From the sequence record SRR2962707_2080: DNA of 64,000 bases, one strand, 5' to 3'. Shown piece by piece: positions 1-64,000 of this stretch. Below the pieces are notes generated by a model. That model made no database searches. It was given only the letters and a program-made list of their open reading frames with translations, and was not told where the DNA came from. Made by a program: the position numbers and the translations under genes. Positions within the stretch are counted from its first letter, which is position 1. Every line of letters begins with the position of its first letter.

Positions 1-78
1 GTCTTCATCGTCCATCAAAATAACCATTTTACCCTGACGGAAATCGGCTAAAATTTCATCTACACTATTTAACGCCAT
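1..78 (-). CDS. ribB: DHBP synthase (RibB/RibBA), 5' part, runs off the window start
   Basis: Manual minus-strand translation MALNSVDEILADFRQGKMVILMDDED matches the RibB N-terminus; downstream of ribD. Confidence 0.9.
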   Translation of the reverse strand, partial: MALNSVDEILADFRQGKMVILMDDED

Positions 79-141
79 GTTTTTCTCACTTCTTATTCAT
101 GGTTGTCGTTGTATGTATTTTAAAATACGCCAAGGCGTGAC

Positions 142-183
142 CTAATGGAGACGCCCAATAAACCCTTGTTCTGATAAAAAAGC
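142..183 (-). pseudogene. Possible vestige of the 3' end of a riboflavin synthase alpha-chain gene
   Basis: Minus strand reads AFLSEQGFIGRLH*, resembling the 'FLxExGF' tail of gammaproteobacterial riboflavin synthase, at that gene's usual position. Confidence 0.35.
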
Positions 184-244
184 CCCACGGATTCAGCGAG
201 TCTTTTCTTTGCTTCATCGTGCTTATCGTCGAAAACTGGCCAGC

Positions 245-1411
245 TTACTCTTGAGGTGCTTCGTCTAAGTCGCTGTCATCTTCTTCAAATTCTAAATATT
301 GAGGCACATAGACCAAACGCAAATCTTGGCCTACTTGACGCACTGAGGTTAATTCTAAATTCAGCGCTTCATCCATCTTATCTAATGGTAGTTGAAACAT
401 AGGTCGAGCGGTTGACCCCAGCAATTTAGGCGCCATGTAAACCACTATTTCATCGACCAAACCGGCTTGTAAAAAGCCACCAGCAAGCTCAGCACCGGTT
501 TCCACCAGCACTTCATTAATGCCCGCGTCGGCCAATTGTTCCATGGCATCTAGCAGATCCAAACGACCGTCATCACCACGGGGCGCAAAACGCACATTCA
601 CGCCTTTCTCTTGTAAGACATCCAAGTGCTCAGATTCCACTTCATCTTCCAACACAAACACACAGGCTTGCTTCGTTGGGTAGAGAATTTTGGCTTCTGG
701 AAGAATCGACAAGGCCGTGTCCATCACAACACGTAGCGGCTGGCGAACCCGTTTTGCTTCAATCGCCTGATCAGCCTCATTAATACGTACCGTCATGCTT
801 GGGTTATCAGCCAAGACAGTGCCAATACCGGTAATAACCGCATCGCTTTGTGCTCGTAAGCGCTGTACATCTTGACGAGCCTCCGCGCCGGTAATCCATT
901 GGCTTTCACCGGATTCCATCGCGGTGCGACCATCGACGCTCATGGCCAATTTCACTCGAATAAAAGGCAAGCCTTCACGCATACGTTTAACAAAGCCTGG
1001 ATTCAATGCTTCACATTGTGCTTCTAACACGGGTCCTATGACGTCAATGCCTGCTTTGTTTAGTTTAGTCAGTCCTTTTCCTGACACCGCAGGGTTAGGG
1101 TCTTGCATGCCGAAAACCACGCGTGCCACACCGGCTTTCACCAAGGCGTCGGCACAGGGTGGCGTTTTGCCTTGATGGCTACATGGCTCTAGCGTCACAT
1201 ACGCCGTCGCACCGGCCACGTCTTGTGTGGCATTCGCAATCGCATTCACTTCGGCATGACCTTCACCAGAGCGAATATGGTAGCCCTCGCCAATCAACTC
1301 ATCATCTTTCACCAGAACACAACCCACCCTTGGGTTTGGGTGCGTGGAGTACAGACCTTTACGGGCCAGTTGCAGCGCTTTCGCCATCCAATATTCGTGG
1401 TTATAGGTCAT
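245..1411 (-). CDS. ribD: Bifunctional riboflavin biosynthesis deaminase/reductase RibD
   Basis: HAE and PCSH...PPC zinc deaminase motifs, reductase domain; follows nrdR. Confidence 0.97.
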
Positions 1412-1908
1412 GATTTCTTCTCTTCTTTCAATACAGGGGATGGTTGATCGTCGTCGTTGTTGCTTTCTAGATGATCAATAGCATCGCGGAATTCACTAAT
1501 GTCTTTAAAGCTTCGGTACACGGAAGCAAAACGAACGTAGGCCACTTGATCAAGACGCTGTAATTCGTCCATCACCGCCTCACCGGTCCAACGCGATGGT
1601 AACTCGCGCTCCCCTGTTGCCTGCATTTTTTCCATGATCCGAGTAATGGCGGTTTCTACTGCTTCAATACTCACTGGACGCTTTTCAATGGCTTTTAAAA
1701 TACCACTGCGTAATTTTTCTTCGTCAAAAAGCTCTCGGCTACCATCGCTTTTAATTAATTTGGGCATCTGTAACTCGGCCACTTCAAACGTAGTAAAGCG
1801 CTCCTGACAATGGCTACAAGCACGTCGACGGCGCACTTGAGAACCTTCTGAGACTAGGCGGGAATCTACAACTTTGGTATCTTGCGTTCCGCAAAATGGA
1901 CATCGCAT
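1408..1908 (-). CDS. nrdR: Transcriptional repressor NrdR
   Basis: MRCPFC...VVDSR...RRRRAC..C..RFTTFE zinc ribbon plus ATP cone, AYVRFASVY. Confidence 0.98.
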
Positions 1909-2192
1909 GGCGTTTCCAGAATGACTGTAAAAAAGGATGAAAAAGCCGCCTGAACGGCTCTATTTTCTAACCAGAATAATACCAACCTCACTTTAATATA
2001 GCTACCAAACGACACACAAGCATTCCCCCATACAGTGATTTGGGTCATGGCTCTCGCAATGCTGGCTTAGCCTCCAGTGAGTACTTTAATTAAGAAGCAT
2101 TGGATTTATAAACTGAGACCTTTGTACAATGCGATAAATACAATAAAGGCGCTTAACAAAGCCTCTCATAAGCATTTTAATAAGGACATGAC

Positions 2193-3098
2193 ATGCCTTT
2201 CGCGGAATTATCTGGGCTCGTCGCAGCACTCTGCTGGACCATCTCTAGTTTAATGGCCCCTAGATTGATTGGCCGCTTTGGCACCATGCGATTCAACACC
2301 TTTCGAATCCTTACCGCCAGTACTATTTTGCTCTCTATTAGCCTCCTCACCCAGCGCTTTGACCCTTCTTTGTGGGAACATAAAAACAGCGTTATGTTGT
2401 CGGGCATATTAGGCATTTTCTTGGGTGACACCTGCTTATTCAGCGCGGTTCACCGGCTTGGCCCTAGACGCGCGGGCATCTTGTTTGCGACCAACGCTCC
2501 TATCTCGATTTTACTAAGCTGGTTGTTTTTAAATGAAACACTGACCCTATGGCAACTCTTCGCTTGTGGTTTAGTACTCACCGGTGTCGTCATTGCTATC
2601 CTGTTCGGCAGACGTACTCAAAGCCATGACTGGGAACAGACCAAAGGTCGTTTGAGTGTGGGCATCTTGATGGCATTAGGTGGCGCCTTAGGCCAAGCCA
2701 GTGGCGCCTTGCTCAGCAAACCCGCACTGTTGGATGGCGCAGACCCGATTGCCGTCTCAGCACTCCGCGTTTCCACTGGCGCCATTGCTCTGGCGCTTGC
2801 TTACGGCCTTTACTACCGTCATCGCTTACCGGCGACGGCGCTTTCTTTTCAACAACTGACGTACAAAGATGCGCTGGGCTTAATGACGATCGCGATTGTT
2901 GGCATGGTCATCGGCATGAGTGTTTTGGTTTGGGGGATCGGCCATGCTGACGTGGGGCTCGTGACCACGTTATCTGCCACAGTGCCCGTGCTGATCTTGC
3001 CGGGGCTTTGGATAACGACCCGACAAATACCTTCTTTTGGTGCTTGGTTAGGGGCAATTTTAGTTGTTATAGGAGCCTCTCTAATTATTCTGCATTAG
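2193..3098 (+). CDS. DMT/EamA family transporter
   Basis: About 10 hydrophobic segments in two EamA-like halves; AGGA RBS. Confidence 0.85.
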   Translation: MPFAELSGLVAALCWTISSLMAPRLIGRFGTMRFNTFRILTASTILLSISLLTQRFDPSLWEHKNSVMLSGILGIFLGDTCLFSAVHRLGPRRAGILFATNAPISILLSWLFLNETLTLWQLFACGLVLTGVVIAILFGRRTQSHDWEQTKGRLSVGILMALGGALGQASGALLSKPALLDGADPIAVSALRVSTGAIALALAYGLYYRHRLPATALSFQQLTYKDALGLMTIAIVGMVIGMSVLVWGIGHADVGLVTTLSATVPVLILPGLWITTRQIPSFGAWLGAILVVIGASLIILH

Positions 3099-3227
3099 GG
3101 TCAGCTGTGCTATCCTTAGCGCACTTTGTTTTATCAGCACCCCTGGTTTTTAACGGTTAAAAAATCGCCGTAAAAACGAGGCGTGTTTCGTATATTCATT
3201 CATCTATTTCAGGATTATTACTCGCTT

Positions 3228-4889
3228 ATGGCTCAGTTTGTTTACAGCATGAACCGCGTAGGGAAAGTCGTACCTCCTAAACGCGAGATTCTTAAAGACA
3301 TCTCTCTTTCTTTCTTCCCTGGCGCCAAGATTGGTGTATTGGGTCTTAACGGTTCTGGTAAATCCACACTGCTTCGCATCATGGCAGGCGTAGACACTGA
3401 ACATAACGGTGAAGCTCGCCCAATGCCGGGCATCAAAATTGGCTACTTGGAGCAAGAACCTCATCTTGATCCAGAAAAGAACGTCCGTGGCATTGTTGAA
3501 GAAGCCTTTACTGACGTTATTGAAGCGATGGCCCGCTTGGATGCCGTTTACGCGGAATACGCAGAGCCAGACGCTGACTTCGATGCACTAGCAAAAGAGC
3601 AAGGCCAACTTGAAGCCTTGATCGAAGCAAAAGAAGGCCACAACCTAGAGCGCGCGCTTGAAGTTGCCGCCGACGCCCTTCGCTTGCCGCACTGGGACGC
3701 GAAAGTAGAGCACCTTTCTGGTGGTGAACGTCGCCGTGTTGCCCTTTGTCGTCTATTGCTAAACAAGCCAGACATGATCCTTCTCGACGAGCCTACCAAC
3801 CATTTGGATGCAGAATCCGTGGCTTGGCTAGAGCGTTTCTTGAAAGACTACCCAGGTACCGTTGTGGCGATTACCCATGACCGTTACTTCCTAGACAACG
3901 CAGCGGGCTGGATTCTGGAACTTGACCGTGGTCACGGTATTCCATACGAAGGCAACTACTCGTCTTGGTTGGAGCAAAAAGACGCTCGATTGGCCAGCGA
4001 AGCGAAGCAACAAGCCTCTCACCAAAAAGCCATTAAATCGGAACTTGAGTGGGTTCGCCAGAACGCCAAAGGTCGTCAGTCTAAATCCAAAGCACGTTTG
4101 GCTCGCTTCGAAGAAATGAACTCTCAAGAGTTCCAAGATCGTAACGAAACCAACGAATTGTACATTCCACCAGGACCACGTCTTGGCTCTAAAGTCATCG
4201 AAATCGAAGGCGTTAGCAAAAGCTTCGAACACAAGATGCTACTAGAAGACTTCAACATGGTGGTACCGCAAGGCGCGATCGTTGGTGTTGTTGGTGGTAA
4301 CGGTGCGGGTAAATCGACGCTGTTCAAAATGATCGCAGGCATCGAACAACCCGACACAGGCACAGTCACCATAGGCGAAACCGTACAGCTTGCTTACGTA
4401 GACCAAATGCGTGAATTGGACGGTGACAAAACCGTCTTTGAAGAAATCGCTGACGGCCAAGACATGATCACGGTTCACAACTACAAGGTGCCGTCTCGTG
4501 CTTACATTGGTCGCTTTAACTTCAAAGGGTCTGATCAACAAAAATTGGTTAAGCATCTGTCTGGTGGTGAGCGTAACCGTTTGCACCTTGCGAAATTGCT
4601 TAAAGAAGGCGGCAACGTATTGCTACTGGATGAGCCGACCAACGACCTTGACGTAGAAACCTTACGTGCACTGGAAGACGCGCTATTGGCCTTCCCAGGC
4701 GCTGCGATTGTTATTTCCCACGACCGTTGGTTCCTTGACCGTATCGCCACACACATCCTAGCGTACGAAGGCGACTCTAAAGCCGTCTTCTTCGAAGGGA
4801 ACTACGCAGAATACGAAGCCGACTACAAACAACGTACCGGTAACGACGCGACACCAACTCGTATCAAATACAAACGTATTGATGCGTAA
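3228..4889 (+). CDS. ettA: Energy-dependent translational throttle ABC-F protein EttA
   Basis: MAQFVYSMNRVGKVVPPKREILKDISLSFFPGAKIG start; two ABC domains (GSGKST/LSGGE/DEPTN); start moved to ATG 3228. Confidence 0.97.
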   Translation: MAQFVYSMNRVGKVVPPKREILKDISLSFFPGAKIGVLGLNGSGKSTLLRIMAGVDTEHNGEARPMPGIKIGYLEQEPHLDPEKNVRGIVEEAFTDVIEAMARLDAVYAEYAEPDADFDALAKEQGQLEALIEAKEGHNLERALEVAADALRLPHWDAKVEHLSGGERRRVALCRLLLNKPDMILLDEPTNHLDAESVAWLERFLKDYPGTVVAITHDRYFLDNAAGWILELDRGHGIPYEGNYSSWLEQKDARLASEAKQQASHQKAIKSELEWVRQNAKGRQSKSKARLARFEEMNSQEFQDRNETNELYIPPGPRLGSKVIEIEGVSKSFEHKMLLEDFNMVVPQGAIVGVVGGNGAGKSTLFKMIAGIEQPDTGTVTIGETVQLAYVDQMRELDGDKTVFEEIADGQDMITVHNYKVPSRAYIGRFNFKGSDQQKLVKHLSGGERNRLHLAKLLKEGGNVLLLDEPTNDLDVETLRALEDALLAFPGAAIVISHDRWFLDRIATHILAYEGDSKAVFFEGNYAEYEADYKQRTGNDATPTRIKYKRIDA

Positions 4890-4919
4890 TTAATTCTATT
4901 TAATAGGATTGCTTGGTAC

Positions 4920-4959
4920 AGAAATGAGAAGCCGCTTTCAGAAATGGAAGCGGCTTTTT
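4920..4959 (+). repeat. 40-bp direct repeat, copy 1
   Basis: AGAAATGAGAAGCCGCTTTCAGAAATGGAAGCGGCTTTTT; 38/40 identical to 5878-5917. Confidence 0.9.
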
Positions 4960-4960
4960 T
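4929..4960 (+). terminator. Intrinsic terminator after ettA (possibly bidirectional)
   Basis: AAGCCGCTTTCA-GAAA-TGGAAGCGGCTT hairpin plus T tract. Confidence 0.85.
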
Positions 4961-5020
4961 ATTGGCCTTCATGAACACTTGGAAGACAAAAGGGGAAGAT
5001 TCTGGTTCGGTGTATAAAAT

Positions 5021-5323
5021 TTAAGCGATCGCTTCGATTCCATTTTTCTCAGCCAGCGACAGCATTTTAAGCGCAGCGCCTCTAGGCTTGCTTTCGCCTT
5101 GTTCCCATTTTTTGACAAGTTTATCGCTGACGTTTAAGTATTGAGCAAAAACAGGTTGTGAGAGGTTGTTAGCCAGTCGCAGTTGACGAACTTTCTCAGG
5201 CGTAAATTCATGAATAGACGTGAGGCACAATGCATCAAACTTACGCATAGTCGTTTTGTCTATCACGCCAGCTTTGCTTAGCCCTTTGGCCGTTTTATGT
5301 ACAGATGTTAAAATATCACTCAT
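5021..5323 (-). CDS. XRE/HTH antitoxin (HigA/YiaG-like)
   Basis: TMRKFDALCL...LSQPVFAQYLNVS...KWEQGESKPRGAALKML HTH; ATG overlaps the toxin stop. Confidence 0.88.
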   Translation of the reverse strand: MSDILTSVHKTAKGLSKAGVIDKTTMRKFDALCLTSIHEFTPEKVRQLRLANNLSQPVFAQYLNVSDKLVKKWEQGESKPRGAALKMLSLAEKNGIEAIA

Positions 5324-5705
5324 GACCCTCTCCTTTCCCACTAGCACCGACTGTCGTTAATTCACCAGACAAGATCAGGCGATCTATCTCTTCCGAATCG
5401 AAAGAAATAAAAGTTTGAGCCAACTCTCTAAGTGCGAGTTTTTCTTGATGAGAAATATTTGCTCGTTGATTCTTAGCAAATGCATATAAGAAGAAGTACT
5501 TCTCATCAATAACCGCACCAATCAGAGTACGAAAGCCTCCACTCTTACCTTTGTTTCCTGACGCAACTCTCTTTTTATAAAGCGATCCGCCCAAGTCCGC
5601 ATCGATCAAACCTCGCTTTATTTCGTCACATGCCTGAATCAAATCTGCATCAGACATGCTTTCTTTCTTAGTTAAAGAACAAAACGCTCTTGTCTTATAA
5701 ATCAA
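5316..5705 (-). CDS. Type II TA toxin, RelE/ParE (HigB-like) family
   Basis: DADLGG.LYKKRV....GKSGGFR....FLYAFAKN...NIS motifs; AGGAGG RBS before the TTG start; toxin precedes antitoxin. Confidence 0.88.
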   Translation of the reverse strand: MIYKTRAFCSLTKKESMSDADLIQACDEIKRGLIDADLGGSLYKKRVASGNKGKSGGFRTLIGAVIDEKYFFLYAFAKNQRANISHQEKLALRELAQTFISFDSEEIDRLILSGELTTVGASGKGEGHE

Positions 5706-5733
5706 AGTATACCCTCCTTGGGTAGTATTTCAA
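5706..5733 (-). promoter_or_regulatory. Putative TA promoter/operator
   Basis: Minus strand TTGAAA-N16-TATACT enclosing the inverted repeat TACCC-N5-GGGTA, which overlaps the SD. Confidence 0.45.
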
Positions 5734-5877
5734 CAATACTCTACACATCCTGTGTTTGTTTTATCTTGCCATCTATTTCACTGTAGCACTCTTTTAGATA
5801 CTTCAACTAAGCACCTTAAAAGCCGATCGCTATGGCTCAAGTTATGCGTTTGCAACGCAGTGCGATCGTGTAGGGTT

Positions 5878-5917
5878 AGAAATGAGAAGCCGCCTTCAGA
5901 AATGGGAGCGGCTTTTT
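5878..5917 (+). repeat. 40-bp direct repeat, copy 2 (degenerate ettA terminator)
   Basis: AGAAATGAGAAGCCGCCTTCAGAAATGGGAGCGGCTTTTT. Confidence 0.9.
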
Positions 5918-5956
5918 AAGACATAAAGAGGGTGGTTTTATCGATTTTTGAGGGGG

Positions 5957-6622
5957 TTAGAGGAAGAATTTTCCGATCTGGATCTTAAAACTGTCTTTTT
6001 GTACGAACGCGTATTCTACTTTGTTTAACAGCCCTAAGTTTCCTAGCACGCTCAGTAAGACGGTTTCATCGCAGCTCTCCATCCGCTCGCCGATGATGAT
6101 TTTAGACAAGGACTTCTTATCATATTGCAGAGAGTCGGATTTTTCCGTTATAAAACGATATTCCCTTTCATTCTCAAATTCTTTCGGCTTTTGGAAAAAG
6201 AGGTTTCGATACATGTTTTTGTCGCGCAAAACCTCATGATCAACACCGGATAGCGGCTCTGGCCCTTGGTCGCTAGACAAGGGATCTAACAAGGTTCTAC
6301 CCGATTGATAATGCACATCTCCATTGAATAAAACGGCACTCTCTATACTTGAAACAAAGCTGTCGAAGCCAAACACCAAACAGAAACCTTTTAATTCATT
6401 GCCGTAATGCGCCCACATAAAAGGGGAGTTTTCTATTTGAGAAGGCTCCCCTTTCGTCATACTAAGAATGCCAAATTTTTTTAAATCTTTACTGTGCCCC
6501 TCTAAAGCAAACATGCCTTCTGTTGGGTCATTTAACTGATCAGTTCTGGCAAAATATAGGCTATGTTTGATTAACCCTTCTAACGAGAGGTTATTGATCG
6601 TTTGAAACTTATATAGATTCAT
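5957..6622 (-). CDS. DUF2971-like protein
   Basis: LYKF...LYF....LNDP.EG...MWAHYG....GFCL.F...V.Y...KP..FE.E.EYR pattern; ATG 6622 has a GGAG RBS (alternative start 6634); AT-richer than flanks. Confidence 0.7.
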   Translation of the reverse strand: MNLYKFQTINNLSLEGLIKHSLYFARTDQLNDPTEGMFALEGHSKDLKKFGILSMTKGEPSQIENSPFMWAHYGNELKGFCLVFGFDSFVSSIESAVLFNGDVHYQSGRTLLDPLSSDQGPEPLSGVDHEVLRDKNMYRNLFFQKPKEFENEREYRFITEKSDSLQYDKKSLSKIIIGERMESCDETVLLSVLGNLGLLNKVEYAFVQKDSFKIQIGKFFL

Positions 6623-6654
6623 CCAATACTCCATCGATAACTTTTGACGAGCTC

Positions 6655-6902
6655 GGCCATCACATCAATGTCTTTTTCAGCCAATGACAGTATTTTCAGC
6701 ACAGCATCTTGAGGGCGTTCGCCTTGCCCCCATTGTTAACGCGCTTGTCACTGGCGTTTAAGCATGGTGTAGAAAACGCTGGTGACCGTTTGTTGATGAG
6801 CCTTAAAGCCTTGACCTACCCTAGGATGAAACCATAAATACAAGTAAGGCATCAAATTTACGCAGAGTTATTTCCTCCCGATAGACATTGCTTTAACTAG
6901 CC
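6655..6902 (-). pseudogene. Decayed paralog of the HTH antitoxin at 5021-5323
   Basis: Fragments TLRKFDAL, LNASDKRV and WGQGERPQDAVLKILSLAEKDIDVMA align with TMRKFDAL, LNVSDKLV and WEQGESKPRGAALKMLSLAEKNGIEAIA, with frameshifts between them. Confidence 0.8.
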
Positions 6903-6936
6903 TACCGGTCATAGAGTCGTAATAGTGGCGGTTTGA

Positions 6937-7902
6937 TCACGGCCGCTTTTTCAAGATGCCACTGGCGATAAGCACGCCGACGCTCACAAGAACTAAGCCA
7001 ACAATAGCGTAGCTGGTAATGGCCTCGCCTAATACTGGAATGGCAATAAGCGCAGCGAGAACAGGCGTAAAGGCACCGATGGCCGCCATGTTTTCGGCCC
7101 CCAACTTATGAATAGCATACCCATAGGTAAAACCAGTCAGCAATCCCACCAGCAAACTTTGCACCAGTATCTGTCCTGCTAACATATCCCACGAAGCATC
7201 TGCCAATCCGCTAGACACCATTCCTGTGGCGTACATAAACAAGAGAATCACGGTGGACGACAATCCCATTAACGCGGTGGACACTAAGGGTGGCAAACCA
7301 GCAATGCGAAGGCTTACGGTATATATAGCCCAGAAAACACTGGCGCCCAGCAACATTAAATCCCCTATCCAGGTGCCTGCTGGTGCGGTAAACAATGATA
7401 AAACCATTAATACCACGACGCCTGCACACACAAAACTCAAGCCAATTTTACGCGCAGGGCTGACCTTCTCTTGATAAAAAAGCACCGCCAACAAGGTGAC
7501 AAAAAACGGATAGGCGCCGAGGATCAATAAACCGGCATGGGACGCTGGTGCGTACTTTAGCCCTGTGGCGCTTAAATAGAAAAATGGTAATCCGGCACCA
7601 CAAATAATGCCTAATAACAGCAGCGGCGATACCGCTTTTACTTGCCCGCGAGCGCGCCAAAGAATCGGCCACAACAGCAATGCCGGTGGCGAAAAACGCA
7701 ATATGCCCAGGTCAAAGGCGGTTAATGAATTGGTCATGCCAGCACGCATACTGACCAACCAAGATGCCCAAATCAAAATGCTCACCAAGGCCGCTAATAA
7801 GCCAAGGCGAAACCCCCACCCGGTCGCGTATTGTTTGTATTTTGGAGGCTCGGCCGCCACGGTTTGTTGAGACTTTTCTAGGTATATTTGTGACATAGCC
7901 AC
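6937..7902 (-). CDS. DMT/EamA family transporter (probable amino-acid exporter)
   Basis: 10 TM EamA pattern; divergent from an Lrp regulator. Confidence 0.85.
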   Translation of the reverse strand: MAMSQIYLEKSQQTVAAEPPKYKQYATGWGFRLGLLAALVSILIWASWLVSMRAGMTNSLTAFDLGILRFSPPALLLWPILWRARGQVKAVSPLLLLGIICGAGLPFFYLSATGLKYAPASHAGLLILGAYPFFVTLLAVLFYQEKVSPARKIGLSFVCAGVVVLMVLSLFTAPAGTWIGDLMLLGASVFWAIYTVSLRIAGLPPLVSTALMGLSSTVILLFMYATGMVSSGLADASWDMLAGQILVQSLLVGLLTGFTYGYAIHKLGAENMAAIGAFTPVLAALIAIPVLGEAITSYAIVGLVLVSVGVLIASGILKKRP

Positions 7903-8015
7903 CTCACGGAAATCGATACGCCATTATCTGTGCAGAACCGTGAGCATGTCCTTGCTATTACCCCTTATAAAAGGCTACTTTTTAGCATATAACACCCTAA
8001 TACAATCTATAAAAT

Positions 8016-8507
8016 ATGAAGTATGCCAATATGGACAAAACCGATCTTGAAATCCTGTCTCATCTTCAATCCGATGGCCGCCTAACCAATGTGGCGTTAG
8101 CAGAAGAAATCCACCTCTCGCCGTCCCCTTGTTTACGTCGCGTTAAGCAATTAGAAGACGCGGGCGTCATCGAGGGCTATCACGCTCGTATTGATCGCCA
8201 AAAAGCCGGATTTTCAATGACGGTATTTGTTGAAGTGCGCTTAAAAAGCCACACAGACGACAAACACATCGCTTTTGAAAATGCGATTTTAGAGGTCAGC
8301 GACATCATCAGTGCCCACCTTGTTTCTGGCAGCGCGGATTACCGTTTGGAAGTCGTGGCGGTTGATCTACAAGACTACGAGCGCATTTTAAAAAAACTAC
8401 AATACTTGCCTCACGTAAAAGACATTCAAAGCCATTTCGCCATTCGCACGGTGAAAACCGCAGCACCTTTGCCTTTAACAAAAGCATCAGGTAAAACAAA
8501 GGCATAG
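8016..8507 (+). CDS. Lrp/AsnC family transcriptional regulator
   Basis: DGRLTNVALAEEIHLSPSPCLRRVKQLE HTH plus RAM domain. Confidence 0.93.
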   Translation: MKYANMDKTDLEILSHLQSDGRLTNVALAEEIHLSPSPCLRRVKQLEDAGVIEGYHARIDRQKAGFSMTVFVEVRLKSHTDDKHIAFENAILEVSDIISAHLVSGSADYRLEVVAVDLQDYERILKKLQYLPHVKDIQSHFAIRTVKTAAPLPLTKASGKTKA

Positions 8508-8538
8508 TCTGAATAAAATACCGTCAGCATAATGGAGT

Positions 8539-9786
8539 ATGGATATGAGAATCATCAATGCACGCTTAAGACAAAAAACCGAGCTCTATACCATAGAGAT
8601 CGAAAAAGGTCTGTTTTCTGCCATTAACACGCAAGACAAGTCACTCGCCGCGAGCGAAGGTGACATTGATGCTCGTGGGCAGCTGTTGTGCGCGCCATTT
8701 GTAGAGCCTCATATTCATCTTGATGCAGCCTTAACCGCCGGCGAACCAGAATGGAATCGCAGCGGTACCTTGTTTGAAGGCATCGAGCGCTGGTCACAAC
8801 GCAAGCCCATGCTCAACCGTGAGGATATTCGCCGCCGCGTTAAAGAAACCTTAGCCTTATTGATCGACAATGGCGTGCAGCACATTCGCACTCATATCGA
8901 CACCACAGACCCTTCACTGATTGCTATGCGCACCCTATGTGAGCTGCGCGACGAGCTAAAAGACGTATTAGACATTCAAGTGGTGGCCTTCCCGCAAGAA
9001 GGCATTCACTCTTACCCAAATGGCGAAGCTTTAATGGCACAAGCCATGGAAATCGGTGCCGACGTTGTCGGTGGAATTCCGCACTTCGAATACACTCGAG
9101 AGCTGGGCGAAAAGTCCGTTAAAACCCTGATTCAATTAGCGCTGAAGTACGATCGTTTAGTGGATGTGCATTGCGATGAAATCGACGATCCAAATTCGCG
9201 CTTTTTGGAGTTTCTCGCGCACGAGGCAATGCAAGCTGGGATTGGCGATCGAGTCACGGCAAGTCACACAACCGCGATGCATTCTTACGATAACGCCTAC
9301 TGTTCAAAGCTATTCCGTTTGCTCAAGCATTCCGGCATTCATTTTGTCTCTTGTCCAACAGAAAGCATTCATCTGCAGGGTCGCTTTGACTCCTACCCAA
9401 AACGCCGCGGCTTAACCCGTGTTAAAGAGCTCACCGCGGCAGGAATGAACGTCGGCCTTGCGCAAGACTCCATCTTCGACCCTTGGTATTCGCTGGGTAA
9501 TGGCAAGCTGTTACGCTCGCTGGATTTCGGCCTGCATATCTGCCAAATGATGGGCTATGACGATTTTGTTCGTGCTTTGGATTTTATTACCGACAACAGC
9601 GCCAAACTGATGCAGCTGAAAAACTACGGCATTGTTGAGGGTCATCCAGCCAATGCTATTTTGTTAAGCGGCGAAGACGATTACAGCGTACTGCGTAACC
9701 AAGGTGAGGTACTATTGAATCTGCGCCATGGCAAAATTTTGATGCAACGACAGCCTTCCACCGTTACTCAACGAGTCAGCTTGTAA
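8539..9786 (+). CDS. codA: Cytosine deaminase
   Basis: PFVEPHIHLD, SGTLFEGIERW, VAFPQEG, DVHCDEIDD, VTASHTTAM, DPWY motifs of E. coli-type CodA. Confidence 0.93.
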   Translation: MDMRIINARLRQKTELYTIEIEKGLFSAINTQDKSLAASEGDIDARGQLLCAPFVEPHIHLDAALTAGEPEWNRSGTLFEGIERWSQRKPMLNREDIRRRVKETLALLIDNGVQHIRTHIDTTDPSLIAMRTLCELRDELKDVLDIQVVAFPQEGIHSYPNGEALMAQAMEIGADVVGGIPHFEYTRELGEKSVKTLIQLALKYDRLVDVHCDEIDDPNSRFLEFLAHEAMQAGIGDRVTASHTTAMHSYDNAYCSKLFRLLKHSGIHFVSCPTESIHLQGRFDSYPKRRGLTRVKELTAAGMNVGLAQDSIFDPWYSLGNGKLLRSLDFGLHICQMMGYDDFVRALDFITDNSAKLMQLKNYGIVEGHPANAILLSGEDDYSVLRNQGEVLLNLRHGKILMQRQPSTVTQRVSL

Positions 9787-11181
9787 ATGTCTTTATCGTC
9801 GCCACACAAAACAGATCCACTTAACGCACCAAAAACAGGTCTTTCACAACGTGCGCAGTTATCCATTGCCGCTTGGTTGGAATCCAACACACAGTTTCGC
9901 TTACCCAACCAAGCAGCGACTTTAAAAGGGGCTCTGCAATCGCTGAGCGCCTCGCCACAAGAGAAAAGTTACCTAGCGCAAGCGGAGCAATTAAGACGCT
10001 ATTTTATGCGCGGTTTGTTGCTGCTTTTTGCACTGACCTTTGTCTTAGGTTTGCTGGCTGTGCCACCTGCTTTTGCGGTCTCAGCGTCTGGTAAGGTGAA
10101 TATTTTCTGGTTGCTGATCGTCATGCTGGGGTTTCATGGAATCAATCTCGCCATCTGGTTTGTTGGTATGTTGGCGCTGGGACGTTCATCGAACCAATCG
10201 AAAGGCATTGTACTCAGCACCCTTATATTCCTGAACCAAAAGATTGGTAAGTATTCACATATAAACACGGACACCAGTTCGGCATTTTGGCATTGGCAGT
10301 GCCCTGCTCATTCTAATCGTTGGCTATTAAGCACTATTTCACATACTGCTTGGCTGAGTTATTTACTCGCGGGCTTTCTTATGACCCTGCTGCTGTTGCT
10401 CACCAATCAGGTCAATTTTGTTTGGGAAACCACACTATTAGACGACCAACAGTTTCTTTGGCTCACGCAACAACTCAGTATTCTGCCAAATTTATTGGGG
10501 ATCACAGTCCCCAATCAAGTCGACATTCTTGCCAGCCGCGTCGACATCATTTCTCAATCCGCCAGCACCAGACAGCACTGGGCTAGCTTACTGCTCGCCA
10601 GCTTAATCTTGTATGGCGTATTACCGCGACTTTTACTGGGTGTTATTAGCCTGCTTATGTATCGCTTGAAACGCGTAACCTTACCCAAAACAACACAAGA
10701 GCAAGCCATTGAGCGCCGCTATCAAGAACACGCCAATAGCCACATAATCGATAAAGAAACGCTCGATAAAGCAAAAACACAACGCCACACAAGCGCGTCC
10801 AATGCTCACCAGCAAGTTAGACTAACCGTCCTTCCCCAAGAGGCTCTCAGCCAAGTATGGGGATTGTTTGAATGGAGCCAAGCCGCGCCAACTTGCCTCG
10901 CCGGAGCCAGCCTTGTCACCATGCTCAATGACGCCAGCCAACAACACGCCTTTTTAGCAACACCTCATCCACAGCCGATGTACATTCTGGTGGATGGCGA
11001 GCACAGCCCTGATCGTGGCTCTCGGCGCTTTTTATTAAACGCGATCACCTCACACCCTGATGTCTCTTTAGTCATAGCGAATGGGCAGAGCGCCCCATTT
11101 GCCACCGATTGGCAGCGCACAGGGCTGGAATCTGGCATTCATCCAGAGCGTCTTTTTCGCCTAATGGATGATAAGGAGTAA
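9787..11181 (+). CDS. DUF2868-like membrane protein
   Basis: Hydrophobic N-terminal region, FVWETTLL and YGVLPR motifs, PDRG near the C-terminus; upstream of a DUF3482 GTPase. Confidence 0.7.
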   Translation: MSLSSPHKTDPLNAPKTGLSQRAQLSIAAWLESNTQFRLPNQAATLKGALQSLSASPQEKSYLAQAEQLRRYFMRGLLLLFALTFVLGLLAVPPAFAVSASGKVNIFWLLIVMLGFHGINLAIWFVGMLALGRSSNQSKGIVLSTLIFLNQKIGKYSHINTDTSSAFWHWQCPAHSNRWLLSTISHTAWLSYLLAGFLMTLLLLLTNQVNFVWETTLLDDQQFLWLTQQLSILPNLLGITVPNQVDILASRVDIISQSASTRQHWASLLLASLILYGVLPRLLLGVISLLMYRLKRVTLPKTTQEQAIERRYQEHANSHIIDKETLDKAKTQRHTSASNAHQQVRLTVLPQEALSQVWGLFEWSQAAPTCLAGASLVTMLNDASQQHAFLATPHPQPMYILVDGEHSPDRGSRRFLLNAITSHPDVSLVIANGQSAPFATDWQRTGLESGIHPERLFRLMDDKE

Positions 11182-11183
11182 CT

Positions 11184-12599
11184 GTGTCGATTTCTCTTTT
11201 GGTAGTGGGTCATGCCAATACAGGCAAAACCTCTTTGATTCGTACCTTGCTGCGCCAACAATCGTTTGGTGAAATCAGCAATCAAGCAGGCACCACACGC
11301 CATGTAGAAAGCGCGGTGCTCACATTGGCCGGAAAAACCCTGCTTACCTTGACCGACACCCCAGGCTTTGAAGATTCTATTGGCCTTTGGGAAGCTCGCC
11401 AAAAAGCCCCATTCGCCGCCTACCAAGGCGCAGATTGGATCGCCCCTTTTTGCCAGAGCCACTTAGCCAATGATGAGTTTGAGCAAGAGGCTAAAATTCT
11501 CAAACAATTGGATCGCTGCGATATCATTCTGTACGTGGTGGATATCCGCCAAGCACCATTGGGTAAATACCTCGACGAACTGACACTGCTCGCCAGTGCC
11601 AGTAAACCCATAGTACCGATTCTAAATTTCAGCGCGGCGCCCAGCGCGCACTTAGAGGCATGGCGAAAAGTGTTAGCGGCTCGCCACCTTCATGCGGTGG
11701 TACGCTATGATTCGGTCGCCTTTTACTTCGAAGATGAAAAACGACTTTACCAGAGCCTACAAAGCTTGATGCCCGACCATTACAACGACATTGACGCCCT
11801 GCTTAAAAGCCGTGAAGAAGCCGCACAATCACGTCGAAGCGCCGCCATTGAATTACTCGCCAACTTACAAATCAATGCCGCAAGCAGTCGTAAACGCTGC
11901 GCTCAACACCCCCCTCTGGCCTCCGATGTGAGCGAGTTTGAAAACCAAATCAGACGCTTGGAAAGCCAATTTATTCGTGCCTTATTACAGCTATATGCGT
12001 TTCGAGAAGAGGATGTGTTACCTGATAATTTTTCTATTCAAAGTGGTGCCTGGCAGCAAGATATTTTTGCTCTAGACACGTTAAAAGAATGGGGACTAAA
12101 CACTGGGGCTAGCGCGATGACCGGCGCCGCGATTGGGGCTGGAATCGATGTGATGACCGGTGGTTTATCATTAGGTGCTGCCACCACTATAGGCGCTATT
12201 TTAGGCGCGTCTTGGCAAACCAGTCGTCACTATAAAGACACCTTAAAAAGCAAATTCACAGGACGCCATTATCTGTGTGTTGAACCCGCCACATTGGGCG
12301 TGCTCTGTTTGCGAGGACTCGCGCTTATTGGTCACCTTGACCAACGAGGACACGCATCACAACAAGCCTACTACTTAGACACAGCGGCTCTGAACAACAC
12401 AGCGTCAGACAAAAAAGAAGCACAAGAAAAGCACGTTAAACGCTTAATCGAGACGTTAACACCAATCTGGAAGAACGCTCAACAGCACCCAGAGTGGGCG
12501 AGTCAAGAATTGGCTGCTGACCACGCGAGTAAACAGGCGCTTATTCAGGTACTCACCGACACGCTGCGTCAGAGCAGCCGGCCAAAAAGAACAGCTTAA
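11184..12599 (+). CDS. GTPase with DUF3482-like C-terminal domain
   Basis: G1 GHANTGKT, G2 GTT, G3 DTPG; glycine-zipper GAAIGAGID..TGGLSLGAA. Confidence 0.8.
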   Translation: MSISLLVVGHANTGKTSLIRTLLRQQSFGEISNQAGTTRHVESAVLTLAGKTLLTLTDTPGFEDSIGLWEARQKAPFAAYQGADWIAPFCQSHLANDEFEQEAKILKQLDRCDIILYVVDIRQAPLGKYLDELTLLASASKPIVPILNFSAAPSAHLEAWRKVLAARHLHAVVRYDSVAFYFEDEKRLYQSLQSLMPDHYNDIDALLKSREEAAQSRRSAAIELLANLQINAASSRKRCAQHPPLASDVSEFENQIRRLESQFIRALLQLYAFREEDVLPDNFSIQSGAWQQDIFALDTLKEWGLNTGASAMTGAAIGAGIDVMTGGLSLGAATTIGAILGASWQTSRHYKDTLKSKFTGRHYLCVEPATLGVLCLRGLALIGHLDQRGHASQQAYYLDTAALNNTASDKKEAQEKHVKRLIETLTPIWKNAQQHPEWASQELAADHASKQALIQVLTDTLRQSSRPKRTA

Positions 12600-12616
12600 T
12601 AGCCAGCGCTCGTCAT

Positions 12617-13339
12617 CTAGGCGTTGTTCTTGAGCTCGTCGTCTAGGCGCTGTTTTGTTTCGTGCATGAGCGTTTCGCACTGTTTCACCAAATGCACGAC
12701 ATCGGTCTCATGCAACCCTTCGGTGCTGATCGGTGGCAGCATTTCAACAATCACTTTGCCATTGCTCCAACGGTTCACCTTCACTTGTTCGTGGGTATTA
12801 CTGCACACGATGGGAATAATAGGAACGCCAGCTTGTACCGCCGCATGAAATGCCCCTCGCTTAAACGGTAACCAGCCTCGACCTCGGCTGCGAGATCCCT
12901 CAGGAAACATAAAAATAGACAATCCAGTGGTTTTCATCCCTGCCACGACTTGATCGATGGTTGCGATGGCCTTCTTTTTGTTCTCACGATTGATCATGAT
13001 ATTGCCGCTAATCCAATACAAGGCGCCGAAAAAAGGCACCCAACGTAAAGAGCTTTTGCCCACCGTCACAGCGCCTTTAGGAAACACCACAGGCACAGTA
13101 AAAAGGTCAAAATTGTTTTGATGATTAGACACATACACAGCTTGAGGAACCGACTTTGAGGCGTCTGCCATTCGACCTTCTACTGATAGACCAAACAAGG
13201 GCGCGACTCGAATAAAAATTTTGCTAAGGTGATAAACCCGATCTTTAGACCCCAACCTAAAAGCGCAATAAACCAGCCCCCATAAGGTGACGCCGATAAT
13301 CAGAATCAGTAATAAAATCATGCGTATTAGAAACAACAT
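12617..13339 (-). CDS. plsC: 1-acyl-sn-glycerol-3-phosphate acyltransferase
   Basis: NHQNNFD and FPEGSRS motifs, FKRGAFH; start set at MLFLIR. Confidence 0.93.
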   Translation of the reverse strand: MLFLIRMILLLILIIGVTLWGLVYCAFRLGSKDRVYHLSKIFIRVAPLFGLSVEGRMADASKSVPQAVYVSNHQNNFDLFTVPVVFPKGAVTVGKSSLRWVPFFGALYWISGNIMINRENKKKAIATIDQVVAGMKTTGLSIFMFPEGSRSRGRGWLPFKRGAFHAAVQAGVPIIPIVCSNTHEQVKVNRWSNGKVIVEMLPPISTEGLHETDVVHLVKQCETLMHETKQRLDDELKNNA

Positions 13340-13471
13340 ATGCGAACTTACCTTGCCCTCAAAAATAAATACAACCAAACCACATTGGCGCAACTCAGAC
13401 GCTGCGACTCTTGCTAGTTGTTATGAGCAACCGCCCTGATTGCTCAGCCATCAAGGCGGCACAACGATCTG

Positions 13472-15769
13472 TTAAGCAGGCTGAAACGCTTGCTGCCATT
13501 GTAGAAAATCGTCTGCCATAAGTGGTTTAGAGAAATAATAACCTTGTATTTTATCACATTGATAATGCTCAAGAAGCGCAACACCTTCGATATTCTCGGC
13601 GCCTTCTGCGGTCACTTGGAAGCCCAAACTGTGAGATAGTTCAATCGATGCTTTCACAATAAACTCATCCCCCTTGTTGGTATCAATGTATTGAATAAAT
13701 GCCCGGTCAATTTTCACTTCATTGACCGGCAATTCGCGTAAATACGCCAATGAAGACTGTCCCGTGCCAAAATCATCAATCGCTAAATGAATCCCTAACG
13801 ACTGCAAACCGTTTAGTACTTGAATGACTTTATTACGGTCTTTCATGACCGCACTTTCTGTGACTTCTAACGCCAACGCTTCCACAGGCAATTCGTTTTC
13901 TTTCAGCGCCTGCTCAATAAACTTCGGCAACTGCTCGTTGACCAAATCATGGGCTGATAAATTAATCGCCACCCGAATTCTATGCCCATCACGCCACCAT
14001 ACTTGCAACTGCGACAATACCGTGTTGATAACCCAATGGGTCAGCAACTGAATATTGCCAGCCTGTTCTAACAAAGAAATAAACTCATCGGGTGGAATAA
14101 AACCTAACTCAGGATGCTGCCAACGCACCAAAGCCTCGGCTTCGTTACAATCCTTCCCAGCCACACCCACTTTTGGCTGATACACAACAAACATTTGCTG
14201 TGATTCCAGCGCGGTGGATAAATCGCCGATAATGCGCAACTGGCGCTGATGACTCTCATCTTGGCCGGTTTGGTAAAAGGCAAAGCCTGCTGACTCTTCT
14301 TTGGCTCGGTCAACGGTGATGTCCAAACGGCGCATCGCATCATTGACGCTGGTAATGGTTTCTTCAAAAGGCAAAATGCCCACCGCGACCGACAAATGCA
14401 CTTCCGAACCTTCTACGATAAAGACCGGATCAAAACAGGCGCATAAAGAGTGACATTGCTCAGGTGTGATGTCGCTTTCAAACACTAATAAAAACTGATC
14501 TCCCGCGATACGAGCCTGCATCACAGCGTGACTCGCCCAACCAAGTAAACGCTCTGTCACACTGAGTAATAATGCATCTCCGTTATCAAACCCCAACATA
14601 TTATTAAGGTCTTTGAAATGACGAATATCCACTAGAACTAAGCAGCCATTTTCACGAGGCAGCGTGCTTGCTAGGTGCTGTTCAACAGCGTTTCGGTTAT
14701 ACAATCCAGTGTGCAAATCGTGCAACGCTCGATTGGTCAGCTCCTCTTCGCGCAACGCGATCGAACTTTGCATCGACATCATGGTATTGGATAGCACGCA
14801 AAACTCTCCCGTCACCGCCGGGGCTTTTGCGTCGCTGCCGACCAAACCAATTTGCCGAGCAAATTCGACTAAACGCTCAATCGGCGCGGTCAAGTTTCTC
14901 GCCAGTAAGATACCAACCAACAATGCCAGCGCCAGCGCCCCAGTAAAGATCAACAACAATTGATTGCGCGCCCGATTGTAGCTTTCAAGCCAGGGTTTAT
15001 AAGGCAGATGCAAAACACCCCATTGATCCTTAGCGGTTAAATGAATGCTCAACGAAAGGTATTTATCCGCATTGGTAAATTGTGGCTTTTCCGACATGCC
15101 AGCAACATCTTGTATCTCTTGAAATAAGTCGTGTTTGTCTTGCTCGGGCAAGGTGGAATAGCCAGAGAAATCTTGCCCGCCATTCGTGTCGCCTAAAAAG
15201 CTAATATCCAGCCCTGTGACCGCCTTGATTTGTTCGGCTAATTTTTTATCCAATAAAAAAGTCATGCCCACCCAAGCAATGGTATTCGGGGCTTTAATTG
15301 GCACCAGAACCAATTGATAGGCTTGGCCGTCAAACGAAATCATTGTGTTGATGGCAGCCCCACCAGAGCGGCGTGCGGATTGCACTAAACGCGTCACTGT
15401 CTGGTCAATATTAAGCTCTTTCGTGGCGGCGATAATCTTGCCATCGGGCGCAATAAGCAAAGACACATCGGCGCCAATACGAGCGCCGTGATTCGCAAGA
15501 ACAGAACGAATTGTGCCAATCTCTTGAGTAGCGACCGCTTGTTTGAAACCAAAGTCTGACGCTAAAATTTTTACGCCTTTGGTTAACTGGTCCGCTCGGC
15601 TGCCTAACGAGAGATCAAACACATTTTTCGCTACGTCTATCGCCTGAACGCCTTGCTTGTAATTGTCTTCTTTTAATGAGCTAAGCACCGCCACTGCAGT
15701 TCCTAACTGAACCATCGCAAGCAAGCCCAACAATAAAGCAATTAACCGCGACCGAAAGCTGGTTAACAT
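13472..15769 (-). CDS. Membrane sensor with HAMP, degenerate GGDEF and EAL domains (probable c-di-GMP phosphodiesterase)
   Basis: Two TM segments around a Cache-like region; AGDQF in place of GGDEF; EALVRW, DDFGTG, KIDR, QGY intact. Confidence 0.88.
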   Translation of the reverse strand: MLTSFRSRLIALLLGLLAMVQLGTAVAVLSSLKEDNYKQGVQAIDVAKNVFDLSLGSRADQLTKGVKILASDFGFKQAVATQEIGTIRSVLANHGARIGADVSLLIAPDGKIIAATKELNIDQTVTRLVQSARRSGGAAINTMISFDGQAYQLVLVPIKAPNTIAWVGMTFLLDKKLAEQIKAVTGLDISFLGDTNGGQDFSGYSTLPEQDKHDLFQEIQDVAGMSEKPQFTNADKYLSLSIHLTAKDQWGVLHLPYKPWLESYNRARNQLLLIFTGALALALLVGILLARNLTAPIERLVEFARQIGLVGSDAKAPAVTGEFCVLSNTMMSMQSSIALREEELTNRALHDLHTGLYNRNAVEQHLASTLPRENGCLVLVDIRHFKDLNNMLGFDNGDALLLSVTERLLGWASHAVMQARIAGDQFLLVFESDITPEQCHSLCACFDPVFIVEGSEVHLSVAVGILPFEETITSVNDAMRRLDITVDRAKEESAGFAFYQTGQDESHQRQLRIIGDLSTALESQQMFVVYQPKVGVAGKDCNEAEALVRWQHPELGFIPPDEFISLLEQAGNIQLLTHWVINTVLSQLQVWWRDGHRIRVAINLSAHDLVNEQLPKFIEQALKENELPVEALALEVTESAVMKDRNKVIQVLNGLQSLGIHLAIDDFGTGQSSLAYLRELPVNEVKIDRAFIQYIDTNKGDEFIVKASIELSHSLGFQVTAEGAENIEGVALLEHYQCDKIQGYYFSKPLMADDFLQWQQAFQPA

Positions 15770-16170
15770 CTATGTATATTCCCTTCTGTAAGCATCAATA
15801 TATGCCTTATTAAACAAGCGAAACCGCCAAGAGTTCACCAATCTAGTACCGTCATCGCTTATATTATTAAACGCTTATCTAAAGACTAGTTGATTACCTA
15901 ATTAGAAATTATCCTTTTTTCGACCATTGATCTATCCCTCAGGTTCAATAGAAGCGTCATTAAAAAATCTCCGCCAAGATAATACTATTAAGAAATGAAG
16001 CGAGCCGCCTTATTGGAGGCATGATTGATGTGGGTAAGACATTGTTAATAAAAAATATATGGAGAGTGAGCGCAGTTACCATAAAAACTAACGAGGCCTT
16101 CTTAGGAAGGGGCTACATGTGAGGCTATTTCTACAAAGTACATCAGCCGCATTCGCACCTTCCCAAGAGG

Positions 16171-17160
16171 TTAAGATTGCCAGTGGTTGTCTTGCCAGTA
16201 ATCTATTTGATCGTCTTGTAAGAAACTCCACGCCACGAAGCGGCTTATTTTTTGCCCTTGGGCCATTTCGATGGTTTTTACTTGTCGGGCGCCGGCTTCT
16301 TTCAAAGCACGGTAGATAGCATCAAGATTGCCTTGTCTTGCCACCAAGGACGTAAACCAAAAACAGCGATCCGCATAGTGCGTGCTTTCTTTGATCATTC
16401 GAGACACAAAACCTGCTTCGCCGCCCTCACACCATAATTCAGGTGCGGTGCCACCAAAGTTCAATACTGGCTTTTGATTGTTAGTCACGACCTTGCCTTT
16501 TACACCGCGCCACTTACGGTTCGACTCACTCTGCATAGCGGCTTCGCTGGTATGAAAAGGCGGGTTACAAAGCACCACATCAAAACGTTCTTTTTCTTTC
16601 CAAATGCCGTCAAATAACTTGGCTGCATTGTGTTGCAAGCGAGCACTGATGGCGCCTTTTAAGCAGGCATTGGATTTAATAATGGTTTCGCAGGTTGCCA
16701 CAGCAATAGGGTTAACGTCTGAACCAACAAACTGCCAGCCATATTCTTGATGACCGATAATAGGATAAACGCAATTTGCTCCCACACCAACATCGAGCGC
16801 CCTGACACTTTTCCCTCGAGGAATAACGCCATGGTTACTGCTTGCCAGCAAATCGGCCAGATAATGTATGTAGTCTGCGCGACCCGGAATAGGCGGGCAA
16901 AGATAGCCTGCTGGGATATCCCAAAATGCCACACCATAAAAATGGCTTAAGAGAGCACGATTTAACGTTTTGACAGCATCAGGATTAGCAAAATCCACCG
17001 ACTCATTGCCATATTGATTTGGCTTAATGTAATGAGAGAGTTCAGGACAAGAGTCCGCTAACAACGCAAAGTCGTACCGAGCTTGATGTGGATTGCGTGG
17101 GTGCAACTCAAGCTTATTAGTGCGTCGTCCCTTTGATTGTTTGTTTTTCAATGCCGCCAT
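16171..17160 (-). CDS. rlmF: 23S rRNA (A1618-N6) methyltransferase
   Basis: LHPRN, LCPPIPGRADY, LDVGVGANC, CNPPF, LNFGG...ELWCEGGE, MAQGQK. Confidence 0.96.
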   Translation of the reverse strand: MAALKNKQSKGRRTNKLELHPRNPHQARYDFALLADSCPELSHYIKPNQYGNESVDFANPDAVKTLNRALLSHFYGVAFWDIPAGYLCPPIPGRADYIHYLADLLASSNHGVIPRGKSVRALDVGVGANCVYPIIGHQEYGWQFVGSDVNPIAVATCETIIKSNACLKGAISARLQHNAAKLFDGIWKEKERFDVVLCNPPFHTSEAAMQSESNRKWRGVKGKVVTNNQKPVLNFGGTAPELWCEGGEAGFVSRMIKESTHYADRCFWFTSLVARQGNLDAIYRALKEAGARQVKTIEMAQGQKISRFVAWSFLQDDQIDYWQDNHWQS

Positions 17161-17230
17161 AATGTTGTCGATTTGATCAAAACGTTAGTATAACTGAGTT
17201 TGTCTTTAAGGTGGACTAACTAGATCCCCT

Positions 17231-18163
17231 CTAATCTGCAGGATACGGTATTAAGGTCTTAACGACGCGTTCGCAAATACCTCTAAACCAAATAACGCCT
17301 GGGTCATTTTGTGCCGATCTCGGCCAGCTCAAGTAATAATCTAGAAAGGGAAACTCCATCGGTAAGTCTTTTATCACCAACCCAAACTGGGCGCTAAAAC
17401 GTTCTGGCAATAGACCGCTGTTGCTCATTAATAACGAGGTTCTGCCCACAGTTTCCAACGCGGCCAACATATAAGGAGTGCGAAAAGCAAAATGCCGCTC
17501 GCGGGCGCGCTCACCTAATAAGGCGTCGCTTACCACTGGGTTAGACCCTCCTAGATTCACTAAAACATGCGAGTACGCCAAATAATCCTCTATGGTGATG
17601 CTGTCTTTGCTCGCCAGCTCATGATTAGCCGACATAATACAACGGAACTTTTCACGCCCTAATAGGACTTTTTCAAAACGCTTTGGCAGATGTATATAGT
17701 CACTGCATAAGGCGACATCAATAGAATGCTCCGCTTGATTCAACAAGCTAGATTCTGTCAAGGTGCTGGCCTCTAACGAAGCGAATGGAGCCTCTTGATA
17801 GAACTGCTCAGCAATGGCCGGCATATAGGCTTGCGCTTGGTAATGCGTGGTTTGAATACGAAAGGTTCGATGGCTACTTTGCGCTTGGAATTCAGACGAG
17901 GATCCCAACCCCGCCATTTGTTCTAGCATCTGCTTTAAGGGGGCTTCTAATGCTAAGGCTTTTGACGTGGGCACCATGGCCCTTGAGGTACGGATAAACA
18001 AAGGATCGTCAAACGCATTGCGTAGACGATTTAACAGGCGACTCATCGCCGATTGGCTTAAAAATAATCGCTCTGCAGCACGCCCAACATTACGCTCTTC
18101 CAGCAAATACAGAAGCCCTGTTAGTGATTTCAAATCCAAATGCTGTAGCGCGCTGGGGATCAT
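17231..18163 (-). CDS. LysR family transcriptional regulator
   Basis: N-terminal HTH (RAAERLFLSQSAMSR..RLR..FDDPLF). Confidence 0.92.
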   Translation of the reverse strand: MIPSALQHLDLKSLTGLLYLLEERNVGRAAERLFLSQSAMSRLLNRLRNAFDDPLFIRTSRAMVPTSKALALEAPLKQMLEQMAGLGSSSEFQAQSSHRTFRIQTTHYQAQAYMPAIAEQFYQEAPFASLEASTLTESSLLNQAEHSIDVALCSDYIHLPKRFEKVLLGREKFRCIMSANHELASKDSITIEDYLAYSHVLVNLGGSNPVVSDALLGERARERHFAFRTPYMLAALETVGRTSLLMSNSGLLPERFSAQFGLVIKDLPMEFPFLDYYLSWPRSAQNDPGVIWFRGICERVVKTLIPYPAD

Positions 18164-18272
18164 AAGCTAATTCCGATTTGTGCATAATGGTTAGGACTAT
18201 TATGCATTGGATTTCGCACCAATGGAAAGCCATGATGCTGAGTCGCTCCTTACTTTTTTCAAGGTCATCATT

Positions 18273-19241
18273 ATGCTCACCTCAAAACAAATTTTCCTAT
18301 ATGGCCTCTTTTTTAGCTGTATTACCGTGCTGTTCTGGGGAATGCTGCCGATAGCCTTGAAACTGTCATCTGGTTTTTCGGACCCTATCACCTTAACCTG
18401 GCTACGTTTTTCAGTGGCCGGCATTATTTTAGCCCTATGGCAGTGGCAACGCGGCAAGCTGGGCGAGTTTAAACGCTTGTCCAAAAAGGATTGGCTGCGC
18501 ATTGCCGCCGCCGGCACCTTCTTAATTATCAACTACACCAGCTTTGCTTGGAGCCTACAGTTTTTGCTTCCTGGCTCAGCACAGTTGAGTTTTCAAATTG
18601 CGCCACTGTTCTTAGCATTAGGCGGATTAATTTTCTTAAAGGAAACCATTCATATCAAACAATGGGCCTGCTTTGCCTTGCTTGGTATCGGTATGATGGT
18701 GTTTTTTCACCCAGTATTTTCGAATAATCAAGGCAATACCATCTGGATTGGATTTGCCATTGTGCAGATGTCTGCATTGGCTTGGTCACTCTACGCATTG
18801 CTGCAAAAATCGCTTTTTACTCAGCTATCGCCATCCAACATATTGCTCGCTATTTATGGCTATGCTCTGGTGGTTATGTTGCCTTTTTCTTCCCCTGCGG
18901 AGCTAACCAAGATGTCCTTTACGGATGGCATGGTGGCGGCATTTTGCTGTTTCAATACCTTGATCGCTTACGGAGCATTTGCTCAGGCGTTACGTTATTG
19001 GCAAACCGTTCAAGTAAGTGCTGCGATCGCACTCACTCCTGTTACCGCTTTTATTTTGACTGAAGTTTGCGTGGCATGGGGCGTGTGGCCGGAGATCATT
19101 CAATCCTCTCATGCCGACATGTTAAGTCTATTAGGTATGTTTTTAGTGATTGTGAGCGCCATCAGCGTGCAGTTCATTAGCGCCTCAATGCAGCGTAAGA
19201 AAAATCGAGAAATTCTAGAACAACCGCTTAAAGTGGCGTGA
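18273..19241 (+). CDS. DMT/EamA transporter (YhbE-like)
   Basis: WGMLPIALK...TLTWLRF, NTLIAYGAF motifs; divergent from LysR. Confidence 0.85.
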   Translation: MLTSKQIFLYGLFFSCITVLFWGMLPIALKLSSGFSDPITLTWLRFSVAGIILALWQWQRGKLGEFKRLSKKDWLRIAAAGTFLIINYTSFAWSLQFLLPGSAQLSFQIAPLFLALGGLIFLKETIHIKQWACFALLGIGMMVFFHPVFSNNQGNTIWIGFAIVQMSALAWSLYALLQKSLFTQLSPSNILLAIYGYALVVMLPFSSPAELTKMSFTDGMVAAFCCFNTLIAYGAFAQALRYWQTVQVSAAIALTPVTAFILTEVCVAWGVWPEIIQSSHADMLSLLGMFLVIVSAISVQFISASMQRKKNREILEQPLKVA

Positions 19242-19348
19242 GTATTTGCCTCAAGTCCGCAGAAAAAAACAGCAAGGACGTCCATAGCGAACTACACTAA
19301 AAGAGTCGCAACATCGAATCTTAATGGGTTTGTCATAAGGAGAACAAT

Positions 19349-19765
19349 ATGGCAGCAGAAACTCTTTTAGTGAGAGACATCATGTCCAAAGATACTTTTT
19401 TTGTGCATCCAGAAAACAATATCACGCAATGCGCCATAGGCTTAGCTCAACACAACCTATCTGGCGCACCTGTCGCAGATCAGCATGGAAACCTAATAGG
19501 TTTTGTCTCAGAGCAGGACATGTTATCGGCATTAGTACAGAGTGCTTACTACTGCGATGAATCGAATAGCGTAGACAGCGTCATGCAGCATAATGTGTTA
19601 AGCGTCAGTCCGAATCAGCATGTCTTACAAGTCGCCAAACTCATGATGGAGGCCAAACCTAAAGTTTACCCTGTGGTGGAAGGTACCCGACTTATTGGCG
19701 TCATTACCCGCAAGCATGTTGTGCGGGCTTTGATTCAAAGTCAGGAAAAATGCGTTCCAGTTTAA
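19349..19765 (+). CDS. CBS domain protein
   Basis: Tandem CBS pattern (VRDIM...GAPV...GFVSEQD; YPVV...GVITR); AGGAG RBS. Confidence 0.9.
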   Translation: MAAETLLVRDIMSKDTFFVHPENNITQCAIGLAQHNLSGAPVADQHGNLIGFVSEQDMLSALVQSAYYCDESNSVDSVMQHNVLSVSPNQHVLQVAKLMMEAKPKVYPVVEGTRLIGVITRKHVVRALIQSQEKCVPV

Positions 19766-20112
19766 AGCCAAGCCAAGAAAGGCAGCACAGAAACACTTAA
19801 TATTATTAAGATCGCAAATAACGTAAACAGGCTTTCTACTGGGTTTTGTCGAGCGTATTGGACATAACCTACTAACCATTCCCAAGGCGTTGGCGGCTTT
19901 CGATCGGTTACGCGTTTCGCCTGATCTTCGCGAATGAGTGCCAACGCGGCCTTCGCCTGCTCTTTCTCTTTGACCCAAATGCCTGCTAACGAGATTTGCC
20001 AGCGGCCTGCGGATGTTTCATAAAAAGGAATATCATTATCAAACAGCAGTTGGCGGATGTCGTCTGCTTCTTCATCAGGAACATATTTAAGTCGAAAAAC
20101 CAGAGTTGCCAT
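19762..20112 (-). CDS. Conserved small membrane protein (DUF6164-like)
   Basis: VPDEEADDIRQLL...FYET.AGRW.IS..GIW motif, C-terminal TM. Confidence 0.7.
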   Translation of the reverse strand: MATLVFRLKYVPDEEADDIRQLLFDNDIPFYETSAGRWQISLAGIWVKEKEQAKAALALIREDQAKRVTDRKPPTPWEWLVGYVQYARQNPVESLFTLFAILIILSVSVLPFLAWL

Positions 20113-20188
20113 AACACGCCTTTTGCTTTCATGAGGGAGGGAACCGCGCAAGGATAAGAGAAGCCCCTAAGAAATACAATCGCCCGCT

Positions 20189-20749
20189 TTATTCTGGGTC
20201 TACGACTTTCTCTATTACTAACGTCAGATAGCCAACGTCAAAGCCGAACTTACTCAGTACAGATTCATTAATAACAACTCGATCATTCACTCGATACATT
20301 CTATCGTCCACGCTCACATCAAGCGTATCGCCATCATAAGGGATGCGTAAAACGTACTGCATAAAAAGGGCGTTACCCGCTTGACGAATCACACCATGAC
20401 CAATGACATCATTAGCGGTTGCAATATATTGCCCATGTTCGTCTGGGGTCATCGTCCAGGTGCGGTGTTGTTTTTCACCATCGTCAAAGACAAAGTCTTC
20501 TTTTAACGTGCCCACGCCATCTTGCCATTGACCGTGTAAGTCGGCATCAAAATACCGAATCACCTTACCACTGCGATTTTTTAAAATGCCATGCGCCGTA
20601 AGATGGCCTGAGAAAAACTGAGATAACGCAAAATCGGGGGAGTTATCGGCATACTCAGATACCGTTGGGGAAGAACAGCCGAGCAAGCCGATAAAGCTCG
20701 CAAACACCACTCCTTTTAACCACACCATTCGTCTTGTTAATAACGCCAT
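20189..20749 (-). CDS. DUF3833 family lipoprotein
   Basis: Lipobox LLGC; FF.G.L.A.G, EDFVFDDGE...RTW, DDRM motifs. Confidence 0.85.
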   Translation of the reverse strand: MALLTRRMVWLKGVVFASFIGLLGCSSPTVSEYADNSPDFALSQFFSGHLTAHGILKNRSGKVIRYFDADLHGQWQDGVGTLKEDFVFDDGEKQHRTWTMTPDEHGQYIATANDVIGHGVIRQAGNALFMQYVLRIPYDGDTLDVSVDDRMYRVNDRVVINESVLSKFGFDVGYLTLVIEKVVDPE

Positions 20750-20772
20750 GTCTGGCTCCCCTAAATACTGAA

Positions 20773-21504
20773 TCAATAATAGTGGTATTGGATATCAACC
20801 GCTTGGTAGTCGCCGTTTTTATCCGCTATGTTGGCACGACCGGTAAAACGCAGTAAGCGTTTTGTGTCTGAATCATAGGCTAATAAAATAGGGTCAACGA
20901 GTATTTTGACTACCCAAGAATCTGGGGTCAGAACAAAACACTCAGCGCCTTTTTGTGTGTCTGGTTTGCATAAGCTGCGACTCACGGTAAAACCAACCGT
21001 TGACTGTCGGCTCGGTACGACAAATTGAATGTCCATTTTGGTGTCATTCTCTAGCGACTGCCAATATTGCTTCACAAACGCATTAAAGCCTGCATCCACC
21101 ACCATACCCGGTTGATAATCAATGCTGGCTACTTTGCGCTCTGTTTCTCGGTCTTTTTTATAATGCACAACAATTTTCTTGGCACTGCTGTCTACTTTGA
21201 TTTCTTCGCCATTGCGCATATTGGTCTGAGTAAAGCTTGGCGCAATTTTGGAATGGCTTTCATCAATCACTTTATGACCAAACACCAAACCATCCGGCTC
21301 TGAATACTCCACCTTGTGTTTTCCATCTTCACTGATGGTATGCGTTTCTCGGTATAAAAGCGCACCAGTTTTTACACTATAAGCCGACCCCACTACCTTC
21401 TGAAAGCTCTCTTGGGCCGACGCAATTTGACTAAACGTCGCCCCTAAAAAAAGCGTAAACAACAAAGGCAAAAGTGGTTTTTGAATAATAGATTGTTTGA
21501 TCAT
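20773..21504 (-). CDS. Secreted hypothetical protein
   Basis: Signal peptide (ASA|QE); overlaps DUF2878 and lies within the operon. Confidence 0.75.
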   Translation of the reverse strand: MIKQSIIQKPLLPLLFTLFLGATFSQIASAQESFQKVVGSAYSVKTGALLYRETHTISEDGKHKVEYSEPDGLVFGHKVIDESHSKIAPSFTQTNMRNGEEIKVDSSAKKIVVHYKKDRETERKVASIDYQPGMVVDAGFNAFVKQYWQSLENDTKMDIQFVVPSRQSTVGFTVSRSLCKPDTQKGAECFVLTPDSWVVKILVDPILLAYDSDTKRLLRFTGRANIADKNGDYQAVDIQYHYY

Positions 21505-22025
21505 AACGGCTTATCCTCTTTCGAATACAAGGCCCATGTTTCGCAGTAATAAACACCTACTGGCAAAATCAGCGACCAAGCTAAAGCAACGGCAAATAAA
21601 GACAGCCACCAAGGTTCAGCTAATGAAATACCAGTTAGCTTTACACCAGCAAGGTAGCTACAGGTTGGCCCAATAAAACCCAGCATAGCACTCAAATAAT
21701 AGCGGGTTCTCAAAAAGGCCAAGCTATGGGCAAATAAAGTGGCAACCGACACCCACAAACACAACAACCATATTGGCGGGAGGTTACCAAAATATTGCGC
21801 GTCGGCTGATGAGGAGAAAATACCAAAGTGGAAAAAACTACCGTCTATCAGAACGCCCAAGAGGAAAAACAGTAACACTAAACGCCACTCAGAGCGCTTA
21901 TTCATAAAGTAATGATCATGCAAAAATAAGTACACTGACGTAATTATCAACGCCAGCGTATTGCCACCCAACACACAAGCGAACCACACCCCTTGAAACA
22001 TCACGGCATTCATCAAGGGCTTCAT
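21501..22025 (-). CDS. DUF2878 family membrane protein
   Basis: NAVMFQGVWFACV, PIWLLCLW, GP.SY.AG motifs. Confidence 0.85.
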   Translation of the reverse strand: MKPLMNAVMFQGVWFACVLGGNTLALIITSVYLFLHDHYFMNKRSEWRLVLLFFLLGVLIDGSFFHFGIFSSSADAQYFGNLPPIWLLCLWVSVATLFAHSLAFLRTRYYLSAMLGFIGPTCSYLAGVKLTGISLAEPWWLSLFAVALAWSLILPVGVYYCETWALYSKEDKPL

Positions 22026-22031
22026 CCCTTT

Positions 22032-23303
22032 CTACCGTACCGTAGCCAATTCAAAACGATGCTCAGGTTTGGCAAAAACAAATTGCCCGGTGCTGATAGC
22101 ACGCTCTTTAAAGCCGCCTTCGCAATACGCCAAATAGAAATCCCACATACGACAGAACACATCATCGAACCCCATATCGAGCACTTCTCGACGGGCATTG
22201 TGAAAACGAGCCCGCCAATCTGCCAAGGTTTTCGCATAATGCTCGGTAATGTCTTCTAAACCGATAATCTGCATGTCCGTTTTTTGGGCTATTTTATGGG
22301 CTATCACCTGGTTCGATGGCAAGCAGCCACCGGGGAAAATATAACGCTGAATAAAATCCACCGAACCGCGCGCGTAGTCATAACGCTGATCGGCAATGGT
22401 AATCGCTTGAATCACCATCACACCATGAGGCCTCAGTAATTCACTGCATTTACTAAAGTAGCTGTCGTAATATTCATGACCCACCGCTTCGATCATTTCA
22501 ATGGAGACCAGCTTGTCATATTCCCCCGTTAAGTCTCGATAATCTTCTAATAAAAGGGTGACTTTATCACTCAAGCCCGCTTCTTCAACGCGGCGTTTAG
22601 CAAACTCATATTGCTCTTGGGAAATAGTGGTCGTGGTAACATGACAACCATAATGCTGCGCCGCATGAATGGCCATCCCGCCCCAACCGGTTCCGATTTC
22701 TAATAGATGATCGTCCGCGCAGAGTTGCAGTTTTTGGCAAATACGATCCAGTTTATTGACCGCAGCGTCTTCTAAAGAGGCGCTACTACTGGGGTAAATA
22801 GCGGCTGAATACATCATGCTAGGATCGAGAAATAACGAAAAGAAATCGTTGCCTAAATCGTAGTGAGCAGAAATGTTTTTCTTTGACCCTCGCTGACTGT
22901 TGGCATTCAACTTGTGGGCGATTTTGGCGCCCACTCGGCTCCAGATAGGACGTTTGGCATCCATCCTATTGATCACATTTAGGTTCGCAACCATCAGACG
23001 AATAACACCAACAAGGTCCGACGAGCTCCACCAGCCTTTCATATAGGCTTCCCCAGAGCCAATGCTGCTGTTTAAGAAAATATCCCGATACGCATTCTTA
23101 TTATGAACCTGTATATGAGCATGGTAGCTAGCGCTTTCTTTAGGCTCACCGAATTCATACATTTGCCCCTCATCGTCTAAGGTTAAATGCCCCACGTCGA
23201 GTTTTTTTAACATGCTAAACACGACACGTTTCGCAACTGCATTAAACCACTCACTGCGGCGGCTCTTAGTGACTTTCTGGTTATTGATACTGACTGAATT
23301 CAT
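22032..23303 (-). CDS. Cfa-family SAM-dependent fatty-acid methyltransferase (UfaM-like)
   Basis: NISAHYDLGNDFF, MMYS, LEIGTGWG, SIEMIEAVG, YIFPGG, YLAYCEGGF. Confidence 0.92.
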   Translation of the reverse strand: MNSVSINNQKVTKSRRSEWFNAVAKRVVFSMLKKLDVGHLTLDDEGQMYEFGEPKESASYHAHIQVHNKNAYRDIFLNSSIGSGEAYMKGWWSSSDLVGVIRLMVANLNVINRMDAKRPIWSRVGAKIAHKLNANSQRGSKKNISAHYDLGNDFFSLFLDPSMMYSAAIYPSSSASLEDAAVNKLDRICQKLQLCADDHLLEIGTGWGGMAIHAAQHYGCHVTTTTISQEQYEFAKRRVEEAGLSDKVTLLLEDYRDLTGEYDKLVSIEMIEAVGHEYYDSYFSKCSELLRPHGVMVIQAITIADQRYDYARGSVDFIQRYIFPGGCLPSNQVIAHKIAQKTDMQIIGLEDITEHYAKTLADWRARFHNARREVLDMGFDDVFCRMWDFYLAYCEGGFKERAISTGQFVFAKPEHRFELATVR

Positions 23304-23326
23304 GCAACCATGCCCCTTTATCTTGA

Positions 23327-24124
23327 TCATTTATGATGCGATGACGCGTCGCTTGGATGAGAATGAAATGGCACTTTTTTCAACCATAACTTCAACGCTT
23401 GCCAGTAAATCCCCATCGCCACTTTGAGTGTCATAACAGGATAGTTAAACAACACCTTAGCCAAAGCAGAGCGAGAAATACTCGCTCGATTGAGCGTTAA
23501 AGTCGCATCAAATACGCAGCGCTCGTTGTCATCTTGTTCTTTATTCTGCATGTGAATCGCCAACTTCTGACCTGGTAACGAACTACGCCAATCATAAAAA
23601 TGGTTCATCGGATGAAATGGCGAAACATGCATTTCTTTATTAAAAATAATACGTTGAGAATGACGAGTCGGATCACAAGAAAGTACATAAGTTACTCGCT
23701 CCTGCCATGGCGTATTCGTTACTTCTAGTAAGATGGCGCAAAGCTGCTCTTGTTCATTAAAGCAGTAATACAAAGTAATAGGATTAATAATAAACCCAAA
23801 ATAACGACAGTTTGTGAGCACCCTAACCGGACCATTTAGCTGCGTTCCAAGCCTATTGTTAACCGCATTGAGCACCGCGTCTTTTAGCGGCACTGTGTCG
23901 TCACCAAAATAATCTTGGCGTTTAAATCGCGCCAGACGGAACGCCTTTTTTGACCACCAAGGGCTCAGGGCTAACACCTCATCCAGTTCATCAAGGTCAA
24001 AATACATCATGAAAACCGCATAACTAAAATCATGTTTTTTGGGTTCAAACCGACGATGTCTCACGGTGCCATGATAGATAGCACTGTGATAGCCGTCAGC
24101 CTTGATCGCCTTGTCCGTTACCAT
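23327..24124 (-). CDS. DUF1365 family protein (UfaO-like)
   Basis: [42 protein letters not shown]. Confidence 0.9.
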
Positions 24125-25368
24125 TCAACCCCCAAACCATTGGCCACCCGTACACCACTCCAGCAGCCATCTTCATGGAAACCATTACGCCAATAAGCAC
24201 CGCAAAACCATGTGTTGTTCACGCCATTAATGTCCTGCCAACGTTGCTGGGCCTTAATGCCATCTAAGGTAAATGTAGGATGAGCATACTGATAACGACC
24301 AAGCACCTTTTTGGCGTCAATCATCTCTGTTTGATTGAGCGAAACAACGTAGGTTGTTTCGCTGCTAAAGCCCTGCAAGATATTCATGTTATAGCTTAAC
24401 GTCGCAGGCTTATTTTGTTCTTTTCCAAGATGGTAATTCCAACTTGACCACGCCAGTTTGGCATTTGGCAGCAAGCCTGTGTCAGTGTGCAGCACCACTT
24501 CATTATTACGGTAAGGAATAGCGGATAAAATCGCTTGTTCGTCGTCACTGGCATCATCGAGCAAAGCCAACGCTTGATCACTGTGGCAAGCAAAGATTAC
24601 TTGATCGTAGTTTTCTGTCTCCCCATGCTCAAAGTGTAGCGTCACAGAGTCCCCTGAGCGCGTCACTTTTTTGATGTTGCAACTGGTTCGAATACGATCT
24701 TGGAACGAGTCCACTAAGGGCTTTAAGTAAGCGGAAGATCCCCCTTTGATAACACGCCACTGGGGGCGATGGCTCACACTGAGCAATCCATGATTTTTAA
24801 AAAAACGAACAAAAAACACCAAGGGGAAATCCATCATTTCTTCAAGTGTTGCGGACCAGATCGCGCTGCCCATAGGAATCAAATAATGGCTAGCAAAGCG
24901 TTCACCATAGCCTTTATTTTTAAGGTATTCCCCTAGCGACAAACCTTCTTTTAACTCACCACTGTCTAAGTCCTGAATGGCTTCTTTGTTGAACCGCATG
25001 ATGTCTTTTAACATGCCTAAATAGGACCAATTAAAGAGATTACGGCGTTGAGCAAACAAGGTATTCAGGTTATTGCCACCGTACTCAAGTCCAGTGTTCT
25101 GGCAACTCACGCTAAAGCTCATTTCAGTAGGAGTAGACGCCACGCCTAATTCATCCATCAGGCGAATAAAGTAAGGGTAAGTCCAGTCATTAAAAACAAT
25201 GAAACCGGTATCAATAGCACGCAGTTGTTGCCCTTCTGGAATCTGCATTGTGGCCGTATGACCGCCGATTCTTGAGGCCGATTCAAACACAGTTATCTGA
25301 TGTTTCTTTTGTAATAAGTAGGCACTCGTTAACCCAGAAATCCCTGATCCGATAATGGCAATATTCAC
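24118..25368 (-). CDS. FAD-dependent oxidoreductase (UfaD-like)
   Basis: [45 protein letters not shown] start. Confidence 0.92.
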
Positions 25369-25420
25369 TTACTGTCTCCTTAAACTCACTTGTTTCATCC
25401 AACAAGCGCATACTATTACT

Positions 25421-26167
25421 CTATTGTTTGGGGGCCGTCATAGCGGTCCAACGTTTTGGAAAACACCTTGCGAGCCACAACATGGCACTCAGCCGCTTGG
25501 GGAACGCATATTCATACGGGCGCTTCATTAACGCCGACTCGATGCGCGCGGCTGCGTCTTCGGGCGACATAAGAAACGGCATTGAAAAGGTGTTTTTTTG
25601 AGTCAGAGGTGTGTCGACAAAACCGGGCAGCACGCAGGTCACATCAATATTTGAAGACTGCAAATCGACCCGTAACGAAGACAGAAAATAGCGCACCGCC
25701 GCTTTACTCGCGCCATACGCTTCAGCTTGTGTAAAGGCCGCTTGTACCGCCTGAGAACTGATGCCTACAAGGTGTGCAGACTGGGCCTTTTTCAGCAATG
25801 GCAAACTGACGGCGACGCAGTTCACCAGCCCAAAATAATTCACCGACATGATGCGCTTCATCATTTCCCAATCAGGGTGTTGGAGATCTAAATATTCGCA
25901 GTTGCCCGCATTGAGAATCACACAATCTAAATGTTGGGTTTGCTGCTGTATTAAGGCACGTACATGGTCAATCTGAGACGCATCGGTCACATCATAAGGA
26001 ATAAATGTTAAGGCTGGATTTGCCTGTAATTCGCTCAGCTTCCCTTCGTTTCTGGCGCTTGCGAAGACCTGATAATCACGCGCCAAATAGCGCTCAACCA
26101 AGGCATAGCCAATGCCAGAACTTGCTCCGGTAATCCAAATGGTGAGCTTTTGCTGTACGTCTCCCAT
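25421..26167 (-). CDS. SDR family oxidoreductase
   Basis: TGASSGIG, NAG, YGASK, PGFV.TP. Confidence 0.93.
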   Translation of the reverse strand: MGDVQQKLTIWITGASSGIGYALVERYLARDYQVFASARNEGKLSELQANPALTFIPYDVTDASQIDHVRALIQQQTQHLDCVILNAGNCEYLDLQHPDWEMMKRIMSVNYFGLVNCVAVSLPLLKKAQSAHLVGISSQAVQAAFTQAEAYGASKAAVRYFLSSLRVDLQSSNIDVTCVLPGFVDTPLTQKNTFSMPFLMSPEDAAARIESALMKRPYEYAFPKRLSAMLWLARCFPKRWTAMTAPKQ

Positions 26168-26177
26168 GCTTTACTCC

Positions 26178-26639
26178 CTAGTTCACCGCTAAGCGTTTTT
26201 TTAACCCTTTCACGACCCCGCCCAATAATGGCACCTGCTCATAGAGCATCTGGCCTAGGTCGTACACGTCTTCATGGTAGTAAATGCGCTCATTAAACTG
26301 GATTTGACTGATGCCACGAACGGTGATGGTCTGCTTGCCTAATTTAGGGTGCTTAAAGTGCATATTCCATTTAATGTAAGCGCTATGCTCTGCCACCATC
26401 TGATCCAGATATTCGAAACGTCCACTGTGAACATCCAGGCATAAATCGGATAAATAAGCATGCAATTGCTCTATGTTTCTGACTTCCTGTACTGGGTCTT
26501 TAAAAATGACATTGTCGTCATAAATATCGCCAATTTGAGGCAATGGGATCCGCTTTAGATCCTTATAAAAAAATTTAAAGCGCTCTATCAATGTGTCTTT
26601 AGCGTCCATTTTGGCTTCCACCGTCGCTTTGCAAGTCAT
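26178..26639 (-). CDS. SnoaL/NTF2-like protein
   Basis: Y...V.FKDP, W.M.F.HPKL, YH.D.YDLG..LYEQVP.LG; start may be 26609. Confidence 0.85.
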   Translation of the reverse strand: MTCKATVEAKMDAKDTLIERFKFFYKDLKRIPLPQIGDIYDDNVIFKDPVQEVRNIEQLHAYLSDLCLDVHSGRFEYLDQMVAEHSAYIKWNMHFKHPKLGKQTITVRGISQIQFNERIYYHEDVYDLGQMLYEQVPLLGGVVKGLKKRLAVN

Positions 26640-26685
26640 CTTCGCAATGGCGGTATTTATTTGGCCATCGCACTACAAGAGGTTA

Positions 26686-26711
26686 AACGTATGCATTCTT
26701 CACTTGGACCA
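26686..26711 (-). promoter_or_regulatory. Putative sigmaE (RpoE/ChrR-type) promoter of the SnoaL-DUF3833 operon
   Basis: TGGTCC-N15-ACGTT on the minus strand, same spacing as the rpoE promoter. Confidence 0.55.
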
Positions 26712-26764
26712 CTTTAAAAACGATAAACACCAGAAAAATCTTTATAGGTTTATCAATTCACAAG

Positions 26765-26790
26765 TGATCCACTATGCTTAACCCAGCGTA
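26765..26790 (+). promoter_or_regulatory. Autoregulatory sigmaE (ChrR-coupled ECF) promoter
   Basis: TGATCC-N15-GCGTA, matching the known TGATCC...CGTA motif of RpoE-ChrR regulons. Confidence 0.8.
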
Positions 26791-26856
26791 TAGATAACAA
26801 ACACACGGCACGACAGTGCTACGACGTCGCCTTCTTAGCCTTTGATGGAGTCATAT

Positions 26857-27432
26857 ATGGAGCGTGCCAAACAGACACTATCTGATGACCAGTTAGTGCA
26901 AGACATACTTGCTGTAGCTGAACATCGAGATCAAGTTGCCTTGACTCGTCTGTTTGATCACTACGTGCCTAAAATCCGAGCGTTTTGTTTAGCGGCACAA
27001 CCGGGAGCCAATTTAATGGCCGATGACATCGCTCAAGAGGTGATGATTCGAGTCTGGCGTAAAGCGCATTTTTATAACCCAGAATTAGCGGCCCTCAATA
27101 CCTGGATTTTCACCTTAGCAAGAAACGCCAGAATCGATTACTTTCGTAAAAATGGGCGTCATCAAACCAACATTGATTCCGACTTTTTGTTTCAAGACAT
27201 TGTTGATGAAAACGCAGACCCTTTCAAAAGTGCTCAGCATAAACGTGATCAAGAGCAGATTAAGCAAGGATTTAGCCATCTTCCGGAAGACCAAAAACAG
27301 GTGCTGTATAAAGTGTATTTAGAAGGCAAAACCCATAAAGAAGCGGCACAAGAGTTATCGCTACCACTTGGGACAATTAAATCTCGAGTACGATTAGCGC
27401 TCCATAAACTAACGATTCACATAAAGAGGTAG
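26857..27432 (+). CDS. ECF sigma factor, ChrR-associated (RpoE-type)
   Basis: DDIAQEV...VWRKA...TWIFTLARNARID; LPLGTIKSRVRLA; adjacent to chrR; GGAG before ATG 26857. Confidence 0.93.
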   Translation: MERAKQTLSDDQLVQDILAVAEHRDQVALTRLFDHYVPKIRAFCLAAQPGANLMADDIAQEVMIRVWRKAHFYNPELAALNTWIFTLARNARIDYFRKNGRHQTNIDSDFLFQDIVDENADPFKSAQHKRDQEQIKQGFSHLPEDQKQVLYKVYLEGKTHKEAAQELSLPLGTIKSRVRLALHKLTIHIKR

Positions 27433-27434
27433 TC

Positions 27435-28142
27435 ATGATGCTTAACTACCATCCAACCATAGAAATGCTCACGGACTATGCCGCTGGCTCATTACCATTG
27501 ACCTATTCTTTGGCGGTTTCCACCCACTTAGAGCAATGCCAAGAATGTCAGCAACACGTACGTCAACTGGAACTATTAGGCGCTAATTTATTCACCAAAA
27601 AAGCCCCTGATCAGCAGACAACAGACACGCTAAAACAGACCTTTTTTGACAAACTCAACGCTGAAGTTGAGGCGAATACGGCGGCTCAAGCAATGGCTAG
27701 TACTTTAGAAGATACGGAAAAAGCACCACTCGATGGCTATTGCATTCCCCGTAGCCTGCGCCAATTTGTCAGCCGTAATTATGATGAACTGAGTTGGATG
27801 AGGCTGTCCCCTGCGGTCAAAATCGCCACCTTGTGCGAAGAAGATGGCGTACAAGTAGCGCTGACTCGTATAAAAGCGGGCGCTCATATCCCGACCCATA
27901 CTCATGCTGGCGAAGAAATCACTCTGGTTCTTGAAGGCGCCTTCTCCGATGAAAAAGGCATCTATTCGTGTGGCGATTTTGTCAGCCGTAATGCCAAACA
28001 CAAACACAAGCCAAGAGTCACCAAAGACGCGGAATGTATTTGCTTAACGGTATTGGACGCACCCATCGAATTTACCGGCTGGTTGACACGTTTTCTCAAC
28101 CCTATTATGCGCCGCCATCATCCCAGTACGCAGCGTGGCTAA
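27435..28142 (+). CDS. chrR: Anti-sigma factor ChrR
   Basis: HP...L.DYAAG, HLEQCQEC zinc motif, cupin HTH.GEE.TLVLEGAFSD. Confidence 0.93.
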   Translation: MMLNYHPTIEMLTDYAAGSLPLTYSLAVSTHLEQCQECQQHVRQLELLGANLFTKKAPDQQTTDTLKQTFFDKLNAEVEANTAAQAMASTLEDTEKAPLDGYCIPRSLRQFVSRNYDELSWMRLSPAVKIATLCEEDGVQVALTRIKAGAHIPTHTHAGEEITLVLEGAFSDEKGIYSCGDFVSRNAKHKHKPRVTKDAECICLTVLDAPIEFTGWLTRFLNPIMRRHHPSTQRG

Positions 28143-28264
28143 AGTGGAAGGCTTCATGAATAAGCGGAACGATAGCGACGCGTTTTCCGAAGATAGGCTA
28201 CAACAAGAAATAATTATGAAAATATGGTACAGTCCTTGTTCAACTAACAATAAGGACTCACATT

Positions 28265-28447
28265 ATGGCTACTAAAAAGAAGCAACCTGCCGCCTCGGAA
28301 ACTTCGGAATCCATTGAAAAACAAATGCAAGAGTTCCTTGCTCGCGGTGGTCAAATCGACCAAATTAACTCAGGTGTCAGTGGCCAATCTCAGCTTACGG
28401 GATCTCGTCATATTTCCCTAGGTAACAATAAAACGAAAAGCCAATAA
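28265..28447 (+). CDS. Small protein with SutA-like motif
   Basis: AAGGA RBS; MQEFLARGGQIDQI resembles the SutA core MEEFLSRGGKVQEI. Confidence 0.7.
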   Translation: MATKKKQPAASETSESIEKQMQEFLARGGQIDQINSGVSGQSQLTGSRHISLGNNKTKSQ

Positions 28448-28713
28448 GCTTTTCTTTTTATTGTTCAAAGCGTTAATTTGTATTGCAAGGATAGCGATCA
28501 AATGACCCTTTCCTTGCTATACAGCCCAAATCACTGCGCATTTCCTTTCTAATGCCAGCAACATCCTTTGGTGCTTTTTGTACTAAACAAAAACACGCCC
28601 CGCGTTATGCTTTTTTCTCTCTGCCTGCTTATTAAATATAGATCGCATTCTAATAATATCGCACACTAGAAGAGTACTCAGTCGCCACATTCTACAAAGG
28701 AATTACCCTCATT

Positions 28714-28905
28714 ATGCTAACCGATTCAGATCGTGCTTTTTTCCGTCCTAAATGGCGCCGCGTGGCGGCCACTGTTTTTTGTGCCGCCTGGGCCGTACTC
28801 GAATGGGTATCGGGTGAAGAATTCTGGGGAACCGTGGCCATCGGAATTACCATCTATTGCTTATGGAATTTTTTCTACCGTTTTAACGAGACACCAGAAG
28901 AATAA
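28714..28905 (+). CDS. Small two-TM protein (DUF3329-like)
   Basis: FFRP.WRRVA....C..W...E......FW pattern. Confidence 0.7.
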   Translation: MLTDSDRAFFRPKWRRVAATVFCAAWAVLEWVSGEEFWGTVAIGITIYCLWNFFYRFNETPEE

Positions 28906-29036
28906 TCTCAAAACGCTCCTTGTTGATCTTGCCGACGATTTTCTAAGTAAATGAAAATCGTCACAAAAATGTGAAGACAGCTCCTTACTAGAAGCGCATT
29001 CCATACCATCTTGAGACGCTTAATTTACTGACTCTT

Positions 29037-29045
29037 TGTTATAAT
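29037..29045 (+). promoter_or_regulatory. Extended -10 promoter element
   Basis: TGTTATAAT (TGn plus consensus TATAAT). Confidence 0.55.
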
Positions 29046-29050
29046 TCTCT

Positions 29051-29183
29051 GCGTTGAGTTTCTACTTTTCTTTTTCTTGCTAGATAGGCTTTTGCCTCAT
29101 CTGAAAAAGAAAGTTTCCCAGATGACTCCGTCGCAGCTGCCCTGCAGCTCGCGATTATTGCCCACTTCGGTGGGCTTTTTTTT
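29051..29183 (+). ncRNA. Candidate structured small RNA or attenuating leader
   Basis: Promoter upstream, two internal hairpins and a strong terminator; no credible ORF; family not recognised. Confidence 0.5.
29160..29183 (+). terminator. Intrinsic terminator
   Basis: GCCCAC-TTCG-GTGGGC followed by T8. Confidence 0.88.
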
Positions 29184-29339
29184 GCCTTTCATTTATGAAA
29201 GCAGCCCTCTGTGTTATCGCCATCCAGTACTCATATTCCCTGTCATTTTTCCGACATCTTATCGTCACCCGTTTGTCACATCCGCCCTCTAGTCTCAAAG
29301 CAACTAACAAAGAAACTTTCCCTTTCGTGGAGCGTCACT

Positions 29340-31052
29340 GTGATACAAGTAGAACAATTGATTGCCAGTAAATCACCTCAGTTCTTCGACAAGAGCCCTT
29401 TAATCACACGCCCAACTTTAAGCGTCCTAAAACGCCTCTTTCATGAAAATGAAGTGAATCATTTTTTAGAAGCCAATGGCGATTGCATCGGCTTCGAATT
29501 TATTGACCGTGTTTTAGACCATTTCAATTTTACTTATCAAGTCGGCCAAGTGGATCGTCGTAATATTCCCGCCAGCGGACGGGTTATGATCATTGCGAAT
29601 CACCCTCTTGGCGCGCTCGATGGATTGGCTCTACTGCGCCTAATCGGTGAAATCCGCCCTGACGTAAAAATCGTTGGCAATGACTTATTAATGGGCTTCG
29701 ATGGCCTCAAAGATCTTGTTCTGCCGGTTGATAACATGGGCGGAAAAACAGGACGCCAGCAGCTGAAAGCGATTATGAATTGCTTACACAATGAAGAAGC
29801 CGTGATTATTTTCCCTGCAGGAGAAGTGTCTCGATTGTCCCCAAGCGGTGTCAAAGACCAAGGCTGGAATCATAATTATTTGAAGCTGGCGCAAAAGACC
29901 AACAGCCCATTACTTCCTGTGCACATTGGCGGTCGCAACTCTATGTTGTTCTACACCAGCTCTTTAGTGTATCGCCCTCTTTCTACGATCCAACTTGCTA
30001 ACGAAATGTTTCGCCAAAGAAACCGAAAAATCCCAATGCAAGTCGGTCAGGCTATCCCGATTCAAGAGCTCGCAAAATTACCGTTAAGCGACAAAGAAAA
30101 AAGCAAATTGGTAAAACGTCATCTTTACCGTATCGCTAAGGGGAAAAAGCCATTATTGAAAACGGAAAAGACCGTTGAGCACCCACAAAACAGACAGATG
30201 ATTCGGGCTGAACTAAAACAATCCGAACACCTAGGCAGCACCAAGGACAATAAACAAATCTATTTGTTCGACCACGACCCATCCTCGGTCACCATGAAAG
30301 AGATCGGCCGCTTACGTGAGATAGCCTTTCGTAAAGTAGGGGAAGGCACTGGAGAGCGCTCTGACCTAGATAAGTTTGACCAATACTATCGTCACCTTAT
30401 TTTATGGGATGAAGAAGAGCTAGAAATCGTTGGGGCTTATCGCATTGGTGAAGTCGCTCGCTATATGAAAGAAGAAAGCCCTAATCGCATATACAGTGCG
30501 GAGTTGTTTCGATATTCATGCGACATGGCAACGTATTTTGAACAGGGCATTGAACTTGGCCGCAGTTTTATTCAGCCAAAATATTGGGGCAAACGCAGCC
30601 TAGATTATTTATGGTATGGCATTGGCGCTTATCTCAATCGTCACCCTGATATTCGCTATATGTTTGGGCCTGTCAGTTTAAGCAACAGCTACCCGCAAAT
30701 TGCCAAAGATTTTATTGTTTCTTTCTACCGCTTATATTTTTCTGATAAAGAACATCTAGCACGCTCTTTTACGCCGTACCAAGTAACCCCAGAACACGCT
30801 GAGATCATTGCGGGTTTATTTTCTGGTACAAGCTATGAAGAGGATTTCAAAGTACTCAAAGAGCAACTCGGGCATTTTGGCGCCAGCGTTCCGACCTTGT
30901 TCAAACAATACAGTGAAATTTGTGAGGTAGGAGGGGTTCGCTTCTTAGACTTTGGTGTCGATGCCGACTTTGGCTACTGTGTAGACGGTTTAGTCTTAGT
31001 AGACCTAAATACAATCAAAGAAGCGAAAAGAAAACGCTACCTAGGCCAATGA
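29340..31052 (+). CDS. Acyltransferase-GNAT fusion (OlsF-like ornithine lipid synthase)
   Basis: NHPLGALD and FPAGEVS acyltransferase motifs; EIGRLRE..FR..GEG, D.FD..Y, ELGRSF GNAT domain; GGAG then GTG at 29340. Confidence 0.85.
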   Translation: MIQVEQLIASKSPQFFDKSPLITRPTLSVLKRLFHENEVNHFLEANGDCIGFEFIDRVLDHFNFTYQVGQVDRRNIPASGRVMIIANHPLGALDGLALLRLIGEIRPDVKIVGNDLLMGFDGLKDLVLPVDNMGGKTGRQQLKAIMNCLHNEEAVIIFPAGEVSRLSPSGVKDQGWNHNYLKLAQKTNSPLLPVHIGGRNSMLFYTSSLVYRPLSTIQLANEMFRQRNRKIPMQVGQAIPIQELAKLPLSDKEKSKLVKRHLYRIAKGKKPLLKTEKTVEHPQNRQMIRAELKQSEHLGSTKDNKQIYLFDHDPSSVTMKEIGRLREIAFRKVGEGTGERSDLDKFDQYYRHLILWDEEELEIVGAYRIGEVARYMKEESPNRIYSAELFRYSCDMATYFEQGIELGRSFIQPKYWGKRSLDYLWYGIGAYLNRHPDIRYMFGPVSLSNSYPQIAKDFIVSFYRLYFSDKEHLARSFTPYQVTPEHAEIIAGLFSGTSYEEDFKVLKEQLGHFGASVPTLFKQYSEICEVGGVRFLDFGVDADFGYCVDGLVLVDLNTIKEAKRKRYLGQ

Positions 31053-31473
31053 TGATGGCGTTTAGAGTGATGGTGAAACTTTCGATGATGCTTAACGTGA
31101 GATCGTTTGAAAACGACAAGGTAAATGATCTTAATGACCAAAATAGCACTTAACACGACTAATACAGTCAGCTGAAGATCCATACTATCACCTCTCTTTT
31201 TACAGTGAGTGCGTTATGTCACTCTCTCATTATAGTGTATAGGTGAAAATAAAATGTGCATTTTTTGATCTACAGCACCAAACAATGGCAGCGATTTCGT
31301 CGCATTTTCATTATGATAGTAGAGTGTTTTTCTGAGTAGCAAGAGCAAGAATTGGATTCTTTAATAGTATTAACAAGTTACGATTCATGGCGCAGGACTT
31401 GCTTATATCAGGGGTGTCTTTAATTGCCACCCTAAACATTAATGGCCTCTCAAAATGGACGATGGAGTTGGAA

Positions 31474-31779
31474 ATGATTGAGAAAAAGTACTTAAAAACC
31501 AAACCTGAATGCAAAGTAAAATTTGCCCTTCCTGCTGACAAAGTAGGTACTGCGAAAAGCGTTGCGGTCGTTGGCGACTTTAATAATTGGGATTGCACCG
31601 CCAACCCAATGAAAAAACAAAAATCAGGGGTATTTGCCTCAACTCTAAGTTTAGAAGTGAACGCAGCCTACCAATTTCGCTATGTGCTAGATGGCACCCA
31701 GTGGCTAAACGATGACATGGCCGATGATTACGTGCCAAGCCCGATAAGCTACGACAACAATGGTGTCATCAGCCTCTAA
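31474..31779 (+). CDS. Isoamylase early-set/CBM48 domain protein
   Basis: KKYLK.KP.CKVKF, VVGDFNNW, YQFRY..DG..W.ND. Confidence 0.88.
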   Translation: MIEKKYLKTKPECKVKFALPADKVGTAKSVAVVGDFNNWDCTANPMKKQKSGVFASTLSLEVNAAYQFRYVLDGTQWLNDDMADDYVPSPISYDNNGVISL

Positions 31780-31800
31780 GAAGGCTTTATAGTTTTCTTC

Positions 31801-31835
31801 ACACCCTTGCTTCATAGCACGAAGCAGGGGGTGTT
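31801..31835 (+). terminator. Probable terminator hairpin
   Basis: ACACCCTTGCTTC...GAAGCAGGGGGTGT inverted repeat after the stop; weak U tract. Confidence 0.45.
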
Positions 31836-31977
31836 CGTTCGTCTCAAGCTTTCTTAATTAACGGACTTTTACGTCTGGCTGCCATAAAGCCCTTTCTTTC
31901 TCTAGTAACTTAACTTTATCCTTAGACCACTAATTATTGGATTGCGGCTGCAATTTATAGTCAAAAAATGTACAATT

Positions 31978-32007
31978 GTTTTTATTAAACGAGCGTTTAA
32001 TAAAAAC
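31978..32007. promoter_or_regulatory. Perfect palindromic operator upstream of betB
   Basis: GTTTTTATTAAACG-AG-CGTTTAATAAAAAC (14-bp arms) just after a TACAAT -10-like hexamer at 31971. Confidence 0.7.
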
Positions 32008-32077
32008 GCGAAAGTCAAAACACCGATTATTCAAGCGAATTTATCGTCAAGAAACCAAACGATTAAAGAGGTTTATC

Positions 32078-33535
32078 ATGGCACATCAGCAGCAATATAT
32101 TCACGGTCGCTACCTTGCATCAACAAGCGGAGAACATTTCGACACGCTAAACCCAGCAACAGGCGAAGTGATTGCTACCATCGAGCATGCCGGACAAGCT
32201 GAGTTGGATGCTGCTGTCGAGTCAGCAAAAAAAGGCCAGCAAGTATGGGCTGCAATGAGCCCAGTTGAGCGTGGTCGCATCCTTAAAAGAGCCGCTGAAT
32301 TGTTGCGTGAAAACAACGAAGAGCTGGCTCGTCTAGAAGTGTTAGACACAGGTAAACCTCTACAAGAAGCCATTTGTGTTGATATCGAAACCGGCGCCGA
32401 TGTCATCGAATATTACGCAGGCCTAACCGATAAAATCCAAGGCGAATACCAGGACCTTGGTAACGGTAACTTTTATTACACTCGCAAAGAAGCGTTGGGA
32501 GTTTGTGCCGGCATTGGCGCTTGGAACTACCCTATTCAAATCGCTTGCTGGAAATCCGGTCCTGCTCTAGCGGCTGGCAACGCGATGATTTTCAAGCCTT
32601 CTGAAGAAACCCCACTAACGGCGCTAAAACTGGCTGAGATTTACACTCAAGCCGGCTTACCAGATGGCGTCTTCAATGTGGTTCAAGGGGATGCTCGCAC
32701 CGGTCAAATGATTACCGCGCACCCTGGCATCGACAAGGTGTCCTTCACCGGCGAAGTTGGCACAGGTAAAAAAGTCATGGCGGCTTCAGCGCAATCTTTG
32801 AAACAAGTGACCATGGAATTAGGTGGTAAGTCCCCTATGATCATTTTCCCTGACATGCCAATCGATCAAGCCGTGTCGGCGGCGATGCTTGCCAATTTCT
32901 ATACGCAAGGCGAAGTATGTACCAATGGCACACGCGTTTTTGTGCATGCAGACATCATGGAAGCCTTCACCAAAGAACTAAAAAGCCGCACAGAAGCCAT
33001 GATCATTGGCGACCCTATGAACATGGAAACCCAAGTTGGCGCGCTAATTTCTAAAGACCATATGCAAAAAGTATTGGGCTTTATTGAAGCGGCAAAAGCC
33101 TCTGGCGCAACCTTGTTATGCGGTGGTTACCAAGTCACTGACAATGGGTTAGAAAACGGCGCATTCGTTGCGCCAACCGTGTTCACGGATTGCACCGACG
33201 ACATGCCACAAGTGCGTGAAGAAATCTTCGGCCCTGTTATGTCAGTCTTAAGCTTTACCGACGAAGACGAGGTTATTGCCCGTGCAAACGACACAAAATA
33301 TGGCTTAGCAGCCGGTGTTTTCACCAAAGACTTTGCTCGTGCACACCGTGTGATCAACCAAATGCAAGCGGGTATTTGTTGGATCAACGCATGGGGGTCT
33401 TCTCCGGCTGAAATGCCTGTCGGTGGTTATAAAGAGTCTGGCGTGGGCCGTGAAAATGGCATCGAGACTTTATATCACTACACGCAAAACAAAAGCGTGT
33501 TTGTTGACTTAAACGACATTCAAAACCCTTATTAA
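32078..33535 (+). CDS. betB: Betaine aldehyde dehydrogenase
   Basis: [51 protein letters not shown]; upstream of betA. Confidence 0.96.
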
Positions 33536-33547
33536 GCGAGCACAGAC

Positions 33548-35215
33548 ATGAGCAACGAACTGTACGATTACATCATAGTCGGCGCGGGCTCCGCAGGGTG
33601 TGTGCTGGCAGACAGACTCACAGAAAGTGGTGACAACAAGGTACTGCTATTGGAAATGGGCGGTTCAGACAAAAGCCTATTTATCCAGATGCCGACCGCC
33701 TTGTCCTACCCGATGAACACGGAAAAATACGCTTGGCAATTTCATACCGAAAAAGAGCCAGGCTTAGACAACCGTGAAATGCACTGCCCACGTGGCAAAG
33801 TATTAGGCGGCTCTTCTTCCATCAATGGCATGGTCTATGTTCGAGGCCACGCTTGCGACTTTGACCAATGGGAAGAGCATGGCGCCAAAGGTTGGAATTA
33901 CCAAACCTGTCTGCCGTATTTCAAAAAAGCAGAAACATGGAAAAACGGTGCGGACACTTACCGTGGTGGTCAAGGCCCTCTGTCGACCAACAATGGTAAC
34001 GACATGACCTACAACCCACTTTATCAAGCCTTCATAGAGGCAGGTGATGAAGCAGGTTACGGCAAAACCGACGACTACAATGGCTACCGCCAAGAAGGTT
34101 TTGGTGCCATGCATATGACGGTAAAAAAAGGCGTACGAGCCTCAACCTCTAATGCCTACCTGCGCCGTGCAATGCTACGTTCTAACCTGACATTAAAAAC
34201 GGGGGTTCTTAGCCATAAAGTCGTATTCGAAGGCAAAAAAGCCGTAGGCATAGAATTCAGCAACAATGGCCACACCCAACAAGTCAACGCGCGTAAAGAA
34301 GTCATCTTATCTGCGGGATCTGTTGGCTCTCCGCAATTATTGCAATTGTCAGGTGTGGGGCCAAAAGACGTACTTGAAAAAGCTGGCGTGCCACTTTTAC
34401 ACGAGCTTTCTGGTGTGGGTGAAAATTTGCAGGATCACCTGGAAGTCTACTTTCAGTACTTCTGTAAGAAGCCCGTCACACTAAACAGCAAGCTTGGCTT
34501 GATCAGCAAAGGCATGATCGGAACCCGATGGATGCTCTTTAAGACAGGCTTAGGGGCGACGAATCACTTTGAATCCTGTGGTTTTATCCGCTCCCGTGCT
34601 GGCCTAAAGTGGCCTAATATTCAATACCACTTCTTACCTGCTGCTATGCGCTACGACGGCCAAGCCGCGGTAGAAGGCCATGGTTTCCAAGTGCATGTAG
34701 GGCCGAACAAGCCTGAAAGTCGTGGCAAATTATGGATTGAATCTGCAGATCCACAAGCTAAGCCTAGAATTCTGTTTAACTACATTTCAACAGAACAAGA
34801 CAAGCAGGATTGGCGCGATACTATTCGCCTGACGCGAGAAATACTTCAGCAACCCGCCTTGAACGAATTCCGTGGTGACGAAATTCAACCTGGAATCGAC
34901 ATTCAAAGCGATGCAGACATCGACCAGTGGGTAAAAGAAAACGTTGAAAGCGCCTACCACCCTTCTTGTACTTGTAAGATGGGTGACGACAGCGACCCAA
35001 TGGCCGTATTAAACGAATATTGCCAAGTTCGTGGCTTGCAAAATTTGCGCGTGGTCGACTCGTCTGTGTTTCCTACTATTACCAACGGTAACTTAAATGC
35101 GCCGACTATCATGGTGGCTGAAAAAGCCGCCGATATGATTCTTGGTAAGCAAGCGCTGCCTCGCTTAGAAGCGCCGGTTTGGATTCACCCAGAGTTTGAA
35201 AGCAAACAGCGTTAA
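33548..35215 (+). CDS. betA: Choline dehydrogenase
   Basis: GMC oxidoreductase: [46 protein letters not shown]. Confidence 0.96.
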
Positions 35216-35271
35216 TCCATCGGACCTAATACGCCCGCGACGGTGAATGCTAGATCAGTACTTGAACAAAC

Positions 35272-35307
35272 AAAAACCCAAGTAGATTTTTCTACTTGGG
35301 TTTTTTT
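35272..35307. terminator. Bidirectional intrinsic terminator
   Basis: AAAAACCCAAGTAGA-TTTT-TCTACTTGGGTTTTTTT between convergent genes. Confidence 0.9.
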
Positions 35308-35337
35308 AATGGCGGCAAAGACGCTGGATATTAGTGC

Positions 35338-35712
35338 CTAAAAAGGGTCTTCTACCACACGATATTGCTTACGATGAGCATCAAATCGATACCAAATACC
35401 CTTACACTTAAAGTAGTCATGTTCTTGATAATGCACTACTTTATGGTCCTCAGGTATGTCGTCTACCCAAACACCTGGTGACGGCACAATAACGACATAT
35501 CCTCTTGGTCCATCGCGATAAAAAACGCCATCTGAATAATAAATGTCGTTTCTGACGACCACATGACGCGGAGGCAGTGTCGTCAATACAGAACCAATTG
35601 CTACCCCAGCACCAAAAGCAAATAGGCCCAGTGGCGCACCGCCGCGCGGCCCCATAGCGCAACCTGATAAGGTGAGGCAGCAGCTCAATGCTAAAACAGA
35701 ACGAAATCTCAT
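35338..35712 (-). CDS. Lipoprotein, DUF6515-like
   Basis: Lipobox LSGC; two LP......YY..G.FY......Y.VV-type repeats; AGGAG RBS. Confidence 0.75.
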   Translation of the reverse strand: MRFRSVLALSCCLTLSGCAMGPRGGAPLGLFAFGAGVAIGSVLTTLPPRHVVVRNDIYYSDGVFYRDGPRGYVVIVPSPGVWVDDIPEDHKVVHYQEHDYFKCKGIWYRFDAHRKQYRVVEDPF

Positions 35713-35883
35713 AACGATCTCCTTGTTATTTTATGATGAGCTACTAAGCCTTCTCAGATAGGCGAGTTTGGTGCTAGAAAGGGGAAAGTCCGACCTGTTT
35801 TTTGCCCCAAAAGCATCGGCTACGCCTCTCTAAATGCAGGTATCAGACTGGCTCATACATCGATTTAATTAAGAATAAGGCGT

Positions 35884-36141
35884 TTATTGATGGCTAGGTG
35901 GCGCAGGCAATTCGTCTTCTGTTAACGTGCCGCTGTTATCCGTATCAAAACGATCGAAGTCATCCGCTAGAGGGCCTCGTACTTCGTCTTTGGTCAGCAC
36001 ACCATCGCCATTAGCGTCTAGCTGTGCAAAAGAAGGTGGGTCTTTCGGTGGTTGTCCACCGGCTAGGCTATTAACAGAAAACAGCGCGAGTACGCTCGCC
36101 GTGATAACAGGCAGTAACACGGCCATTGACAGCTTTTTCAT
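35884..36141 (-). CDS. Secreted EF-hand protein
   Basis: Signal peptide; two EF-hand loops DANGDGVLTKDE and DTDNSGTLTEDE. Confidence 0.88.
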   Translation of the reverse strand: MKKLSMAVLLPVITASVLALFSVNSLAGGQPPKDPPSFAQLDANGDGVLTKDEVRGPLADDFDRFDTDNSGTLTEDELPAPPSHQ

Positions 36142-36219
36142 ACTTTACTTCCCCTACTCGTTCATTGAACGTGAATCAGATTATTTTGTAAGGGAAGCAT
36201 AAGTAGAAAGTTAGTATTC

Positions 36220-36232
36220 AATATGGAGAAAA
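36220..36232 (-). promoter_or_regulatory. BaeR-like box upstream of the EF-hand gene
   Basis: TTTTCTCCATATT, identical to 38508-38520 and similar to the E. coli BaeR motif TTTTTCTCCAT. Confidence 0.7.
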
Positions 36233-36235
36233 TGC

Positions 36236-36916
36236 CTACTGGTCGTCAAATTTATAACCAACACCGTAAACAGATTTGATGCAGTCTAGTTCTGGTTCTA
36301 TTTCTTCTAGTTTACGTCTTAGGTTTTTGATGTGGCTATCAATAGTACGATCTGCAACCACTCTGTGATCGGAATAAATATGATCCATCAACTGATCACG
36401 GCTGTATATACGGCCGGCATTTTTGAACAAAAGCGCCAAAATTTTAAATTCAGCTGGTGTGAGAGCAACTTTTTGTTGGTGGTAACGCACCGTCATGGAA
36501 GGCTCATCCACTTGCAGTGTGCCTTGCGTTTTTATGGCTGGCGCTTCGCTACGGCGTAAAATATTTTTTACTCTGACCACCACTTCTCTGGTGCTATACG
36601 GTTTGCAAATATAATCGTCTGCGCCCAATTCAAGACCAATCAATCGATCAATTTCTTCTATTTTAGCGGTCGCCATAATCACAGGCACTTCACTAAAGCT
36701 GCGGATGTCTCGGAAAATATCCAGCCCGTTTCGGTTCGGTAACATCAAGTCTAGAATAATCATATCTGTATGATTTTCTTTAACAAAATCAACAACAAGC
36801 GAACCGTCATTCAACTGGCTGGCATGATAGCCTGCGTGTTCTAAATACTCACAAAGGATCGCCGCTAACGTCGGTTCATCTTCAACCACTAGAATACTTT
36901 TCTTTTTCTCATCCAT
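36236..36916 (-). CDS. OmpR-family response regulator, BaeR-like
   Basis: VEDE, LDLMLP, EEIDRLIGLELGADDYICKP, DRTIDSHIKNLRRK, SVYGVGY. Confidence 0.92.
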   Translation of the reverse strand: MDEKKKSILVVEDEPTLAAILCEYLEHAGYHASQLNDGSLVVDFVKENHTDMIILDLMLPNRNGLDIFRDIRSFSEVPVIMATAKIEEIDRLIGLELGADDYICKPYSTREVVVRVKNILRRSEAPAIKTQGTLQVDEPSMTVRYHQQKVALTPAEFKILALLFKNAGRIYSRDQLMDHIYSDHRVVADRTIDSHIKNLRRKLEEIEPELDCIKSVYGVGYKFDDQ

Positions 36917-38429
36917 TACTCATTTCTCTTTTCAATCTTACTTCAATGACTAAACCGCCCAGTTCGGAGCGCTTCGCCACAATGCTTCCGCCGTGCATCA
37001 TGACGATATTATGGCAAATAGACAATCCCAAACCTGAACCACCGTGGGAACGGCTACGGGACTGGTCTACTCGATATAGACGCACAAATAGTTTGCCTAA
37101 GTGAGCATCATCAACACTTGGAGCGGAGTCCTCGAAGAGCAACACAAGGTCATCATTTTGCTCTAGAACCGACAGCTTTATTGTGCCGGGTGCGTCCGTA
37201 TAGCGAAGGCTATTTTCTAATAGGTTTACACACAGCTGCTCTAATGTTTTTTCATCTCCTTTAATAAAAATAGGCTCTGAAATCAATCGTTCTAAGCGCA
37301 GACCTTTTTGTGCCATCCTGTGTTCGAAACGATTGGCGACGGATTGCAGCAAGGCCACAATGTCCAACCGACGAACGTCCAGTTGATACACGCCCGCATC
37401 GGTTTTAGACAAGAGGTAAAGATCATCCACCAAACGACGCAATCCCATCACCTGATGGTGCATAGAATCCATGCGCGTCATTTCTGGTTTGCGAATACCA
37501 TCTTGAATGGCTTCTAACTCACTGCGCAAAACCGCTATCGGAGTTCGCAGTTCATGAGAAATATCGACTAACCATTGTTCACGACTGTCTTTTTGGCGTT
37601 TCAGGCTGCCAGCTAAATATTGAAAGCGATTAGCAAGCTCACCAAATTCATCATTACTACTGCTCTCAAACGTAAAGCTGTAGTCCCCTTCGGATAGTGC
37701 ATTTGCCCCCTGTTGTAAGCGTTTTAATGGTGACAAAAAGTGACGCACCAACCCCAAGGCAACAAGCAAGGAAGCCAAGCCAGCTAGGCCGATAATCCAG
37801 ATGAGGTTATGCTGCTGTTGCGCATAAAACTGCCCTACCAAAGGCCCTGAAAGCTGATTTTTTTGTTTAAGTACAAGCCAACCAACAATCTGTTTGCCTT
37901 GTTTAATCGGCTCCCTAAACCACTCAACACTGCTCTCTTTTGAATCAGAAAAATACACGCCTGCGATCCAATGATGGTTGTCATCTTCCAGAAAAAGTCG
38001 ATGACTGATAGGGCCAAACTCTTCCGACATAGCCGCATCTCTAGGGGGGAGATCATGGGGATCTGGACCTCGATCAGGCCCTCGATTAGGCCCTCGCTCT
38101 AAGCCTGAATCTGGGCCGCCAAGGTCAATATTCGGTTTAATATGACGCTCAGGCGCCGCGCCGTTCTTAGGAAACGGTACGCCTAATTTTACAAAAAGAT
38201 CCCCCCAAATTTCAGGTTGCTCTTGCAACTCTTGCCAACCAACGTTCGCTGAATAATACCCAGACAAAAGACTCGCTAGCTGTTCGACTTGCTCTTTTTC
38301 TTGCTGGTTTAAGTACTCTTGAAAACCTGATTTGAAGCTGTAACTAACAGAAAAAGTCATTCCGATGACCAATAAAATACTGGTCATAAACAAGGAAATA
38401 AACAGTTTCGTAAATATAGGGACTCGCAC
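36909..38429 (-). CDS. Sensor histidine kinase, BaeS-like
   Basis: Two TM, HAMP, DISHELRTP, NLLENSLRYTD, GGSGLGL; ATGA-type overlap region with the regulator; GTG start. Confidence 0.92.
   Translation of the reverse strand: MRVPIFTKLFISLFMTSILLVIGMTFSVSYSFKSGFQEYLNQQEKEQVEQLASLLSGYYSANVGWQELQEQPEIWGDLFVKLGVPFPKNGAAPERHIKPNIDLGGPDSGLERGPNRGPDRGPDPHDLPPRDAAMSEEFGPISHRLFLEDDNHHWIAGVYFSDSKESSVEWFREPIKQGKQIVGWLVLKQKNQLSGPLVGQFYAQQQHNLIWIIGLAGLASLLVALGLVRHFLSPLKRLQQGANALSEGDYSFTFESSSNDEFGELANRFQYLAGSLKRQKDSREQWLVDISHELRTPIAVLRSELEAIQDGIRKPEMTRMDSMHHQVMGLRRLVDDLYLLSKTDAGVYQLDVRRLDIVALLQSVANRFEHRMAQKGLRLERLISEPIFIKGDEKTLEQLCVNLLENSLRYTDAPGTIKLSVLEQNDDLVLLFEDSAPSVDDAHLGKLFVRLYRVDQSRSRSHGGSGLGLSICHNIVMMHGGSIVAKRSELGGLVIEVRLKREMSNG
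38065..38100 (-). repeat. 3 x 12-bp tandem repeat in the kinase periplasmic region
   Basis: Plus strand GGACCTCGATCA GGCCCTCGATTA GGCCCTCGCTCT; encodes ERGP-NRGP-DRGP. Confidence 0.75.
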
Positions 38430-38507
38430 AATATTTCCTTTCTATATGGCATAAAACAAGCTTTTTAGGCTCAAAAAGCACGTGTTTTGGCGAAGTAAAC
38501 TTCTCAC

Positions 38508-38520
38508 TTTTCTCCATATT
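38508..38520 (+). promoter_or_regulatory. BaeR-like box upstream of the redox operon
   Basis: TTTTCTCCATATT, identical to 36220-36232 (minus strand). Confidence 0.7.
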
Positions 38521-38575
38521 CACCACAAAATTTATGGCTACCTTGGGCTCTATTATTTCATTCTCGGGTACGCGC

Positions 38576-39961
38576 ATGGCAAGCTTACTAGAAAATCGGA
38601 TCTTAGCGTCCTTCTCGCAGTTTATAAAACAGAAGACCTATCCAACACAAGGCTGGTTAACCATTCAGTTTGCTCTTCTGGTGCTGCTTCCCTATGTTTT
38701 TCTAGCCATATTGCCGATGGATAACAAAGGCATTTACGTAGAAATATTAAGCTTTTTAAATCTCGTAATGATGCTTTCCATGATGCTGCAATTCCCGCTG
38801 GCCGCGCGCTTAAAACACGCAAAACTCTTCTCTCGTATTGATTGGAATATGCAACAGCATAAGCGTATGGGAAAGTGGATTGGTGTGTTTTTCTTCTTAC
38901 ATCCTCTGTTAATTTTGCTGCCGAAATGGCTGTTATCCAGCGCAGATTTACGCTTATCCATTATTGAATCGATCACAGCGCCACGTTTATTAACAGGGAT
39001 TATTGCGTGGGTTTTATTGGCCGTTTGGGTGCTTTCTTCCATTTATAAAAACAAGCTTCCCATTGCCTATGATAAGTGGAAATTATGGCATACTGCAGGC
39101 TTCATGGTGGTATTAATTCTAGCGACCTGGCACATCACCCAAGTAGGCAGTCACGGGCAGTTTGGTCAGTATATCAATCTGCTTTGGTGGTCGGCCTGTT
39201 TCTTATCATTGGCATTTACCGTCTATGGTTATGCGATTAAACCCAAATTATTAAGCCAGCATGCCTGTACCTTGGTGAGCCGAGAAAAAGTCAGTTTTAA
39301 CGATTGGTTAATCACCTTAAAAACCCACTCTGCTTTTACTTTCCAGCCGGGACAATTTGTCTGGCTGAGCACTAAGACAAGCGCCTATGAGCTAGATTAC
39401 CACCCATTTTCCATTGCATCTACGCCCAGGTCTCTACCGAATTTATCCTTTGTAATCAGAGAATTAGGCGACTACACAAGATCACTTGAACAACTCAAAC
39501 CAGGACAAGCCGTCTTCGTCGATGGACCTTATGGCAATATGACCTTAGCGGCCAATGATGCCAGTAACGCCATCATTTTAATTGCCAGCGGCGTCGGCAT
39601 AGCACCGATTATCGGCTTATTACGCGCTCTCGCTGAAGCCAATGATCCTCGTCCGATTCGTCTCATCTACGGTAACCGAACCTATTCGCAGATGCTCTTC
39701 ACTGAAGAATTGGCGCACTTTGAGAACACGCTGAATAATTTTAAAACCCGTTTTGTTTGTTATTTACCCTCAACCTTTGCGATTTATTACCAAGGTTTTA
39801 TTGACCAAACTTGCTTACAAAGTGCGTTGCAAGATGTTCCGGTCGAGACCAGCTCTGTGTATCTCTGTGGTTCTGACATCGCGGTAAAAAACATCCGTAA
39901 AGGCCTGAAACAATTTCCCATTCCGGCGCGAAATATCCATTTCGAACAACTTTCATTTTAA
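38576..39961 (+). CDS. Ferric reductase/NOX-like membrane flavocytochrome (heme-b TM domain plus FAD/NAD(P)H domain)
   Basis: Paired His in TM helices (QHKRMG...FLH; LWH...TWH), HPFSIAS, VDGPYG, ASGVGIAP, YLCG, FEQLSF; start 38534 or 38576. Confidence 0.85.
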   Translation: MASLLENRILASFSQFIKQKTYPTQGWLTIQFALLVLLPYVFLAILPMDNKGIYVEILSFLNLVMMLSMMLQFPLAARLKHAKLFSRIDWNMQQHKRMGKWIGVFFFLHPLLILLPKWLLSSADLRLSIIESITAPRLLTGIIAWVLLAVWVLSSIYKNKLPIAYDKWKLWHTAGFMVVLILATWHITQVGSHGQFGQYINLLWWSACFLSLAFTVYGYAIKPKLLSQHACTLVSREKVSFNDWLITLKTHSAFTFQPGQFVWLSTKTSAYELDYHPFSIASTPRSLPNLSFVIRELGDYTRSLEQLKPGQAVFVDGPYGNMTLAANDASNAIILIASGVGIAPIIGLLRALAEANDPRPIRLIYGNRTYSQMLFTEELAHFENTLNNFKTRFVCYLPSTFAIYYQGFIDQTCLQSALQDVPVETSSVYLCGSDIAVKNIRKGLKQFPIPARNIHFEQLSF

Positions 39962-39973
39962 TAGGATCACATT

Positions 39974-40189
39974 ATGCCCATTCATCAAATTTCCGGCTGT
40001 ATCGGTTGTAATGCTTGTATTGAAAGCTGCCCTACCGATGTCATAAAGCTCGATGAAGCAACGCAAAAAGCCGTTATTCAATACCCTGAAGATTGCCAAA
40101 TCTGCCACTTGTGTCGGTTATATTGTCCGGTAGGCGCCATCACTATTACCCCTGAAAAATCCATTCCCGTGATGGTTTCTTGGAGGTAA
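39974..40189 (+). CDS. 2x[4Fe-4S] ferredoxin (AprB-like)
   Basis: CIGCNACIESCP and CQICHLCRLYCP; no signal peptide; AGGA RBS. Confidence 0.92.
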   Translation: MPIHQISGCIGCNACIESCPTDVIKLDEATQKAVIQYPEDCQICHLCRLYCPVGAITITPEKSIPVMVSWR

Positions 40190-40191
40190 GA

Positions 40192-41985
40192 ATGAGCGAT
40201 TCAAAACAAAAAGGACTCTCAAGGCGCCAGTTTATTAGCGCAGCAGGCAGTGCTCTGGGTGTTGCTGCCGCGGGGGCGTATGTGTTTAATCAAATGGATT
40301 TCAATAAGCCACCGATCAGCAATGATACGCCGATGCCACCCAGCACCTTTTCAGTCAAACACATGGAAAGCGATGTGCTGGTCATTGGCAGTGGCATGGC
40401 AGGGTTATTTGCGGCCGTAAAAGCACACGACGCAGGCGCCAAAGTGACCATGGTGTCGAAAGGGCGACTGGGGAGCTCAGGCTTAACTCCGTTCGCCAAA
40501 GGTATTTTTAGTTACGACAAAAACACCAGCAACATGAGCATCGATCAGTTTGTTGCTAAGGTGACAGAATCTGCCATTCAAACCAATAATCCCGTGTTTA
40601 CTCGCCAGCTTGCTGAGCACTCTAAAGCGCGCGTAGAAGAACTCAAAGAGTGGGGCTTCTTTGACTCTCCGCTCTACAACGAAACCTTCTCTCGTCCCAT
40701 CAATGAAAGAGGCATTCCCCTGCATCAAAGGGTCATGATCACGCACCTAATCAAAGAAAATGGTCGCGTTGTGGGCGCCTCTGGTTTCAGTTTAGACAAG
40801 CCAAATTTAATCCATTTCAAAGCAAAGACAGTGATTCTGTGTTCTGGCTCTGGAGGCTTCAAACCCAGTGGTTTTCCGGTCTGTGACCTAACCCACGACG
40901 GCACAATTATGGCTTATAAAATTGGTGCAAAAGTCACCGGAAAAGAGTGGAATGACGGTCATCCAGGGTCCGCCAAGAATTCAGGCTCCAGCTACGACAA
41001 CTGGCACGGTCAAATTGAAGAAAAGCCGCAAATCAATGGCGCTGAAGTACGTCATGATCTTGGAGTCGATATGAACTACCAAGCTTATAAAATAGGTCCG
41101 CCGATCACCATGGGTCCACCACCAATGGGGCCATCAGGAAATAATCCAAAACGACCAGAAATGACGCAGATAAAAGGCGGTCCTTTTGTACCATCCGCCT
41201 TTCGCCATAGAGCGGCACCACCGCCAGAACAAGAAGGCGGCATATTGGCTTTGTTTTCAGGTAAAAAACCCGGCGGAGGTCCACCACCAGGAATGGGCGG
41301 TGAACAAGTCGGTGGCTCCAGCGCTGGCATGGCCATTCATAAATCAGAAGGACTGACGCCGATTAATGAAACGGGGCTCAGTACCATTCCAGGCCTCTAT
41401 GCCGCTGGCGATGCCCTCGGCTCGCATATGTCGGGAGGCATTTATGCACAAATTGGTTCCTCTCTCGCAGGCTCCGCCGTACAGGGCGCCATCGCAGGGG
41501 AAGCCGCCGCACAGGCCAGCAAAAAAATATCATCCGTCGCCATAAGCTCAAGTCGATTAAGAGACATTGAACAAGAAATTTTTGCGCCGCTAAAACGCAA
41601 GCGTGGCTACAGCCCGGCCTGGGTAACACAGGTTCTACAGGGCATCATGATCCCTAATTTTGTATTGTACATAAAGAAAGAACGTCTGCTGCAGGCGGCA
41701 TTAGCGTATGTCGAAGAGCTAAAAGAACATCATGTTCCTATGTTAATTGCCAATGATTTGCATAAGTTAAGACTTGCCCACGAAACCGAGAATATGATCA
41801 TCACGGCAGAGATGAAACTCAAGGCATCGATAATGAGAAAAGAAAGTCGCTGTAGCCATTATCGATTGGATTACCCAAAAATAGACGATAAAAACTGGCA
41901 GGCTTGGATTAATATCTACCAAGATGAGAAGGGTGAAATGGCGTTTGAAAAACAACCTTTTGGCACTTGGGCGAGCGCAACATAA
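40192..41985 (+). CDS. Tat-exported FAD-binding protein of the SdhA/FrdA/AprA/NadB family
   Basis: Twin-arginine SRRQFI plus hydrophobic stretch; DVLVIGSGMAG, GLYAAGD, RKESRCSHYRLDYP..DD.NW; GGAGG RBS. Confidence 0.88.
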   Translation: MSDSKQKGLSRRQFISAAGSALGVAAAGAYVFNQMDFNKPPISNDTPMPPSTFSVKHMESDVLVIGSGMAGLFAAVKAHDAGAKVTMVSKGRLGSSGLTPFAKGIFSYDKNTSNMSIDQFVAKVTESAIQTNNPVFTRQLAEHSKARVEELKEWGFFDSPLYNETFSRPINERGIPLHQRVMITHLIKENGRVVGASGFSLDKPNLIHFKAKTVILCSGSGGFKPSGFPVCDLTHDGTIMAYKIGAKVTGKEWNDGHPGSAKNSGSSYDNWHGQIEEKPQINGAEVRHDLGVDMNYQAYKIGPPITMGPPPMGPSGNNPKRPEMTQIKGGPFVPSAFRHRAAPPPEQEGGILALFSGKKPGGGPPPGMGGEQVGGSSAGMAIHKSEGLTPINETGLSTIPGLYAAGDALGSHMSGGIYAQIGSSLAGSAVQGAIAGEAAAQASKKISSVAISSSRLRDIEQEIFAPLKRKRGYSPAWVTQVLQGIMIPNFVLYIKKERLLQAALAYVEELKEHHVPMLIANDLHKLRLAHETENMIITAEMKLKASIMRKESRCSHYRLDYPKIDDKNWQAWINIYQDEKGEMAFEKQPFGTWASAT

Positions 41986-42057
41986 CCCTCAAAGTGCTTT
42001 GTCAGAGCCAATATCATGCGCCCTATTGTGGTACTGGCTCTGACTCAACGACAGGGA

Positions 42058-42735
42058 TTAACGCTTAAACCAACGCCACACAAACAACATTCTCAACAAG
42101 GCGGCCGCAACATATGTCATCGCACAAGCGAATAAAATCCGCTTAACCTTAGGCAAATCTTCGTTTGGTAAATAGCCGCCTTTTTCTAAAATAGGCAATG
42201 CCTTGTTAAAGCTGGCATCCCATTCTTCTGGTAAAATAGCCACCTGCACCAAGACCGCTAAGATCCCTGACAAACCAACCACAAGCGCATGAATTGCCAC
42301 CGCGTAAGGGATATGCAGCACAATCGATAACAAGGGCCAGCCAATTAATAACCCGCCCGCAAGGCGCTGTAAAAAAACCGCTTTGGGTAAATATCGCACA
42401 CGCAGCCGCGCAATTTTCTCTTGTCGTTCATGGGCTATTGCGTGGCTAACTTCATGACTTGCCACCGCCACAGCGGTTAAAGATTGGCCCGAAAAAACAC
42501 TCGGGCTTAAGCGTACTTTATGTTGCTGAATATCAAAGTGATCATGACCTTCTTGAGTGGTTTCAACCGTGACGTCATGCAATTCAAAACGACGAATCAA
42601 ATGTTGCGCCAACTCGCCACCAGAACCGGGTAAATAATCTCGCGTACCCGAGTAGCGCTTTAAGGTAAATTTAACCCATAAATGTGGCCCACAAATAAGC
42701 GCTAAAAACAGTAAAATAGCTAAGATCCACAACAT
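42058..42735 (-). CDS. Putative neutral zinc metallopeptidase (YugP-like)
   Basis: AVASHEVSHA (HExxH), LPEEWDAS, TYVAAAL. Confidence 0.85.
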   Translation of the reverse strand: MLWILAILLFLALICGPHLWVKFTLKRYSGTRDYLPGSGGELAQHLIRRFELHDVTVETTQEGHDHFDIQQHKVRLSPSVFSGQSLTAVAVASHEVSHAIAHERQEKIARLRVRYLPKAVFLQRLAGGLLIGWPLLSIVLHIPYAVAIHALVVGLSGILAVLVQVAILPEEWDASFNKALPILEKGGYLPNEDLPKVKRILFACAMTYVAAALLRMLFVWRWFKR

Positions 42736-42845
42736 AACGCACCGTCTATTAATAACAAAAAATTGATCCATCCAGCGTAATGGCTTTGACCCTATGGGGG
42801 CCACTCCTCTACACTTTAGGCGTTTTCAAAGGAAAAAAACGAGCT

Positions 42846-43424
42846 ATGCGAAACCCTCTAATCGGTCCCATTTTAGACATATTAAGAACACACCCAGAAG
42901 GCGTTGGTGAGTTTGAGATTCTTAAAATACTAAAACAACAGCTCCCTGAACTAAAAAATATTGCCACAGACCCCAATCTGCAATTGTTTCGGCAGCACTT
43001 TCTAATTATGAATGCGCTTTATCAACTGCAATCAAGCTTATGGCAAGAAGAATCACTGACTCTGTCGATCAGCGCCACTCACATTAGAATCCTTCCAAGT
43101 GAACAAGTTCCCCTCGCCAACAGTAAGGAGTTAAATAATAGCGTGGACGCAAAGCTCGCGGCGTATTATCTCGATTGGAACGAATATGAGAAGACCAATG
43201 AAGAGGCGGTAACGCGCTTATTAGACAGCTTTTACCAAGGCATTTATCAAACGGACGATCGTGAAGCGGCGCTTGCCACCTTACAGCTGACTCAAAAATC
43301 CCCCAGTAAAGACGAAATCAAACGCCAATATCGAAAGCTCGCACACCAAACACACCCAGATAGGGGTGGTGACACAGAGGCCTTTATTTCATTACGTCAT
43401 GCCTATGAATGCCTGATGTTCTAG
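42846..43424 (+). CDS. DnaJ-related N-terminal domain plus J-domain protein
   Basis: LF..HFL.MNALYQL, YYLDW; J domain with HPD motif. Confidence 0.88.
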   Translation: MRNPLIGPILDILRTHPEGVGEFEILKILKQQLPELKNIATDPNLQLFRQHFLIMNALYQLQSSLWQEESLTLSISATHIRILPSEQVPLANSKELNNSVDAKLAAYYLDWNEYEKTNEEAVTRLLDSFYQGIYQTDDREAALATLQLTQKSPSKDEIKRQYRKLAHQTHPDRGGDTEAFISLRHAYECLMF

Positions 43425-43576
43425 CCGTCAATAAGCCCATTATAAAGTGTAAATTCACCCTCTAAAGATTGCGTTACTTCGGCGTAGCACGCAAGATAAA
43501 TACTTCTTGGCAGCGACCACACAATCATTGCTGCTTATACTTTGTTTAATGAAAGAAGTTAATAGAAAGAGCGCTT

Positions 43577-44755
43577 ATGCCACTATTTATATCGTCGAGC
43601 ACCACCCCTGTAAAAAGCAAAGCAAAAAGTCTATTTACCACACTTAGCCTATTTTCATTGTTGTCGTTAACTGCGTGTAGCCAGTTTGAGGTCGATTCAT
43701 CCAATGACTTTGAGAATAATGGCCTAGATAAAACAGGCATAAAACGAGACGCTCTTTATTTAAAAGAAAGCCTACCTCCGGGTTTACCTTACCCCGATCC
43801 TAGCTTTCAAACCGGGCTAGACCAACAAATGGTTTACCTAAACAAGCTGCCTGAGCGAACCTACGAGTTAGAAGACACCAAAGTAAGCGTACAAGAGCTC
43901 AAACAAGTCACCAATGAAATCCAGCACTGGCTGACACAGCCCACTTACCAACCACAATTAAAGGCGCTGCAATTAGCAGGGCAAGATTACCGCGGTAACG
44001 TGCAAATCACAGGGTATTATGTGCCCGTCATACCGGTTCGCCACAAACCTGATGCCGTCTATCGCTACCCTCTTTATCGTAAGCCATTGACCCGCGACGC
44101 CAATGGCCAGTTTCCTAATCGCGAACAGATCGATTTCGAACACGCCTTACAAGGCCAAGGTCTTGAGATTGCCTACAGCGCAGACCTAGTCGACAACTTC
44201 TTTTTGCATGTGCAGGGTTCTGGCGTAGTGCAATATGAAGACGGCACGCGGGAGCTGCTATCTTGGGGTGGCGTCAACGGTTGGCCGTATCGTAGTCTAG
44301 GTAAAATCCTCATTGAAAATGGCGAAATAGCGCGCGCAGATATCTCGGCTCAAAGCATCAAACGCTGGCTAAAAGACCACCCTGATAAAGTCAGAGAAAC
44401 ACTTTCACAAAACCCAAGTTACTTGTTCTTCAGTGAAGGATTATCCGCACCAGTGGGCGCTGCCAATGTCCCGCTAACCCCACTTTATTCGTTAGCGGTA
44501 GACCCTAAAGTGATCCCTCTTGGCTCTATTTTGCTGGGTGAAATGCCTAAACTAGACCAACAAGGTAACCTCATTGGTCACCAGTTTCGACTCTTGCTAG
44601 CGCAAGACAAAGGTGGCGCGATAAAAGGACCAGGACACATAGATTGGTACCAAGGAATTGGCGATGAAGCCCACATTCATGCGGGCCAACTTAAGCATTT
44701 TGGTAAAGTCTGGTTGTTATTGCTGAACAAAAAAGAGACCGATTTAACCCAATAA
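43577..44755 (+). CDS. mltA: Membrane-bound lytic murein transglycosylase A
   Basis: Lipobox LTAC; TGYYVP, FFLHVQGSG, NPSY.FF, AVDP..IPLG, QD.GGAIKG..H.D. Confidence 0.93.
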   Translation: MPLFISSSTTPVKSKAKSLFTTLSLFSLLSLTACSQFEVDSSNDFENNGLDKTGIKRDALYLKESLPPGLPYPDPSFQTGLDQQMVYLNKLPERTYELEDTKVSVQELKQVTNEIQHWLTQPTYQPQLKALQLAGQDYRGNVQITGYYVPVIPVRHKPDAVYRYPLYRKPLTRDANGQFPNREQIDFEHALQGQGLEIAYSADLVDNFFLHVQGSGVVQYEDGTRELLSWGGVNGWPYRSLGKILIENGEIARADISAQSIKRWLKDHPDKVRETLSQNPSYLFFSEGLSAPVGAANVPLTPLYSLAVDPKVIPLGSILLGEMPKLDQQGNLIGHQFRLLLAQDKGGAIKGPGHIDWYQGIGDEAHIHAGQLKHFGKVWLLLLNKKETDLTQ

Positions 44756-44799
44756 AAACCTTCTTTTTAGCCTATTTAAAAGGGTCATAGACGACCAAT

Positions 44800-44838
44800 A
44801 AAAACGGCGCATTCTGCCATAAAATGCGCCGTTTTTTT
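44800..44838. terminator. Bidirectional terminator between mltA and tonB
   Basis: AAAAACGGCGCATT...AATGCGCCGTTTTTTT. Confidence 0.85.
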
Positions 44839-44904
44839 ACCTTGTATGCGAACAATACAATGATCCTAGAGTGAACCTATCTGGCTTCTAGCGTTTGTCC
44901 AAAC

Positions 44905-45858
44905 TCAATAGTCACTCAATTTAAAAGAGACAGGCAAAGTAATACTCAGCTGTTTTTCCGGCATATCGTCGGAAAACTTAGGAAGAGGCACGGCCCGCTT
45001 CAGCATGGTTAGCACCGCTTTGTCTAACCGGCGATAGCCGGAGCTTTTCACTATCTTCGCATCAGAGACACTGCCATTGGCATAGGCGGTGAAAGCCAGA
45101 GTCACAACGCCTTCTTCATTACGACGACGAGACGCACGAGGGTATCGCTTATTCTGCGCCAACGCAGTAGTGAGCTGAGTAAAGTATTTGGCTTTGGCGC
45201 CAGGATTGCCGCCTGTGGTAACCGCATTCGAGCTACCAGTCGTGGCTTTTTGACTTGCTTGCGACTTGGGTCCTTGCTTCTGCGGTGTGGCACTCGCCAC
45301 TTGGGTATTTTGGCTTGGCGCGTTTTCAAGCGTTGGTTTTGTTTCTGGCTGAGTCTCTACCTTTGGCGTCGGTTTGGGCGTAGGCTCAACCTTAGCGACC
45401 GGTTTCGGTTTTGGCTCAACCTTCGGCTTAGGCGTCACTTTAGGCACAACCACAGGTGAGGTTTGTTTGGCCACAACAGGGGGAGCAGGTTTTATAACGG
45501 GTTTTTTCACCGGCTCAGGTGTTGTCTCTTTAATCGGTTCTGGCTTCTTCTCGACCGGTGTTGGTTTTTTCTTTTCGACCGGCTTAGGCGGCTTTTCTTT
45601 AACCTTAGGAGGATTGTCTTGCGGTTTCTTTTCCAGCGGTTTTTCTTCGGCTTTTTTCGGGGTGACGTTTTCTTGCTGCGCCAACGTCGTCTGTGCCGCT
45701 GCGCCCATGTCTCCCATCATACCAAGATCAAATTCAATGCCTTGAGCACCCGCGCCTTTACTGCCTTCAGGGGCATGATGAAACACCGCATAAAAACCCA
45801 CAGCATGCATGGAAAGTGCGGCCGCACCAGCTATCAACCAATGACGCTTAGAGATCAT
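44905..45858 (-). CDS. tonB: Energy transducer TonB
   Basis: N-terminal TM with S..H, Pro/Lys/Glu-rich spacer, YP..SRRRNEEG.V and SSG...LD C-terminal domain. Confidence 0.92.
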   Translation of the reverse strand: MISKRHWLIAGAAALSMHAVGFYAVFHHAPEGSKGAGAQGIEFDLGMMGDMGAAAQTTLAQQENVTPKKAEEKPLEKKPQDNPPKVKEKPPKPVEKKKPTPVEKKPEPIKETTPEPVKKPVIKPAPPVVAKQTSPVVVPKVTPKPKVEPKPKPVAKVEPTPKPTPKVETQPETKPTLENAPSQNTQVASATPQKQGPKSQASQKATTGSSNAVTTGGNPGAKAKYFTQLTTALAQNKRYPRASRRRNEEGVVTLAFTAYANGSVSDAKIVKSSGYRRLDKAVLTMLKRAVPLPKFSDDMPEKQLSITLPVSFKLSDY

Positions 45859-46286
45859 TTCTGACCTCTTTCTAATTGCGTGGCCAAACTGACCTTGGTC
45901 AACCCAGACGCCCGAATTTCACTAAAAATAGGGCGTAAGACATCAACCGGAATAAGACCGTCTGCTTTAATTTGCACCCAGAATTTGTCTTTATTCTGTG
46001 CCTGTTCAAATTGGCTTTCTAAGGCGGGTTTTATGGCCTCAAGCGAGACCAATTTATCGTCTAAATAAATCTGTTTATTCTCACCCACAACAATCAATAC
46101 ATTCGGCTCTGTCGCCGCCTTGTTGTCATTAATAGAACTCGGTGGAATCACTGGAATTGGGTCGGCTTTGCGAATTTGCCCCGCGACCATAAAGAAGACC
46201 AACATAAGAAAAACCACGTTGATCAATGGCACCATACTGTCGTCGTCGGCTTTATTCTTGGCCGCAAACTTATCGGCTATTTTCAT
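45855..46286 (-). CDS. exbD: ExbD/TolR family protein (atypical Asn in TM)
   Basis: MVPLINVVFLMLVFFM, IKAD. Confidence 0.88.
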   Translation of the reverse strand: MKIADKFAAKNKADDDSMVPLINVVFLMLVFFMVAGQIRKADPIPVIPPSSINDNKAATEPNVLIVVGENKQIYLDDKLVSLEAIKPALESQFEQAQNKDKFWVQIKADGLIPVDVLRPIFSEIRASGLTKVSLATQLERGQK

Positions 46287-46705
46287 TCTTTATCCTTGCT
46301 GGAAAACGCGTTCGCAATCGACACGGTTTTCGCACCACTTTCCTTAAGACGGTCAGCCAGATTCAACACACTTTGTAGATTAACGCCATCTTCTGCGCTC
46401 ACGGCAAAGGTGCCTTTTTTGTGCTCTGTGATCAGTTTTTTAAACCATGCTGCATCGGATATCGCGTAAGCACTGCCGTCTAACCACACCATTTGATCAT
46501 TCTGCTTCAGTGTGAGCAGCACGATATCATTGTCTTTTGCGGCGCTTGGCGCATCCGATGCCACCGATAATGGCGTGTCTACTGTGCGCCAAGGCACAAA
46601 GCTCGAAGTCAACATAAAGAACAAAAGCAGAATAAAAACAATGTCTATTAACGGTGTCAGACTGATCGCAGTTTTGCGTTTCGGCTGACTTAAATTAAGC
46701 GGCAT
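46283..46705 (-). CDS. exbD: ExbD/TolR family protein
   Basis: ISLTPLIDIVFILLLFFMLTS. Confidence 0.9.
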   Translation of the reverse strand: MPLNLSQPKRKTAISLTPLIDIVFILLLFFMLTSSFVPWRTVDTPLSVASDAPSAAKDNDIVLLTLKQNDQMVWLDGSAYAISDAAWFKKLITEHKKGTFAVSAEDGVNLQSVLNLADRLKESGAKTVSIANAFSSKDKE

Positions 46706-47384
46706 GCAGAACCTCTTTGGCCGCTTTAGCAACCAAACGCTCCGCTTCTTTGCAGGTAAATACTTGCGTCACCGCATCGTTCACCATATGAGAAATACGT
46801 TCCACTTTACGCTCTAACCAGCTGTGCATAGTCACCACAGGAATAGCGACCGCCAAACCGACTGCCGTCGTTAGAAGCGCTTGCCAAATACCGCCAGACA
46901 AGACTGAAGGGTCCACTTGGCTACCGGCGCCTTCCATTTGCTGAAACGCGGTAATCATCCCCAATACGGTTCCTAATAACCCAAGCAATGGGCTCAAAGA
47001 TGCGATGATTTCTAGTGGACGAAAATACGAGCGCAGTTGATTCAGCTTATTCATCGCCAGACGCTCAACTTCTTCACGGATACGATCAACTTCCATATTG
47101 CCAGACTGCAAGGAGCGAATTGAAAAGCCCACCAGCGAATCCACTGGGCGTGTTTCATCGAGTAATTCTAATGCTTGGTTTGGATTATGCTGACGCCATG
47201 CTTCCAATGCCTTATCAACGGTTTTACGACTCTCTGCACGCATCGAAGCAAACTGCCAAAGTTTCATTAAAACGATCGTCAAGGCAACAACAGAAAAGCC
47301 CATTAAGATCCATACCACAGGTCCGCCGACCTGCAAAAAATCAATAATCTGCTGCTGTACTGAATTTTCCACGTTGAGCTCCAA
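46695..47384 (-). CDS. exbB: MotA/TolQ/ExbB proton channel protein
   Basis: SPLLGLLGTVLGMI.AF, GGIWQALLTTAVGLAVAIP; start uncertain (TTG). Confidence 0.92.
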   Translation of the reverse strand: MELNVENSVQQQIIDFLQVGGPVVWILMGFSVVALTIVLMKLWQFASMRAESRKTVDKALEAWRQHNPNQALELLDETRPVDSLVGFSIRSLQSGNMEVDRIREEVERLAMNKLNQLRSYFRPLEIIASLSPLLGLLGTVLGMITAFQQMEGAGSQVDPSVLSGGIWQALLTTAVGLAVAIPVVTMHSWLERKVERISHMVNDAVTQVFTCKEAERLVAKAAKEVLHAA

Positions 47385-47404
47385 ATAAGAGAATGACTAA
47401 TAAA

Positions 47405-47423
47405 ACAAATGGTATTCATTCTC
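47405..47423. promoter_or_regulatory. Fur-box-like site upstream of exbB
   Basis: ACAAATGGTATTCATTCTC, 13/19 match to GATAATGATAATCATTATC, in the expected context. Confidence 0.6.
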
Positions 47424-47613
47424 AACTCCGTTTTCAACTAAACAATTGTGCAATGCAATGCATATTTCAACAATATCGTCTTTCAAAAGGGCTAAAGATG
47501 GCTTTTGTCTTGGCTTTTCGTTAATAACCAGGCTTTAGAAGCAAGAATGCCACTTGATACTCAGTAGCAAGTGGCATTGTTTGTGGCAGGAAATCAGCGT
47601 TCTAAAAAATACT

Positions 47614-48933
47614 CTAGTTGTTTTCCACCATTTGTAGCGTGCGGCGGTACATATACCAAGAACAGATCCCGGCGAGTACATTACCAATCAAAACCCCCAC
47701 AAAAAGGCCTTTTAGCCCTGCGATTTCCGATCCGATCCAAAGGCACGGCAAGAAAAAAGCAAACAGGCGTAAAGCAGATATAGTCAACGCGGTATACGAT
47801 TTCCCTAAGGCATTCGAAATAGACACCATCAGCATACAAATACCCAGTGGCCCTAAACTAATAGGGACTATCATGAGATGCCAATGCAAAATCGTCTGAA
47901 CCTGAGCCTCGCTCGTCATAAGATTCGCAAGCCCACTGGCGACCAAGAACGTCAGGATGGCAATCAACAGTTGGAACAAGAGCACAAAACGGCACGCGAC
48001 CTTGACTATATAGCGAATGTCTTGGGTTCTTCCGGCGCCCAACAAGCGCCCCACAAATGGTGGCATCGACATAGTAAGGGCAAGCACCGCCACTATCGAG
48101 AAGAACTCAAACCGAGAACCTAACGCCCAAGAAGCGACAGCAGCGGTACCAAAACCTGCAATCAACTTTGTGGCCAACATAGACGACACAGGTGGCAATA
48201 ATTGGCTGACCATCGCAGGTCCCATGATGTGGCCTATATCCGCCAAGCTTTTGCTGATTTTTAAATCTTTCCAATCAAATGAAAGCCAATGGCGACGAGC
48301 AACCAGCGGCGCCACAATCAGCACCCCAATGCTAAATGCCAAGACAGTAGCAATGGCGGCGCCATTCAGGCCTAAGCCTAATGTAAAAATGAAAATCGGA
48401 TCTAGCACCAGGTTAAGCAAGCTGGTCACTATCATCATAATACCGGGAAGCAAGGTATTACCGTTGGATCGGCAAATGCTGTAATAAAAGTAAATCACAG
48501 CGCCAACCCAAGCGCTAAGCAGCCAATACGGCCAATAACTGTCGATCACAGAGTAAACCGAATCTGGCGCACTCAATAGCGCCAATATAGGGTGACGTAA
48601 TAACCAAATCAGTAGCGTGAAAAACGCCAGTCCAATACTGCCGATCATCAGAACCAAGCCGCCTAATTGCTTGGCATAACGCACTTTTTGCGCGCCTAAT
48701 GCTCTAGAAATCATCGCTGTTGTCGCGATTCCCAAACCAACTTGTAAGCCAATCACAATCATCTGAATCGGCAAAGTAAAGCCTTGAGCAGCCAGCGGCA
48801 ACACCCCCAATTGACCAATAAAAGCACTGTCCACTAACTGGAAGCTCATTAATGACAAGATCCCAAAGAGCATGGGCCACGTCATGGTAAAGAGTTCGCG
48901 GGCGAGAGATGGTTGAGCGGTGTTTGAAGACAT
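47614..48933 (-). CDS. MATE family efflux transporter
   Basis: QLVDSAFIGQLG...LAA, NLVLDPIFIF...G..GAAIAT; about 12 TM. Confidence 0.92.
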   Translation of the reverse strand: MSSNTAQPSLARELFTMTWPMLFGILSLMSFQLVDSAFIGQLGVLPLAAQGFTLPIQMIVIGLQVGLGIATTAMISRALGAQKVRYAKQLGGLVLMIGSIGLAFFTLLIWLLRHPILALLSAPDSVYSVIDSYWPYWLLSAWVGAVIYFYYSICRSNGNTLLPGIMMIVTSLLNLVLDPIFIFTLGLGLNGAAIATVLAFSIGVLIVAPLVARRHWLSFDWKDLKISKSLADIGHIMGPAMVSQLLPPVSSMLATKLIAGFGTAAVASWALGSRFEFFSIVAVLALTMSMPPFVGRLLGAGRTQDIRYIVKVACRFVLLFQLLIAILTFLVASGLANLMTSEAQVQTILHWHLMIVPISLGPLGICMLMVSISNALGKSYTALTISALRLFAFFLPCLWIGSEIAGLKGLFVGVLIGNVLAGICSWYMYRRTLQMVENN

Positions 48934-49060
48934 AAGTTAGGTTTTTTTGAAAACTAAAGACAAATAAAGGATCCTGATTATACGTGATTTTTGTGACAAA
49001 TTCGTAATATCGAGATTTGTCTATTTATAATCAAGATTCCCCTATCATATAAAGCTGCGA

Positions 49061-50293
49061 CTATTCCGCAGATGGGTATCGCCGAGCAATAAACAGCAAC
49101 ACCAGACTGGTGGAAGAAAAAATCAGAAAACCACACGCTAATGGCGTTACAGAATCATGATAAAACAGCCCCACGAGCGACGAAAACACCACGCCAATTA
49201 GGCTCGATGATGCTGACACAATGGCAGCACCCAACCCTGCGGTGCGACCAAGAGGCTCCATTGCCATCGCGTTAATATTTCCAAACAGCACCCCTTGGCA
49301 GAAAAACACCAAGATACCCAATGCCAAAAATAACCACAATGGCGGAACACCTTGATGCAATAAAGCACTCGCCAACATCACCAGCGCCGTGCCAGCCAAC
49401 AAACACAAGGCCGATTTCACCAACAACGCCATTCCCAAGCGCATCACAAAACTGCCATTGGTAAAAGACGCCACCCCAGCGCCACAAGACAATAAGGCAA
49501 AGTACAAGGGAAAGTTATCACCGGTGCCGTAGATGTCTTGGAAAATGGATTGAGCAATACTCAGATACAACAAGAGCCCACTAAAGACACACCCTGTAAT
49601 ACCGATATAGCACATCACATCAATGCGTTTGAAAATCCCCAATGCATCGCGTATTAGGCGTGCAGGTTGAAGCGGTTGACGTTGCGCTTTTGGCAGCGTT
49701 TCCTGTTGACGCAAAATCAGCCAGAGCGTGGCCACGGTTGCCTGTATTAAAAAGGCGACAAAGATCCAGCGCCAGCCACCCAACAACATGACTTTTTGGC
49801 CAAACCAAGGAGCGAGCATTGGCACGAAAATAAAAATCACCATGACATAGGACATGATTCTCGCCATCGCAGCGCCTTTATACAGGTCTCGAATCAGTGC
49901 CCTTGAGGCGATTTTCGGCCCAGCGACGCCAATCCCCTGTATCACGCGTCCCAATAACAAAATAGGCAAGCTTTGTGCGGTCATCGCGATCACAGTACCT
50001 AGCGCATAAACGCTGATTCCGATCAGAATGGTTTTACGGCGGCCAATCGCGTCAGACAAAGGTCCAAAAATAATCTCACCAAACACCATGCCAAACACTA
50101 AGCCTGTGACTATCCATTGCGTCTGATGATAATCGGCAATATTAAAAGCGTCTGTAATACTCGGAAAAGCCGGTAACACAGCATCCATGGTCAACGCCGT
50201 TAATGATGTCATTAGAGCAAAAAGTGCGATGAACTCTTTCTCTGGCAATCGTTTCTTAAGCGACGTTAGCGCTGATGTTTCCGAACTCGACAT
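49061..50293 (-). CDS. Bcr/CflA-type MFS efflux transporter
   Basis: D..LPAFP, GPLSDAIGRR, GRVIQG, LIRDLY.G..MARIMS, AP..G. Confidence 0.9.
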   Translation of the reverse strand: MSSSETSALTSLKKRLPEKEFIALFALMTSLTALTMDAVLPAFPSITDAFNIADYHQTQWIVTGLVFGMVFGEIIFGPLSDAIGRRKTILIGISVYALGTVIAMTAQSLPILLLGRVIQGIGVAGPKIASRALIRDLYKGAAMARIMSYVMVIFIFVPMLAPWFGQKVMLLGGWRWIFVAFLIQATVATLWLILRQQETLPKAQRQPLQPARLIRDALGIFKRIDVMCYIGITGCVFSGLLLYLSIAQSIFQDIYGTGDNFPLYFALLSCGAGVASFTNGSFVMRLGMALLVKSALCLLAGTALVMLASALLHQGVPPLWLFLALGILVFFCQGVLFGNINAMAMEPLGRTAGLGAAIVSASSSLIGVVFSSLVGLFYHDSVTPLACGFLIFSSTSLVLLFIARRYPSAE

Positions 50294-50614
50294 TCTTTCC
50301 CTCAATTCACAACAATAAAAAACGCAGTGTACGCGTCTAGATCTCTCTTTTACACTGAATTCGCCTTAACGAAGCGGCCATAAAAAGCATCCATGACTTT
50401 TCAGCACCTCAATTTTTAGACAAAAGAGCAAACGCGTCTTTCTGCATAGGAGCATGCATAAGACACCAGGCAAAAATACCTTCGCTAGGGAATGAAAAGT
50501 TCACTTAGCGCCTATTTCAGGCTGTGCTTTAGGCGTGAATTTCGTATCATATTCTGCACCACAGTTGGCACGTTTTAGCGCTACGATGGCTCTCAAGAAA
50601 ATTAGAAGGATTGC

Positions 50615-52183
50615 ATGGAATTTATTTGGATATTATTTGCTTTTGTCTGCGGCCTCGCCGTTAAATTAATTAACTTACCACCACTTATTGGTTTCTTGCT
50701 GGCGGGCTTCTTATTAAATGCATTCGGTATGCAACCCAGCAACACCTTAGATTCTCTTGCTAACCTAGGCATTACCTTGATGCTGTTCTGCATTGGTCTA
50801 AAACTCCACGTCAAAGACTTATTAAAACGCGAAGTCTGGGCTTCAACACTAGGCCATATGGGAGTGTGGACTGTTTTACTGGTCGCTTTTTGCTTGCTGT
50901 TAGGCAGTTTGAGTCTCCCCTTCTTCGACATACTGGATCTGAAAACCGCGGCTTTACTTGGCTTCGCCCTCAGTTTTTCCAGTACCGTTTGTATTATCAA
51001 ACTGCTTGAGGAAAGCAGCGAATTAAAAACACGCCATGGACAATTAGCGCTGGGCATCTTGGTAATGCAAGACATAGTCGCGGTGATCTTCTTGGTGTTC
51101 GCCACAGGCAAAATACCCTCCCTTTGGGCGCTGGCGCTTTTTGGTTTATTACTCATTCGACCTATTCTTAATAAAATAGTCGACAAAGCTGGGCACGGTG
51201 AAATGCTGCCACTCACGGGGCTTTTTCTCGCGTTGGGTGGTTATGAGCTTTTCTACCTAGTCGGTGTGAAGGGAGATCTAGGCGCACTGGTTTTCGGTAT
51301 TTTACTGGCATCTCACAGTAAAGCAGCGGAAATGAACAAAGCCTTGATGAACTTTAAAGACTTGTTTCTGATTGGCTTCTTTTTATCCATTGGTTTTACC
51401 GCGTTGCCAACCGTTAACATGCTTGTCATCAGTTTAATTATCACCTTGGCTATTCTCGCTAAGTTTGCCCTTTTCTTCGCCTTGTTCACCAAATTGAAAT
51501 TGCGCGGACGAACTTCTTTTCTGTCCTCGATTGTGCTGTCGAATTACAGCGAGTTCGGCCTAATTGTAGTGGCTCTTAGCGTGACCAATGGCTGGCTGGC
51601 CAAAGAGTGGCTGGTAGTGCTCGCGTTAGCGGTGTCTTTTTCTTTTATCATTACCAGCTTGTTGTACCGAAATGTTCATCGCTTGTACCGCAAAAACAAA
51701 GAAACCATTCGCCGTTTTGAAAGTGCAAAATGCTTACCCGAAGACGTATTTGTACAACCTGTTGATACGGAAATTTTAGTGGTCGGCTTAGGCCGTGTTG
51801 GCCGTGGGGCTTTTGAATCATTAAAGGGCTTGGTTGGCGATACCGTTGCCGGTATGGATGCAGACAGAAAGCGCATTACCCAAATGCAAGAAGACCAAGA
51901 AAATGTCTTCTACGGCGATGGCGAAGACGCCGATTTATGGGAGCGCCTAGACACCTCTAATATCCATCTGGTTTTACTGGCTTTGCCTGCGGCTGAAGAC
52001 ACAACCAATGTCGCCATTCAATTACGTAAGGCCAATTACACAGGCCAGATTGCGGCGATTGCTCGCTATCAAGATGAAAGAGACATCCTCATCAATAGCG
52101 GTATCGATAATGTCTTTAACTTCTATACCGAAGCCGGTACGGGGTTTGCGGAAGAGAGCTTGGCACTCATCCGTCAGGGCTAA
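50615..52183 (+). CDS. CPA2 cation:proton antiporter with TrkA-N/KTN domain
   Basis: LPPLIGFL.AGF, LFCIGL, FSST..IIK.L, QDI; C-terminal VVGLGRVG..., YGDGED. Confidence 0.9.
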   Translation: MEFIWILFAFVCGLAVKLINLPPLIGFLLAGFLLNAFGMQPSNTLDSLANLGITLMLFCIGLKLHVKDLLKREVWASTLGHMGVWTVLLVAFCLLLGSLSLPFFDILDLKTAALLGFALSFSSTVCIIKLLEESSELKTRHGQLALGILVMQDIVAVIFLVFATGKIPSLWALALFGLLLIRPILNKIVDKAGHGEMLPLTGLFLALGGYELFYLVGVKGDLGALVFGILLASHSKAAEMNKALMNFKDLFLIGFFLSIGFTALPTVNMLVISLIITLAILAKFALFFALFTKLKLRGRTSFLSSIVLSNYSEFGLIVVALSVTNGWLAKEWLVVLALAVSFSFIITSLLYRNVHRLYRKNKETIRRFESAKCLPEDVFVQPVDTEILVVGLGRVGRGAFESLKGLVGDTVAGMDADRKRITQMQEDQENVFYGDGEDADLWERLDTSNIHLVLLALPAAEDTTNVAIQLRKANYTGQIAAIARYQDERDILINSGIDNVFNFYTEAGTGFAEESLALIRQG

Positions 52184-52213
52184 TCAAATTGTCTCTATCC
52201 TGTGGTTAACACC

Positions 52214-52245
52214 AAAAACGATGACATGGATGCCATCGTTTTTTT
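52214..52245. terminator. Bidirectional terminator
   Basis: AAAAACGATGACAT-GG-ATGCCATCGTTTTTTT. Confidence 0.75.
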
Positions 52246-52279
52246 ATGCCTCTTGTTTGTTAATAACGGCAACGACAGA

Positions 52280-52450
52280 CTAGTCACCCTTCGCGATTTG
52301 AATTTGCACTCTCACCATTTCGGCCTGTGCCGTCAGCTCTGAATACAGCTTGATGTCACCGCTGCGCTGGGCTTGCATGGCTTTTTCCAGTAACTGTCCG
52401 TACTCTTTATCAAGCTTTTTCACCGGATCAGACTTTAAAAAAGAAAACAT
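52280..52450 (-). CDS. Small conserved protein (DUF6435-like)
   Basis: MFSFLKSDP.KKL.K.Y...LE.AM.AQR.GDI..YS.L; GAGG RBS. Confidence 0.8.
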   Translation of the reverse strand: MFSFLKSDPVKKLDKEYGQLLEKAMQAQRSGDIKLYSELTAQAEMVRVQIQIAKGD

Positions 52451-52496
52451 AACCACCTCTTTTATTGAAGACTTAACTAACAGTACGTCACTAACG

Positions 52497-52712
52497 TCAT
52501 TTTGGATGATCAAAAATAGTATTTGTGAACGCAGGACTCGCTTGTGCTTTGCGCTCAGTCGCGTCCTTAAGGATGTGCTGTTTTTCGCTATCCGACATGG
52601 AAGACCAAGCTAGGATTTCTTGTAATGAGCGAAAGCAGCCCAAACAGATGTCTTTTTCATTCAAACAGCATTGTCGAATACAGGGAGAAGAAACCGTCAT
52701 ACACACCTTCAT
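52497..52712 (-). CDS. DUF1289 family small Cys-rich protein
   Basis: SPCIRQCCL....CLGCFRS..EI..W. Confidence 0.85.
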   Translation of the reverse strand: MKVCMTVSSPCIRQCCLNEKDICLGCFRSLQEILAWSSMSDSEKQHILKDATERKAQASPAFTNTIFDHPK

Positions 52713-52789
52713 GCTTAATGATGGACCTGTACTAAGTCTAGACTATTTTCTGTTCTTATCAGGTGTTGTTTTCAGTACCGCCTTAAAAC

Positions 52790-52826
52790 AAAAAAACACT
52801 CATTCGAGTATCAAATGAGTGTTTTT
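52790..52826 (-). terminator. Terminator downstream of gltD
   Basis: AAAAAAACACTCATT...AATGAGTGTTTTT inverted repeat. Confidence 0.75.
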
Positions 52827-52901
52827 ATGTGTGCTATTTCTCCCACCGAAAAGTCTTAATGAGAGATATAAGTTACCTTGCTAAAAGACTAACGGGAGCG
52901 G

Positions 52902-54329
<1,428 letters not shown>

Positions 54330-54420
54330 CTATCTCCTATGGCCGCTTGCAAGCAAGCGGCACTTCTCTCAAATGGGTCAAACTGATTCATTGATGGTGC
54401 CTAGCACCACATAGCAAGTT

Positions 54421-57400
54421 TTATTCTGGACGCTGACGAGTATTATCTAGCAACGCACCTAAGCTCGCGGCTTTTGGTTTTACTAGCCAGAATTTGCCAA
54501 TGTAGTCATAGAAGTTTTCTAAGATTTCGTGGCCCCATTCGCTGTCAGTTTCTCGAACATATTCTTCAATCACACTGCGTAAATGAGAACGATATTCTTC
54601 GGTAATTTCTGTTCCTACACGCTGAATCTCAACCAGTTCATGGTTGTATTTGTCTACAAACGTACGGTCCATATCCAACACGTAAGCAAAACCACCGGTC
54701 ATACCCGCGCCAAAGTTGTAGCCCGTATCACCCAGTACTGTCACCAGACCGCCTGTCATGTACTCACAGCAATGATCACCAGCGCCTTCGATAACCGCAT
54801 GGGTACCAGAGTTACGCACCGCAAAACGCTCACCAGCAATACCCGCGGCAAATAACTTACCGCCGGTCGCACCATACAAACAGGTGTTACCAATGATGAC
54901 AGTGTCTTGCGATTCGAAAGCCGACTGACGAGGTGGGCGAATCACCAGCTTACCGCCAGTCATGCCTTTGCCGACATAATCGTTCGCATCACCTTCTAGG
55001 TACATGTTCAAGCCGCCCACGTTCCACACACCAAAACTTTGTCCAGCCGTGCCCGTCAACTTCAAAGTTAACGGCGTATCGGACATGCCTTGGTTGCCGT
55101 AACGTTTGGCAATTTCACCAGACAAGCGCGCACCAATCGAACGATCACAGTTGGTTACTTTAAAGGCAAACTCACCACCTTCTTTTTCTTCAACGGTTGA
55201 TTGCACTGTGTCCCACATTTTCAACGCTAACAAGCCTTTATCGTGTGGCGGGTTAAATGGCGCTACACAATACTGTGGTTTGTCGGCTGGGATGGCATCG
55301 TTCAATAAGATAGGCGATAAATCCAAACCTTGTTGCTTCTCTGTTTCACCAGGCAAGATGGTTAATAGATCCGTACGGCCGATTAAGTCTTGCAGACGAG
55401 CAACACCTAATTTCGCCAACCATAAGCGCGTGTCTTGAGCCATAAAACGGAAGAAGTTTTTGATCATTTCTACCGTGCCGATGAAGTGCTCATCACGCAA
55501 CATTTGATCTTGTGTTGCCACGCCTGTTGCACAGTTGTTTAGGTGACAAATTCGTAAGAACTTACACCCCATAGCAATCATAGGTGTGGTACCAAAGCCA
55601 AAGCTTTCTGCACCAAGAATCGCCGCTTTCACAACGTCTAGGCCCGTTTTTAAGCCGCCGTCTGTTTGCAGACGAATTTTGCCACGAAGGTCGTTAGAAC
55701 GTAGCGCTTGCTGCGCTTCCGCCAAACCAAGCTCCCAAGGAGAACCTGCATGACGAATAGACGTCAATGGTGATGCTGCCGTACCGCCATCGTAACCAGA
55801 AATAGTAATCAAGTCCGCGTAGGCTTTCGCCACACCCGCAGCAATCGTACCCACACCAGGTTCAGACACCAATTTCACAGAAACCAGAGCATCAGGGTTC
55901 ACTTGTTTCAAATCAAAGATCAGCTGAGCCAAATCTTCAATCGAATAAATATCGTGGTGCGGTGGCGGTGAAATCAATGTCACACCCGGTACCGCGTAAC
56001 GCAAACGCGCAATCAACCCGTTTACTTTACCGCCAGGTAACTGACCACCTTCACCTGGTTTCGCACCTTGCGCTACCTTGATCTGTAGCACTTCAGCGTT
56101 CACTAGGTATTCTGCTGTCACACCAAAACGGCCTGACGCAATTTGCTTGATCTTAGAACGACGTTCAGTGCCATGACGCGCTGGGTCTTCACCACCTTCA
56201 CCTGAGTTAGAGCGACAGCCTAATTCGTTCATCGCTTGCGCAAGTGATTCGTGCGCCTCTGGAGACAAGGCCCCAAGCGACATACCGGCAGAATCAAAGC
56301 GAGGTAGAATCTCTTCTAGTGACTCAACATCGTCGATAGGAATCGCTTTGGCTTTATCTGACAAAGTAAACAAGTCACGCAACATTGACGCTGGGCGGTT
56401 ATTTACCAACTCAGTGTAAGCGGTGAAATCTTCAAAACGACCACTGCCTACCGCAGTTTGCAGATTGCGCACCACGTCTGGGTTAAAAGCGTGATATTCC
56501 GCATCATGGACGTATTTAAGATAGCCGCCCTGCTGAATAGGTTTACGCAGTTTCCAAGCATTGTTGGCGACCGTCACTTGCTCGCGCTGGAAATCTTCAA
56601 AACGCGCGCCTTTAATGCGGCTTGGTACGCCTTTGAAACAAAGGTCCACCACTTTAGTGTCCAAACCAACCGCTTCGAATAATTGCGCGCCGCGGTAAGA
56701 AGCAATGGTAGAAATCCCCATTTTAGACAGGATTTTCATCATGCCTTTGTTAATGCCTTTACGGTATTTAACGTGACAAGCAATTGGGTCACCCAACACT
56801 TCGCCTTTATCCACCATGTCATTGATCAAACGGTAAGATAAGTACGGATACACCGCCGTAGCACCAAAACCTAACAAGACCGCAAACTGGTGAGGATCAC
56901 GCGCAAAGCCAGTGTCTGCAATGATGTTCGAATCACAACGCAAACCGACAGCGGTTAGATGGTGATGCACCGCACCGACCGCCATTGGCGCCGGAATAGG
57001 CAAATAGCCTTTTTCGATATCACGATCGGTTAACACCACAATCACAGCACCATTACGAACGACTTCTTCAGCACTGATGCATAGGTTTTTAATCGATTGC
57101 TCTAAAGAGACTTCATCTGGGTTGTAGTTGGTGTTCAAACGAACCAAGCGGAAACGATGGTCATTCAAGGCCAATAATCGGCTGTATTTGCGTGGTGACA
57201 ACACAGGCGAGGACAAAATGATTCGATTCGCATGCTTCGGCGTTTCTTCAAACAAATTACGCTCAACACCGATGCAGGTTTCTAACGACATCACCACAGA
57301 TTCACGTAATGGATCGATAGGTGGATTCGTTACCTGAGCGAATTTTTGACGGAAATAATCCGTCACTGGACGAGTTTGACTCGACATCACGGCCATTGGC

Positions 57401-58872
57401 GTATCATCGCCCATAGAGCCTACGGCTTCATGACCGCTCTCTGCCAACGGACGGAAAATCTGTTCACGCTCTTCAAAAGACACTTGGAACATCTTCTGAT
57501 ACGTCAGCATTTCTTCTGCGGTGAAAGGTTCGAACTCAAGAGACGATTCTTCTAATAATGACTCAATGCGAATGGCTTCTTGCTTCAACCATTTTTTGTA
57601 TGGGTGCGCCGCTTTCAATCGATTGTCAATGTCATTGGTATGCAGTACTTGGCCGGTTTGAGTATCAACCACAAGCATTTGACCAGGACCTACACGTCCT
57701 TTCGATACCACATCTTCTGGCTTGTAATCATAGGTGCCAATTTCGGATGCCAAGGTAATGAATCCGTTTTTGGTGATCACCCAGCGAGACGGACGCAGAC
57801 CATTACGATCCAGCATACAAATCGCATGGCGACCATCGGTCATCACAAGACCCGCTGGGCCATCCCAAGGATCCATGTGCATTGAGTTGTACTGGTAGAA
57901 AGCACGTAACTCAGGATCCATGTTCTCAACGTTTTGCCACGCCGGTGGAATAATCAAACGTGCCGCACGGAAAATATCCACGCCGCCCGTCACCAAGACT
58001 TCTAGCATGTTGTCCATGGAAGACGAGTCAGAACCCGTTAAGTTAACCAATGGCTGCAAGTCTTGCAGTTCTGGGATCAATGGTGAACGCAGTTTACTAC
58101 CACGCGCCAACGCCCAATTACGGTTGCCTTCAATGGTGTTGATTTCACCATTGTGCGCCAACATACGGAACGGTTGCGCCAACGGCCATTTCGGCAAGGT
58201 GTTAGTAGAAAAACGTTGGTGGAAAACACAGATCGCCGTTTGTAGCGCTTCGTTGCCAAGATCTTTGTAAAACACAGGAAGATCAGCAGGCATCATTAAG
58301 CCTTTGTAAGACAAAACCTTGTCAGACAAAGAACAAATGTAGAAATTTTCGAAATGTGATAATTCGATTTCAGTTTGACGACGAGCAACAAACAGACGCG
58401 TTGAGAAAGTACGGGCGTCCATACGGTTACTATCAACAAACACTTGCTCGATACGCGGTAAACATTCTTCTGCAATGCGACCAAGACAAGAAGCGTCCAT
58501 TGGCACTTCACGCCAACCAACGACATTAAGACCTTGTTCTTGTAACTGCTTCGTCAAGACGCCACGCTGCTCTGCAGCGGATGTTTCATCTTGATCCAAA
58601 AAGACCATGCCGATGCCATAAAGGTCGGACAGTGTGTGACTAAATAAAGATTCGGCTTCGCCGCGTAGAAAGGTATCCGGCTTTTGAATAAGAAGACCAC
58701 AGCCATCGCCAGTTTTGCCATCGGCAGCGATGCCTCCACGGTGTGTCATACATGTCAAAGACTCAATGGCTGTTTTCAATAACTCATGGCTTGCATTGCC
58801 TTCCATGTGCGCAATTAAGCCAAAGCCACAGTTGTCTTTGAATTCGCCAGGACGATAAAGACCTGCATTCAT
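54421..58872 (-). CDS. gltB: Glutamate synthase large subunit
   Basis: DNCGFG Ntn cysteine, [33 protein letters not shown]; start set at MNAGLY. Confidence 0.98.
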
Positions 58873-59313
58873 ACACCAACTCCCACAGTTGAAACGTAAA
58901 GATATCAAATAGATCAGAAAATACTTTCTTGGTGATCAGGCTCGTAGAAAGTCGATCAATTGACTTTGAGAATGATTATTATCTGCCTTGTCAACCACCA
59001 AAAAGGAAAATGATCTTACCTCGCAGCGTGCGACTACTCAAATCAAGCTAACTGGTTTTACCGTCATTTCGAGGGTTTTTCACGTGGGGTTCAGTGCAAT
59101 TAAAGGCTTCTAGGAGAATTATCTATGGTTGTGGATTTTCCAAACAGAAAATTCCACTGTGGATCTGTGTATTTCAGAGATAAATGGTTTTTTTATAAGA
59201 AAATGTCTTTTTTTGAAAAGAAATTAGTAGTGAAATCGTAAAAAACAGACTTCATACGTGATTTAAAAGCAAAAAAGCGAGTAAAAACAGTGCATACGCC
59301 TGTTTCCAGTGGA

Positions 59314-60873
59314 TTATTCTAGTTTTTGGATGTCTTGCTGAATACTACGAGCACTGCGCGCCCAAGGGTTCAAATTCTTCAAATCTCTAGGCAAAGATTC
59401 CACTGCCGCAATGGCTTCGCTGCGATTTCGATACATACCGTACACCACAACATACCAATCTCGCCCTTTGTGTTTTGACTTAAAGTAGCTAAACACACTG
59501 ATGCTGCCCTGAGATTTAATGAAGTCTTTCACCGTATCCAGATTATAAGTACCGAGTAGCTGCAAGGTATAACGACTTGGGCTTTGCGACAACCACCACT
59601 GTGTTTTATCAAATGGGTCGGCGGCTGGCGTTTTTTCAGTGACAGTCTGTTCCTTCTCAACCGGCATAGGCTGTAACACAACTTGAGGTCTGTCTTGGCT
59701 GAGGTTGGGGGTAATATCAACTGGCGTATCTTGGCGGATAGGCGCAACCGGAGCGGCTGAAATAGCCGGCTTCACAGGGGCGATTGATGGCGCAAGAGTA
59801 GCGTCTTCTGTGTCGGTAGGAATAGGCGGCAAGCCAAGACTCGGTTCTGAACCTATTTTACGTTGCATGGCATCAATTCTCGCAATGGTAGCGGAAGAAG
59901 ATTGCCCTGCTCGTACTTCGGTTTTAGGACTCAAAGGAATGACATTACTGGTGCGATCAGCCACTTGGCGTTCTGACTCATCTGGGTCGCTGAATAAAAC
60001 CGCGATCAAAATACCCAGCATGACAAAACACAGCAGCGCCATATGAACCAATGGAAAGCCCAACGCCAAATTGAAACGGCGACCAGGCTTAGCGCCTTTT
60101 GCGCCATTGCCCATCATCGACTGCGCAATCTTATTAATGGCACCAGGGTAACCGCCTGACTCTTGATAGATCTGTTTAATCTGCTTGTCATTAAATGGCA
60201 GATTAATGCTCCCACCCACCGTCCGAACACGATGCAATAAATAGGCTTTGGTTTGTTCTAGTGAATAAGGTGCAATGGTCAGCGTATGGCTAAGTTGCTC
60301 ATAACGAGAACCTTGATAAGAATCGAGATTGCGTGACAATGGAAATTCTGTAAACAAGGCAACATGAGGAACGGATTGATTTTCGGTCGCCAGCGACATC
60401 ATGTCTAACAACATGCTGACCGCATCGGTATTCAACTCTTGCGCATTATCAATCAAGATTAATGCTTTTTGGCCTTGCGCCTCTAAATCATGAGAGAACT
60501 TCAGCAAAGGCCCAAACGTCGCTTCGTTCGGCGGCTCTCTTAACTGTGTTGAAAAACCGCTGTAAATGGCCTGCAGCAATTGCCCAGCCGTCATCAGCAT
60601 ACTGGCTTTTACTTGGCTAATAATTGTCGAATCGTCTTGATGACGAGCAAACTCCATCATAAACCGACTTTTGCCGCTGCCTTGTGGGCCTTGTATGACG
60701 GACAATAAATTACTGTAACGACTTAAATGCTCAAGCAGAGCCAGTTGCTGGTTACCTTCTTCTGAAGCAAAGTAAGCAGACATGTCTTTCGAGCCGAATG
60801 GGTCCCTCAGCGTCGCTTTAGGCGGCTGATTCAGTGCGCTTTCTAAGTCAAACTGAAAATTCGGTTCTGACAT
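59314..60873 (-). CDS. AAA ATPase-TM-SPOR domain protein (DamX-like)
   Basis: Walker A GPQGSGKS, IDNA, central TM, C-terminal YTLQL...WYVVVYG.Y....A....LP...PW SPOR domain; downstream of aroB. Confidence 0.85.
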   Translation of the reverse strand: MSEPNFQFDLESALNQPPKATLRDPFGSKDMSAYFASEEGNQQLALLEHLSRYSNLLSVIQGPQGSGKSRFMMEFARHQDDSTIISQVKASMLMTAGQLLQAIYSGFSTQLREPPNEATFGPLLKFSHDLEAQGQKALILIDNAQELNTDAVSMLLDMMSLATENQSVPHVALFTEFPLSRNLDSYQGSRYEQLSHTLTIAPYSLEQTKAYLLHRVRTVGGSINLPFNDKQIKQIYQESGGYPGAINKIAQSMMGNGAKGAKPGRRFNLALGFPLVHMALLCFVMLGILIAVLFSDPDESERQVADRTSNVIPLSPKTEVRAGQSSSATIARIDAMQRKIGSEPSLGLPPIPTDTEDATLAPSIAPVKPAISAAPVAPIRQDTPVDITPNLSQDRPQVVLQPMPVEKEQTVTEKTPAADPFDKTQWWLSQSPSRYTLQLLGTYNLDTVKDFIKSQGSISVFSYFKSKHKGRDWYVVVYGMYRNRSEAIAAVESLPRDLKNLNPWARSARSIQQDIQKLE

Positions 60874-60902
60874 ACTGGCCCTTTAAGACGACAGAGATCT
60901 AA

Positions 60903-62006
60903 TTAAGAGGTTACTTGCTTACTCGCTTCCAATGCATCGATAATACAGTCATCAAAATCGCTCATTGAAAAGTCTGACGTAACAATGGCATCGCCAAGAG
61001 CATCGAGCAGCACTAAACGCAAACTACCATCAAGCACCTTTTTGTCTAAGATCATCAAATCTTTAAACACACTTAATGTCATCACCGCTGGCGGTAAAGT
61101 AGGTAGTTTAGCGGCACGGAATAACGCCACGCTGCGATTCACATCTTGCTCAGAAATATTCCCTAAGCGCCACGACAAATCAACAGCCAGCACACACCCT
61201 GCTGCGACGGCTTCACCATGCAACCAATTACCATATCCCATGTGGGTTTCAATGGCATGACCAAAAGTATGGCCTAGGTTCAAAATGGCTCGAATGCCGC
61301 CTTCTCGTTCATCTTGTGCCACGACATTTGCCTTAGCAAAACAGGAACGATAAATTGCATCGCTGATTTTATCATTATCCAACGCCATTAAAGCGTCAAT
61401 TTCTTGCTCTAACCAATCAAAAAATGAAGCATCGCAAATTAATCCATACTTGATGACTTCTGCCATGCCAGCGGACAATTCTTTTTCTGGCAAGGTTAAT
61501 AGTGATTGCGTATCTATGATGACGGCTTGAGGTTGATAAAACGCGCCTATCATGTTTTTACCCAGCGGATGATTCACGCCGGTTTTACCACCAACAGATG
61601 AATCCACTTGGGACAATAATGTCGTCGGCACTTGAATAAAAGGCACGCCACGCTGATACGTCGCCGCCGCATAGCCCGCCATGTCACCCACCACTCCGCC
61701 ACCTAAGGCAATAATCGTGGTAGTACGGTTATGCTTAGCTTCAAGTAGCGCGGTAATAATCTGGCCATAGGTATCCAGTGTTTTAAACGCTTCGCCATCA
61801 GGTAAAATGCAGGTGGCGACTTGATATGACTCGCTCAGCATCGACACCATGGCATCCAGATACAAGGGAGCCACTGTGTCATTGGTAACAATCATGACTT
61901 GTTTGCCATGAATTGCTTGATCAAAAAGATCCTTCTGTTGACGAATTCCGCTGCCTATATAAATAGGGTAGCTTCTCTCTCCTAACTCAACCGTTAACGT
62001 TCGCAT
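60903..62006 (-). CDS. aroB: 3-dehydroquinate synthase
   Basis: [42 protein letters not shown]. Confidence 0.98.
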
Positions 62007-62562
62007 TCTGTGCCTTGTTTTCTGATTTTAAATGACGTTTGATGGCCTCTAAAGCCTTATTAGCCACTGACTTAGGGTGCCGTGAATCGGTCTCAACAAC
62101 CAAGGTAGCCACTTCGCGATAGAGCGGGTCACGAACCTTAAAAAGCGCGTTCAATGTCGCTTTCGGATCGCTCGTCTGTAATAACGGTCGGTGGTTGCTT
62201 TTCGAGGTACGATGTAACTGTTGCGACACGGAAGCATAAAGGTAAACAACAAGCGCATCACTGTTACTCAGCAACTCGCGATTTTCTTCACGCATCACAA
62301 TACCACCGCCCGTCGCAAGAACAACGCAGTCTTGGTTATGTAACATGCACTCTAAGGCGTGAGTCTCTCGTTTACGAAAGCCATCTTCACCTTCTTTTTC
62401 GAAAATCCAAGGAATATCAGCCCCGGCATTTTCTTCTATGATTCGGTCTGAATCATAGAATTCTCTGCCCAATGAGTGTGAAAGCAAGCGACCTATTGTC
62501 GTTTTTCCAGCACCCATCGGGCCCACTAAAATTATATTGGGAGCTTTTATCATTGTATTCAA
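61987..62562 (-). CDS. aroK: Shikimate kinase
   Basis: [39 protein letters not shown]. Confidence 0.97.
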
Positions 62563-62595
62563 TTACATCGGAATTAAGCAGATACAGGCTGCAGC

Positions 62596-63780
62596 CTAGT
62601 TAACTGACATTTGTAGCAGCTTTGGTGTAATAAATACAAGTAATTCAACCTTTTCTTGTTGTTCTGTTTGTCTTTTAAAGAATATGCCCAGAATAGGAAT
62701 ATCGCCTAAAACCGGAACCTTACTGGTTGTTTTAAAACGCTCTTCTCGAAAAATCCCACCTAAAACAAGCGTTTCTTGGTCGTTCACCACCACATGCGTT
62801 TTTAATCGATTGGTTTCCAAGCTAGGCACGCCATTCACCAATTCCCCGACTGAGTCTTGATGAATCGTTAATTCCAACAAGATACGCTTTCCTTCTTTTA
62901 CAAACGGCCTCACCTCTAACAACAAGGCCGCGTCGCGAAACTCAACATTAACCGTGTCATCGTCCACGGTTTGGTACGGTATTTCTGTACCCGATTCAAT
63001 CCGAGCCAATTGGCCTTCTACGGCAACAATTTTGGGCTTAGACAATACTTTCGCCATGCCTTCACTTTCTAACATGTCTAAAGTAAACGACAACAAGTTC
63101 AAGCCGCTGCTGCCAGACACTGACAAACGGCTCGTTGCGGCTAATGCGCCAAGATCAATGGCGCCACCAATCGACGAGCGCACGCTGTTCGATAAGTTCG
63201 CCTGCCAATTCGCCCCAAATTGCGATTGGGCTGAGGTGCTCACCTGAGCAATTTGCGCACTGATTTCAATTTGTCGTAACGGCACATCCAGCCAAGCTAA
63301 TGTCTGAGCCAAACCTTCAACCGGCTGGCAATAATAAGTAATCAGCGAGTTGGTTCGCTCATCCACGATCAAAGAGATGGTCGGGTACAACACACTTAAA
63401 TGACCACCGACGGCTTTCGCTTTGGCATGGCGCAACATCCAATACGCTCGCTGGCAGTTGGCTTTCTCCTCTTTTTTCAGCGCAGGCATCAACACGGCCA
63501 CAGCGCCTTGCCAAGTCAAATCAATACTCGGATTTTGCGCGACGGCTTGCATCACTTCCCGCCAAGAAGCGTCTTTAATCGACAGGGTGAGTTGATCGTC
63601 TATGTCTGGGCTAATCACCAAGCTCTCCTGCATTTTCGACGCCAGCCAAGGCAACACTTCCTGTATTGAACGCGATTCAAAAAAGACATCCATCGCGAGC
63701 AGCCGTTGTGGCACCAAGAGCATCATCAGCGCTATGAATATCGGCCTTACCACCCCCTTTTCCAGTAATAAAGAGCACAT
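62596..63780 (-). CDS. Short PilQ/HofQ-type secretin
   Basis: DERTNSL, LD.P.RQIEI.A.I, SG.EIPY, GGIF, KVP.LGDIP.LG..F, ELLVFITP; upstream of aroK; start uncertain. Confidence 0.88.
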   Translation of the reverse strand: MCSLLLEKGVVRPIFIALMMLLVPQRLLAMDVFFESRSIQEVLPWLASKMQESLVISPDIDDQLTLSIKDASWREVMQAVAQNPSIDLTWQGAVAVLMPALKKEEKANCQRAYWMLRHAKAKAVGGHLSVLYPTISLIVDERTNSLITYYCQPVEGLAQTLAWLDVPLRQIEISAQIAQVSTSAQSQFGANWQANLSNSVRSSIGGAIDLGALAATSRLSVSGSSGLNLLSFTLDMLESEGMAKVLSKPKIVAVEGQLARIESGTEIPYQTVDDDTVNVEFRDAALLLEVRPFVKEGKRILLELTIHQDSVGELVNGVPSLETNRLKTHVVVNDQETLVLGGIFREERFKTTSKVPVLGDIPILGIFFKRQTEQQEKVELLVFITPKLLQMSVN

Positions 63781-63784
63781 ACAT

Positions 63785-64000
63785 TTACTCCTTCATGCCA
63801 TTGAGGTTGCGAACGGGTAATAGAAAGGCATCACCAGACGGTGCGACAAACGTCACTTGATCGGGCGAGACTCGCTGCACAGACAAACCCAAAGTCGGCA
63901 GCCAATCACCTTGTGCCACCCAACGTTTGGCCGATTGATAAGACAACAAAGCAGACGCTTCTCCTTGAAACACGGCCACAGAGACCAATCGCCATTGCGC
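63785..64000 (-). CDS. PilP/HofP-like protein, 3' part (runs off the window end)
   Basis: Open frame to the window edge (AQWRLVSVAVFQG...V..GD.L...V..V....V); position upstream of the secretin. Confidence 0.55.
   Translation of the reverse strand, partial: AQWRLVSVAVFQGEASALLSYQSAKRWVAQGDWLPTLGLSVQRVSPDQVTFVAPSGDAFLLPVRNLNGMKE

Follow-up and report, generated by a model that had tools for sequence, protein, structure and literature searches.

A putative inner-membrane-crossing reductase system in Marinomonas encoded by a NOX-like flavocytochrome gene, a ferredoxin gene and the gene for a Tat-signal flavoprotein

In the MsrPQ (YedYZ) methionine sulfoxide reductase of E. coli, an FRD heme b membrane protein carries electrons outward and hands them to a soluble, Tat-exported partner reductase, which is a molybdoenzyme (PMC8238504). 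MsrPQ is a stress-response system (PMC12525009, PMC8238504). The MsrQ-like, flavinylation-associated systems (Meheust et al. 2021) contain PF01794 proteins, often with a C-terminal PF00175 domain, that are proposed donors to extracytosolic partners (PMC8238504). SpNOX from Streptococcus pneumoniae combines six helices and two bis-histidyl hemes with a C-terminal FAD/NADPH module; no partner is known for it, and in vitro its acceptor is O2 or cytochrome c. Hajjar et al. (2017; PMC5676040) proposed that there are NOX cases with a physiological acceptor other than O2 and published three sequence filters for NOX proteins: an FAD motif (H[PSA]F[TS][LIMV]), an NADPH motif and two bis-histidyl heme motifs (H-x12-14-H) on separate helices in a protein with 3-7 helices in total. 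On the flavoprotein side, the cytoplasmic AprAB complex joins a flavoprotein with non-covalent FAD to a small 2x[4Fe-4S] partner. The methylmenaquinol:fumarate reductase MfrABE of Campylobacter and Wolinella has a Tat-exported SdhA-type flavoprotein at the periplasmic side (PMC4148689), an SdhE-type anchor, menaquinol and fumarate chemistry.

Here we describe a locus that shares features with each of these systems. It lies in a 64,000-nucleotide stretch of Marinomonas DNA (record SRR2962707_2080), referred to hereafter as the window. Three co-directional open reading frames on the plus strand, separated by gaps of exactly 12 and 2 bp and each preceded by a ribosome-binding site, encode a membrane flavocytochrome (FRD-FNR), a ferredoxin and a flavoprotein of the SdhA/FrdA/AprA superfamily (Table 1). 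The trio sits in a seven-gene accessory island with a BaeSR-like pair, an EF-hand protein and a DUF6515 protein. The gene order, the domains and motifs, the conservation of the trio and the Tat motif are shown directly by the data below. That the three genes form a single operon for a reductase system crossing the inner membrane is the best explanation of the whole, and one that we lean towards without regarding it as settled.

Table 1. Positions in the window of the genes and sites discussed in the text
Feature	Position	Strand	Remarks
Terminator-like hairpin, strong	35305-35272		3' of the DUF6515 gene
DUF6515 lipoprotein-like protein	35338..35712	-	124 aa; last gene of the island
EF-hand (calcium-binding type) secreted protein	35884..36141	-	85 aa; Pfam EF-hand families
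BaeR-box-like site, second copy of the same 13 bases	36220..36232	-	78 bp upstream of the EF-hand gene
BaeR-like OmpR-family response regulator	36236..36916	-	Best NCBIfam model BaeR
BaeS-like sensor histidine kinase	36909..38429	-	HAMP, HisKA, HATPase_c; divergent from the putative operon
BaeR-box-like site TTTTCTCCATATT	38508..38520	+	56 bp upstream of the FRD-FNR start codon
FRD-FNR flavocytochrome	38576..39961	+	461 aa; longest ORF begins at 38534; stop TAA at 39959-39961, then 12 bases with AGGA
Ferredoxin, 2x[4Fe-4S]	39974..40189	+	71 aa; no signal peptide; ATG at 39974; stop TAA at 40187-40189, then 2 bases
GGAGG before the flavoprotein gene	40182-40186		
Flavoprotein, SdhA/FrdA/AprA superfamily	40192..41985	+	597 aa; longest ORF begins at 40180; ATG at 40192
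Tat signal of the flavoprotein	40192-40281		Residues ~1-30

FRD-FNR consists of six predicted membrane helices (residues ~1-225) followed by a NOX-type dehydrogenase module (residues ~230-461), in which residues 231-435 match the Pfam families FAD_binding_8/FAD_binding_6 and NAD_binding_1. Five hydrophobic segments passed the threshold and the sixth (~200-222) was judged by eye. The N-terminal 231 residues of the window protein had no Pfam match, PF01794 Ferric_reduct included, even at E 10. This region has stand-alone homologues (tblastn E 1e-6 to 1e-16), of which the one in Arcobacter scored 40.8 bits against PF01794 (cut-off 28). Two H-x13-H pairs, H95/H109 and H172/H186, were kept in 71-73 of the 73 aligned homologues; we take H95/H172 to be the ligands of the inner heme and H109/H186 those of the outer heme. 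H193, in an outer loop, was also conserved. Loops on the side of the N-terminus and the FNR module are rich in lysine and arginine (3, 6 and 4, compared to 1 and 1), a positive-inside pattern that places the FNR module in the cytoplasm. The module carries HPFSI at 276, GVGIAP at 339 and a C-terminal Phe, and the window protein satisfied all three published NOX filters. Among the full-length homologues the FAD motif was present in 34/34, but the strict published NADPH motif in only 3/34, the window protein among these few; the others have G-A-G there. That FRD-FNR binds b hemes and moves electrons from NAD(P)H outward is inferred, as there are no spectroscopy or vesicle data.

The conservation of the trio was examined in 80 related loci found with the flavoprotein, with neighbors sought within 2.5 kb upstream. 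The ferredoxin was kept in 78 loci and an FRD protein in 72. Because the same three genes adjoin in 72/80 related loci from several phyla, the trio is not a chance association. The loci span Gammaproteobacteria, Bacteroidota, Desulfobacterota, Campylobacterota and Spirochaetota, plus one alphaproteobacterial megaplasmid, and the trio occurs in many sediment anaerobes and also in aerobes. Five of the eight loci without FRD are cut by a contig end; the other three (L058, L063, L074), with full flanks, had no FRD gene nearby. Two architectures were found: 35 loci carry gammaproteobacterial-type FRD-FNR fusions; in 37, from other phyla, the FRD stands alone, the NAD(P)H module is missing and the order is ferredoxin-FRD-flavoprotein. 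Since just 35 of the 72 have the module, the conserved core is ferredoxin, FRD and flavoprotein.

The two architectures bear on the direction of electron flow. In a reverse-flow scheme, the periplasmic flavoprotein would oxidize a donor and pass electrons through the ferredoxin and the hemes to quinone, as in a redox loop of the formate dehydrogenase-N type. The stand-alone di-heme FRD of anaerobes could in principle reduce quinone at the inner side, and AprAB is oxidative in sulfur oxidizers. Against this, all characterized FRD-family proteins (NOX, FRE, STEAP, MsrQ) move electrons outward (PMC5676040, PMC8238504), and we infer that inward flow to NAD(P)+ is thermodynamically implausible given the fused NOX-type module with NAD(P)H motifs at 35 loci. 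We consider reverse flow very unlikely.

The ferredoxin matched Fer4 families (Fer4_7, 42.1 bits; cut-off 27). Its two CxxCxxCxxxCP motifs begin as early as residue 9, and all eight cysteines (C9, C12, C15, C19 and C41, C44, C47, C51), like W70, were invariant in 22/22 sequences. Identity was 66-90% across phyla, and the same range holds between the fused and stand-alone FRD architectures. In sister clades of the flavoprotein that have no FRD gene, the ferredoxin still adjoins the flavoprotein. Binding of the two proteins is predicted by a complex model, which scored 0.83 compared to 0.02 for the best control; the mark applied is reached by 51/78 solved complexes and 2/108 mismatched pairs. 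Runs agreed in at least 70% of contacts, with a partner pLDDT of at least 78. The modeled interface lies on family-invariant flavoprotein residues (G91-F101, K224-D232, H524, R527), near the site that bears covalent FAD in FrdA. Two caveats apply: the pass may partly reflect likeness to AprAB and SdhAB, because those complexes have already been solved, and the modeling job included ligands, which the calibration set did not.

The ferredoxin might instead remain in the cytoplasm and donate to the inner heme of FRD, with the exported flavoprotein docking straight on the outer heme. The absence of a signal peptide would fit this, and the FRD at 37/72 loci, without a reductase module and with the ferredoxin gene leading, needs a cytoplasmic or quinol donor. 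However, the model seats the ferredoxin on invariant flavoprotein residues with a score far above the control. Its high identity between architectures argues for one shared function, and the fusion proteins have an NAD(P)H module of their own. Sister-clade flavoproteins also retain the neighboring ferredoxin without any FRD gene. A cytoplasmic donor role is thus unlikely.

The flavoprotein N-terminus contains S-R-R-Q-F-I followed by a Gly/Ala-rich stretch and scored 22.1 bits against the curated model TIGR01409 (TAT_signal_seq; cut-off 16.7). Homologues in Arcobacter and Desulfopila were also above the cut-off, with 18.8 and 17.8 bits for L040 and L062. R11, R12 and F14 were invariant in 16/16 sequences. 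TatC was found in the nearest genome available, and no dedicated Tat chaperone gene was seen. Binding of the ferredoxin in the complex model fits co-export through Tat. Export of the flavoprotein, with the ferredoxin hitchhiking, is nevertheless an inference without fractionation data. If the twin-arginine motif were unused, the trio would act at the cytoplasmic face with FRD merely as a membrane anchor. In the wider family, 68/91 full-length relatives lack a Tat motif by regular expression, suggesting that a cytoplasmic location is compatible with activity of the enzyme core. This reading is very unlikely given that three distant members pass the TIGR01409 cut-off, that RR-x-F is invariant in all sequences compared, and that electrons would need no di-heme path through the membrane if they started and finished on the cytoplasmic side.

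As a separate observation, oxygen-labile [4Fe-4S] clusters would be unusual in the periplasm of an aerobe, and this counts against the export reading.

The remaining genes of the island suggest a stress context. The best NCBIfam model for the kinase was BaeS_SmeS (384.7 bits, under the cut-off of 500) and the regulator scored 307 bits against BaeR (cut-off 380), so that the pair is termed only BaeSR-like. A BaeR consensus has been published and is quoted in PMC3799227. The BaeR-box-like 10-mer has only two exact matches in 64 kb (expected 0.25). L001 and L002 share the site in front of FRD-FNR, and similar sites lie upstream of the module at other loci; the exact 8-mer occurred upstream of the module at 6/75 loci compared to 35/4242 background windows. 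Two points limit this evidence: the motif is short, and the window is closely related to L001 and L002. BaeSR-like pairs were present at 11/80 flavoprotein loci and Spy/CpxP-like LTXXQ genes at 18/80, and efflux-pump genes adjoin the module at several. Relatives of the EF-hand gene adjoin the flavoprotein gene in flavobacterial loci L061 and L068, and three Desulfobacterota loci likewise contain EF-hand proteins. Across Marinomonas the seven-gene block, DUF6515 gene included, is present or absent as a unit. Control of the operon by the adjacent BaeSR-like envelope-stress system is inferred, without usable expression data.

The flavoprotein contains FAD_binding_2 and Succ_DH_flav_C domains (Pfam), its AlphaFold2 model had a pLDDT of 88.9, and a variable Pro/Gly-rich insert (~residues 305-370) occupies the capping-domain position. 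It reached no curated family cut-off among the NCBIfam equivalogs, all scores being far below: 149.9 for TfrA (cut-off 718), 113.2 for sdhA_frdA_Gneg (567.3), 84.9 for aprA (641.75), 73.1 for FrdA (854) and 62.8 bits for MfrA (1100). The ferredoxin scored 34.8 bits against aprB (cut-off 135.65), covering only profile positions 7-66 of 132. Residues were mapped on E. coli FrdA, in which we take H44 to be the covalent-FAD histidine, R287 and R390 the substrate/proton-transfer arginines and T244/E245 the hinge; E245 and T234 mutants appear in the titles of PDB entries among the Foldseek results. H44 corresponds to G97, and FAD is inferred from this mapping to be non-covalent. An invariant Y418 takes the place of R390, R287 has no aligned residue, the gap lying next to an invariant H288, and T244, E245 and R248 fall in an 11-residue deletion, whereas the substrate-binding H232 and H355 correspond to invariant H257 (H-P-G) and H383. 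The alignment is less secure in the capping domain than elsewhere. Identification as a fumarate or APS reductase was rejected, as the scores are far below the cut-offs and H44, R287 and R390 are not conserved. From the lost residues and low scores we infer that the substrate is not fumarate.

The module might still serve energy metabolism as the terminal reductase of a respiratory chain, with an organic compound such as fumarate or one of its non-transportable analogues as acceptor, and so face the periplasm in the manner of MfrABE or flavocytochrome-type reductases. The superfamily, the retained equivalents of H232 and H355, the precedent of MfrA as a Tat-exported fumarate reductase flavoprotein (PMC4148689) and the occurrence in many sediment anaerobes favor this. 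Against it are the missing arginines, the deleted hinge and the low MfrA score. Moreover, outward transfer through FRD dissipates membrane potential, which is established for NOX and MsrQ and inferred here, and the module is also found in aerobes, with neighbors of a stress rather than a respiratory type. We regard a respiratory role as unlikely.

These results bear on a preliminary description made from sequence alone. Its account of the three genes held: the tight co-directional spacing, with exact coordinates; a multi-TM protein with two His pairs and FAD/NAD(P)H-binding motifs, supported by Pfam, the conserved histidines and the NOX filters; a signal-less 2x[4Fe-4S] ferredoxin; and an SdhA/AprA-like flavoprotein with a twin-arginine signal. 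The checks it proposed by Tat prediction, complex modeling and neighborhood survey were passed or gave support. Two findings it had named as refuting, no co-occurrence of the genes and placement in a characterized clade, were not met, the latter judged by the SdhA, FrdA, MfrA, AprA, NadB and TfrA cut-offs of NCBIfam. Nor was the third, a cytoplasmic flavoprotein, in so far as the predicted Tat signal bears on it. It had overlooked the BaeSR-like system and BaeR-box-like sites.

In the mechanism that we propose for the Marinomonas system, cytoplasmic NAD(P)H would reduce the FAD of the NOX-type module, and electrons would cross the inner membrane via the two b hemes, pass from the outer heme to the ferredoxin and from there to the FAD of the flavoprotein, which would reduce a periplasmic oxidant of undetermined identity. 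The ferredoxin and flavoprotein would take up their cofactors in the cytoplasm and leave together by Tat, the ferredoxin as hitchhiker. The system would probably be a stress-induced detoxification or repair device with MsrPQ-like logic, not a respiratory enzyme. The preliminary description had proposed the same wire, which is supported as an inference, without measurements; its self-contained supply from NAD(P)H holds only for the gammaproteobacterial form, and its term trans-envelope is corrected, in that the wire crosses the inner membrane and not the entire envelope. The ferredoxin-outer heme contact, direction of flow, localization and substrate class are likewise inferred without measurements. 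Overall, the view that the trio is a stress-linked reductase of the periplasm, resembling MsrPQ but with a new catalytic partner, has the better of the argument, though not by much.

A bolder reading is that this is the first natural bacterial NOX-type flavocytochrome with a dedicated physiological acceptor, an exported Fe-S flavoenzyme from an uncharacterized SdhA/AprA clade, and so a new class of envelope-stress-induced periplasmic reductase. We hold this more tentatively, as more apt to fail than to stand. If true, the chemistry would be new for the SdhA/AprA superfamily; candidate roles include reducing toxic chalcogen oxyanions of the selenite/tellurite type before their uptake and repairing oxidized envelope components. 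The preliminary description knew of no characterized system of this composition, and no description of a NOX-like/ferredoxin/Tat flavoprotein trio was found in the literature searched, although MfrA is a precedent for a Tat-exported SdhA-type protein (PMC4148689).

Compared to the systems described at the outset, the trio resembles MsrPQ in that an FRD protein would feed a Tat-exported soluble reductase. It differs in that the catalytic partner is an FAD/iron-sulfur pair rather than a molybdoenzyme (a scan of proteins encoded in the operon and its surroundings revealed no molybdoenzyme), in the interposed ferredoxin, in the NOX-type NAD(P)H module of the gammaproteobacterial FRD and in the BaeSR-like regulator. 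Like the flavinylation-associated systems with their PF01794 proteins, it has a membrane protein proposed as an outward donor, but no ApbE or FMN_bind gene was seen at the trio and the acceptor is a ferredoxin with an FAD flavoprotein. The best structural matches of the flavoprotein were AprAB (1jnr, TM 0.67) and the AprAB-like PAPS reductase of Methanothermococcus (8a8o, TM 0.68; Foldseek), and as in AprAB a small 2x[4Fe-4S] partner is predicted on a flavoprotein with putatively non-covalent FAD. Flavoprotein identity to these enzymes is just 18-20%, however, the 71-residue ferredoxin lacks the AprB tail, and cytoplasmic AprAB contrasts with a flavoprotein bearing a Tat signal. With MfrABE the trio shares that signal on an SdhA-type flavoprotein, but its membrane part is FRD and the fumarate-site arginines are missing. 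By sequence, FRD-FNR has the predicted helices, bis-histidyl heme motifs and C-terminal module of SpNOX; unlike SpNOX, it is encoded together with a dedicated acceptor pair, and the trio is of the kind that Hajjar et al. proposed (PMC5676040).

Genes 1 to 3 lie head to tail with spacers of 12 and 2 bases, each with a ribosome-binding site, in DNA of Marinomonas origin (the flavoprotein is 93% identical to that of M. flavescens and 91% to that of M. pollencensis). Genes 1 and 3 each have an earlier start in their longest open reading frame; we favour the start codons of the preliminary description because of the homologue alignments and the ribosome-binding sites. Its observation of three tightly spaced, co-directional redox genes was confirmed. 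Its interpretation, that the trio forms a self-contained electron wire from NAD(P)H to an exported flavoprotein, is supported with corrections, the function being inferred. One metatranscriptome run yielded just two short contigs, too little for a statement on transcription or co-transcription.

Positions of the three genes and of other features discussed in the text
Feature	Position	Strand	Description
Gene 1	38576-39961	+	FRD-FNR protein
Gene 2	39974-40189	+	ferredoxin
Gene 3	40192-41985	+	flavoprotein
Earlier start, gene 1	38534		longest open reading frame
Earlier start, gene 3	40180		longest open reading frame
Flavoprotein C554	41851-41853		Cys in C-terminal domain
Insertion in related strains	38059		kinase periplasmic domain, 12 bases
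Island flanks	31976-35215, 44905-47384		syntenic without the island
Metatranscriptome contigs	37590-37740, 38337-38630		one run

The flavoprotein contains FAD_binding_2 and Succ_DH_flav_C domains. The N-termini of this protein and of its Arcobacter and Desulfopila homologues pass the curated model of the Tat signal, and a Tat-like motif was found in 23 of 91 full-length relatives, about a quarter (by a regular expression that gave a few false positives). The protein scores far under the cut-off of every curated equivalog considered (TfrA, SdhA/FrdA, MfrA, AprA and NadB). Generic names alone are attached to its close relatives (the best 120 of 2772 matches, at 65-100% identity), and both the NCBI annotation of a Paracoccus copy and the Protein Atlas likewise give generic names. 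A library of 50%-identity clusters contained 277 clusters at E 1e-30 or better; the clade of the window flavoprotein is a single representative there, and its next relatives do not exceed 48% identity.

AlphaFold2 with a shallow alignment of 16 close relatives gave a mean pLDDT of only 49.7, and that model was discarded. With a replacement alignment of 105 sequences from a search of representatives, the model reached a pLDDT of 88.9 and a pTM of 0.90, a Pro/Gly-rich insert at residues ~305-370 remaining at low confidence. Foldseek matched this model about equally to AprA, to an AprA-like PAPS reductase and to FrdA/SdhA (TM 0.65-0.68, identity 16-21%). Residues were mapped by profile alignment on E. 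coli FrdA, whose template numbers agree with the usual mature numbering, the coordinates having left out the start codon; the roles of the FrdA residues are those generally known. H44, which binds FAD covalently, corresponds to G97. The substrate-binding residues H232 and H355 are kept (H257 and H383), while the third, R390, is replaced by an invariant tyrosine, Y418. The proton-transfer residue R287 falls in a gap and the hinge stretch T244/E245/R248 is deleted. Judging by the active site as mapped here, the protein is not a fumarate reductase, succinate dehydrogenase or aspartate oxidase. The proposal that it is a fumarate reductase was rejected on the curated scores and the residue map together, and an APS reductase was rejected by the curated model scores.

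Separately, the string ESRCSH was considered as an active-site signature and dropped, since the FrdA alignment puts the substrate arginine elsewhere. C554 is a cysteine of this clade within an otherwise conserved E-S-R-G-x-H motif; among the 91 full-length 50%-identity representatives, E-S-R-C-S-H is confined to that of the clade (regular expression).

Gene 2 encodes a ferredoxin of 71 residues with two CxxCxxCxxxCP motifs. Twenty-two sequences from several phyla, sharing 66-90% identity with the window copy, all retain the eight cysteines and W70. The ferredoxin has no signal peptide, its first cluster ligand lying already at residue 9. Complexes were modelled in three runs, with three controls, from the signal-less flavoprotein, FAD, the ferredoxin and two clusters. 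The median score of the three runs was 0.83, compared to 0.02 for the best of the controls; of 78 solved complexes 51 attained the mark set for this score, as did 2 of 108 mismatched pairs. The runs shared at least 70% of their contacts, and partner pLDDT was at least 78. The calibration counts hold just roughly because ligands were included in the model, and the pass may partly reflect likeness because AprAB and SdhAB complexes have already been solved. The confident interface comprises flavoprotein residues 91-101, 224-232, 524 and 527-528, invariant in the family, and ferredoxin residues around C19 and C44. Flavoprotein residues 95-101 align with the stretch around FrdA H44, adjoining the flavin. 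The model thus predicts that the two proteins bind each other, which we regard as likely.

Because the Tat signal is on the flavoprotein alone, co-export of the ferredoxin as a Tat hitchhiker is the simplest reading. That the ferredoxin would leave the cytoplasm with the flavoprotein via Tat is an inference from sequence and the complex model, without localisation data. Hitchhiker co-export is established for other Tat substrates (references in PMC4148689), MfrA is a precedent for a Tat-exported SdhA-type flavoprotein (PMC4148689), and TatC is encoded in the nearest genome available for comparison (G001).

Gene 1 encodes a ferric-reductase-domain (FRD) membrane protein joined to a NOX-type FAD/NAD(P)H module (FNR). 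Its C-terminal half matches FAD_binding_8/FAD_binding_6 and NAD_binding_1 in Pfam. The N-terminal 231 residues have no Pfam match of their own; they align with stand-alone proteins of ~210 residues whose genes adjoin the same flavoprotein gene in other phyla, and the Arcobacter member of these scores above the cut-off for PF01794 Ferric_reduct. H95, H109, H172 and H186, which form two H-x13-H pairs on presumed helices 3 and 5, are conserved in 71-73 of 73 aligned FRD sequences, and H193 in the next loop is conserved in 71 of 73. The N-terminus and the loops on its side hold 3, 6 and 4 Lys or Arg residues, compared to 1 and 1 for the remaining loops, suggesting that the N-terminus and the FNR module are cytoplasmic, as in NOX enzymes. 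The protein passes all three published bacterial NOX sequence filters (PMC5676040). All 34 full-length FRD-FNR homologues have the FAD motif and the histidine pairs, and just three pass the strict NADPH motif. One locus (L004, a Psychromonas MAG) carries two divergent FRD-FNR paralogues, at 4718-6115 (-) and 6369-7748 (+), and a BaeR-box-like site of its own precedes the extra copy by 84 bp.

Relatives of the flavoprotein were found encoded in at least 350 places when 185,579 species genomes, one for each species, were scanned; the best 80 loci were fetched. Members of the clade from five or more phyla retain 60-93% identity, although its distribution within genera is patchy. A ferredoxin gene is adjacent in 78 of the 80 loci, the remaining two being cut at a contig end, and 72 have an FRD gene no more than 2.5 kb upstream; the eight without one comprise five contig-end cuts and three loci that truly lack the gene. 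Two architectures were seen. In 35 loci, gammaproteobacterial-type by record title, a fused FRD-FNR gene stands in the order FRD-ferredoxin-flavoprotein; in 37 loci (Bacteroidota, Desulfobacterota, Campylobacterota, Spirochaetota and others) a stand-alone FRD gene stands in the order ferredoxin-FRD-flavoprotein. Ferredoxin, di-heme FRD and flavoprotein therefore make up the conserved core, with the NAD(P)H module added in one lineage. By analogy with proposals for MsrQ, the donor in the stand-alone lineages may be quinol or a separate reductase. Sister-clade flavoproteins (32-47% identity) also have an adjacent ferredoxin gene; no FRD gene was seen at the sister-clade loci examined. Relatives at E 1e-40 or better occurred in just 2 of 72,556 plasmid records, a count from which we conclude that the module is typically not plasmid-borne. 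On a high-GC metagenome contig (L096:5926-9616), two tandem sister-clade flavoprotein-ferredoxin pairs without Tat signals adjoin a peptide ABC transporter and a DUF1566-like protein.

Only five of 61 Marinomonas genomes encode the flavoprotein. In three genomes without it, the betBA and peptidase-MltA flanks keep their synteny; those three yielded none of the seven genes that begin with DUF6515 and end with the flavoprotein. Absent together between retained flanks, the seven genes behave as one accessory island. One flank comprises betB/betA (betaine aldehyde and choline dehydrogenase); the other a zinc peptidase, a DnaJ-domain-like protein, MltA and a TonB-ExbD-ExbD-ExbB cluster. Both are syntenic in Marinomonas genomes lacking the island.

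Divergent from the operon are a kinase and a regulator, which score highest with the BaeS and BaeR models of NCBIfam, in both cases under the cut-off; beyond them lie genes for an EF-hand protein of 85 residues and for a DUF6515 protein. Two copies of the 13-base word TTTTCTCCATATT were located, one at 38508-38520, 56 bp ahead of gene 1, and one on the opposite strand at 36220-36232, 78 bp ahead of the EF-hand gene. The word agrees with the initial half of the BaeR consensus published for E. coli (PMC3799227). Its 10-base core has just two matches in 64 kb, compared to 0.25 expected, and 5 of 100 shuffles attained two matches. The exact 8-mer was found upstream of the module, in sense, at 6 of 75 loci with enough flank (two of the six being close kin of the window), against a background of 35 in 4242 windows of equal length. 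Variant sites TTTCT-N-CA occur in three loci with a BaeSR-like pair (L028, L029 and L034). Such pairs lie within 8 kb in 11 of the 80 loci, Spy/CpxP-like LTXXQ genes occur in 18 and LytS-type kinases in 13. Efflux-pump genes adjoin the module in several loci, and EF-hand proteins recur at Flavobacteria and Desulfobacterota loci.

Other features of these neighbourhoods were observed. Contigs from related strains carry a 12-base insertion in the kinase periplasmic domain; because it falls in a G-P-D/N-R-G-P repeat stretch, repeat number in the sensor domain varies between strains. The motif Q-G-P-P(-P), often behind a Gly/Gln-rich run, stands at the mature N-terminus of two unrelated small secreted proteins beside the module in loci L036-L080: the Bacteroidota Spy/CpxP-like LTXXQ protein (16 of 18 members by regular expression) and a ~90-aa four-cysteine protein of Desulfobacterota/Campylobacterota (6 of 10); examples are L070:2228-2629, L062:6208-6480 and L074:7130-7438. 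The window EF-hand protein and the kinase periplasmic domain are also G-P/P-P rich. A larger conserved array surrounds the module in eight Bacteroidota loci (L036, L038, L050, L051, L053, L054, L072 and L076), with CotH kinase, a VTC (polyphosphate polymerase-type) domain, DUF4956, DUF2490, Lcl_C/DUF1566 lipoproteins and a LytS/LytTR two-component system, and Lutibacter loci have a CNNM/CorC-type cation transporter directly upstream of the module. Together with the EF-hand proteins, the array and transporter hint at a divalent-cation or polyphosphate link.

In the mechanism we propose, electrons would flow outward and reductively, from NAD(P)H through FAD, two b hemes and the ferredoxin to the flavoprotein FAD and an unidentified periplasmic oxidant. 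The direction is argued from the NOX-type module and from how every characterised FRD protein behaves. Detoxification or repair, rather than respiration, is inferred from the stress-type neighbours and from a geometry that dissipates energy. We lean towards this mechanism by a modest margin, localisation, electron flow and substrate all being inferred. With two histidines kept and an invariant tyrosine replacing the FrdA arginine, the active site would suit a small anion or other polar oxidant. Chalcogen oxyanions are one possible substrate class, unsupported by any test; AprA chemistry runs via a flavin-sulfite adduct, and selenite reduction in Shewanella has been reported as mediated by periplasmic fumarate reductase (PMC3894562). 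Oxidised envelope proteins, by analogy with MsrP, may be another, equally without support from any test.

Bacterial NOX-like proteins are widespread and their physiological electron acceptors are unidentified; the trio offers a testable answer for one large group of them. Its flavoprotein clade is a widespread, highly conserved enzyme that bore generic names alone in the searches made. The links to BaeSR-like sensors, Spy/CpxP-like and EF-hand proteins and efflux pumps suggest an unrecognised envelope-stress arm in marine and sediment bacteria, and the stress-type neighbours point to inducing conditions worth seeking. The combination of an FRD/NOX protein, a ferredoxin and a Tat-exported SdhA/AprA-like flavoprotein was undescribed in the open-access literature searched, the supplementary tables of PMC8238504 and PMC5676040 excepted. 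The closest proposals in print are the MsrQ-like flavinylated systems that use ApbE and FMN-binding proteins (PMC8238504) and the suggestion that bacterial NOX acceptors may be other than oxygen (PMC5676040). As we read it, the trio is a system of the MsrPQ kind, but with a new catalytic clade, and the MsrPQ principle of an FRD membrane wire serving an exported reductase would thereby extend to a second, unrelated catalytic chemistry.
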